Positions 1-38,741 of a stretch of 38,741 nt of DNA are shown one piece after another. Both the position numbers and the translations under genes were made by a program. The DNA is taken from the NCBI GenBank assembly GCA_900554225.1, contig USGH01000002.1, positions 1 through 38,741 on the forward strand. The letters run 5' to 3'. The notes beneath the pieces are model-generated. The model was not told the DNA's origin and ran no database searches. It saw only the letters and a program-made list of their open reading frames with translations. Source of the DNA: an uncultured Eubacteriales bacterium (GTDB lineage: Bacteria > Bacillota > Clostridia > Oscillospirales > CAG-272). Each line of letters opens with the position of its first letter. Positions within the stretch are counted from its first letter, which is position 1.

Positions 1-262
1 GGGCGGAGTGCGTCATGCCGGAACATCCGATGGTCTCCACGAGAGCTTCCTCGATGACACCGTCCTTGACGTTCAGGGTCAGCTTGCACGCGCCCTGCTG
101 CGGAGCACACCAGCCCACACCGTGGGTCAGACCGGAAATGTCCTTGATCTCGTATGCCTTGACCCATTTGCCCTCTTCAGGGATGGGAGCAGGACCGTGG
201 TTGGGTCCCTTGGCAACGGTACACATGGTTTCTACTTCATGTGAGTAAGCAATATTGCCCAT
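1..262 (-). CDS. IscU/NifU-like Fe-S scaffold-fold protein, N-terminal part (gene runs off the left edge)
   Basis: Absent from the ORF track because it is open at the window edge. Reverse-strand ATG at 262-260, preceded by AAAGGAG. Translation: MGNIAYSHEVETMCTVAKGPNHGPAPIPEEGKWVKAYEIKDISGLTHGVGWCAPQQGACKLTLNVKDGVIEEALVETIGCSGMTHSA. The segment C-x-L-x-L-x-VKDGVI...ETIGCSG resembles the IscU/NifU N-terminal fold. The family assignment is from memory only. Confidence 0.55.
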   Translation of the reverse strand, partial: MGNIAYSHEVETMCTVAKGPNHGPAPIPEEGKWVKAYEIKDISGLTHGVGWCAPQQGACKLTLNVKDGVIEEALVETIGCSGMTHSA

Positions 263-372
263 TTTGAAAAACTCCTTTTTTGCGATTCACTTTTCGATGG
301 AGAAAAGAGTGTTCTGCGCCGGACGGTGGGACGAACGCCCCGTATGCGGACAGCACATTCTCGTCAACCTAT

Positions 373-401
373 ATTATAATACAAAACCGACCGCACGTCA
401 A
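373..401 (-). promoter_or_regulatory. SigA-type promoter for the IscU-like gene
   Basis: On the minus strand: TTGACG (401-396), 17-nt spacer, TATAAT (378-373). It lies about 110 nt upstream of the ATG at 262. Confidence 0.55.
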
Positions 402-428
402 CGGGTTTGCTCCCCCATGGCGCAAAAT

Positions 429-1613
429 TTACGGTTTTTTTGCAATTTTCGCGGGCTTCGTGACGATCAGCGCCTGCACACGTGCGCACAGGGACGCGTA
501 TTCCGTGTGCTCTCGCAGCGGCGCAAAGGCTTCCCCGGTCAGCCTTGCGTAGATTCTGCTGGGAATGATACAGTTACAGGTGCCCATATTTCCCATGAAC
601 TTGGAAAAGAATATGATCCGCTCGAGAGGTCTGTCCGGATGGTTGTCGGTGCTATGCCAATCCTCTCTTGCCCGCCAGTCGATGCCGTCGAGGAAGCGGC
701 AGGAGGTTGGCATCGGCACCTCCTCCGTGATCCGCACCGTATTCTCCAACAGTCGCACGGCACCCTCCAGCCTTCGCATCGCTTCTTCCGTGTCTCCGAG
801 GCGGAGGGCACGCTGCGCCAAAGAGAACGCGAGATCCAGACGCGCATCTGTCCACATATCCGGACCGTCGTCGGCGGCGTCGCGGCGGAACACGGTAAGC
901 AGGGATTCCCGATACCAAGCGGCGGCGTCCTGCTCCTCCGGCGTGGCGTTTCGCGGGAGCAGATACCGGTCGTCATTCAGAAGCTTTGCCATTGCATCTT
1001 GCAGCTGGTACATCCGCTCCGGCTCAAACCGCTCCATGTCGCCGCGCCAGAAGTATCGGTTGAAAAGCAAAGCGCGCGCGGAACAGTCAAAGGCTGTGGT
1101 GTGCGTATCGAGAAAATCCTGCAAATGTTCTTCATCCTCGACGATAGACATGGTCGCGATGACACTTTCTCTCATCGGATACAGCTCCAGATAGGCGTTT
1201 GCCAACAGCCGCACCTCCGGCAGTATCCGCGGATCGCCGAACGCCCGGGTGTTTCCTTCCACCCACGGCCGCCATGCGTCGTTGCAGCGGATGTAATTCC
1301 GGCGTATGTCCCGTAGCAGCGCCACAATCCGCTCCGCGTCGTAATCCGGCTTCACGCATTCCCGGCGCAGCTCGTCCAGGGTCTCGGTCGCGCGCTTTTC
1401 CTTTTCCACCTCCGGCATTCCAAGCAGCTCGTCCGCGGTGATGGACAGTGCCTGCGCGATGGCGGGCAGAAGCTCCAGGTCTGGGTACGTGGCGCCGTTC
1501 TCCCAGCGGCTGACAGACTGATAGGTCACGCCCAGCCGTTCGGCAAGCTCCTCCTGGGTCAGATCGTGCTTTTTGCGATACGCGCGGATGTTTTCTCCAA
1601 TCATCAGTTTCAT
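429..1613 (-). CDS. XRE-family HTH transcriptional regulator with a long helical (TPR-like) C-terminal domain
   Basis: The N-terminus IRAYRKKHDLTQEELAERLGVTYQSVSRWENGATYPDLELLPAIAQALSITADELLG is a classic Cro/C1 HTH_3 motif. The remaining ~320 aa are helical and repeat-like. SD GGGAGGA lies upstream of the ATG. Confidence 0.9.
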   Translation of the reverse strand: MKLMIGENIRAYRKKHDLTQEELAERLGVTYQSVSRWENGATYPDLELLPAIAQALSITADELLGMPEVEKEKRATETLDELRRECVKPDYDAERIVALLRDIRRNYIRCNDAWRPWVEGNTRAFGDPRILPEVRLLANAYLELYPMRESVIATMSIVEDEEHLQDFLDTHTTAFDCSARALLFNRYFWRGDMERFEPERMYQLQDAMAKLLNDDRYLLPRNATPEEQDAAAWYRESLLTVFRRDAADDGPDMWTDARLDLAFSLAQRALRLGDTEEAMRRLEGAVRLLENTVRITEEVPMPTSCRFLDGIDWRAREDWHSTDNHPDRPLERIIFFSKFMGNMGTCNCIIPSRIYARLTGEAFAPLREHTEYASLCARVQALIVTKPAKIAKKP

Positions 1614-1864
1614 GGGTTGTCCTCCCGTTCAAAATCGTTTGTCTTTCGTCGACTGTCTATAGTATACCGGAAGGGCGGCGGAAAAGCAATAACGCGTTTT
1701 GCGAGAAAAACTGTCGGGATGTGTTATAGCGCGCGAATGCGGGGGAGCGCGGGCTATGGCGTGAGATTTTCCCCGCGCCACAGGCGGCATATCCCGTGCG
1801 CCCTATCGGAATGGGAAGCGGGATGGAATTTCCGCACGTTTTCAAAAAAACTTTGTAAATCCCC

Positions 1865-1893
1865 TTGACAAACGTTCATGCCTGTGGTATAAT
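1865..1893 (+). promoter_or_regulatory. Consensus SigA promoter driving tRNA-Pro
   Basis: Perfect TTGACA (1865-1870), 17-nt spacer, perfect TATAAT (1888-1893). It ends 12 nt before the tRNA 5' end. Confidence 0.8.
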
Positions 1894-1905
1894 ATCAACG
1901 TTCGT

Positions 1906-1979
1906 CGGGGTGTGGCTCAGTTTGGTAGAGTGCTTGGTTCGGGACCAAGAGGCCGCTGGTTCAAGTCCAGTCACTCCGA
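1906..1979 (+). tRNA. tRNA-Pro (anticodon CGG)
   Basis: Hand-folded cloverleaf. Acceptor stem CGGGGTG/CACTCCG with discriminator A. Anticodon stem CTTGG/CCAAG with loop TTCGGGA (anticodon CGG). T-arm GCTGG-TTCAAGT-CCAGT. No CCA is encoded. Confidence 0.9.
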
Positions 1980-1984
1980 TCCGC

Positions 1985-2015
1985 AAAAGGATGTCCGTAT
2001 GGATGTCCTTTTTTT
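1985..2015 (+). terminator. Rho-independent terminator after tRNA-Pro
   Basis: AAAAGGATGTCC-GTAT-GGATGTCCTTTTTTT. The stem has 8 bp (two G-U pairs) and can be extended by A-U pairs. It has a tetraloop and a T7 run. Confidence 0.6.
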
Positions 2016-2152
2016 GCTTTTCACGGCGTGACCCCCTGTGCGGAGCGGGACTGTCCGCTTCGGATGTGCCATCGTCTCCGCGCCTACCCTCCGCCGCGCC
2101 GCCGCTTTGTCCCAGATTCTGTCGAATTTTCCGTAAAAATCGCGGCAGGCTC

Positions 2153-2181
2153 TTGCAAATCGGGCAAGGCTGTGGTATACT
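2153..2181 (+). promoter_or_regulatory. Candidate promoter for the decarboxylase beta-subunit operon (about 280-nt leader)
   Basis: TTGCAA (2153-2158), 17-nt spacer, TATACT (2176-2181). Confidence 0.45.
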
Positions 2182-2466
2182 ATCGGCATGTGCAAATCCG
2201 GTGTGTTTGCATGGGCTATAAAAGGGAGTAACCGACGGGAGCTTTCCCGTGTCTCCGGCGTCAATCACGGTGTATCCGCTTTTTCGGCGGCATATGCCCG
2301 CTTGGGACTGAAACGGTAAGACTTTTATCGAAAATGAGGCGGCGTCTGGCGGTCGTTTTTTCGATAGAGGTCTATTTTTTATGTCCGGGAACGCGCGGGG
2401 GAGGCAAATACAATAAGGAGAGCAGGACATACGCGTCCGTCACAGGGGCAGCGGTCCTGCAAGGTT

Positions 2467-3594
2467 ATGCTGGAGTTATTTTCCAACGCCACAAACATCA
2501 CATGGCAAATGGTTGTCATGTGGGCAATCGGCGCGCTCCTCATCTATTTGGCGATCAAAAAGGATATGGAGCCGACCCTGCTTCTGCCGCTCGGCTTCGG
2601 TACGATTCTCGTGAATCTGCCGCTGTCGGGCGCCGTGACGCAGATCTACGAAAACGTCCCCGAGATCGGCGTGATCGACGTGCTGTTTGACGCGGGGATC
2701 GCGAACGAGCTGTTCCCGCTTCTGCTGTTCGTCGGGATCGGCGCGATGATTGACTTTGAGCCGCTGCTCACCAATCCGAAGCTGATGATTTTCGGCGCGG
2801 CGGCGCAGTTCGGGATCTTCTTCACGTTCTCGATGGCAGCACTGTTCGGCTTTGACATCCGTGACGCGGCGGCGATCGGCATCATCGGCGCTGCGGACGG
2901 ACCGACCTCCATCTTTGTGGCGAACTACCTCGGCTCGAAGTACCTTGGCGCGATCATGGTGGCGGCGTATTCATACATGGCGCTGGTGCCGATTGTGCAG
3001 CCTCCGGTGATCCGTCTGCTGACGACGAAGAACGAGCGGCGGATCCGGATGCCGTACCAGCAGAAGAAGATCTCGAAGCGCGTAAAGATCCTGTTCCCGA
3101 TCCTCATCACGATGATCACGGGCATTGTATCCCCGCGCAGTGTGGCACTGATCGGCTTTCTGATGTTCGGCAACCTGATCCGGGAATGCGGGGTGCTGGA
3201 TTCGCTGTCGGAGACGGCGCAGAAGGTGCTGTCGAATCTGGTGACGCTCTTTTTGGGGATCACGATTGCGACGAAGATGCAGGCGGAGTACTTCCTGACG
3301 ACGGACACGCTGCTGATTCTCGCGCTCGGCCTGGTGGCGTTCATCTTTGATACGGCGGGCGGCGTGATCGTGGCGAAGATCATCAACCTGTTCCTGCCGA
3401 AGGAGAAGAAGCTGAACCCGATGATCGGCGCGGCGGGGATCTCGGCGTTCCCGATGTCGGCGCGGGTGGTGCACAAGATGGGTCTGAAGGAGGATCCGCA
3501 GAACTTCCTGCTGATGCACTCGATCGGCGTAAACGTATCGGGGCAGATCGCGTCCGTGATCGCGGGCGGACTGATCTTAAATCTGCTGGGCTAA
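2467..3594 (+). CDS. Sodium-ion-translocating decarboxylase beta subunit (OadB/GcdB/MmdB family)
   Basis: 375-aa polytopic membrane protein. The N-terminus ...LIYLAIKKDMEPTLLLPLGFGTILVNLP... matches the conserved KK-x-EPLLLLPIGFG start of OadB-type subunits, and AADGPTSIFVA and GISAFPMSARV blocks are present. Confidence 0.9.
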   Translation: MLELFSNATNITWQMVVMWAIGALLIYLAIKKDMEPTLLLPLGFGTILVNLPLSGAVTQIYENVPEIGVIDVLFDAGIANELFPLLLFVGIGAMIDFEPLLTNPKLMIFGAAAQFGIFFTFSMAALFGFDIRDAAAIGIIGAADGPTSIFVANYLGSKYLGAIMVAAYSYMALVPIVQPPVIRLLTTKNERRIRMPYQQKKISKRVKILFPILITMITGIVSPRSVALIGFLMFGNLIRECGVLDSLSETAQKVLSNLVTLFLGITIATKMQAEYFLTTDTLLILALGLVAFIFDTAGGVIVAKIINLFLPKEKKLNPMIGAAGISAFPMSARVVHKMGLKEDPQNFLLMHSIGVNVSGQIASVIAGGLILNLLG

Positions 3595-3612
3595 GGATAG
3601 GAGGAGAGAACC

Positions 3613-3771
3613 ATGACGATAGATGTAGCGGAATTTTTGCAGACGCTGCCGATCATGCTCAAGGGCATGGCGGGCATCTACATTGTGACGGCGGTGATCA
3701 TCGTGATGATGGTGCTGCTTGTCCGGCTGGCGGCGGATCGCGGCGGCAAGGGCGATGGCGAAAACGAATAA
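3613..3771 (+). CDS. Small single-TM membrane protein, probable OadG-like decarboxylase gamma/delta subunit
   Basis: 52 aa: MTIDVAEFLQTLPIMLKGMAGIYIVTAVIIVMMVLLVRLAADRGGKGDGENE. SD GGAGGAG is 5 nt upstream and the gene starts 18 nt after the beta-subunit stop. It is below the ORF-track length cutoff. Confidence 0.6.
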   Translation: MTIDVAEFLQTLPIMLKGMAGIYIVTAVIIVMMVLLVRLAADRGGKGDGENE

Positions 3772-3988
3772 ATAGTCGCGATTGCGGTGAAAAAATGCAG
3801 AAAACAAGACGCTTGTTCGGGATTCGGGCAGGCGTTTTGTGATTCTACAGTTGTGTACAGGGAAGCGGCGCGGAATTGTTCATGGATTGGGACAGTGGAA
3901 AACGGGCGATTTTGGAAAATATACGAAAAAATGCGGCAGGACAAGGACAAATTTTGCATAGGTCAGCAGAAAATTTTTGAAAAAGGGC

Positions 3989-4017
3989 TTGCCAGACGGC
4001 AAAATTTGTAGTAAAAT
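3989..4017 (+). promoter_or_regulatory. Candidate promoter for the GH20 gene
   Basis: TTGCCA (3989-3994), 17-nt spacer, TAAAAT (4012-4017). Confidence 0.35.
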
Positions 4018-4125
4018 AGTAGCCACAAAGGTATTCATATTTTTCCGCATCCTGCGCGCGTCATGGCGGTGCGCATCGAGCGCGGCGTGACGCCCATGCC
4101 GGGACGGAAAGAAAAGGAGCAACAT

Positions 4126-6255
4126 ATGAAGCACAAGACACTGCGCACCCTACTTTGCGTGATCCTGACGGTATGCTTCTGCCTATCCGCCATCGCGCCC
4201 GTATCCGCAGCCGGTCTGTTCAGCGGAGACACCGGCGCGGCAAGCATTTTTGACGAATGGATCCGGAGCCTGAAGGATCGGTTCATTGAAAAGAACCCCG
4301 GCACGGACGAAACCCCGGCGGAACAGACGGCTACGGGGGATAATTTCATCCGCATTTTCCACCTCGACTGTGGGCGGAAGTATTTCTCCGTGGAACAGAT
4401 TGAAGCAATTATCGATCAGCTGGCGGCGAATCACTATACCCATATTGAGCTGGCGTTCGGTAATGACGGATTCCGGTTTTTACTGGATGAAAAAGACGCA
4501 TCTAACAAAGACATTACTTTCTATAATGATGGCAAAAAAGACTATACGCTGAGTGAGATCAATACTGCAATTCATAATGCAAATGTTGAGTATTGTCAGT
4601 ATAGTGATAATAAGTACGAATTGACCCAGAACGAGATGGATAGCATTATCAATTATGCATCTGGAAAGGGTATCGGTGTAATTCCGCTCCTGAACATTCC
4701 GGGGCATACCAATACTTTGGTTAATGCTATGTCTGCTATTGGAGCACCTGTATCTCCATTTACGAGCAATAATAACTCTAAGGGATATCCCACACAGTCT
4801 TTCAATGTTTTAACTGAGGGTACGGCTGAATTTGTTATTGCGTTCGTAAAAAAATATGTGGATTACTTTGCTGAAAAGGAATGTACATATTTTAACTTTG
4901 GGGCAGATGAATGCGGTTACGATAATTTCTCGAAGGAACAGTACACGGCTCTTGCTAGTATGCTGACAAATATTGTAAGTTATATTAAAGCTAACAATAT
5001 GACCCCTATGATGTTCAACGATGGACTTCGTTCTACTAATAGCCTTGCCGACAGCCTTGCAAGTAATAAAAGTATTGCGGTATGCTTCTGGGAAATGCAA
5101 AAGAATTACTATACAGCCGAACAGCTTAAGAGCAAAGGCTTTACTGTAATCAATACGCATAATAAGTGGTATTATGTGGCTGGTAACGGAAATTCTACTA
5201 GCAAGAATTGGTCTGATTGGGCGTATCATTATGATTATGCACAGGAAGGCATTGATACATATGGTTGCAAGAGCGTTGATGGCGGCGGTACTGCTGACAA
5301 AGGCTGCATGCTTGCATACTGGTGCGATGACCCAACGGCAAACTATGACTCTACAGAACGGAGTCGAGTATATGAATTGATCGGTCGTCTCGCAAACAAC
5401 AACCCCGACTACTTCAAAGCACCCGTAACTCCCACTATTACTGTATCTGCAAATTTCCTTACGGTAGATGGTACAGCAACGTTGTCTACTTCGGATGGCT
5501 CGTTGGCAACGTGGGCAAGCAGTGATGAAAAGGTTCTTGTTCTTGAGGTTGTTGCAACAAAGGACGTTGTTGTTGCAACAAAGGACGTTACAGCAGCTTC
5601 TGTCACTGTACGCGCAGTTGGCGCAGGTACCGCAACAGTTACCGCAAAATTATCCGACGGAACCACACTGACTTCTGAGACGATTACGGTACGGAATAAA
5701 GGGGAAGTGACGGATGAGGAAAGAACGGTTACTGTAACTGTAGGACAAACGCTCACCCTTCCTGAAACCATTTCCGGACAGTACGATGGAACACAGGAAA
5801 ATGAATTTGCTAAGGTGGAAGCGGCATCCAGAGAAGTTGCCGGCGAGACTACGTATACAAAAAAAGGTCTGCCGATTGCGGGAGAGTCTGCAAAATACTA
5901 TATTTCTTCAAACAAAAATGATTCTTCTCCGACAATTGAAATTACAATTGTACAGGATACTGACGAAAATTACTATTTGAAGAATACGAAGGGGCAGTAT
6001 ATCTATCCTACATATAATTATAATGGTTATACTGTTGCTACCAGCAATACTAAAAAGAGTGTAAATATTTCTGGCGATATAAATAGTGGCTTCATAATTA
6101 GCTGTGGTTTTATCTATAGATATAACACCTATCAAGCGTATCTGAATATTTCGAATGACACCTTAACAAGTAATTACAACTCCCAGAACCTCTATCTCTA
6201 CGAACAAAAACCAACGCCCGCAGGCTACGAAACTGTTGTTACTGTAACCGGTTAA
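4126..6255 (+). CDS. Secreted GH20-family beta-N-acetylhexosaminidase-like glycosidase with Big_2 Ig-like domain. This is the N-terminal segment, ending at an in-frame TAA.
   Basis: I place the start at ATG 4126 (AAAGGAG SD, 7 nt upstream), not 4063. Signal peptide MKHKTLRTLLCVILTVCFCLSAIAPVSAAG. IFHLDCGRKYFSVEQIEAIIDQLAANHYTHIELAFGNDGFRF and NFGADECG fit the GH20 (dispersin/lacto-N-biosidase-like) TIM barrel. VTVRAVGAGTATVTAKLSDGTT fits Big_2. Confidence 0.85.
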   Translation: MKHKTLRTLLCVILTVCFCLSAIAPVSAAGLFSGDTGAASIFDEWIRSLKDRFIEKNPGTDETPAEQTATGDNFIRIFHLDCGRKYFSVEQIEAIIDQLAANHYTHIELAFGNDGFRFLLDEKDASNKDITFYNDGKKDYTLSEINTAIHNANVEYCQYSDNKYELTQNEMDSIINYASGKGIGVIPLLNIPGHTNTLVNAMSAIGAPVSPFTSNNNSKGYPTQSFNVLTEGTAEFVIAFVKKYVDYFAEKECTYFNFGADECGYDNFSKEQYTALASMLTNIVSYIKANNMTPMMFNDGLRSTNSLADSLASNKSIAVCFWEMQKNYYTAEQLKSKGFTVINTHNKWYYVAGNGNSTSKNWSDWAYHYDYAQEGIDTYGCKSVDGGGTADKGCMLAYWCDDPTANYDSTERSRVYELIGRLANNNPDYFKAPVTPTITVSANFLTVDGTATLSTSDGSLATWASSDEKVLVLEVVATKDVVVATKDVTAASVTVRAVGAGTATVTAKLSDGTTLTSETITVRNKGEVTDEERTVTVTVGQTLTLPETISGQYDGTQENEFAKVEAASREVAGETTYTKKGLPIAGESAKYYISSNKNDSSPTIEITIVQDTDENYYLKNTKGQYIYPTYNYNGYTVATSNTKKSVNISGDINSGFIISCGFIYRYNTYQAYLNISNDTLTSNYNSQNLYLYEQKPTPAGYETVVTVTG
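5548..5589 (+). repeat. Perfect 21-bp in-frame tandem duplication (2 copies) inside the GH20 gene
   Basis: GTTGTTGCAACAAAGGACGTT occurs at 5548-5568 and again at 5569-5589, giving VVATKDV-VVATKDV. Confidence 0.95.
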
Positions 6256-6273
6256 AAAGTTACGACTGCCCCC

Positions 6274-9200
6274 GTGGAAATGATCGTCGGAACGGTGCGG
6301 TACTTGATCACGGTCACTGCGGAAGATTTGTCCAGCGTAACGCCGCTGCCGATTCAGTTGTGGATTACGAATAACACCATCGAAGGCTCCGGCACAAACG
6401 CAAAAACAACAACAGGCAAAGACTGGGGCGGTGACGGAAGCCTTGGTGGCGCGCGGTATATCAGTGTTCCGGCTACCACTGCAAATGCTACATCATCTGT
6501 CTATAGCGAAGCAGGTATGCTTGTTGTGGATGCTTTTGCAGCAGCCGGTATGACAGAACCGCTGAAACGCTATGAGTGGGGCGGCACACGTTTCATAACT
6601 GCAAAAGATGATAAAGCTGCACAGGATCTTGTGTTCTGGACAGGACGTATCCATAACTCGACGGATAGCAATATTCAGAACGTCTGGGGTGGAGACTTCT
6701 CCACGAGCGGCGAAGCATTTACTTATGTCAGATACTATGGCAAAACATGGTCTGTTTCAGCCGATGGTGTGAACTGGACGGACGTTAAAGGTAATGGCTC
6801 CACCGGTACGTATAGTAGCTGCAAACAACAGCTTGCTGCATACTATATGACCCGGACGAAGATCACCGACGAAGTTACCACAGACGTTGCTGACTGGGGC
6901 GAACCGAAGGATAGTACGAAGTATACTTCGCAGGTTAATACTGATTTCGTCCTGCTTGACTTTGCAGTGAAGTATGAAGACGGTACACGTAGCCCCAATA
7001 CATTCCCGGTTTCAAACAAAACGCTTGCATATCACTGTGAGAGCAACAATGCAGCTTGTGGGACTGACAGCAGCGGAAATCGGTATCGTATGCTCAATAA
7101 CTTCCGGGCAGTCAATACGAGCGATTTTGAAGTGTACATGGTTACGGTTACCATGACAAATGATGTTGCTACTGGTTATGATAAAGACGGTAACTCCGTA
7201 ATGCTCACTGCTGCCCAAGCCACTGCTTCCCAAGCCAAAGATGGGTACGAATATAAAGGTGTGGAACAGATCGTTTGGGCGATCGATGAGGAAGCCAGAG
7301 CCAACAGCAAGCTCAATGACTACTCCGCTATTTCCGGCAGCACTACCTACAGTGGCTGCAAGATCGGCGGCGAACCGTATGTTCGTGGTGTAGAAATATA
7401 CAACAAACATGGCGCGCTCATCACGTACTATATCCGCGCAAAAGAGAGTGACAGCAACCTCATTGTACACTATCTGGACAGAAGTGCCGGAGACAAGGAA
7501 TTTTACAGCTACAATATTGTAGTAAGTGGCAATACGCTCTTTGATGAGAGCTTTGCTCAGGTAAAAGAGAATTCCAAGGAACTCACTGGCAACAAGGTAA
7601 CCAATAAGTACAATGTTGAGCAGACCGTATCCGCAGACCTGTCTACGATGCCTGCAATTTCTGCACAGTATCGGTATGTTGACTACACATGCGTGGAAGT
7701 AAAGCGTTCTGACGATGGTAAGGAAGTATTCCTTTACTACACATTCGATGCAGATGTATCGTTCGTGGTGGACTTTGGTCTCCCGCTGACAATTCCGTAT
7801 GCCGCATTGAATGAAAACCTTTCCAACCCCAGCGTAGAGATTACGAAAATCAAAGCAGGCACAGCAAAATACGGTATTTTGTCTGTAAACGGGACAGAGA
7901 GTATCACGTACACACCCAACCAAACCATTGATACAAACGATTCCTTTAACGTAACCTGTACAGGTACGATTCCAGTAAAGGATGAGACAACAGGGCAAAC
8001 AACGTATCAGCAAGGTGAAGTAACCTATACCGTGTACATCATCCCCGCAACCAATGTGTACTATGAGGAAACGTTCACTTCCACAACCGCAAATGGAAAC
8101 TGGTCGCTTTTCGAAACTGCAAATGATGTAGAGCAAACATGTGATGAAAATGTTTCAGGTACTCCGGGTGGCGACATTTACGGCTTCGACACAAACATCC
8201 ATGATTCACACTACAATAAGGATGCAAGTGGCAACAACACCACGCTCAAAGCTCTCACATATTCCAATGGACAGGCATACAAGGCTACACTGTCTCTGCC
8301 TGAGGGCAAAAAGAATGTGATGACTTCTACCACAGTGGACTTCACATTTAAAGGTACCGGTTTCGACCTGATTTCTGAATGCGGTAATGACACGGGTATT
8401 CTCCTTGTAACGATCGACAGCAGATCGAAGACAAATGGAGCCGCGAATGTAAGCAAGGGTTACCTTGTCGATACATACTTCTGCGGTGATACCAATGGCA
8501 CTATGTCTATTGGTGATTATCTGTGGCAGGTTCCAGTTGTACGTGATTTGAAACTTCCGTATGATACCTATGACGTAAAGGTTTATGGTATCGTAACAAA
8601 ATCCTCCGGCGTTGTGGTAGGACCTGTTGCTGAAACAGCTGCTCTCGCAATGGATATTTCCGATGGTTCTACCAGTGATCTGATTGCTGATATTCTTGCT
8701 GACTGTGGTATCTCCAACCTGTCCGTTGACGACGTGGAAGTCATTTACATGGATGAAAACAGTGTTCTCAATGGTGGTACAGGTACTGCATCCAGTGACA
8801 TTATTCGTGACAAGGTTTCTATCCAGTCGGTGGCGGAAATAAATGCTGTAACCTATCCTGTCGTTGCGAACTGCTATGTAGACGGTTTCCGTGTATATGG
8901 TGCGCTCGGTAACACAGAAACAGTATCTGTCGATGCTTACACAAACGATAAGGAAAACAAAGTCAAGTATATGTCCATCTGGGATGCTGCCGCAAAGTCT
9001 CTTATGACAGGCACTTATTACGTCGAGTATAAAGGTGCTGTTGGCACAGATACGGTGGCTATCGCGGATTACAAAAAGAATGGTCCTGAAAATGAGATAT
9101 ATCTCGCACAAGGTCAGAGTATTGCGTTCGCCATTGATAAATGGGGAAATAATTATAAGCTTGATGTTAGTGCAAAGGTAGTAAAGGGAAGTCCGAAATT

Positions 9201-9714
9201 AAACGGAAACACTGATGTAAATGCTACCGAAATGTACTATAGCATTGCGCCCACTCCGAATGGAACAATTTTCGTTGTGACTCTGACAAATAATACAGGC
9301 GGTGTTCTTGCGGTAAGCGGACTGAAGATGTCGAAGGATATTAATATTGTAGAGGGAACACAAGCTACGAACGCAATTGTTGAGGTTCTATCCAGAATGT
9401 ACTCTAACAATACGTACAATCCTGAAACATTTAATGTAAGTGCCCCTGAAACTGCAAGAAAGAATCGTAATTTCACCATTAACGCTACGGTGACAGCTGC
9501 CGATGTGGCAAAGCTGACGATCAAAGTGGATGATGGCGAAGAAGAGGTTTTGAATCCGTACAACACTATGGTTGTTGAAAACGGTTACACGGATGACTAT
9601 GCGTATAGCAAGACGTATAGATTCAAGAAAGCTGGCACGTATACGTTTGTCGTAACGGCATACGATGCGGCTGGTAACAGTGTATCGCTCACAAGGACCG
9701 TAGTGGTAAAATAA
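6274..9714 (+). CDS. C-terminal continuation of the GH20 surface glycosidase (Ig-like / carbohydrate-binding-like repeats). It is in the same frame as 4126-6255, separated only by TAA 6253-6255.
   Basis: Both 4126 and 6274 are congruent to 1 mod 3. The six codons between them (KVTTAP) are open. There is no SD before GTG 6274 or ATG 6280 and no signal peptide, although the sequence is typical of extracellular beta-rich protein. The C-terminus KAGTYTFVVTAYDAAGNSVSLTRTVVV is Ig-like. Confidence 0.75.
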   Translation: MEMIVGTVRYLITVTAEDLSSVTPLPIQLWITNNTIEGSGTNAKTTTGKDWGGDGSLGGARYISVPATTANATSSVYSEAGMLVVDAFAAAGMTEPLKRYEWGGTRFITAKDDKAAQDLVFWTGRIHNSTDSNIQNVWGGDFSTSGEAFTYVRYYGKTWSVSADGVNWTDVKGNGSTGTYSSCKQQLAAYYMTRTKITDEVTTDVADWGEPKDSTKYTSQVNTDFVLLDFAVKYEDGTRSPNTFPVSNKTLAYHCESNNAACGTDSSGNRYRMLNNFRAVNTSDFEVYMVTVTMTNDVATGYDKDGNSVMLTAAQATASQAKDGYEYKGVEQIVWAIDEEARANSKLNDYSAISGSTTYSGCKIGGEPYVRGVEIYNKHGALITYYIRAKESDSNLIVHYLDRSAGDKEFYSYNIVVSGNTLFDESFAQVKENSKELTGNKVTNKYNVEQTVSADLSTMPAISAQYRYVDYTCVEVKRSDDGKEVFLYYTFDADVSFVVDFGLPLTIPYAALNENLSNPSVEITKIKAGTAKYGILSVNGTESITYTPNQTIDTNDSFNVTCTGTIPVKDETTGQTTYQQGEVTYTVYIIPATNVYYEETFTSTTANGNWSLFETANDVEQTCDENVSGTPGGDIYGFDTNIHDSHYNKDASGNNTTLKALTYSNGQAYKATLSLPEGKKNVMTSTTVDFTFKGTGFDLISECGNDTGILLVTIDSRSKTNGAANVSKGYLVDTYFCGDTNGTMSIGDYLWQVPVVRDLKLPYDTYDVKVYGIVTKSSGVVVGPVAETAALAMDISDGSTSDLIADILADCGISNLSVDDVEVIYMDENSVLNGGTGTASSDIIRDKVSIQSVAEINAVTYPVVANCYVDGFRVYGALGNTETVSVDAYTNDKENKVKYMSIWDAAAKSLMTGTYYVEYKGAVGTDTVAIADYKKNGPENEIYLAQGQSIAFAIDKWGNNYKLDVSAKVVKGSPKLNGNTDVNATEMYYSIAPTPNGTIFVVTLTNNTGGVLAVSGLKMSKDINIVEGTQATNAIVEVLSRMYSNNTYNPETFNVSAPETARKNRNFTINATVTAADVAKLTIKVDDGEEEVLNPYNTMVVENGYTDDYAYSKTYRFKKAGTYTFVVTAYDAAGNSVSLTRTVVVK

Positions 9715-9733
9715 GGGAAGGGAGAGAGTATTT

Positions 9734-9919
9734 ATGGAAGAAAAACTTCAATATGAAGCACCGTCCCTTGAAGTTGTGGAATTAACTACAAATGCAACAG
9801 TAACTTCTTGTCAAACAGATGTTTCTGTTCCTGGTCTTTTCACCACCGATGATAAATGCACGAGAGATATTATTGGCTATTGCTATACAACAGCTGCTGA
9901 ACTCTCATTCGGGTCATAA
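9734..9919 (+). CDS. Candidate RiPP precursor peptide (61 aa, 3 Cys, C-terminal Ser)
   Basis: MEEKLQYEAPSLEVVELTTNATVTSCQTDVSVPGLFTTDDKCTRDIIGYCYTTAAELSFGS. SD GGGAGAG lies upstream. It sits directly upstream of the HprK-like, rSAM/SPASM and PqqD genes on the same strand. Confidence 0.6.
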   Translation: MEEKLQYEAPSLEVVELTTNATVTSCQTDVSVPGLFTTDDKCTRDIIGYCYTTAAELSFGS

Positions 9920-9994
9920 AAATCAAATTCCCCCCGGAGAATTTGCGCCTGCGCGACCCATCGTGTGGGCGCATTTCCCGTATAGGACTGCCTC

Positions 9995-10834
9995 ATGACG
10001 TACAACTACCGCATCGCCGGGGTGCCCGTGTGCTTTTTGCCCGACTGCCCCCTCGTCGAAAACCGCGATACCCTCCTCTTCACCGCCGCGCCGTCGCCGG
10101 ATGCTGTGACCTTTCCCCTCTCCTCCGCCGACTCCCTCGAAATCCCGACCGGTCAGACCTTCTCCTTTGCGGACGGCGAGGTCATCCTCTCCGGCGACAC
10201 CTACACCCGCGTCCTCCGCCACCGCGCCAGCAACATCCCCCTCGTCACCGTCCAACGCAAAATCGGCTCCCCCGGCGGCACCATCCGTTCCCTCATCGCC
10301 GAAATGCCCTACACCGTCCGCACGCAGGTTCTCTGGTCCGCCGTCGATCTCCCCTACACCCTCCTCCAGTACGACACCCTGACCATCCACGCCGCCGTCA
10401 TCCGCTTCGGCAGCGCGGCGATCCTCTTCACCGCACCATCCGGCACCGGGAAATCCACCCAGGCGGCTCTGTGGGAAAAATACAGGGACGCTGTGGTTGT
10501 CAACGGCGACAAGGGCGCGATCTCCGTCCATGGCGGCGAGATCCACGCCCACGGTCTCCCCTTCTGCGGCACCAGCGGCATCTGCTCCGCCTACGATCTC
10601 CCCGTCCGCGCCATCGTCAGCCTGACGCAAGCCCCGGAAAATACCGCTGTCCGACTCCACGGTGCCGCCGCGCTGCAAGCCGTCGTGCAAAACAGCTTCG
10701 GTACAAAATCGCTGTGCTTCCCGAAAATCATCGACCTTGCCTCCGCGATCCTCGAAAAGGTTCCGGTCTACCGCCTGTCCTGCACCCCCGACGAACGCGC
10801 CGTGGATGTCCTCTGGCAGGCGATATTCCGATGA
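9995..10834 (+). CDS. HPr-kinase-C-terminal-like P-loop protein (putative peptide kinase / RiPP accessory protein)
   Basis: Walker A motif in AAILFTAPSGTGKSTQAALW, followed by VVNGDKGAISVHGGEIHAHGLPFCGTSG. This is the layout seen in HprK-related kinases from RiPP clusters. The N-terminal ~130 aa are unassigned. Confidence 0.65.
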   Translation: MTYNYRIAGVPVCFLPDCPLVENRDTLLFTAAPSPDAVTFPLSSADSLEIPTGQTFSFADGEVILSGDTYTRVLRHRASNIPLVTVQRKIGSPGGTIRSLIAEMPYTVRTQVLWSAVDLPYTLLQYDTLTIHAAVIRFGSAAILFTAPSGTGKSTQAALWEKYRDAVVVNGDKGAISVHGGEIHAHGLPFCGTSGICSAYDLPVRAIVSLTQAPENTAVRLHGAAALQAVVQNSFGTKSLCFPKIIDLASAILEKVPVYRLSCTPDERAVDVLWQAIFR

Positions 10835-10857
10835 ATTGTCGCAGAAAGTAGTGCAAT

Positions 10858-12051
10858 ATGCCCAATTATCAACAGTTTATTGACTATCTCTTCGCCAAAA
10901 GCACAAACGCCGGGATCCCGTTGTCCGGCACCTTTGAGCTGACCTCCCGCTGCAATCTCGATTGCCGGATGTGCTATATCCACAAGCGCGCCAACGACGA
11001 AACCGCTATCCGGGAGGAGCTGTCCGCCGCCGATTGGCTCTGCCTTGCCACGGATGCCCAGAAAGCCGGGATGCTGCTGCTCCTGCTGACCGGCGGGGAA
11101 CCCCTCCTGCGCCCCGATTTTCCGGAAATCTATACCGCCTGCCGCCGCCTGGGACTCCTCGTCTCCATCAACACAAACGGCACCCGGATCGACGAGGAGG
11201 TGATCGCGCTCTGGAAGAAATTCCCACCGCTGCGGGTCAATCTCACCCTGTACGGCGCAACGCCCGCTGCCTATCGCAGCCTATGCGGACACGCCGATGC
11301 GTATACCCGCGCCTATCGTGCCGTCGATTTGCTGTGCGAAGCCGGGATTCGCTGCAAGCTCAACTATTCCGTAACGCCGGAGAATATCGCCGAGCTGCCG
11401 CAGATTTTCGCGTTTGCAAAGGAACGGGATATCCCCTTGCAGGTCGCGTCGTATATGTTCCCGCCGCTGCGTGCCAGGGAAGCCGCCGATCGGCGCGACA
11501 AGTCCAGCAACGTATGCGGCAATCCCGAACGCTGCAAGGACACGACAAAGCAGGACTGTACGCGCATGGATCCGGAGACGGCGGGCAATGTCCGTTTTGC
11601 CTACGACCAATTCCGCTTCGAGGCGGACACACTCGCGAAACGAATCCGCGGTATGCTTGACGGAGAGCCTGTACCCGATCCCGATGACGAATGCCAGGAG
11701 CTTCCGACCGAGCGCATTCGCTGCCGTGCCGGCTCTACCACCTTCTGGATCACGTACAATGGGGAAATGCGTCCGTGCGGTATGATGACGACCCCCGGAT
11801 TTCCCGTATCCGACGGTTTTGCAGCCGCCTGGCAGAAGATCCGCACCGCGCGTACTGAAATCCTGCTTCCGGCGAAATGCTCCGCGTGTCCGAAAAAGGA
11901 GATCTGCGAATTTTGCCCCGCTGCCTGCTATGCCGAAAACGGGGATTTCACCGTCACGCCGACCTATCTCTGCCGCAAGCTCGACGCATATCTGACCGCA
12001 GGCAAGCAGTGGCTGGCGACGTATGAACAAAACAGCGTGGCTGCCCCCTGA
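10858..12051 (+). CDS. Radical SAM / SPASM-domain peptide maturase
   Basis: CNLDCRMC (CxxxCxxC) at residues 32-39, and GGEPLLRPDF (SAM-binding GGE). The C-terminal Cys-rich SPASM-like region is CRAGSTTFWITYNGEMRPCGMM ... CSACPKKEICEFCPAACYAENG. No N-terminal RRE is present, which fits a separate PqqD protein. Confidence 0.9.
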   Translation: MPNYQQFIDYLFAKSTNAGIPLSGTFELTSRCNLDCRMCYIHKRANDETAIREELSAADWLCLATDAQKAGMLLLLLTGGEPLLRPDFPEIYTACRRLGLLVSINTNGTRIDEEVIALWKKFPPLRVNLTLYGATPAAYRSLCGHADAYTRAYRAVDLLCEAGIRCKLNYSVTPENIAELPQIFAFAKERDIPLQVASYMFPPLRAREAADRRDKSSNVCGNPERCKDTTKQDCTRMDPETAGNVRFAYDQFRFEADTLAKRIRGMLDGEPVPDPDDECQELPTERIRCRAGSTTFWITYNGEMRPCGMMTTPGFPVSDGFAAAWQKIRTARTEILLPAKCSACPKKEICEFCPAACYAENGDFTVTPTYLCRKLDAYLTAGKQWLATYEQNSVAAP

Positions 12052-12177
12052 TTTCCGCGCTGGTATTCTACACCTGCGTCGGAACACCGCAGCCTGTATG
12101 CCAACCCACACAAACCAACGAAAATCACGCGCGGAATCCTCAGATCCTGCCGCGTTTCCGGAGAAAAGGAGCGAACC

Positions 12178-12447
12178 ATGAAGCTCACCGAAAATTTCAT
12201 CCTGCGCAACATTGCCGGGGAGGATATGCTCATCCCACTCGGTGAAACCTCCGCAGCCCTGTCCGGTATCGTCACATTAAACGGTACCGCTGCGGTGATT
12301 TGGAAAGCACTCACGGAGAATTGTACCAAAGCGCACGCCATCGAGGCGGTACTCCAGACCTACGAGATCGATGGGGATACCGCAAGGAACGATGTAGATG
12401 CGTTCTGGGACAGACTTGCCGCGCTTGGACTCCTTGTGGGTGAATAA
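12178..12447 (+). CDS. PqqD-family peptide chaperone (stand-alone RiPP recognition element)
   Basis: 89 aa. FILRNIAGEDMLIPLGETSAALSGIVTLNGTAAVIWKAL ... DVDAFWDRLAALGLL is the typical PqqD pattern. SD AAAAGGAG. Confidence 0.85.
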   Translation: MKLTENFILRNIAGEDMLIPLGETSAALSGIVTLNGTAAVIWKALTENCTKAHAIEAVLQTYEIDGDTARNDVDAFWDRLAALGLLVGE

Positions 12448-12484
12448 GGATATACACCTATGTCCCTATTCCCCACGTCATGAC

Positions 12485-12530
12485 AAAACCTCCTGTTGTA
12501 GCTTTGTGCTGCCTGCAACAGGAGGTTTTT
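12485..12530. terminator. Bidirectional rho-independent terminator between convergent genes
   Basis: AAAACCTCCTGTTG-(17 nt)-CAACAGGAGGTTTTT. The 10-bp GC-containing stem is flanked by an A-run and a T-run. Confidence 0.8.
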
Positions 12531-12568
12531 GTTATGGTTTTTAGAGGATAGTCATTCGTGCGCGTGGA

Positions 12569-13612
12569 TCATTTCCGGTACAGCCGTCGGTTTTCTTCGA
12601 GGATCCGGTCGCGCTCCATGTTCCAGATCCGCGCCATCGCTTCTTCGTACCGTTTGTATGCCAATTCCGCATTCTGCGCACCGTAATCGTTGGAGATGCC
12701 CGCATAATAGCTCCATCCGAGGATCGTGCGCGCGCCTGCATCGTATGCCGCTTCCGCCGCCACGACGATCTCCTCTTCCTTGCCGCGCGGGGTAGCATAC
12801 GCCTGGATCCATATGTTGTGATCCTTCCCGTACTTCGCGGAAATTTCCAGATTCCGCTTTGTGCCGTTATACACAAACTCGTAGGGATGCACGCTGTCGC
12901 GGTAGCCCCAATACGGGTCGGAGCCGATGTTGTCCAGATGCGGCAGAGAGCCAAGTGCGCCGCTGGATTCCAGATTGATGCCGATGTTGTCGCCAAGCAT
13001 CACACAGACCGCGTTTTTCAGCCCGTGCTCCGCCGCGTAATCGGTCACCAAACGGAGATATTCCGTGATCGTGTGGAGCTGGAAGTCCTCAAGCTGGCAT
13101 TCCTCCGCCTCCGCCATCGGTTTTCCGTACCGTTCGGCGAACAGCTTCTGGCAGCGCGGGCAGGCACAGGAGAAGATCCGCTTGCCGTCCGCTGTCCATT
13201 TTACGGGCAGACGCGGCTCGTCCCAGAAGATCGTCTCAGCACCCATGTCCGCCACCGCCTCGATCCAGCGCCTCATGAAGTCGTGGAAATCGGGCGAGTT
13301 GAGACAGACCGTCACCGGATCCATCGTGCCGTCCATCATGATCACATGGCTGTCCGGATGATAGGAGAGAAAGTGCGATTTGTCGCCGGGAGGACCGCCC
13401 AGTCCCCAGTTGTCCACCCAGACCTCCAACCCCACGTCCTTGGAGATGGCGAACATCCGCCGCATGACCTCGTGGTGCCGCTCCCAGTCTGTGTGGGAAA
13501 ACATATGCACGACAACGTTCATGTTGTGCGCCGCAATGTTCCGTAAATCCGCCTCCGCGTGGTGCAGCATCCGGTTTCCGTGATACGCTACGCCTGTTTT
13601 GAGTGGTCTCAT
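12569..13612 (-). CDS. Hypothetical TIM-barrel / glycoside-hydrolase-like protein (function unassigned)
   Basis: I place the start at ATG 13612 (MRPLKTGVAYHGNR..., SD AAAGGAG) instead of the track start at 13807. Alternating beta/alpha-like blocks are VVVHMF, EVWVDNWG, IFWDEP and IWIQAY. It is co-oriented with the Gfo/Idh/MocA gene. Confidence 0.8.
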   Translation of the reverse strand: MRPLKTGVAYHGNRMLHHAEADLRNIAAHNMNVVVHMFSHTDWERHHEVMRRMFAISKDVGLEVWVDNWGLGGPPGDKSHFLSYHPDSHVIMMDGTMDPVTVCLNSPDFHDFMRRWIEAVADMGAETIFWDEPRLPVKWTADGKRIFSCACPRCQKLFAERYGKPMAEAEECQLEDFQLHTITEYLRLVTDYAAEHGLKNAVCVMLGDNIGINLESSGALGSLPHLDNIGSDPYWGYRDSVHPYEFVYNGTKRNLEISAKYGKDHNIWIQAYATPRGKEEEIVVAAEAAYDAGARTILGWSYYAGISNDYGAQNAELAYKRYEEAMARIWNMERDRILEENRRLYRK

Positions 13613-13843
13613 GCAGTACTCCTTTCCGTACATAAAAATGTCGTCGCGTGAATCATTATCCAGTATTCCTGTATACAGAAACACCGGACAGATGCAGCTC
13701 TGTATCCATCCGGCTGTATCCATCCGGTATTTGTGTATGGAAAAATGCGTGAAAAACGGGAGAGCAGGGAAGAATGGACGGTGCAGTCGATAGGGAGGCT
13801 CCCTCACACGTGCATAAGCAACCGTTCTCCCGCTCTGTTCCGC

Positions 13844-15007
13844 TTACTTGGAGCCGTAGGTACCCTCCGTGGAGAATACAACGCCGGTGTCCTCTTTGGC
13901 TTTGGAGGTCGCGATTCTTTCCTGAAGGGCTGCCCAGAATTCTTCGCCATCGTTCTTGACCTCGACCCACTGGTTCTTCCAGGAGGAGAGCATCATCGCG
14001 TTGGAGATCGACAGACCGTTCACGCCTTCCATGCCCGGTGCCAGAAGCGGTTCGCCGTGGAGCAGGTGATTCGTGAAGTTCTTCAGAATGCCGACATGCT
14101 GCTCCCCGTGACCCTCAACCGTCAACTCGACAGTCTCGCACGGAATGGTATCAAAGCCCTTCTCGCTGTTTGCCGTCACTTCACGTTCATCTGCGGAGAG
14201 CTTCGTGTACATCAGATGGCCGTCCTCGTACACCAGCTTGCCCTTGGAGCCCGTGATCTCCAGACGGTTCGTGCCCGGATATTCGCCCGTCGTCGTGATG
14301 AATACGCCCGTCGCACCGTTTGCGTACTCCGCCATTGCGGTCACGTCATCTTCGACCTCGATGTCGTGGTACTTACCGATCGCGCAGTTTGCGAAGATCC
14401 GCTGCGGCATACCAAAGATCCACTGCCACAGATCGAGATTGTGCGGGCACTGGTTTAAGAGCACGCCGCCGCCTTCGCCTGCCCAGGTTGCACGCCATCC
14501 GCCGCTGTTGTAGTATGCTTGCGTCCGGTACCAGTTCGTGATGATCCAGATGCACCGCTTCAGTTCACCCAGCTCACCGTTCTGCACCATCTCGCGCATC
14601 TTCTGGTAGAATTTGTCCGTTCTCTGGTTGTACATGATCCCGAATGCCAGACCGCTCTTTTCCGCCTTGTCCATGAATTCGTAGACCTTCTTTGTGTATA
14701 CGCCGATCGGCTTCTCGCTCAGCACGTGGATCCCGGCGTCAAAGGCGTCCATACCGATGATGGGGTGCCAGTAGTGCGGTGTTGCGATCATCACAGCGTC
14801 GATCTTGCCCGAGGCGAGCATTTCCTTATAATCGGTGTAATAGGCCACCGCGTCTCCGCAGACGGTCTTTGCCCAGTCAAGCCGTGTCTGCTTGAGATCG
14901 CAAACCGCCGTCAGAACCGCACCCGGCACTTTACCGCCGAATAGGTTGGTCACGTGCGACGAACCCATGTTGCCGAGTCCGACCACGCCAAAACGTACCT
15001 GTTCCAT
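13844..15007 (-). CDS. Gfo/Idh/MocA-family NAD(P)-dependent oxidoreductase
   Basis: The N-terminal Rossmann motif VRFGVVGLGNMGSSH, the block VMIATPHYWHPIIGMDAFDAGIHVLSEKP, and a C-terminal alpha/beta domain of typical length (387 aa). Confidence 0.9.
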   Translation of the reverse strand: MEQVRFGVVGLGNMGSSHVTNLFGGKVPGAVLTAVCDLKQTRLDWAKTVCGDAVAYYTDYKEMLASGKIDAVMIATPHYWHPIIGMDAFDAGIHVLSEKPIGVYTKKVYEFMDKAEKSGLAFGIMYNQRTDKFYQKMREMVQNGELGELKRCIWIITNWYRTQAYYNSGGWRATWAGEGGGVLLNQCPHNLDLWQWIFGMPQRIFANCAIGKYHDIEVEDDVTAMAEYANGATGVFITTTGEYPGTNRLEITGSKGKLVYEDGHLMYTKLSADEREVTANSEKGFDTIPCETVELTVEGHGEQHVGILKNFTNHLLHGEPLLAPGMEGVNGLSISNAMMLSSWKNQWVEVKNDGEEFWAALQERIATSKAKEDTGVVFSTEGTYGSK

Positions 15008-15074
15008 ATGTCCTCCATGGGAATGGTTTTGTGGATCGGAAACGACCCCTGCCGTATACCGATCGCTTATACAT

Positions 15075-15103
15075 ATTGTAGCATAATCTCACCGAAAAAG
15101 CAA
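15075..15103 (-). promoter_or_regulatory. Promoter for the Gfo/Idh/MocA - TIM-barrel operon
   Basis: On the minus strand: TTGCTT (15103-15098), 17-nt spacer, TACAAT (15080-15075). Confidence 0.5.
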
Positions 15104-15148
15104 CGGTATTCGTAAATTTTTCTCTCCCTTTGCCGCATTTCCCACGCG

Positions 15149-15583
15149 CTATTTTCCATGGATGTCCTGATACGCGTGAAGCGATGGCTTTCTGGCGCAA
15201 AACAACCGGAGATCGGAGCCTTCCTGTGCCGCGTCCCGTATGCCGCTGATATTGCCCGTGCTTTTGCCGGATAAGACAAAAATATATAATTTCTTATTGC
15301 CCACGCAGAGAACCGTATCGGAAATTTTGATATGCTTCCTGTGACCGATGCGCAAATTTTCCACGCTCCATCCGGGACAATGCGGCACCCCGTCTGCTTG
15401 AAACACTAAATCACCGTCAATCGGTATGGACGCGGTTTGTGTAAAAAAACGTATATCCCGCAGCCACGTTCCCGGAAATGGAAATACGTCGCAAAATAGT
15501 CCCGCTGCCGCTCTTGCAATTTGCGCGTGAATTTGGTATACTGTTTGTATATGAAAAAACAGGATGCGGAAGGAGCGTGCCAT
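15149..15583 (-). CDS. Possible YhcH/YjgK/YiaL (DUF386)-like cupin ORF. It may be a remnant.
   Basis: The blocks PIDGDLVF ... GHRKHIKIS ... GSDLRLFCARKPSLH loosely recall the E-IDGDNIF / HRKYIDIQ / F-IFFP-D-H blocks of DUF386. However, its only ATG shares the CATG with the AraC start, and its first ~23 codons overlie the AraC promoter. Confidence 0.3.
   Translation of the reverse strand: MARSFRILFFHIQTVYQIHAQIARAAAGLFCDVFPFPGTWLRDIRFFTQTASIPIDGDLVFQADGVPHCPGWSVENLRIGHRKHIKISDTVLCVGNKKLYIFVLSGKSTGNISGIRDAAQEGSDLRLFCARKPSLHAYQDIHGK
15514..15542 (+). promoter_or_regulatory. Promoter for the AraC-family gene
   Basis: TTGCAA (15514-15519), 17-nt spacer, TATACT (15537-15542). SD GGAAGGAG lies at 15568-15575 and the ATG at 15582. 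Confidence 0.55.
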
Positions 15584-16394
15584 GAGCGATTTTTCCTATT
15601 ACGAGATGAAGGCGGACAAGGACGGATACTTCCATATGTAATATTATCCGACCAGCCGCAGCAAATTTGCCGATACCATCCACTACCACCGGAGCCTGGA
15701 ATTTGTCTATGTTGCCGCCGGCTCCATGCCGGTACACGTCGATGGCAGCCACTGGACGATGCTCACCGGAGAAGCACTGTTCGTGGAGAGCTGGAAGGTG
15801 CATTATTACGATGCCGTGGAGGGGGCGGAAATCCACATTTTCTTAGCCGCGCCGGAGTATTTGCCCCATCGTGCGGACGATGAATATACCCTCCCCGCAG
15901 CCATGACGACCACCCCGGAGGAGGGCGCGGCCCTTGCCGGACTCTGCGGCGGATTCTTTCCCCGGTGGCGGAGTGCCAATCCGTACAGCGTCTACAGCTT
16001 CGTGAACGGCTTCTGGGGAACGCTCTACGAAAACCACCGCGTGAAGAAGGCGGAGGAAGCCTCCCCTGCGTTTCCGATCACGGAGATCCTCGATTATCTG
16101 GGCGGTCATTTCACGGAGGACATCCACCTCCAGCAGCTTGCGAAAATGTATAATTATACAGAAACGTACTTTTCCGCCTGCTTCAACCGGTACCTCAATA
16201 TGCCCCTGCGCGAATACGTCAACCGCCTGCGGATCCGATATGCCGATCGCCTTCTGGAGGAGGGATGGACGAAAACGGCGGCGGCAACGGCTTGCGGATA
16301 CACCAGTCCGAACACCTTTTACCGCGCGTTCCAGAAATACCACAAAAACACGGAGCTGGAGATACCGGGCGATCCGCGTTTTACAGAATCGTAA
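15582..16394 (+). pseudogene. AraC-family regulator (cupin sensor plus HTH_18) interrupted by an in-frame TAA at 15639-15641
   Basis: MSDFSYYEMKADKDGYFHM-TAA-YYPTSRSKFADTIHYHRSLEFVYVAAGSMPVHVDGSHW... is a single frame (15582 and 15726 are both 0 mod 3). The cupin beta-strands span the stop. The C-terminal HTH is LAKMYNYTETYFSACFNRYLNMPLREYVNRLRIRYADRLL...GYTSPNTFYRAFQKY. The track ORF at 15726 would begin inside the cupin. Confidence 0.8.
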
Positions 16395-16436
16395 TTTTTG
16401 ACAATGAATCTATCTCCATTTCCCTAATTTCTGTCA

Positions 16437-16465
16437 TTGTCGAATGGCGCGGGATACGGTATAAT
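16437..16465 (+). promoter_or_regulatory. Candidate promoter for the solute-binding-protein gene (about 260-nt GC-rich leader)
   Basis: TTGTCG (16437-16442), 17-nt spacer, TATAAT (16460-16465). Confidence 0.45.
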
Positions 16466-16726
16466 AGAGATGTTGTTTTTCACCCCCATGACCCATCGCC
16501 GCCTGTACCGGGCGGAGAATCGGCTACGCGGTTTTCTGCGCTTCGGTATCGATCCGTTCGCTCCCTGCGGATGCGGGCGGCAGGTTCCCGATTGCGGTGC
16601 AGGCGGAGGCGGATGGGGAGAAAGCGCGGCGGGCGGCATGGGACAGTGCATTTTTGGCTTCAGGAGCCGCCGCAGTGGGGAAAACAGCGAAAAGCTCCGA
16701 TGTGAACGTGAAAAGGAGACAGAAAC

Positions 16727-18238
16727 ATGACGCTTTCTGCGAAAAAAACGATCGCGCTTCTGCTTGCCGGCCTTCTTTTGTTCTCCGGCTGCAACAGCGG
16801 TACCGTCCCGCAGGGGGAAGAGAACGGGAAGCAGAACGACACAGCCAATACCGGCGAGACCACACCGGCGGAAACCGAGCCGGAGGTGCCGGACGATTAC
16901 ACGCTCCGGATGCAGGTGGAGGATTCCCTCCCGGCGGATGCGGATCTGGGCGGCGAAACCATCCATATCGCGTATATGCAGGCGTATCAGAACGACGCAC
17001 TGGGCGACGAAGACGGCGCGGATGTGGTCGGCGACGCGGTATACACGAGAAACGCCGTGGTAAGGGATCGTCTGCAAGCGGACATCCAGTTTGTGAACGG
17101 CGGACTCGGCTGGGATCTCTATCGCGATGTGCTGCAAGCGGCTATGATGGCAGGCAGCCACGAATTTGACATTCTGCACGTGTGGCAGTCGTGGTTCGCC
17201 CCCTTTGTGACCAACGGCTCCCTTCTTCCCGTGAACGACGCGCCCTACATTGACTATACGCAGCCGTGGTGGGCGGTCGATTTCATGAAGGAATTTTCCG
17301 TCAACGGCACGACCTTCCACTTTTTGGCGGGTGACATCAATCCGGGACTGCTCACAAGCCAGGGCTGCATCTACTTCAATAAGCCGCTGTATGCGAACTA
17401 TTTCGAGAGCGCGGACAACCTCTATCAGATGGTTCTCGACGGCAAATGGACCTATGAGGCTCTCTACAGCCAGTCCGAGGCGTTCTACGTGGATGTGAAC
17501 GGCGACGGTCTCAAGGATACGAACGACCAGCTTGGCTACGGCATCATCACGGGAAACATCATCGACCACCTCTACTATGACGCAGGGGCGGAGATGACCA
17601 CGCGGGATACCGACGGCAAACCGCTCTTAAACGGCAACAACGAACACAATGTCAACCTTATGGAGTGGATCCTCCGCTTCTGCTATGACAATACGGGCGC
17701 GCTGCTCTATCCTGCGACGGAGGAAGGTCTGCAAGAGATCCGCGAGAATTTCATCGGCGGCAAAAACGCGTTCCTGCTGTCCTTTTTGAATATAGCGAGC
17801 AGGCTGCGTGACATGGAGGACGACTACGGGATCATCCCCTATCCGAAGTACGACGAGAATCAGACGACCTACCTCAGCCTGGTACACGACGACGCGCCGC
17901 TCTACGCACTTCCGGCGGACTGCACGAAATATGACGACTGCTGTCTCGTTCTGGAAGCCATGGCAGCCGAAAGCTATCGCCGTGTAACGCTGGTGAATTA
18001 CGAAAAGGCATTAAAGACGAAGTACGTCCGCGATGCGGTATCCTCCCAGATCATCGACATCATCCGCGACAATCCGACCACGGACTTTGGCTACATCTAC
18101 AGCTACGCGCTCGACAATCTCGGTCTCTACGCCAGAAGCATCGCGAGCAAGGGCAAGAACATCTACACCTCCTACTACCGCAGCCACGAGGGACAGGCGC
18201 AGAAATACCTGGATGCGCTGATCGAAAACGCACAGTAA
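16727..18238 (+). CDS. Extracellular solute-binding lipoprotein (ABC-transporter family-1, large sugar-binding type)
   Basis: Lipobox LLLFSGC followed by a Gly/Thr/Glu-rich linker. At ~500 aa it is typical of LipO-like carbohydrate SBPs. SD AAAAGGAGA. No permease or ATPase genes are adjacent. Confidence 0.85.
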   Translation: MTLSAKKTIALLLAGLLLFSGCNSGTVPQGEENGKQNDTANTGETTPAETEPEVPDDYTLRMQVEDSLPADADLGGETIHIAYMQAYQNDALGDEDGADVVGDAVYTRNAVVRDRLQADIQFVNGGLGWDLYRDVLQAAMMAGSHEFDILHVWQSWFAPFVTNGSLLPVNDAPYIDYTQPWWAVDFMKEFSVNGTTFHFLAGDINPGLLTSQGCIYFNKPLYANYFESADNLYQMVLDGKWTYEALYSQSEAFYVDVNGDGLKDTNDQLGYGIITGNIIDHLYYDAGAEMTTRDTDGKPLLNGNNEHNVNLMEWILRFCYDNTGALLYPATEEGLQEIRENFIGGKNAFLLSFLNIASRLRDMEDDYGIIPYPKYDENQTTYLSLVHDDAPLYALPADCTKYDDCCLVLEAMAAESYRRVTLVNYEKALKTKYVRDAVSSQIIDIIRDNPTTDFGYIYSYALDNLGLYARSIASKGKNIYTSYYRSHEGQAQKYLDALIENAQ

Positions 18239-18264
18239 GGCGGCAAATCCCCTTTTGTGATATA

Positions 18265-18465
18265 GACTTCTTTGTGCAGACCTCTTTGTAAGGACATCTT
18301 TGTTTCGACATCTCTGTTTGGACAGCATGGTTTGACTTCTTTGGACGGACAGCCCGTTGCGACAACGTGGTTTTGACCGCACGGTACGACATCCCGGTAT
18401 GACACCCGGTTTGGACAACATGGTAAGTGACTCCCGGTACGACTGCTCTGTATGACTTTTGATCG
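18265..18465. repeat. Degenerate tandem array of about 15-16 units, each 12-15 nt (mode 13-14), all starting with GAC
   Basis: Units in order: gacttctttgtgca, gacctctttgtaag, gacatctttgtttc, gacatctctgtttg, gacagcatggttt, gacttctttggacg, gacagcccgttgc, gacaacgtggtttt, gaccgcacggtac, gacatcccggtat, gacacccggtttg, gacaacatggtaagt, gactcccggtac, gactgctctgtat. Approximate consensus: GAC-N5-6-(G/T)GT-N2-4. The period is not a multiple of 3. Confidence 0.8.
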
Positions 18466-18588
18466 ATACTGCACCGTGCGGCCACCTTGTCCGACCCTTT
18501 TCCGGATCGCACTGCCTGACTTTTTCACGCGTCCGGACAACCATTCCGCCATTCATGCGGTTTTTGCCGATTTTTCGCGCGGATTCTC

Positions 18589-18617
18589 TTGCATTCCGGC
18601 GGCGGATATGGTATACT
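18589..18617 (+). promoter_or_regulatory. Candidate promoter for the GMP synthase gene
   Basis: TTGCAT (18589-18594), 17-nt spacer, TATACT (18612-18617). A CCCCGG-(15 nt)-CCGGGG-TTTT hairpin follows at 18635-18665 in the leader. Confidence 0.5.
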
Positions 18618-18733
18618 AATTTCATAAGGCAATACCCCGGCAAACGATAAGCGACCCGGGGTTTTGCGCTATTTTCGGATCAGATACGGCGCGCCACCTG
18701 TCCATCGTACAGAACGCGCAAGGAGGACAAAAT

Positions 18734-19714
18734 ATGGAAAACAATAAGAGACCGGAAACCATGGAACGGATCACGACCACGGCTCTGGCACAGGCGTTTA
18801 TCGACGAGCAGCTTGCCGCGATCAAGACACAGGTTGGCGACAAAAAGGTACTGCTTGCACTGTCCGGCGGCGTGGATTCGTCGGTGGTGGCGGCACTGCT
18901 CATCCGTGCGATCGGACAGAATCTGGTGTGCGTCCATGTGAACCACGGTCTGCTGCGCAAGGGCGAGCCGGAGCAGGTGATCGAGGTGTTCCGCAACCAG
19001 ATGAACGCGAACCTCGTATATGTAGACGCCGTGGATCGCTTCCTGGATAAGCTGGCGGGCGTTGCGGAACCGGAAAAGAAGCGCAAGATCATCGGCGCGG
19101 AGTTCATCCGGGTCTTTGAGGAGGAAGCGAGAAAGCAGGACGGCATCGAATTTCTGGCACAGGGTACGATCTATCCGGACATTCTCGAATCCGGTCCGGT
19201 CAAGGCGCACCACAATGTAGGCGGTTTGCCGGAGGATCTGCGCTTTGCACTGGTGGAACCACTGAAGTTCTTATTCAAGGACGAGGTGCGCGTGGTCGGA
19301 AAAACGCTCGGTCTGCCGGACAACATGGTCTATCGTCAGCCGTTCCCGGGACCTGGTCTGGGCGTGCGCTGCCTTGGTGCGATCACGAGAGACAGACTGG
19401 AAGCCGTGCGCGAATCCGACGCGATCCTGCGGGAAGAATTTGCAGCCGCCGGTCTTGCCGGAAAGGTGTGGCAGTACTTCACGGTCGTGCCGGATTTCAA
19501 GTCGGTCGGTGTCCGGGACGATAAGCGCACCTTCGAGTACCCGGTCATCCTGCGCGCCGTCAACACCAAGGACGCCATGACCGCCACGGTAGAGGACGTC
19601 CCGTTCGCACTCCTGCAAAAGATCACCGCAAGAATCACAAGCGAGGTCAAAGGCGTCAACCGCGTGCTGTACGACCTGACCCCGAAGCCGTGCGGGACTA
19701 TTGAGTGGGAATAA
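18734..19714 (+). CDS. guaA: GMP synthase ATP-pyrophosphatase plus dimerisation domains only (GuaA subunit-B-like; no GATase domain)
   Basis: PP-loop [18 protein letters not shown]. Also [38 protein letters not shown] and the C-terminal [10 protein letters not shown], which is diagnostic of GMP synthase. At 326 aa the ORF begins where the synthetase domain begins. Confidence 0.9.
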
Positions 19715-19798
19715 ATCAGAAAAGCCGAAAAGTGCAGGAATACCAATGGTTTTTTATAGTAGCGTAGGTGACATACTCGAATTTAGAGTGGCTGAAAA

Positions 19799-20878
19799 AT
19801 GATTAAGGTTAGCGAATATATTAATAATCCTGCTTTGGAATCTCCCTGTTTCGTGAGAGGGGATGCTTTAGTAGTGCTACGCTCCATGCCTAATGATTGC
19901 ATTGATTGCGTAGTGACTAGTCCACCATACTATATGAAAAGACAATACTTGGGTGGTGGCATTGGCCTTGAAAAAACATATCAGGAATATATCGATAATC
20001 TTCTGTCAATTACAAAAGAAGTCTATAGAGTTCTAAAGCCAACTGGGTCGTTTTGGCTAAACATAGGAGACAGCTATAAAGACAAGCAACTATTAAATAT
20101 TCCGCATCGAGTGGCAATAAGAATGCAAGATGAACAACGATGGATATTACGCAATACCGTTGTATGGGACAAAATGAAAGGGGCAATGTCTCAGTCCAAA
20201 GATAGTTTGGGTTGCGAATATGAGCCGCTATTTCATTTTGTAAAGCGAAAAAGTGGGTACTACTATGATTCTGATTCGGTAAGAAAAAAGCCAAGACAAG
20301 CTCATGTTGAGAATGGTGCCGTGGTAAGTGCAACTGGAGTGAGTGGCGTTAGATATCGAAGGAAAATTGAACTTAGTACAGAACTCTCTGAGGAACAGCG
20401 GGCAAATGCCTATCAAGCATTAGATAGCGTGTTGGATCGAATAAAAAATGGAGAGTTATCTGACTTTCGGATGGTAATTAAAGGTGCTAATCAAAGAGTC
20501 ACAAATGGAAATACAACAAACCTCAGCGGTCGGGCAAAGGAATTGCAAGAAAAGGGGTTCTACTTCCTTTTTTACAATCCCAATGGCAGTATGATTTCTG
20601 ATGTATGGCAAATAATCCCAGAAGATACTCAAGGTCGCAAGCTCCATTTCGCTCCATTTCCAGAGGATTTAGTGAAAACACCAATTGTTTTAACTTGTCC
20701 TCCTGATGGCATTGTATTAGACCCGTTTGTTGGGACTGGTACAACAAGCTATGTTGCAGCACAGCTTGGGCGAAAATCAATTGGGATCGATATGGCGCAA
20801 GAATACCTTGAGTTGGCGGAATCGAGATGCGAAAAGTATGGCTGTTTTAATAATGGGACACTGGAGACAATAGGATGA
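19799..20878 (+). CDS. Type II DNA methyltransferase, beta-class N4/N6 family (SPPY motif suggests m4C)
   Basis: Motif IV is VVTSPPYY near the N-terminus. Motif I is VLDPFVGTGTTSYVAAQLGRKSIGID near the C-terminus. This is the beta-class order of the N6_N4_Mtase family. Confidence 0.9.
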   Translation: MIKVSEYINNPALESPCFVRGDALVVLRSMPNDCIDCVVTSPPYYMKRQYLGGGIGLEKTYQEYIDNLLSITKEVYRVLKPTGSFWLNIGDSYKDKQLLNIPHRVAIRMQDEQRWILRNTVVWDKMKGAMSQSKDSLGCEYEPLFHFVKRKSGYYYDSDSVRKKPRQAHVENGAVVSATGVSGVRYRRKIELSTELSEEQRANAYQALDSVLDRIKNGELSDFRMVIKGANQRVTNGNTTNLSGRAKELQEKGFYFLFYNPNGSMISDVWQIIPEDTQGRKLHFAPFPEDLVKTPIVLTCPPDGIVLDPFVGTGTTSYVAAQLGRKSIGIDMAQEYLELAESRCEKYGCFNNGTLETIG

Positions 20879-21720
20879 GTAAAATTAGTGAATTTTTTGG
20901 ACTGAATTGCAAAAATACTTCTTTGAATTTCAAAATTGCAATGGATTCTCAATTATGTCCATATACGCAGCGTATCTGTACAAAAATGAGAAAATCAAAG
21001 CCTGATGTCAGAATTGGTACGTGCTCCGTTCAGTATCAAGGACAAGATATAATCATTTGCCCATTTAGACTTTTGGAGCACAATCAGATATTCATAGATT
21101 GCTTGCATCTGTTAACGATGCATGAACCTGGGAACGAGCTTTACTTGATTCCAGAAGTCCAAATTCCAGGTGGACATGTTGATTACTTCTTAGTGTCGGC
21201 TAAAGATAGAAAGATTAAAGATTTCATTGGTATCGAGTTGCAAACAATGGACACAACAGGAACAGTGTGGCCAGAGCGCCAGAAATTCTTAAATGAGCAG
21301 GGAATAGCAGTTGATTCAGCAGATTTAAACAGCAGAAGATCGTTCGGAATGAATTGGAAAATGACTTTAAAAACCATTCTTATTCAAATGCATCATAAGA
21401 GTGAGACATTTGAGAATCTGAACAAGCATTTGGTCCTGATTATCCAAAGACCTTTATATGAACATATGAGAAATGATTTTGACTTTGCCGGAATCGAAGG
21501 TGTTCGTATAGGTGATCCGGTTCATATTCATTCATATAATTTTGAGCAAGGTGAAGATTCGTTGTATTTATCTTTACACACGCGAATTAGTACCGATTCG
21601 TCAGGGATTGCACATTGTCTTGGATTGAATGCAGAAAGAAAGGTTGAACTCGAAGATTTAATACGTATGTTAGAACCAAAGCTCATTGAGGCAAATAGGT
21701 TAAAAATCTCTATAAACTAA
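20875..21720 (+). CDS. Type II restriction endonuclease, NotI-like family
   Basis: The ATGA overlap with the methyltransferase stop indicates translational coupling. An N-terminal ISEFFG block is followed by four Cys (LCPY, RICTK, GTCSV, IICPF), as in the NotI Fe-Cys4 module. GGHVDYFLV ... IGIELQTMDTTG resembles the NotI catalytic block (..LEIQTMD..). The comparison is from memory. Confidence 0.7.
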   Translation: MSKISEFFGLNCKNTSLNFKIAMDSQLCPYTQRICTKMRKSKPDVRIGTCSVQYQGQDIIICPFRLLEHNQIFIDCLHLLTMHEPGNELYLIPEVQIPGGHVDYFLVSAKDRKIKDFIGIELQTMDTTGTVWPERQKFLNEQGIAVDSADLNSRRSFGMNWKMTLKTILIQMHHKSETFENLNKHLVLIIQRPLYEHMRNDFDFAGIEGVRIGDPVHIHSYNFEQGEDSLYLSLHTRISTDSSGIAHCLGLNAERKVELEDLIRMLEPKLIEANRLKISIN

Positions 21721-21869
21721 TCTGTTTTAAAGGAGTTGTTATGTATACAGAAAGAATAGAACTGTATAAAAAAGGGGCATCGTAAAATGAAGTTGCAATA
21801 AAGAGTTTTCAAAAGAAACATATCCGCAAATTGCAATAGTTTTCAAAATACGTTTTTTGCTCTTGATAC

Positions 21870-21907
21870 AAAAACAGAGACCGAAGCCTTCCTGACTTCG
21901 GTCTCTG
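21870..21907 (-). terminator. Rho-independent terminator ending the long minus-strand operon
   Basis: CAGAGACCGAAG-(9 nt)-CTTCGGTCTCTG forms a 12-bp stem. On the minus strand a T5 run follows it. It may also stop plus-strand R-M transcripts. Confidence 0.85.
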
Positions 21908-21972
21908 GGTGCTTTTCAGGGACGTTTTACAGCCTCGTTCAATACCACCGGCTAAGCCAGAGGTGCTGATTT

Positions 21973-22413
21973 TTATTCCGCTTGCTTTATGAATGTGATC
22001 ACCGTGCTGTCAAAGAGATGGCGGTATTCGTAGACATTCTCGTTGATGTTGAACCTGAGATTCGGATATGGCGCGCCGGAATCATTTCCATCGCCGTCTT
22101 TCCCGTCAGTGAAGCAGAGATCTCCGAATTTCTTCAGATGTACGTCTCCCTCAAAGATGAGTTTTCCGTTTTCAGTGACGATCATATGCGGTTTGTCACC
22201 CGAAACCTCGATCACGGCGTTGATGTCCTCGTTCTTCCAGACGCCGTACAGTACGCTTTGATCTATCGGTTTATGGATCATGTCGTCACCGTCATGCGGA
22301 CGCACAGGCTGTGTGTGGCTTTCCCGGAGTTTTCCGCAAGCCCCGAGAGTTATCAGTACAGACATAAGTAGCACACCTCCGATAATAATCCGTCCAGGCC
22401 GCATCGTTTTCAT
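21973..22413 (-). CDS. Small lipoprotein, unknown function
   Basis: Signal peptide and lipobox IIIGGVLLMSVLITLGAC. ATGA start/stop overlap with the upstream gene. Confidence 0.8.
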   Translation of the reverse strand: MKTMRPGRIIIGGVLLMSVLITLGACGKLRESHTQPVRPHDGDDMIHKPIDQSVLYGVWKNEDINAVIEVSGDKPHMIVTENGKLIFEGDVHLKKFGDLCFTDGKDGDGNDSGAPYPNLRFNINENVYEYRHLFDSTVITFIKQAE

Positions 22414-22817
22414 ATGCGTTCGAGGATCATCGTGCCATACGCGATAGTCAGACAGCCGTTCTCATCCACCGGTATTTCGGCGAACGGGTCGACCGTCTCT
22501 CCAAGAACCTCGCCCTCGACTTTGGTATCGTAGTAGAACTTACCATCCTTCTCTTTCCATGAGGTCTGCTCGATCGCGGCGAAACCGTCCTCGTCGATCA
22601 CGGCACCCTGCGACTTCGCAAGCTCGATTTTGTCCTCGGGTACGCGCATCAGTGTGTTCATGAAGCCGTCCTCGGTGAATTCGGTTCTGCTCATGAGCAT
22701 CATGATAATCTCGTCAGCGTGAGCACCATCCGGCAGATTTTCCGGCGTGTAGGACACCATACCGTTGGGGGTGGGGAAGAGCAGCTCCTTGACTTTCCAT
22801 TTTCCGATAATGTTCAT
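22410..22817 (-). CDS. Hypothetical cytoplasmic protein (135 aa)
   Basis: SD GAGAGGAG. Coding-like composition and coupling to the downstream gene. No recognisable motif. Confidence 0.75.
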   Translation of the reverse strand: MNIIGKWKVKELLFPTPNGMVSYTPENLPDGAHADEIIMMLMSRTEFTEDGFMNTLMRVPEDKIELAKSQGAVIDEDGFAAIEQTSWKEKDGKFYYDTKVEGEVLGETVDPFAEIPVDENGCLTIAYGTMILERI

Positions 22818-22867
22818 TGCAATATCTCCTCTCTTTTCGTTGCTTTATCGTAGGTTCCGGAAGCGGA

Positions 22868-23449
22868 TTATGCCCAAGGATCCTCAGATTTCGGTGTGCG
22901 GACACCGGTCAGCAGATACTGCTCCCACAAAAACCATTTGTTGTCAGAACCGCGCTGGCGCAGCTTAATCGGGCGCGGGGAATCTGCTCCGCCGCAGGGG
23001 ATGAAGAGCTTCATGTAGCCGGGCTCATCGTTTGAGACGTGGTTCGACTCGATGACGAGCGTGTAGATCTCGGTCGTCGAATAATAATTAAAAAAAAAAG
23101 AGCCGGTGAAGTAAGTAAAAGGCAGATAGGTCTTTCCGTCGCGGAAGCGGTCGTTCAGGAAGGAGATCTCCTGTCCGTTCAGAGGACGGGGACCACGCAG
23201 CCAGTTCAGCATTTCCGTACCGATCTGACGGTCTGCGGCATACGCGCACAGTGCCAGAACGGTCAGAGCCGCGGTCTGGAACGGGGTATCCATCTTCGCT
23301 TCCGGCAGTGCCTGCATTTCGGCAAGGCTTTCCGGCAGCGCGGAGAACGTGAAGGTCTCCCGTTTGTTGCCGATCGACTGTGCCGCCGTATTCACCGCCT
23401 GCTTGACGGTCCGTTCCGCGGTGTTTTTCAATCTGTCAAAAATACTCAT
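22868..23449 (-). CDS. Hypothetical protein (193 aa) containing an A10/T10 homopolymer tract
   Basis: SD AAGGAGAGG. MSIFDRLKNTAERTVKQAVNTAAQSIG... has an amphipathic N-terminus. The C-terminus GYMKLFIPCGGADSPRPIKLRQRGSDNKWFLWEQ looks like a conserved block. Confidence 0.75.
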   Translation of the reverse strand: MSIFDRLKNTAERTVKQAVNTAAQSIGNKRETFTFSALPESLAEMQALPEAKMDTPFQTAALTVLALCAYAADRQIGTEMLNWLRGPRPLNGQEISFLNDRFRDGKTYLPFTYFTGSFFFNYYSTTEIYTLVIESNHVSNDEPGYMKLFIPCGGADSPRPIKLRQRGSDNKWFLWEQYLLTGVRTPKSEDPWA

Positions 23450-23536
23450 GTAGATCCTCTCCTTGTTTCATTGAAAAGTTTGTTTGTTCTATGTGTCCTC
23501 GCGGCAAGCGCTGGATTCCGGTCAAAGCCGGCGCCT

Positions 23537-24847
23537 TTATCCCACACTCTCTGCGATGACCCAGACCTCATAGTCCTCGCCGTTGCCGGGATACGCATAC
23601 GGCTCTGTGCCTTCCTCGTCAAGGTACGGCGTACCCCACGGGCAGTACTGTTCAAAATCCAGCTCCCAGTTCTCCGGCATATGCCATGTCTCGGTAATAG
23701 ACGCGCCGTCCTCATACACCATGTGCACGGTAACGGAGCGCGGTTCCGTCCGACACGACAAAAGCGGCTCGGGAAGCTCCTGCGCATCCCCGTAATGGAA
23801 CTGCATCATATAGATGGACTGATCGGCTGCGTCAAAGCTCTCGATCTCCTTTATGGCAAGCGTGCCGCGATCCACGGTATACACGTTTGTGGTGTCGCCG
23901 GATTCCACGAAGAACGCTTCCTCCTCCTCCGTATACGACAGTCTGTTCCACTGCGCGCCCGCCTCCGGCAGATATGTGTTGGAGATGTACCCCTCCAGCC
24001 AAGCCGACGTATCGTCTACGGGCATGGCGAGGTATCTGTCCGACGCGGTCGGGTGGCTGTAGCACTGGATCGGGCCGAAATAAGCTGTGCTGCTTACATC
24101 GGTCCAAAGGATGTAGTCAAACTCCGTTCTCCCGATATAGGTGTTCGCTCCGAAGCCGCTTGCGAAATCCTCGGTGAGCCGGAGCGTGCCGTAAATGTCG
24201 AGCAGATTCGAGAGAAGGTTGGCGTCGTACAGCATTTCCGCATTGAAATCAAGCTCGTGGTATTCACTGCGGACAAGCAGCGAGAGTCTGAGCCCGTCGT
24301 CCGCTTCCCTGAATTCGATGCTGAATACGGTGTCCTCTGCGGCGTCAAAGCGCAGATATTCGCGAACCGTCACCGTATAGGACAGCGCGGCGCTTTTTTC
24401 GCACGTCATGGAGGCATTGTAGCCGAGATAGTTGTCCAGATCCGTTAAGAACTGCGGGAAGGACCAGCAGATCACGCCGTCGATCTCCTCACTCGTGATC
24501 CCCAGAGATTCCGGCGGCGCCGCGTCGGTCTCTCCATACAGAAAGATTTTTTGAATCTCCTGCAGCGTGCCCTCGGTCAGAACGGCATCGGATTTCTCCT
24601 CGGCCAGCGCGGTAAAAGCCGCGTACCAGCCCGCCGTATTCCACGCGAATTCCGGTGTGTCGGTAGCTATGATCTCATTCCCTGCGAGCATCCGGTAGGA
24701 AATCGCTGCGGCACGAGCAAGCGTTTCCACATCCTCGAAGTCTTCTGTGTCAACATGGCTCGGCAGTTCCGGCAGGGTGCATCCGGTAAGAGCTGCGGAA
24801 AGGAAAATCAGACACAGCGCGCAGAGCAGTGCAAGCGTTTTTTTCAT
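23537..24847 (-). CDS. Lipoprotein (436 aa), unknown function
   Basis: I place the start at ATG 24847 (MKKTLALLCALCLIFLSAALTGC lipobox, SD AAGGGGG) rather than the track start at 24931. Confidence 0.8.
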   Translation of the reverse strand: MKKTLALLCALCLIFLSAALTGCTLPELPSHVDTEDFEDVETLARAAAISYRMLAGNEIIATDTPEFAWNTAGWYAAFTALAEEKSDAVLTEGTLQEIQKIFLYGETDAAPPESLGITSEEIDGVICWSFPQFLTDLDNYLGYNASMTCEKSAALSYTVTVREYLRFDAAEDTVFSIEFREADDGLRLSLLVRSEYHELDFNAEMLYDANLLSNLLDIYGTLRLTEDFASGFGANTYIGRTEFDYILWTDVSSTAYFGPIQCYSHPTASDRYLAMPVDDTSAWLEGYISNTYLPEAGAQWNRLSYTEEEEAFFVESGDTTNVYTVDRGTLAIKEIESFDAADQSIYMMQFHYGDAQELPEPLLSCRTEPRSVTVHMVYEDGASITETWHMPENWELDFEQYCPWGTPYLDEEGTEPYAYPGNGEDYEVWVIAESVG

Positions 24848-24976
24848 TGTGACCCCCTTATTCCCAAAAAGTTCTTTCGGTTTCCTTCGGATAACGCTGA
24901 TTTCAGGTTGGCTTTTGCGCTGGAAAACCATATATTCGAGCTTTTACGCACAAAACCCGATTGGCGCAGCGCATTC

Positions 24977-25804
24977 TTAGAATTTGCCGCCGCCTCCGCC
25001 ATGGGTCGTGCCGGAAGACGAGGTGTGCGTACTGCTTCCGCCGCTAGAGCTATTGTTTTTCGGCTTCTGCGTTCTTGTGACACTGCGGTACAAAAACATT
25101 TCCCGACTGTCGTTAATATTCAAAGTTCCGGGTTTGATGTAGCTGTCCGCTGCTGCCTGAGTGCGGACGGTGACGAGCTTCGCTTTCATCTTACCAACTG
25201 TGGTGCAGGACAGTATCAGACCGACAATAAGGCTGACAAGTATCCAGGCGGGCGACAGAGGCTCGCGCGGGAGACTACCGATGTCATAAGGCTTATCGGT
25301 CTTTGCCTGTGTGATGAATTCGTCGCACAGAGTGATGTACGTCGCGAAAGCCCCGGCAAAATCACTGTCAGACAGATACGGTACTATCTGCTTCCCAATA
25401 TATTCGATTCCGGCGTCAGTGAATACGGTGATTCCGTAGCCACAGGTCGAGATATACCAGTCGTTGTCCTCCATACTGATGACAAGGATCAGTCCATCGC
25501 GATTCGCGCCGTAACCGAAGCTGCAATAGTCGTAGAGATCGTCCGCGTATTCGACTACGCTTTTTCCGTCGAGCGTATCTGTCGTCGCTATGACCACATC
25601 CATTTTCTGGCGCAGGCTGAGTTCATCGAGTCTCGAGGTCAGCGAGTCGACCTCCTCGTCCGATAACAGGGACGCCATATCCAGGAGTCTGTAGTATTCG
25701 TCCGCGAATCCATTCTCCGCATCTTCGCCTTCCGCGAGTACCGGTACGACCATGAACAGGCAGAGAAATATGGTCAGAATAGGAATTAGTAAGTTCTTTT
25801 TCAT
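24977..25804 (-). CDS. TPM-domain (TLP18.3/Psb32/MOLO-1, YgcG/YdjH-like) membrane protein with Gly/Ser-rich tail
   Basis: Start at ATG 25804 (SD GAGGAGG). Signal/TM segment. LLDMASLLSDEEVDSLTSRLDELSLRQKMDVVIATTDTLDGKSVVEYADDLYDY...NRDGLILVISMEDNDWYISTCGYG is a textbook TPM domain. A C-terminal TM segment is followed by the tail SSSGGSSTHTSSSGTTHGGGGGKF. Confidence 0.9.
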   Translation of the reverse strand: MKKNLLIPILTIFLCLFMVVPVLAEGEDAENGFADEYYRLLDMASLLSDEEVDSLTSRLDELSLRQKMDVVIATTDTLDGKSVVEYADDLYDYCSFGYGANRDGLILVISMEDNDWYISTCGYGITVFTDAGIEYIGKQIVPYLSDSDFAGAFATYITLCDEFITQAKTDKPYDIGSLPREPLSPAWILVSLIVGLILSCTTVGKMKAKLVTVRTQAAADSYIKPGTLNINDSREMFLYRSVTRTQKPKNNSSSGGSSTHTSSSGTTHGGGGGKF

Positions 25805-25814
25805 CTCTGCCTCC

Positions 25815-26909
25815 TCAGAATAACCCTGCAAGGTGCAGCAGCCAGACCGCCGCGTATGTTGCGACGCCGTATATAGCAGTCAAAAGCAGTGTCCATTTTA
25901 CCGCCGCTGATTTGTCGACAGGAAGGTCACCTACGAATTTGCCGGTCTGTCCGTTCATTGCGAAGGTGTATTTACTGCCGTTCCACGTGGTATTCAGGAT
26001 CCACACCGGATAGAGCGCGTATTTTGCCTTGCCGCCGCTGTATTGAACGTGTGTGCTTTCAGCCAGAACCGTTGAGTAGCCCGCGACGGTAGCCGCAAAC
26101 GCAAGCTCCGTGGAACGCTTTACACGGTCGTTTGCGCGATCGATGCTTTGCTCAGCATTAACGTCGTATTTGTCAGCGAGATACCCGGCAAGATACGCAG
26201 TCTGGAAGTCCACTGCACCCTCGTAGCGGTAGGGCTCGACGGACTCCATTAGATCGTCCGGCATTTTTGACGAGCCGTCAACGGGAACGTGTTCAAAGCT
26301 TAGATTTCCGCCACGATGGATCATATAGTAGCTGGTTTCTGTGTAGTTATAATCGCCGGAGCTCCATGTGCGCACCTTGGTTGCACGGTATCGCACCTGT
26401 GCGTCTACATCTGTATCGAAAAGCCAGAACGGTACATACACACCCTTGATCTCGTCGATGTGGTTCTGATCCTTGAATATCTTTGGAAGCAGCAGTTTTC
26501 CTTTCAGATGCTTCAGAAGTCCCGCCTTTGCCGCATTTTTGTCCAGCTGGAAAGGGATCACGAGATCCGGTCTGAGATAACCCGCAAATTGCCCCATCAT
26601 TACTACGGGATTACCGCAGAAGGGACAGGAAGTAGCCGCCATATTTGCATCCCCGACGATTTCGCCGCCGCAGGATTTACAAACATACGATCGCAGTCCG
26701 TCCGTCTCGCCATCATTCCATTCGGTTCCGGCAGAGGTATCCCATGTCATATTGTCCGCCTGCTCGCCCTTGAGTTCGGCGTCGTAGCTCTTGAGTGCCT
26801 CCAGTTCGAATTCGGTGTCGCAGAAAGGACACTTCATTTTCTGGAGTGTGCTGTCAAATGCAATCGCACCACCGCAACAGGGGCATTTATACTCCTGTAA
26901 TGTATCCAT
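25815..26909 (-). CDS. Double zinc-ribbon membrane protein (B. subtilis YdjG-like architecture)
   Basis: Start at ATG 26909 (SD AAGGAG, 7 nt upstream). Two ribbons: CPCCGG..(14)..CPFC and CKSCGG..(13)..CPFCGN. A ~200-aa conserved domain follows, then a C-terminal TM segment (WTLLLTAIYGVATYAAVWLLHLAGLF). Confidence 0.85.
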   Translation of the reverse strand: MDTLQEYKCPCCGGAIAFDSTLQKMKCPFCDTEFELEALKSYDAELKGEQADNMTWDTSAGTEWNDGETDGLRSYVCKSCGGEIVGDANMAATSCPFCGNPVVMMGQFAGYLRPDLVIPFQLDKNAAKAGLLKHLKGKLLLPKIFKDQNHIDEIKGVYVPFWLFDTDVDAQVRYRATKVRTWSSGDYNYTETSYYMIHRGGNLSFEHVPVDGSSKMPDDLMESVEPYRYEGAVDFQTAYLAGYLADKYDVNAEQSIDRANDRVKRSTELAFAATVAGYSTVLAESTHVQYSGGKAKYALYPVWILNTTWNGSKYTFAMNGQTGKFVGDLPVDKSAAVKWTLLLTAIYGVATYAAVWLLHLAGLF

Positions 26910-26958
26910 CAAGTTTCTCCTTGCCCATCGCGGGCATTTTTAATGTGAGATCGAAACT

Positions 26959-27717
26959 TTATCCGGGAAATGCCGCCAAAGCTTCGTCGGCACGGCGTAT
27001 GAGTTCGGTACGGTCGCCATAGATAGCGGCGTCCAAAGATGTAATTGCTTCTCCAACCTTTTCCGATGCATCGACGTCTCCGCGAATTGCCGCGCTGACA
27101 CCTGCCGCCGCACTCTTAATCGCCGCTGCCTGTGCCTTCCAAACGTTTGATGCGTTGCCGAGTGTCTTCTGAACTCCGAAGAGCGTGTCGAAATACTTCT
27201 GCAGCTTCTCGAATGCCTTTATGTTGCTCATCTCGACGGAGATTTCGCTCAATCCTTCTGTGTTGATGAATGCCATGCGGACGAAGGATTTCTTTTGCGG
27301 TTTGCTGTCACCGCCGCTGTTCTCTATGCGTTCCTCATAGTTGTACGCGCGGAGATCGGCAATGCGGTAGACGCAGGCGCGAGTGGTCTTTCCGAACATC
27401 ATGAACTTGTAATCGTTCTGGATGTACGCCATCAGTCCGATGTCCTCAGCAACGTACAACGGAGAACCGAACCTTTTAAGTTTCTTTGTTTTGTCTTTAA
27501 TCTTCTTTCGAGGAACAAAATAATGCTCCCACAGCTTTGTGCCGCGCTCCACTTGAGCGAGGTGCGCTTGGACTCCGTAAAGATTCGCATGCACGTAGTC
27601 GTAGACCTTGAAGCCCTTTTTACGGCAGGTCTTGCGGCAGATGCAGTTCCCGTCTGCAAGCTTCTGTGTCTGGAACAGATTGATTTCCGCTCCGCAAATC
27701 GCACACTTGTTAGCCAT
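26959..27717 (-). CDS. DUF4428-like N-terminal zinc-ribbon protein with helical C-terminus
   Basis: MANKCAICGAEINLFQTQKLADGNCICRKTC shows the CxxC...DGxxC.C pattern. SD AAGGAG. Confidence 0.8.
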   Translation of the reverse strand: MANKCAICGAEINLFQTQKLADGNCICRKTCRKKGFKVYDYVHANLYGVQAHLAQVERGTKLWEHYFVPRKKIKDKTKKLKRFGSPLYVAEDIGLMAYIQNDYKFMMFGKTTRACVYRIADLRAYNYEERIENSGGDSKPQKKSFVRMAFINTEGLSEISVEMSNIKAFEKLQKYFDTLFGVQKTLGNASNVWKAQAAAIKSAAAGVSAAIRGDVDASEKVGEAITSLDAAIYGDRTELIRRADEALAAFPG

Positions 27718-27753
27718 GATAGTTCTCCTTTTTTATTTACCGACAGAGTCGGC

Positions 27754-29025
27754 TTATTTTTTGTTTTTACTACCCGCAAGGGAATAGAATGCGTTGGATA
27801 AGTCGCTGCCCGCATTTATCGGGGCGTGTATTGAGCTGCCGTCCGAAAAAACAAACGATGTGCTGTATGTTGTATCGTCAAGGGCGTATATGTCGCTTTC
27901 CGGCGGTTCTTCATACGACAGAACCTCGCTTATGAGACTTTGTTCCCTGACTATTCGGAGTATTTCCTCTGCTTCTTCGGCGTTGACAGGAAGCTTTTCC
28001 GCATTTGTGTGGTATCCTTCCCAATCTATCGCGCAGTCGAAGGACAGAAACCAATTGCCATTCGCTTTTTCGAGACTGAATGAGTATGAGGAGGAATGAT
28101 CCATGCAGCTACGGCTGATGTTTACCTCAGTTAGGAGTTCCGCCCCGACAAGCCCGTAAAAGCAGCCGATGAGCTCATCCGGCGCGGGGAGGGAAGAGTT
28201 AATCCTGTTTCCGTCGGCAAGGCTGAAATCCGTTATAAACACATTCCGGTCGGTAATACCGTCGATATCCTCCGGCGGCTCGGCATATCCGCTTGCCTTG
28301 GAAATCAGGTCATATTTCGCTATAATCCTGATCACATCGTCTGTCTCCTCATCTGACACACGGACATTTTCAGCTTTTACAGGCAAGCTCTCCTCTCCAA
28401 AGGAGCATTCAAATGAAAAGTACCAGCGGTCGCCGTCTTTTTTCAGAGTGAAGGAATGCGAGCGCCATGGTTCGGTATCCTTTAGACGGATAAATACCGA
28501 GGTGAGCTCATTCTTTATCGCTATCAGCTCGGCTTTTTCAGCGGCTTCATAGTGTCTGTCGGCAAGGTCGCGCATGCAGTCAATAGCCCTGTCGCAAAGC
28601 TCGGTTTCTTTATCAATGCTGTTTCCGTCGATGAAGGTCATTCCGGAGCTGCGCGTCGGTGCATCGGCTATGTGGAAGATATGTATCGGATTGCGGTATT
28701 TCCGCAGCCGCTCTATCTCGCCTTCCTCACGGATGATCTCAAGGATTTCCTCCGCTTCCTCAGTCGGTATCGGGAAGGAACTGAAGGATGTGTAATAGTC
28801 CTCCCGGCTCTTTACCCGGCAGCTTGCGGAGAAGAGCCAGTTTTCATCCTGTTTTTGCAGCGCGAAGGCATACACCGGATCGCTTTCCATGCCGTAGCAG
28901 GAGGTATGGAAAGAAATGATATCATCGACCGTGTGTTTTTTACTGCTTTCGCAGCCAAAGAGTCCGGACACTACAAGGAAAACAGACATTATTATCACCG
29001 CTCTTAATGGTAACTTACGCTTCAT
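27754..29025 (-). CDS. Lipoprotein built from three ~125-aa internal repeats
   Basis: Start at ATG 29025 (MKRKLPLRAVIIMSVFLVVSGLFGC lipobox), 4 nt after the upstream stop. The three modules each contain W(L/Y/F)FS(A/F)(S/E/D)C ... (EE)xxxI(L/I)xI(I/V) ... PPE. Confidence 0.85.
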   Translation of the reverse strand: MKRKLPLRAVIIMSVFLVVSGLFGCESSKKHTVDDIISFHTSCYGMESDPVYAFALQKQDENWLFSASCRVKSREDYYTSFSSFPIPTEEAEEILEIIREEGEIERLRKYRNPIHIFHIADAPTRSSGMTFIDGNSIDKETELCDRAIDCMRDLADRHYEAAEKAELIAIKNELTSVFIRLKDTEPWRSHSFTLKKDGDRWYFSFECSFGEESLPVKAENVRVSDEETDDVIRIIAKYDLISKASGYAEPPEDIDGITDRNVFITDFSLADGNRINSSLPAPDELIGCFYGLVGAELLTEVNISRSCMDHSSSYSFSLEKANGNWFLSFDCAIDWEGYHTNAEKLPVNAEEAEEILRIVREQSLISEVLSYEEPPESDIYALDDTTYSTSFVFSDGSSIHAPINAGSDLSNAFYSLAGSKNKK

Positions 29026-29029
29026 GTTC

Positions 29030-30058
29030 TCAGGACAGCGGTTTGCCGCACTCCGGGCAGAACTTCGGCGGCTTTGCCTGATTCTCCGGGGTGTAGCCGC
29101 AGGACGCACAGCGCACTGTCTTCGGAGCCGGTCTCGCGCATCCGCAGTTCTCGCAGAATTTTTTCGACTGACCCTCAGTCCCGCAGGAAGGGCAGACCCA
29201 CGTCTCATTGCCGGATGTCTGAGCCGCGGCAGCCTCAACAGGCGCGGGCTTGAGAGCTCCGCAGTTGTCGCAGAATTTTGCGCCGGTGGTCTTTGAGCCG
29301 CAGGAAGGGCAGACCCACTCCCCGCCGCTTGGCTGAGAGGTGGGCGCGGAATCGGGACGTTCGTCCTCATCGCGGATCTGATTCATCATTCCGTCGCCGT
29401 CAAAGACACGATGGAGATTGTCGCGGCGCATCAGTATATCCGCAAGCTCGTGCATTTTCTGCTCGTATTCGCGGTAGAGGTCGGTGAATCGGCTGTCAGG
29501 ACGGTTCCCGTCGCTCAGTTCAAGCTCGATCTCGTCAAACCATGGGGAATCAACGTGGATTGTGACATTGAACTCGTAGTCGCACTCGTAGCGGCGCGGA
29601 TTGTAGCTCTTCTCGTTGCCCTCGGAGTCCTTATAGAAGATCTCTTCCTTGTTCTCTCTGATGTCTGTTTCAACATTCCTGACCTGTGAGAAGCTGATCA
29701 GATCCGGATTGCCGCCGCGCCAGTTTGAAAGCCTCGTGACGATGAAACGCTCACTTATCGGGTCAATATAAACTTTCTTGCTTCCGTCAAAGGTGACAGT
29801 CGGCAAGAAATCATCGAGCCGCTGTTTGTTCTCTTCGCGGTAGGCGAGCTGTTCCTTTATCTCAGCGACTGTCGAGTTCCTGCGGTCGCTGAAAAACGGG
29901 GAGAGCTTTCCGGCGCAGTCCTTGCAGAGATTGCCGTCCTCGAGCTTGCGGTTCCCGAGAAAACCGATCTTGGCACCGCAGACATCGCAGTATTTTTTGT
30001 CAAATAATCCTATTATAAGGATCCTCCTTGTTATTTGTCGGTCGTCAGCATGACCCAT
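29030..30058 (-). CDS. DUF4428-like protein with three C-terminal zinc ribbons
   Basis: GLFDKKYCDVCGAKIGFLGNRKLEDGNLCKDCAGKLSPFFSDRR. The tail is WVCPSCG..KFCDNCG, WVCPSCG..KFCENCG and CASCG...PPKFCPECG. The start is uncertain: the only ATG (30058) lies inside the upstream gene without an SD, whereas AAGGAGG (30029-30023) precedes ATA-ATA-GGA (see findings). Confidence 0.8.
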   Translation of the reverse strand: MGHADDRQITRRILIIGLFDKKYCDVCGAKIGFLGNRKLEDGNLCKDCAGKLSPFFSDRRNSTVAEIKEQLAYREENKQRLDDFLPTVTFDGSKKVYIDPISERFIVTRLSNWRGGNPDLISFSQVRNVETDIRENKEEIFYKDSEGNEKSYNPRRYECDYEFNVTIHVDSPWFDEIELELSDGNRPDSRFTDLYREYEQKMHELADILMRRDNLHRVFDGDGMMNQIRDEDERPDSAPTSQPSGGEWVCPSCGSKTTGAKFCDNCGALKPAPVEAAAAQTSGNETWVCPSCGTEGQSKKFCENCGCARPAPKTVRCASCGYTPENQAKPPKFCPECGKPLS

Positions 30059-31335
30059 TTGGCGTTATCCGCATCAAGACTGTATCCACAGAACGAACAG
30101 CAGTGTTTCTCATCCGGAATGAAATTGGCCCCGCAGGACGGACAGTCCTTTTCGATGAAGAGCTTTCCGTCCGTCTTTCTTTTATCAGGATGTCTTGCTC
30201 TTTGCAGATTGAGCGTTCTTCTGATTTTTTTTGTGTATGGTTTTTTATTATCAGGAAGATATGTCTCGCTTCCGTAAACGTCGGCGGTTATCGTGGTTGT
30301 GTCCTCTGTGTTGACGACTTTTTTAAGAATAATCGTCCCTACGCTGTAGTCAAGCAGCTCATCGCTGCCGGCGTCCTTGTAAAGCGCCTCGTTTATGCAG
30401 GAGCGGAGGTAGTTTTCCGAATAAAGGTCAATCCGCTTCGTCAGCTTATCATGTCTCAGCTTCCGGGCAAAAGCCAGAGCCGTCAGTGCCGCGAGCGTCA
30501 GAATCGCCGTGCCAACGCCTGCCGACAGGGATACCTCGGTATCCTTTATCAGGTAGAGACAGAGAAATACGGAGAGAAACAGTATCGTCATACACCCGAG
30601 CAGCAGAAGAAACTTTCTGAGATTGTTCCCGATGTGCTCGTAAATCTCAAAAACCTCGGTCTGCCAGTCGTAAAAATCCGTCTGAATCCTTGCGCCGCAG
30701 TATTCACAGACTACCTGCTGACTGCTGAGCGTGACCTCGGCGCCGCAGGATGGACAGATCACCTTGGTTTTTCCGGCGTAAAAGGTTTTCTTGCCGTCGC
30801 CGCGGTCAACCGTCTGGACATGCCGCGCCTGAAGGACTCGCAGACAGGCGTTCTTTCGGTAGATCTCGTGCTCGACCTCAGAGTTCGTCGCGGAAATCAG
30901 ACGCTCAAGCGCGCAGCACTCAAGCTCGGCTTCACGCCATTCTCTTCCGTCGTCCTCCCATGTCCGGAACTTAATTTTCTGTCCCGAACCGAGGTCAGTC
31001 ACGCGGATGTCCCGGTAAAGTCTGTGCCTTGCAAGACTGTCGATCTGACGCTCGATATTTCTCCGAAAGGTCTTATCCATTCTCGGCGGAAGCAGTTTTT
31101 TGTCCGCTTTTCCGAGAGGGATTAGAACATTTTCAAACGCACTACGGATGTTCCTTCGAAGTCCCATATCCGCAAGCGGCGTGTCGCGTTTTGCCAGAAG
31201 CCTTTTGTATTTCGCCTTTTTCCGGTTTTTCGCGAGGAAACACGAAAAATCGATATCTATGATCTTTTCGCCGATATAATACGCGCAAAGTACGGCGAAA
31301 GCCGCCGCTAGCCAGAATGCGTCTGACAGACTCAT
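30031..31335 (-). CDS. Polytopic membrane protein with two zinc ribbons
   Basis: An N-terminal TM segment, two central TM segments, and the ribbons CPSCGAEV..(9)..CEYCG and CPSCGANF..(6)..CSFCG. Confidence 0.8.
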   Translation of the reverse strand: MSLSDAFWLAAAFAVLCAYYIGEKIIDIDFSCFLAKNRKKAKYKRLLAKRDTPLADMGLRRNIRSAFENVLIPLGKADKKLLPPRMDKTFRRNIERQIDSLARHRLYRDIRVTDLGSGQKIKFRTWEDDGREWREAELECCALERLISATNSEVEHEIYRKNACLRVLQARHVQTVDRGDGKKTFYAGKTKVICPSCGAEVTLSSQQVVCEYCGARIQTDFYDWQTEVFEIYEHIGNNLRKFLLLLGCMTILFLSVFLCLYLIKDTEVSLSAGVGTAILTLAALTALAFARKLRHDKLTKRIDLYSENYLRSCINEALYKDAGSDELLDYSVGTIILKKVVNTEDTTTITADVYGSETYLPDNKKPYTKKIRRTLNLQRARHPDKRKTDGKLFIEKDCPSCGANFIPDEKHCCSFCGYSLDADNAKWVMLTTDK

Positions 31336-31337
31336 AA

Positions 31338-31844
31338 CTACCTCTTGTTCTTGTTATTGCCGCTTTCTTCTGCAGCTTCATCTTTCTTGTCCGGGGTCAC
31401 GACGCTGTGTATCATCACCGGAGTCAGAAAACCGCCGACTACAATAGCCGCACAGTAAAGAAGGAAATCAACAGGATTGCGTTCAGGTGTGAGCTTATAC
31501 ACGCCCTTTTTGGTCCGGTATACCTCGACCGTGACCTTATCGCCTTTGCTTATTTCTCTGTAGAAAATATCTTTTCCGGTGTAGGTCTTTCCGTCGACAT
31601 CAAATGACAGCTTAGCCTCGTACTTCCAGTCGGTTGTGTAGCCTTCGCTGTCCTTTATCGGGATTAACTCGTAATCCTTAACGACCGCGCTGACCTTCCG
31701 CACGTCGTCGGAATTCTTGTACTCATGACTTGCGATCCTGCTTGAGACAACGCCCCAGACGCCAGCCACAAACAAGGCAAGAAAGAGCAGCACCGCCAGA
31801 TAAGAGTATATGTCTTTCTTCGGGGGTGTCGTGGTTTCACTCAT
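31338..31844 (-). CDS. Two-TM membrane protein (DUF3592-like topology)
   Basis: TM segment, ~100-aa beta-rich loop (KDYELIPIKDSEGYTTDWKYEAKLSFDVDGKTYTG), second TM segment, Lys/Glu tail. TAATG overlap with the upstream gene. Confidence 0.8.
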   Translation of the reverse strand: MSETTTPPKKDIYSYLAVLLFLALFVAGVWGVVSSRIASHEYKNSDDVRKVSAVVKDYELIPIKDSEGYTTDWKYEAKLSFDVDGKTYTGKDIFYREISKGDKVTVEVYRTKKGVYKLTPERNPVDFLLYCAAIVVGGFLTPVMIHSVVTPDKKDEAAEESGNNKNKR

Positions 31845-32401
31845 TATGACTCCTCCTCTTCAGAGTCGGGCAGAAGGGACTTGAGAAGCTCGTAAAGGGC
31901 TTTTTCGCCACTTCCGTCGTATTTCACGGATATACTGCCGCCGTCCGCTGTTTTCCAGCATACAGAAAGGCAGCTGCCGGTTTCGTCGTATATCGCTTCA
32001 TTGCCGTGCCGTACCGGGGGAGGACTGTGTCTGCAACCCCGGAGACACCGCTCGATACTATGCCATTGTTCATTGATAAGCGGGACATCCTTACGCTCGA
32101 TATGTCTGTCGTTTTCAGGGACGACATATTTTCCGGAGATGTAACAGCCGTCCTCGTCACACGACAGGTTGAAGACGAAGCACTCGTATTCGTTTGACGC
32201 GCTCTGTCCCCAGTTGAGACTGTAAAGCACAGCATCATAGGGGATCTCCGGCAGTCCGGTTCTGATTGGTGGGATTTCCTTTTTCTTCCCGTGCCAATCC
32301 ATGATCTTAATCATATCGGAATTCCGCCGGAGCAGAACATCCGCCGCTCCGACGGCACACAGAATCAGAATCACAGACAGGATAATGATCAGAACCTTCA
32401 C
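31844..32401 (-). CDS. N-terminally anchored hypothetical protein (185 aa), GTG start
   Basis: MKVLIIILSVILILCAVGAA anchor. The body weakly resembles one repeat module of the 27754-29025 lipoprotein. Confidence 0.7.
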   Translation of the reverse strand: MKVLIIILSVILILCAVGAADVLLRRNSDMIKIMDWHGKKKEIPPIRTGLPEIPYDAVLYSLNWGQSASNEYECFVFNLSCDEDGCYISGKYVVPENDRHIERKDVPLINEQWHSIERCLRGCRHSPPPVRHGNEAIYDETGSCLSVCWKTADGGSISVKYDGSGEKALYELLKSLLPDSEEEES

Positions 32402-32409
32402 TGCCTTAT

Positions 32410-33825
32410 TTACTTACGGTCGTTTTCGTCGAACAGATCGCCGCACTCAGGGCAGAATTTTGGCGGATGAGCCGGATCCTCGGGCTCCCAGCCGCACTTG
32501 TCGCAGCGGTAGAGCGGAGCGCCCTCAGGCTTCTTTGAACCGCAGTTCTGGCAGAATTTTCCCTTGTTCACAGTGCCGCAGGAGCAGGTCCAGCCGTCTT
32601 CAGCCGGTTTCGGAGAACCGCACTCGGGGCAGAACTTTCCGGTCGCCGTAGCGCCGCACTTGCACTTCCACGCGCCTGCCTGAACCGGTTCGGGTTTCTT
32701 CGCGCCGCACTCGGGACAGAACTTACCGGTGGCGGTAGCGCCGCAGGAGCACTTCCAGCCTTCAGCCGCGGGAGCCGCTGCCGGTGCCTGCTGAGCCTGC
32801 TGCTGTTGCTGCTGCTGACCCATCGCGAACAGATTCTGCGCGTTCATTCCGCCGCCTCCGGCGTTCATAGCCATGCCCATTCCCATGAATCCGGTCATAG
32901 CGCCCGCGGAGTTTCCGGCAGCGGTCTTCATAGCGTCAGCCTGTGCGCCGACGAGCGTAGCCGCAGCCATGGTCGGGTCGCGCATGATAGCCGTGCGCTG
33001 AGCCTGTTTGATGAGTTCCTGATCCTCTTCGGGAAGAGTGACTGTCGACAGCGCGATGCTCACGACCTTGATGCCGCGGAGCGAGCCCCACTTCTCGGAG
33101 AGCGACTCATTCATCGCGTTTTCGAGGTCGGTGTTGTGCGACACGATCTGGTTCGGACGGAGCTCGAGATCGGAGAGCTTTCCGAATGCCGGTTGGAGGG
33201 CGGAGATGAACTCGCTCTTCAGCGTCGAATCAAGCTCGCTGCGCTCATAATCGCTTTCGACGTTTCCGCAGACGTTCTTGTAAAAGAGCATCGGGTCGGC
33301 AATCTTATAGGAATAGACGCCGGCACATCTTATCGAGACATCGATATCAAGTCCAATCTTGGAATCAACTACACGGAACGGAACCGGATTTGCCGTGCCG
33401 AACTTGTTATCGAGAATTTCCTTCATGTTGAAGTAGTAAACTCTTTGATCCTTACCGGGATCGCCGCCGTATGTAAAGCGTTTGCCGACCACCTTGAAGG
33501 TTTCCTTTATGCTATCGCCGAGATTTCCTGCAAAGATCGACGGCTCCGTCGAGTTGTCCCAGGTGAACTCACCCGGCTCCGCGCAGAACTCAACGATTTT
33601 GCCCTGCTCGACGATTATCATGCACTGTCCGTCAGCAACGGCGATGCCTGAACCGTTCGAGATGATATTGTCATTTCCCTTTGTGTTTGAGGAACGTCCG
33701 CTCACTCGCTTCTGCCCCTTCTTAACAAGTACCTCCTTAGGTATCGACTCACAGTAGAAAAATTCCTTCCACTGATCCGCGAGAGTTCCTCCGAGCGCAC
33801 CGATTCCTGCTTTGATAAGTCCCAT
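32410..33825 (-). CDS. SPFH/Band-7-type protein (YdjI / virion-core-protein-like) with Gly/Met/Gln-rich linker and four C-terminal zinc ribbons
   Basis: MGLIKAGIGALGGTLADQWKEFFYC... and ...VVSIALSTVTLPEEDQELIKQAQRTAIMRDP are characteristic of the YdjI-type SPFH family. A QQQQQQQAQQ linker follows. The ribbons are 3x W-x-C-x-CG..GKFC-x-x-CG plus a final CDKCG..PPKFCPECG. SD AAAGGAG. Confidence 0.85.
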   Translation of the reverse strand: MGLIKAGIGALGGTLADQWKEFFYCESIPKEVLVKKGQKRVSGRSSNTKGNDNIISNGSGIAVADGQCMIIVEQGKIVEFCAEPGEFTWDNSTEPSIFAGNLGDSIKETFKVVGKRFTYGGDPGKDQRVYYFNMKEILDNKFGTANPVPFRVVDSKIGLDIDVSIRCAGVYSYKIADPMLFYKNVCGNVESDYERSELDSTLKSEFISALQPAFGKLSDLELRPNQIVSHNTDLENAMNESLSEKWGSLRGIKVVSIALSTVTLPEEDQELIKQAQRTAIMRDPTMAAATLVGAQADAMKTAAGNSAGAMTGFMGMGMAMNAGGGGMNAQNLFAMGQQQQQQQAQQAPAAAPAAEGWKCSCGATATGKFCPECGAKKPEPVQAGAWKCKCGATATGKFCPECGSPKPAEDGWTCSCGTVNKGKFCQNCGSKKPEGAPLYRCDKCGWEPEDPAHPPKFCPECGDLFDENDRK

Positions 33826-33888
33826 AGTTATTTCTCCTTTCAGAATTTCAAATAATAATATGATTTGAATGTGTTATCATGAGCGATT

Positions 33889-34746
33889 TTATCCCTCACC
33901 CAGCACAATCCACTTGTCGTCAATAACATCGTACACATATACCTGAGTATCCGAAACGCCATATAGTATTTCCTGTACGAAAGAATCTTCATTGTTGGTT
34001 CCAAGTGCGAAAATAAGACATTCGTCTCCGTCTATCTCTTCCTTGTCGCCCGTATACATCAGTGACATACCTGACTTTATATAGTTCTTTACTTCGTCGG
34101 TTTGGAGCAGCAACTCACGAGCTATCAGCACATCGTCATTTTCATATGAGTAATCCTGATATAAAGTGAGATCCAAACAGCCATCCGTGTCGGCGATGTG
34201 ACCATCCTTCAATGATATTACCGGACGGTAATCGTAGCTTTTTCCGTCCTTTTCGAGTCTAACCAACGTATCCGGGAAGATCTCGCTGACATTGCAGCGC
34301 AGAATAATGGACTCGTTTGCCTTTGTCTCGTATACCGGCATGTCGGTATGATCGTCATATTCGGCGTTCTCGCTCATGGTTACCGAATATACCGTCATAG
34401 ACCATCCCTCCGCAGGCACAAGCGCGTATATCTCCTGCCCTCCGCAGTCTACGATATCAACGGATTCCTGAATGAAGGGATACTCACTTTCTAAAGAACT
34501 CTTCAACAGATTATTGATATCATCTTTAGAAGCGTCATATTCGACATAACCGAGAAAAACCGTGCCGATAATACATTCCTCGTCTTTTAGAAGCTTTTGT
34601 ATTGAAGATAAATTCTTTTTTTCATCAACCGAACTTGTTTCACTGCCTGATTTTGTTTCTGCGACAGCATCCTTGTGTGTGTCTTTACAGCCGCAAAGCA
34701 ACATTGCAAGAAGCAGACAAATAAATAATGTTCGCATTCTTTTCAT
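33889..34746 (-). CDS. Lipoprotein (285 aa), unknown function, low-GC
   Basis: I place the start at ATG 34746 (MKRMRTLFICLLLAMLLCGC lipobox). SD AGGAGTG overlaps the upstream stop. Confidence 0.8.
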   Translation of the reverse strand: MKRMRTLFICLLLAMLLCGCKDTHKDAVAETKSGSETSSVDEKKNLSSIQKLLKDEECIIGTVFLGYVEYDASKDDINNLLKSSLESEYPFIQESVDIVDCGGQEIYALVPAEGWSMTVYSVTMSENAEYDDHTDMPVYETKANESIILRCNVSEIFPDTLVRLEKDGKSYDYRPVISLKDGHIADTDGCLDLTLYQDYSYENDDVLIARELLLQTDEVKNYIKSGMSLMYTGDKEEIDGDECLIFALGTNNEDSFVQEILYGVSDTQVYVYDVIDDKWIVLGEG

Positions 34747-34750
34747 AACA

Positions 34751-35146
34751 TCACTCCTGATTTTCAAGACTTGTTATCACTGCGGCAAGGAAATTTTCAC
34801 TTACCGATGTAAATAGTATTGAGTCTGCGTATCCGGATTGTTTTGCTTTGACTATCTGCTCGGCGAGCTTTTTGTCTGCATCACCGTCAGTCATGAATAT
34901 TATTTTGCATTCCGGATTGTTTTTCCTTATTTTGTTTGAAAGCTCAAGCCTATCATTAAGCATCCAAGGAGAATATCCGGTTACTTCCATTATCACAACT
35001 CGTGGCTTGTGTATCTCACAGATATCTTTTGTCAGATTTGGAGTTTTCGATATGATGATCTGATGATTATCAAGTTCCTGGAGCATGGCGCGTTCAAGCA
35101 GTCTTGCATATAACACACTCTGCATATCTAAAACAATCACTGTCAT
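34751..35146 (-). CDS. Stand-alone degenerate receiver (REC-like) domain protein
   Basis: It aligns by eye to CheY. VIVLDMQS corresponds to VVDDFS, VVIMEVTG to FVISDWNM (the phospho-Asp position is Glu), KIIFMTDG to PVLMVTAE (Thr conserved), and SILFTS to YVVKPF (Lys lost). The probable start is ATG 35146. Confidence 0.65.
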   Translation of the reverse strand: MTVIVLDMQSVLYARLLERAMLQELDNHQIIISKTPNLTKDICEIHKPRVVIMEVTGYSPWMLNDRLELSNKIRKNNPECKIIFMTDGDADKKLAEQIVKAKQSGYADSILFTSVSENFLAAVITSLENQE

Positions 35147-35210
35147 TAAAATTTTCACCACCTTTTTCAGTATACGGAAAATGACAGATTCACATACCGT
35201 ATATTGTTTT

Positions 35211-37940
35211 TTACATTGAGTAGCTTACGCAGAACCGTGTTAGAGCAGTTGCAATCATGTGTCTTAGCGCTTTGTCAACCGGAGCGAGCATTCCTTCGAC
35301 TTCTTCTATTATTCCTTTCGAGTAAGCCCACGTCATGGCGTCAAGTGCCCATGAATCAATCTTAGAAGCGTCAGATTGCAGAAGCTTGCCGTATGCAGGG
35401 ACGATTATATTGCGGCTCTTTGCATATCTGTAGAGGAAAACTGCCAGCTGCTCACGCGTGATAGGATCGTCAGGTCCGAAGCGACCGTCTCCGTATCCGT
35501 TAGTGATGCCGTACTTCACAGCCCACGCAACTGCGTCAGAATACCACTGGTTTGCGGGAACGTCATTGAATTCACTTGCAGCCGCTGTTGCAGGAGAACC
35601 TTCAAGTCTGTAGAGAACAGTAACTATAGCAGCTCTTGTGAGATTGCCTTTTGGGTCAAATGAATCTGCGCTGACGCCGTTCATCAATAGAGGGTCGTGA
35701 TTGTTGGCATACCAGACGCTGCCGTAATAAGGATCTCCGGGAATTACATCCTTGAATGGAAGCGCTTTATTTTTCGGAAGAAGCAGACAGGAGAACACAA
35801 GTGAATGCTCGTCTCCGTTGTCGTTCGCTACACATTTATAGTAGAACGTTCTGTACATATTTTCATCCTTTATACCGGATATCGTAAGTGATTTACCGTT
35901 AGCAAGGATTGTGTCTTTGTTGATTTTGCCGTCCTTATTGCATTCATACCATTTGAGACTGACGTTCGGAGAAAAGTTCTTTGTGTTTACTTTGAAGCTG
36001 AATTTTTCCTTTGAACTGTATACAATGACATGCTGATTGGTTTTTTCATCATATTTCAGCTTGCCGCTTCCACCCGATGTGCTTCCACCCGATGTGCTTC
36101 CGCCTGAGGTGCTTCCGCCCGAGGTGCTTCCGCCCGAGGTACTTCCGCCTGAGTTTTTCTCGGTTACTTTAACAATGACAGAATCGGGGATTGTCGTTAG
36201 TTTGCTCTTCTCACCCATGAGTTCGCACGAAACCTCGCAGTAATAGTAAGTCGTTCCGGCTTTATCGGTTGGAATATTGAGTGTCAGAGACTTTGCACCG
36301 CTCACCGGGACTCCTGAGCCGTAAGCGGAGGAGGTAGACTTATACCACTGTATCTTGAGGTTGGTGACGAGTGTGTTGTCTATGTTGGTCATGGCGGTGA
36401 CAGTCGCCTTGTCGCCTACCTCGAGGTTGAAGTTTGTCTTGGAGTAGGTTACCTCGAGATCAAAGTACTTTTCCTCGGTTTTTCCATCGGTCTCTTCCTC
36501 GGTCTGTCCCTCGATATCCTCGGGAGTGAAGGTCGCGGTGATGTATTTCTTTGTCTCGAACTTCGGCTTTCCGCCGGTGGTTTCGCCCTCAATTACGAGA
36601 ACTGCTTCCTTTGACTCTATGCTGAAGCTGTAGTTCGTCTCAATGTCGTCAGTCCAGACATATTCAGGCTCCAGCTCTATGGGGATCTTTACAGTGTAGG
36701 TCGTACCCGACTTGAAGGTCTTGTCTGCCGGAGTCCAGATGGGATCTCCGTAGATTATTCCGTTGTCGTCGCTGTGGATATAATCTCTGTCAGGAATTCT
36801 CGCTCCGACCTCGAGCATAGCGTCGCCGGTGAAGTAGACAGAGCCGCTGTTTATATAAGCCTGCTCACTGAAGACATCGACAGTTACCGGGAAGACATAG
36901 AGATATTCGTCAGTTCCCATCGAGGAGGTGCGGATCCTGTACTCGCTCGTCTGTCCGTTCCAGACAGCGTAGCTGTCGTCAGCAAAGGTGTAGCCCTCGG
37001 AAAGCTTTACCAGTACCCCGACGCTGATGTTATCGCCCTTGGATACTTCGTTGATTTCCTTTCGGAACATCTCGTACCGGACTTTCGTAACCGTTCCTAC
37101 CGATGCGGTTGCCGTGCGGTCGAGGGGAGTTCCGTGAGTCGGGACGTCAAGGTCGGTGATGTTGATTTCCTTCACCTCGCCGCCGATTGTCACCGGGAAG
37201 GAGAAGAACAGCGTGTTGCCCTTCTTGTACGTAAACACACTCGCGTCGACCTTCTTGCCGTTGACGGTCACATTGCTGAGCGCAGGCGACCAGTAAGGCT
37301 CACCGTCATTCACCCAGCCGAAGTAGTAGGGATAGGTGGGTTCGAGCTCTACTTTGATTTCAGCCTCGACACCGGCATAGTAATCCGGGATGACCTCGTC
37401 GTGGTGAGTTCCGGCAGCGGTGATTTCGAACCACGCTCTGAGGAACCATGCGCCGTCACCATTGGATTCCACCTTGAGTTTCGGGAAGGGCTTTCCGGCG
37501 ACAAATGGCTCATCGTATGTGACCTTGATATCGCCGCTGAACGCACTCTTTTCCTCGACGGTGATGGTATAAGAATCGGAAGAACTGTTACTGCCGTTGA
37601 AATTACCGTCTGAAGTGCCGTCATAAAACTGCCAGTGGTGGTACATCTTCAGCTCTCCGGTTTTTATATACTCCACGGTATCGTTGGAGTATATGATAGA
37701 GTGTTCTGTGATGGTTTTTCCGTTGACCAGCACCATCGAGGGGTCGCTGAATCTATAGGAGTTGTACGCCGAATCGTAATCATTCGCCGCAGTGACCCTC
37801 GGAAGAGAGTACTTGACGCCGATATACTTGGTCTCCGTATAGTCGGTTGCCGACGTCATGACGCTGAGAGCACCTATGATGACCGCAGTCATTGCGGCGA
37901 TGACGAGCAGTCTTACGATTTTGCCTGCGTTCTTTTTCAT
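35211..37940 (-). CDS. Secreted cell-surface protein with Ig-like repeats, a (GGSTS)n linker and C-terminal SLH domains
   Basis: Signal peptide MKKNAGKIVRLLVIAAMTAVIIGALSVMTSA. C-terminal FKDVIPGDPYYGSVWYA...LTRAAIVTVLYRL, FNDVPANQWYSDAVAWAVKYGITNGYGDGRFGPDDPITREQLAVFLYRYA and DSWALDAMTWAYSKGII are three SLH motifs. Confidence 0.9.
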   Translation of the reverse strand: MKKNAGKIVRLLVIAAMTAVIIGALSVMTSATDYTETKYIGVKYSLPRVTAANDYDSAYNSYRFSDPSMVLVNGKTITEHSIIYSNDTVEYIKTGELKMYHHWQFYDGTSDGNFNGSNSSSDSYTITVEEKSAFSGDIKVTYDEPFVAGKPFPKLKVESNGDGAWFLRAWFEITAAGTHHDEVIPDYYAGVEAEIKVELEPTYPYYFGWVNDGEPYWSPALSNVTVNGKKVDASVFTYKKGNTLFFSFPVTIGGEVKEINITDLDVPTHGTPLDRTATASVGTVTKVRYEMFRKEINEVSKGDNISVGVLVKLSEGYTFADDSYAVWNGQTSEYRIRTSSMGTDEYLYVFPVTVDVFSEQAYINSGSVYFTGDAMLEVGARIPDRDYIHSDDNGIIYGDPIWTPADKTFKSGTTYTVKIPIELEPEYVWTDDIETNYSFSIESKEAVLVIEGETTGGKPKFETKKYITATFTPEDIEGQTEEETDGKTEEKYFDLEVTYSKTNFNLEVGDKATVTAMTNIDNTLVTNLKIQWYKSTSSAYGSGVPVSGAKSLTLNIPTDKAGTTYYYCEVSCELMGEKSKLTTIPDSVIVKVTEKNSGGSTSGGSTSGGSTSGGSTSGGSTSGGSGKLKYDEKTNQHVIVYSSKEKFSFKVNTKNFSPNVSLKWYECNKDGKINKDTILANGKSLTISGIKDENMYRTFYYKCVANDNGDEHSLVFSCLLLPKNKALPFKDVIPGDPYYGSVWYANNHDPLLMNGVSADSFDPKGNLTRAAIVTVLYRLEGSPATAAASEFNDVPANQWYSDAVAWAVKYGITNGYGDGRFGPDDPITREQLAVFLYRYAKSRNIIVPAYGKLLQSDASKIDSWALDAMTWAYSKGIIEEVEGMLAPVDKALRHMIATALTRFCVSYSM
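36066..36155 (-). repeat. Six tandem 15-bp units encoding (GGSTS)5-GGS
   Basis: The units are gcttccacccgatgt x2, gcttccgcctgaggt, gcttccgcccgaggt x2 and acttccgcctgagtt. Confidence 0.9.
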
Positions 37941-38015
37941 TTTGCGTTTCTCCTTTGTAGTAATGGATTTTGCTCGCTTAACATTCAGGAGACGTACCCA
38001 TCATCCTATGATACT

Positions 38016-38044
38016 ATTATAATGCATATTTTGGCTCTTGTCAC
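38016..38044 (-). promoter_or_regulatory. Promoter for the SLH-protein gene
   Basis: On the minus strand: GTGACA (38044-38039), 17-nt spacer, TATAAT (38021-38016). Confidence 0.55.
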
Positions 38045-38070
38045 TATCACAAGTGTCAGTTGTTTCGGTA

Positions 38071-38125
38071 AAAACAAAAAAATCCCCCGGAGCCCATGGA
38101 AAAGCGTTTCCAAAGGCTCCGGGGG
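38071..38125 (-). terminator. Rho-independent terminator after the 100-aa ORF
   Basis: CCCCCGGAGCC-(20 nt, itself GGAAA/TTTCC paired)-GGCTCCGGGGG. On the minus strand it is followed by ATTTTTTTGTTTT. Confidence 0.85.
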
Positions 38126-38137
38126 TAAAGCAGTTCT

Positions 38138-38440
38138 TTATCTGCTGACGATACTTCTGTAGCTGGCGCGGACAAGTTTTAAGAGCAGACGGTCGATCCC
38201 GCCGCAGCTTCGGTCTGCCGCCAGATAGTCGTTCCGCATCCCGTTTAAGCACAGCGTGGCGTACTGGTACTCCTCATCGTTCAGGTACAGTTTGTGCTTT
38301 GGCATACGGAGGACTCTATCAAGAAACGGCTGCAGCTGGCCGGATAGCTCCGGCCCTGCTTCTTCCTGTGCGCTGCGCAGCGCCGTGGCCAGGATGTTTT
38401 GGTCCCCGCCGGTCATCTTCACCATCCGCTGCTTTGTCAT
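38138..38440 (-). CDS. Hypothetical small protein (100 aa)
   Basis: The ORF has a terminator immediately downstream. SD AGGATGGGG precedes the ATG. No motif recognised. Confidence 0.6.
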   Translation of the reverse strand: MTKQRMVKMTGGDQNILATALRSAQEEAGPELSGQLQPFLDRVLRMPKHKLYLNDEEYQYATLCLNGMRNDYLAADRSCGGIDRLLLKLVRASYRSIVSR

Positions 38441-38537
38441 GGCGACCCCATCCTTTCTCTGTTGTCATTCACACCATACCACAACGGATGGCGGAAAGCT
38501 ACCGGACAAAAGAAAACAAACGGAAAACGATCAGCCC

Positions 38538-38741
38538 TCATCGTTCCGGCTCTTTCTCCGCCTTGGATTTGGCAGCCTTGGCGGGCTTGGGCGCTGCGAC
38601 GGAGAATTCATCCGGCTGGATGGCCTGCTCCAAATCCCGGAAGCTTCTCTGGACGTCCCGGTTAATCGAATAGGCCGCCCGTTTAACGTCGCCTATAAAG
38701 CCGCGCTTTTCTTCCGGCGTCAGCTGGGCGCAGCTGTGACA
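38538..38741 (-). CDS. Hypothetical protein, C-terminal 67 aa (gene runs off the right edge)
   Basis: The frame is open from the window edge: ...CHSCAQLTPEEKRGFIGDVKRAAYSINRDVQRSFRDLEQAIQPDEFSVAAPKPAKAAKSKAEKEPER-stop (TGA at 38540-38538). Confidence 0.55.
   Translation of the reverse strand, partial: CHSCAQLTPEEKRGFIGDVKRAAYSINRDVQRSFRDLEQAIQPDEFSVAAPKPAKAAKSKAEKEPER

Follow-up and report, generated by a model that had tools for sequence, protein, structure and literature searches.

The stretch of DNA analysed here (38,741 nt; hereafter, the window) carries a cluster of 15 tightly packed ORFs, designated O to A, all of which are located on the minus strand between positions 35146 and 21973; a recheck of the ORFs returned the same genes and coordinates as an earlier reading made from the letters alone (the sequence-only reading). 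The cluster is a real operon, widely conserved in gut Clostridia. Its junctions, determined from the ORF coordinates together with the genes called in an identical contig (Table 1), included the previously described TAATG and ATGA overlaps, the short K–J and I–H gaps and exactly four spacers of 50–130 nt (N–M, E–D, D–C and C–B), as had been claimed. No terminators were found in the spacers between the operon genes, and the Rfam search revealed no RNA family in the operon, the only match being a tRNA at 1906–1979. The terminator reported at the operon end was recovered as well, although its stem is not 12 bp but a perfect 14 bp, followed by a T-run.

It should be noted that the upstream boundary differed from the one proposed earlier. 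The sequence-only reading started the unit at 35146, whereas the sole conserved operator/promoter region is at 38060–38016, upstream of the same-strand SLH gene P. The palindromic operator motif occurred once per locus and invariably 5' of the first operon gene; in the whole window it had one match against a chance expectation of 0.02, and this match aligned with the operators located between RR and the first gene in relatives. Because the operator lies upstream of the SLH gene in the window, the transcription unit is best explained, judging from these signals, as one of 16 genes (38060–21875, ~16.2 kb) with P as the first. The full-length P gene was found only in the window and in the L001 and L002 loci, while CAG:138 retains a 124-aa remnant.

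Table 1. Genes and regulatory features of the cluster, listed from the upstream end.
Feature	Position	Strand	Description	Junction with next gene
Operator	38039..38060	-	Imperfect palindrome ACTGACAC-TT-GTGATAGT; 3' end GTGACA doubles as -35 hexamer	
Promoter	38016..38044	-	Sigma-70-type, GTGACA, 17 nt, TATAAT; 11/12 positions, best match in 20800-38741	
P	35211..37940	-	909-aa secreted SLH-domain cell-wall protein (SLH E 1.2e-23); putative first cistron, lineage-specific	
O	34751..35146	-	131-aa pseudo-receiver	4 nt
N	33889..34746	-	Conserved fast-evolving lipoprotein; lipobox LLCGC	63 nt
M	32410..33825	-	Cytoplasmic SPFH (Band_7_1) YdjI homologue, Gly/Met/Gln linker, four zinc ribbons	8 nt
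L	31844..32401	-	185-aa signal-anchored protein, lineage-specific	1-nt overlap, TAATG at 31844
K	31338..31844	-	Two-TM protein, beta-rich loop, weakly DUF3592-like	2 nt
J	30031..31335	-	Polytopic zinc-ribbon membrane protein; family marker	28-nt overlap
I	29030..30058	-	DUF4428 domain, central domain, three zinc ribbons	4 nt
H	27754..29025	-	Lipoprotein, three repeats of ~130-aa domain	36 nt
G	26959..27717	-	252-aa cytoplasmic protein, DUF4428-like N-terminus	46 nt
F	25815..26912	-	YdjG homologue; two N-terminal zinc ribbons, globular domain, C-terminal TM anchor	10 nt
E	24977..25804	-	YdjH homologue; signal peptide, TPM domain, one TM helix, Ser/Gly tail	129 nt
D	23537..24847	-	436-aa lipoprotein, lineage-specific	87 nt
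C	22868..23449	-	DUF6935 cytoplasmic protein (E 1.8e-56)	50 nt
B	22410..22817	-	135-aa cytoplasmic protein	ATGA overlap
A	21973..22413	-	146-aa lipoprotein, lineage-specific	
Terminator	21875..21907	-	Intrinsic; perfect 14-bp stem, then UUUUUGU	

The four lipoproteins proposed earlier carry lipoboxes (A, D, H and N), E matched TPM_phosphatase (E 1.3e-30) and M matched Band_7_1 (E 2.1e-17), in agreement with the TPM and SPFH assignments, and a count of CxxC...CxxC motifs reproduced the claimed 13 zinc ribbons in five proteins (M 4, I 4, J 2, F 2 and G 1). Other assignments stood in part. For the two proteins regarded as DUF4428-like, the match was clear in I (E 4.4e-17) and weak in G (E 2e-5, below the Pfam cut-off), and the N-termini of the two were related by hhalign at 93%. 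The similarity of K to DUF3592 was weak, with 19 of 25 family members matching at a best E of 1.8e-4 and all under the cut-off; the beta-rich loop of this protein is probably extracytoplasmic. One of the three proteins left unassigned, C, turned out to be a DUF6935 protein. Three zinc ribbons of I are paralogous to the tail of M, the two proteins carrying paralogous ribbon arrays, and the ATG start of I conserved in relatives reads ATA in the window. The search of NCBIfam with proteins O to F yielded no curated family, only zinc-ribbon or signal-peptide noise, and M and F retrieved nothing useful when searched by sequence against the PDB. For the AF2 model of N (pLDDT 75), Foldseek found no significant counterpart in the PDB; the best E was 0.013, at a low probability.

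The degenerate receiver domain claimed for O was substantiated by hhalign (95.9% over 120 columns against the receiver domain of RR). The phospho-acceptor position at the end of beta-3, occupied by Asp in CheY-like receivers, is Glu in 29 of 29 distinct family sequences, and O is therefore a pseudo-receiver. In protein J, a member of a small family, TM1 is followed by an NTF2/Tim44-like domain into which a zinc ribbon is inserted; then come a TM hairpin and another alpha+beta domain, and a further zinc ribbon lies at the C-terminus. The main soluble domain is predicted to have an NTF2/Tim44-like fold: the AF2 model (pLDDT 75.8, pTM 0.68) matched ARC6/PARC6, Tim44, mL45 and VirB8 in Foldseek with a probability of 0.97–1.0 and E of about 1e-3 to 1e-2. 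A possible relationship between the globular domains of F and J was rejected, as an all-against-all hhalign comparison of the cluster families showed the zinc ribbon alone to be common to both.

The B. subtilis pspA-ydjGHI locus was read directly (L086) and was the source of the YdjI and PspA sequences compared, while the YDJG_BACSU sequence was verified by exact look-up before comparison with F. The assignment of F, E and M to the YdjG, YdjH and YdjI families was upheld, all three being genuine full-length homologues: F had 35% identity with YDJG_BACSU over 354 aa (E 3e-80), E had 25% identity with YDJH_BACSU over 268 aa, end to end (E 6e-17), and M had 20% identity with YdjI over 356 aa (E 8e-8) with the same domain order. 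F has four CxxC motifs and a TM helix at 341–361, whereas M has no TM segment. These families had been described as dispersed in the operon, which is true of M alone, located ~5.5 kb upstream of F–E with L, K, J, I, H and G in between; F and E are adjacent, like ydjG and ydjH. To our knowledge, the YdjGHI proteins have been described in no organism other than B. subtilis, and there in no role but that of PspA helpers. The formation of PspA membrane foci in this species depends on YdjG, YdjH and YdjI, which interact in two-hybrid tests (PMC8581546).

The co-occurrence and gene-order analysis supported one conserved multi-gene unit, with the order kept in 78 genome loci of Oscillospiraceae, Ruminococcaceae, Lachnospiraceae and Butyricicoccaceae, i.e., in two orders. 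The recurring order was HK-X2-RR-O-N-M-K(-K)-J-(I-H-G)-F-E-(C-B), and the genes flanking the cluster, including varied housekeeping neighbours, differed by lineage. The K–J pair, not mentioned in the sequence-only reading, is the invariant core across loci. Among the 38 loci with full flanks, M, F and E were all present in 22 and all absent in 16, and J–K was kept in the latter, so that J–K and M/F/E may be modules that can function separately. In L009 and L010, F and E are kept and M is lost, whereas in the nearest genome, CAG:138, M, F and E were lost by two separate deletions. N was found in 31 of the 46 loci with enough upstream flank. The median identity to the window across loci was 84%, 80% and 77% for the highly conserved cytoplasmic components M, C and F, respectively, and 37% and 44% for the exposed components N and K; the extracytoplasmic A, D, H, N, L and P differ from lineage to lineage, with a core that stays constant. 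The carriers include many abundant human-gut Clostridia, among them bins and isolates that bear the labels Faecalibacterium, Blautia, Ruminococcus, Coprococcus and Butyricicoccus. The genera bearing the cluster are believed to include non-sporulating taxa such as Faecalibacterium. Because of this, and because the unit has no sporulation genes, a role in sporulation or germination was rejected as unsupported; it had been prompted by the domain of YdjG, which Ravi et al. relate to YpeB.

In relatives, the genes directly before the cluster encode a histidine kinase of the 7TM type, another kinase and a regulator of the NarL/LuxR type. Among the 46 loci whose upstream flank was long enough, 26–27 had the kinase(s) and the REC+HTH regulator next to the cluster, and these genes lie directly upstream in L001 and L002, which are ~100% identical to the locus. 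The window diverges from these two at 38092, where other sequence replaces the regulator gene, and since this gene is missing there, two-component control in the window strain is assumed. The divergent 649 nt at the window end gave no result in phage blastn, plasmid tblastn, Pfam or an exact look-up of its 100-aa ORF. This kinase/kinase/regulator module, the operator and the SLH first cistron had all been missed by the sequence-only reading. Past the terminator, a convergent type II restriction–modification pair (N6_N4 methylase and NotI-like endonuclease, 38% GC) and guaA were found; the restriction–modification neighbour is specific to the window lineage.

No PspA/IM30 gene was detected in the window by phmmer and tblastn with B. 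subtilis PspA, as stated earlier, and the neighbours at both operon ends are not PspA either, in answer to the suggestion that such a gene of the same operon might lie just outside. The pspA gene was found in one (L059) of the 85 loci examined (±10 kb) and was absent from the other 84. In a sister class of the same cluster (L059 and L092–L095), pspA immediately follows the SPFH gene, and in B. pullicaecorum it is located directly after M. The window cluster is therefore a PspA-less variant of a PspA-linked system, and the statement that its composition matches no known system does not hold.

Consequently, the operon is best read as an inducible membrane-maintenance scaffold, a PspA-less variant of the PspA-YdjGHI system, and the envelope role suggested earlier is the best-supported one. 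More specifically, with a probability of roughly 0.55, the ~16.2-kb unit would be switched by the 7TM kinase and the NarL-type regulator and would encode a two-sided assembly that stabilises or reorganises the stressed membrane. The cluster's own 7TM histidine kinase and the second kinase would sense a membrane signal, and we infer that the NarL/LuxR-type regulator binds the palindrome over the -35 hexamer and turns the operon on. On the cytoplasmic face, the tail-anchored F and the bitopic TPM protein E may recruit the soluble SPFH protein M, which would oligomerise into a scaffold; I and G (zinc-ribbon/DUF4428) and C could dock at that face. The polytopic J, with its putative Tim44/NTF2-like domain, and the two-TM K would form a second, invariant anchor, and on the outer face the TPM domain, the K loop and the fast-evolving lipoproteins, together with the SLH protein in the window lineage, would touch the wall. 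Such an assembly might act alone or by recruiting PspA/IM30 encoded elsewhere. A stronger version, in which a nearly invariant cytoplasmic M/F/C/G/I lattice, J–K coupling to diversifying lipoproteins and a two-kinase/pseudo-receiver switch constitute a PspA-independent membrane-maintenance machine of gut Clostridia, is put forward tentatively and seems on balance doubtful.

Several other explanations were weighed against the membrane-maintenance scaffold. An accidental neighbourhood of unrelated transcription units might be suspected from the four spacers of 50–129 nt and from the N–M spacer, which contains a weak promoter-like match; it is scarcely credible given the order kept in 78 loci, the overlapping start and stop codons at several junctions, the spacers without a terminator and the single conserved operator. 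A membrane-associated anti-phage system of the abortive-infection type, raised earlier as an alternative, would use its SPFH and zinc-ribbon proteins as envelope sensors of phage attack, which would fit the restriction–modification pair just beyond the terminator and the fact that DUF4428 is the N-terminal module in some homologues of the membrane nuclease SNIPE (bioRxiv 10.1101/2025.11.03.685801). That pair, however, is lineage-specific, and domain searches found no nuclease, NTPase, toxin or pore-former domain. No defence-system model of PADLOC-DB 2.0 was matched by the ten proteins scanned, O to F; the only matches were those of J to Cas12f and PtuB, trivial similarity at the zinc-ribbon level (E 1.7e-4 or weaker, 20–70 residues). 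Moreover, the gene order is stable over two orders of Clostridia beside housekeeping genes, the core proteins are 77–84% identical across families, which is the opposite of fast-turnover defence genes, and one match, without phage genes, was found among 2.9 million viral contigs. A defence role is thus improbable.

The possibility that the TPM and SPFH proteins help to insert, fold or turn over the lipoproteins and the SLH protein, i.e., serve surface assembly or quality control, is less remote, although still unlikely. The cargo-like extracytoplasmic genes A, D, H, N, L and P vary by lineage while the core is constant, the SLH gene is inserted right behind the operator, and a chaperone function in the assembly of membrane complexes has been proposed for TPM and Band-7 domains (PMC11237479). 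On the other hand, the experimentally studied homologues work in the PspA stress response (PMC8581546), the gene that joins the cluster in the sister class is pspA and not a secretion or sorting gene, and the unit contains no sortase, Lgt/Lsp or Sec component. A conventional Psp locus with pspA of the same operon just outside the region would accord with the presence of pspA inside the cluster in B. pullicaecorum and L092–L095. For the operon itself this reading is largely refuted and its chance is very small, as the window has no PspA-like ORF, the unit is bounded by the operator/promoter and a strong terminator, the identical contigs have the kinase, kinase and regulator genes upstream and the restriction–modification pair and guaA downstream, and 84 of 85 loci are without pspA. 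Were pspA present in another part of the genome, this would be compatible with the membrane-maintenance scaffold and would not revive the conventional Psp locus.

The YdjGHI-type trio is now placed in a far larger and strongly conserved cluster, whose SPFH protein is ~84% identical across families, and the previously unstudied J, K, pseudo-receiver O, DUF4428 and DUF6935 proteins are named as partners, with a candidate regulator, operator sequence and promoter. Since the cluster exists with and without pspA, it offers a natural comparison for what SPFH/TPM/zinc-ribbon scaffolds do alone. If the PspA-independent machine were real, it would be a self-contained alternative to Psp/ESCRT-III membrane repair. 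The cluster may also bear on the resistance of gut anaerobes to bile, antimicrobial peptides and membrane-active drugs.

In comparison with known systems, the predicted fold of the main soluble domain of J resembles the NTF2-like membrane-proximal domains of Tim44, ARC6/PARC6 and VirB8, but the likeness is in fold only, with no detectable sequence relationship, and J differs in its inserted zinc ribbon, three TM helices and second domain. As in flotillin/NfeD and HflK/C, the SPFH protein is expected to form oligomers at the membrane together with dedicated partners; unlike these, M (Band_7_1) has no membrane anchor of its own, no NfeD partner and no associated protease. LiaFSR-LiaIH of Firmicutes, which is related to the Psp network, similarly has a NarL/LuxR-type regulator beside, and probably driving, an operon for a protective assembly under the membrane; however, the cluster has a HisKA_7TM kinase, a second kinase and no LiaF, and its targets are SPFH, TPM and zinc-ribbon proteins, whereas those of LiaFSR are LiaI and the PspA homologue LiaH. 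With pspA-ydjGHI, the window operon shares the layouts of F/YdjG (two zinc ribbons, globular domain, C-terminal TM helix), E/YdjH (signal peptide, TPM domain, TM helix, low-complexity tail) and M/YdjI (Band_7_1 SPFH domain, low-complexity linker, C-terminal zinc ribbon), although M carries four ribbons and B. subtilis YdjI one. It differs in lacking pspA, in the separation of the SPFH gene from F–E and in the additional J, K, I, G, C, B, O and L, the lipoproteins A, D, H and N and the SLH protein P; its control appears to be of the two-kinase/NarL type with a palindromic operator and not by sigma-W.

The fifteen open reading frames of the operon (O to A in transcription order) form an unbroken run on the minus strand, and their junctions proved to be as the sequence-only reading had described: L/K and B/A overlap by 1 and 4 nt, gaps of 2–10 nt separate O-N, M-L, K-J, I-H and F-E, and there are exactly four spacers of 50–129 nt (N-M, 63; E-D, 129; D-C, 87; C-B, 50). 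The terminator it had placed at the end of the operon is present, but with a perfect 14-bp stem, followed by a U-run, instead of a 12-bp one; a terminator scan revealed no minus-strand terminator-like sites in any operon spacer. Profile-HMM annotation against Pfam upheld several of the earlier domain calls, namely, TPM in E (E-value = 1.3e-30), Band_7_1 SPFH in M (2.1e-17) and DUF4428 in I (4.4e-17), with a weak DUF4428 match in G, and added DUF6935 in C (1.8e-56). Motif counts gave the 13 expected zinc ribbons in the same five proteins (M, 4; I, 4; J, 2; F, 2; G, 1) and four lipoboxes, corresponding to the lipoproteins A, D, H and N, so that the initial observation as a whole was confirmed. 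Gene I begins with ATA, where its relatives have ATG (protein start MGLFDKKYC), 6 nt behind a perfect Shine–Dalgarno sequence, AAGGAGGA; the sole in-frame ATG has no ribosome-binding site and would overlap J by 28 nt.

In related loci, the genes upstream of the cluster encode a HisKA_7TM kinase (HK), a second kinase (X2), the core of which is related to that of HK (hhalign 96.3%), and a REC+GerE response regulator (RR). The spacers between the regulator and the first gene contained a palindrome overlapping the −35 element, which was of two types: TTACTGGCAC-AA-GTGCCAGTGACA, followed after 17 nt by TACAAT, and GTCCTC-N6-GAGGACAGACA, found in a set including Faecalicatena, Mediterraneibacter, Blautia and Yeguia loci. 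Candidate regulator sites are ACTGGCAC-N2-GTGCCAGT and, in the window, ACTGACAC-TT-GTGATAGT. In a total of 1.36 Mb of loci, the motifs were present in 33 loci, a single time in each, and without exception on the strand of the operon, 49–270 nt 5' of the first operon gene. The window operator was the sole match in the window (0.02 expected by chance) and lies upstream of the gene of a 909-aa SLH-domain protein, P, not of O; thus, the SLH gene was inserted behind the operator in the lineage of the window. Consequently, the chain of 15 genes stands, but the unit delimited by the operator comprises 16 genes.

The pseudo-receiver O owes its name to homology with the receiver domain of the regulator (hhalign 95.9%) combined with Glu at the phospho-acceptor position in 29 of 29 distinct family members. 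A leader motif separate from the operator, CATCGGATATATC(G/A), is conserved in the spacer separating the regulator gene from O, a few bases 5' of the O ribosome-binding site, in L003, L019, L034, L052, L065 and similar loci (Faecalicatena, Blautia, Yeguia, Dorea and metagenome contigs). Two gut-metagenome contigs, L001 and L002, were ~100% identical to the window from 18987 to 38092, and upstream of this stretch they have the regulator gene. The break falls within the 3' arm of the terminator hairpin that follows the regulator gene; beyond it, where L001 and L002 have the regulator, the window instead carries a 100-aa ORF and the C-terminal end of a second ORF, both without a match in Pfam, phages, plasmids or the gene-position index. 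This segment could stem from an insertion or from a strain rearrangement by which the operon was separated from its regulator genes.

Coordinates of the features in the window and in homologous loci
Sequence	Feature	Position	Strand	Remark
Window	Fifteen-ORF run, O to A	35146-21973	-	
Window	Sixteen-gene unit, operator to terminator	38060-21875	-	
Window	Operator	38060-38039	-	ACTGACACTTGTGATAGTGACA, then 17 nt, then TATAAT (38021-38016)
Window	SLH gene P	37940-35211	-	
Window	Inverted repeat in 64-nt SLH-to-O spacer	35162-35210		TATACGG-N17-CCGTATA, 7 bp, no T-run; not a terminator by scan
Window	Start of gene I	30017-30029	-	ATA
Window	In-frame ATG of gene I	30058	-	
Window	Segment of gene C	23065-23105		41 nt
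Window	Operon terminator	21907-21875	-	
Window	Segment replacing the regulator	38093-38741		
Window	100-aa ORF	38138-38440	-	
Window	Identity with L001 and L002	18987-38092		
Window	Restriction-modification islet	19799-21720		38% GC
Window	45%-GC block	4001-10000		~56%-GC background; GH20 glycosidase and 1146-aa protein with weak endospore-appendage (Enas) match
Window	tRNA gene	1906-1979		
L008 (CAG:138)	Degraded cluster	9125-14832		
L059	PspA_IM30 gene	6618-7379		E-value = 7e-29
L088	Two J-like genes	4372-7449		Either side of acylphosphatase gene
L092	PspA/IM30 gene	10001-10891		Directly after SPFH gene
L094	PspA/IM30 gene	10001-10717		Directly after SPFH gene

As the membrane protein J lacks a Pfam family, it served as the probe in the search for relatives. 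Scanning one genome per species by alignment revealed 78 loci, from bins and isolates bearing the labels Oscillospiraceae, Ruminococcaceae, Lachnospiraceae and Butyricicoccaceae, including Faecalibacterium, Blautia, Coprococcus, Ruminococcus, Mediterraneibacter, Faecalicatena, Massiliimalia and Butyricicoccus. The J family is small (264 representatives at E ≤ 1e-3 in 1.84 billion 50%-identity clusters), and its divergent paralogues (31–38% identity) are solitary, outside any such gene cluster. One pair of J-like genes in this identity range (L088) adjoins a copper-ATPase/CsoR locus with no other cluster genes, so J-like proteins also occur alone. Placing the window proteins on the loci by tblastn and by HMMs built from the loci themselves gave the same recurring order, HK - X2 - RR - O - N - M - K(-K) - J - (I - H - G) - F - E - (C - B), and the gene set was thus found to be conserved as a unit. 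The pair K-J is invariant, K being present in 45 of the 46 loci with enough upstream flank, while A, D, the signal-anchored protein L and the SLH gene are confined to the window's lineage. Of the 38 loci with full flanks, 22 had M, F and E together and 16 had none of the three, and intermediate combinations did not occur; in some Ruminococcus- and Coprococcus-type loci, TM2-domain and other proteins replace them. The exceptions, L009 and L010, have shorter flanks and keep F and E, M and most of I being deleted.

The nearest genome, Clostridium sp. CAG:138 (J 90% identical), carries a degraded cluster of which P'-K-J-I-H-B-A is left, P' being a 124-aa SLH remnant. One deletion took out O, N and M along with most of the SLH gene and part of L; G, F, E and D, with part of C, were lost in the other. 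A segment of gene C with a run of ten A is missing from L001, in which the gene is split into ORFs of 131 and 48 aa, the window copy being intact; one CAG:138 breakpoint lies at the same segment, in a ~20-nt stretch resembling one in gene G.

According to topology predictions, M, F (tail-anchored), I, G, C, B and O are cytoplasmic, and the TPM domain of E, the four lipoproteins and probably also the K loop and L are outside. The median identities to the window were 84% for M, 80% for C, 77% for F, 72% for G, 60% for I, 58% for J, 56% for E, 44% for K and 37% for both N and O. Conservation is therefore sharply split, with the putative cytoplasmic lattice under very strong constraint and the predicted exposed parts diverging fast. 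J begins with a TM helix, after which come a long soluble region, a TM hairpin and another soluble region; both soluble regions contain a zinc ribbon (AlphaFold pLDDT 75.8, pTM 0.68). In Foldseek comparison, its first domain was NTF2-like and closest to the ARC6/PARC6 intermembrane domain, the Tim44 C-terminal domain, mL45 and VirB8, which are membrane-proximal modules of a fold similar to that predicted for J. K, weakly DUF3592-like, has a beta-rich loop between two TM helices. The paralogous zinc-ribbon array that I and M have in common (47% identity over 111 aa) suggests a common docking partner. DUF4428 fills the N-terminal region in SNIPE homologues without a TM helix (bioRxiv 10.1101/2025.11.03.685801), which is compatible with a membrane-targeting role.

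The YdjG and YdjH queries were matched by exact look-up to YDJG_BACSU and YDJH_BACSU, both named "PspA localization factor", and the B. subtilis locus with pspA, ydjG, ydjH and ydjI was retrieved for comparison. F is 35% identical to YdjG (354 aa, E-value = 3e-80), E is 25% identical to YdjH end to end (268 aa, 6e-17), and M is 20% identical to YdjI (356 aa, 8e-8). In B. subtilis, PspA foci need YdjG, YdjH and YdjI, the soluble YdjI is anchored by YdjG/H, and two-hybrid interactions were found among the proteins (PMC8581546). Ravi et al. described the same triad as a set of PspA partners in Firmicutes and interpreted Band-7 and TPM as chaperone-like assembly factors (PMC11237479).

A search with B. 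subtilis PspA revealed no homologue in the window and one match in 85 loci, in Butyricicoccus pullicaecorum (L059), where the gene lies inside the cluster directly 3' of M (F-E-lipoprotein-N'-C-M-PspA-ZnR-N-K-J). This PspA as a query retrieved more than 100 90%-identity clusters (81–90% identity). They led to a sister class headed by a 524-aa GerE-type regulator, not a two-component module, with the order regulator - 130 aa - F - E - lipoprotein - C - M - PspA - x - C' - N - K - J in L092 and L093 and the same order minus K-J in L094 and L095. The M and J of L092 are each ~60% identical to their window counterparts. Since this class exists, the window operon represents a PspA-less class of the same cluster.

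A pspA gene just beyond the operon, which would have made it a conventional Psp locus, is excluded by the operon boundaries and neighbours. A chance gene neighbourhood is likewise excluded by conservation, and the flanking genes vary by lineage (guaA and a restriction-modification pair in the window, SCIFF/SecDF/RecJ/RelA in one Lachnospiraceae-type set, AhpC elsewhere), indicating that the cluster, not its neighbourhood, is maintained. The restriction-modification pair, an N6/N4 DNA methylase and a NotI-like endonuclease, is situated between the operon terminator and guaA, convergent with the operon, and resembles a type II system gained by horizontal transfer. Anti-phage defence of the abortive-infection type, proposed earlier as a possibility, is not supported: the adjoining restriction-modification pair is lineage-specific, there is no PADLOC match among the proteins scanned (O to F), no effector domain and no phage association, the gene order is stable and protein conservation is high. 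Surface-protein assembly is possible, though not as well supported as the Psp link.

The reading with the strongest support is an inducible membrane-maintenance scaffold. The analysis demonstrated the operon anatomy, the homologies, the conservation, the operator and the linkage to pspA, whereas activation, contacts between the proteins and physiology are inferred. The two-kinase/regulator circuit would activate one promoter, and M would be recruited and organised by F and E, as YdjI is by YdjG/H. J-K may provide a second membrane anchor, with zinc-ribbon adaptors added at the inner face and the TPM domain, lipoproteins and SLH protein facing the wall. PspA would be an optional client, with its gene in cis in the sister class and perhaps in trans for the window operon.

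Full-text literature searches revealed work on YdjGHI-PspA and comparative PSP papers; no description of the enlarged, two-component-linked, J-K-centred cluster or of a PspA-less form was found in them. The cluster draws its interest from its wide occurrence in important gut taxa and from being open to direct testing; it is not a categorically new system. M resembles B. subtilis YdjI in having Band_7_1, then a Gly/Met/Gln-rich linker and then a zinc ribbon, and the pspA-containing sister class links the window operon to the Psp network more strongly than its domain content does by itself.
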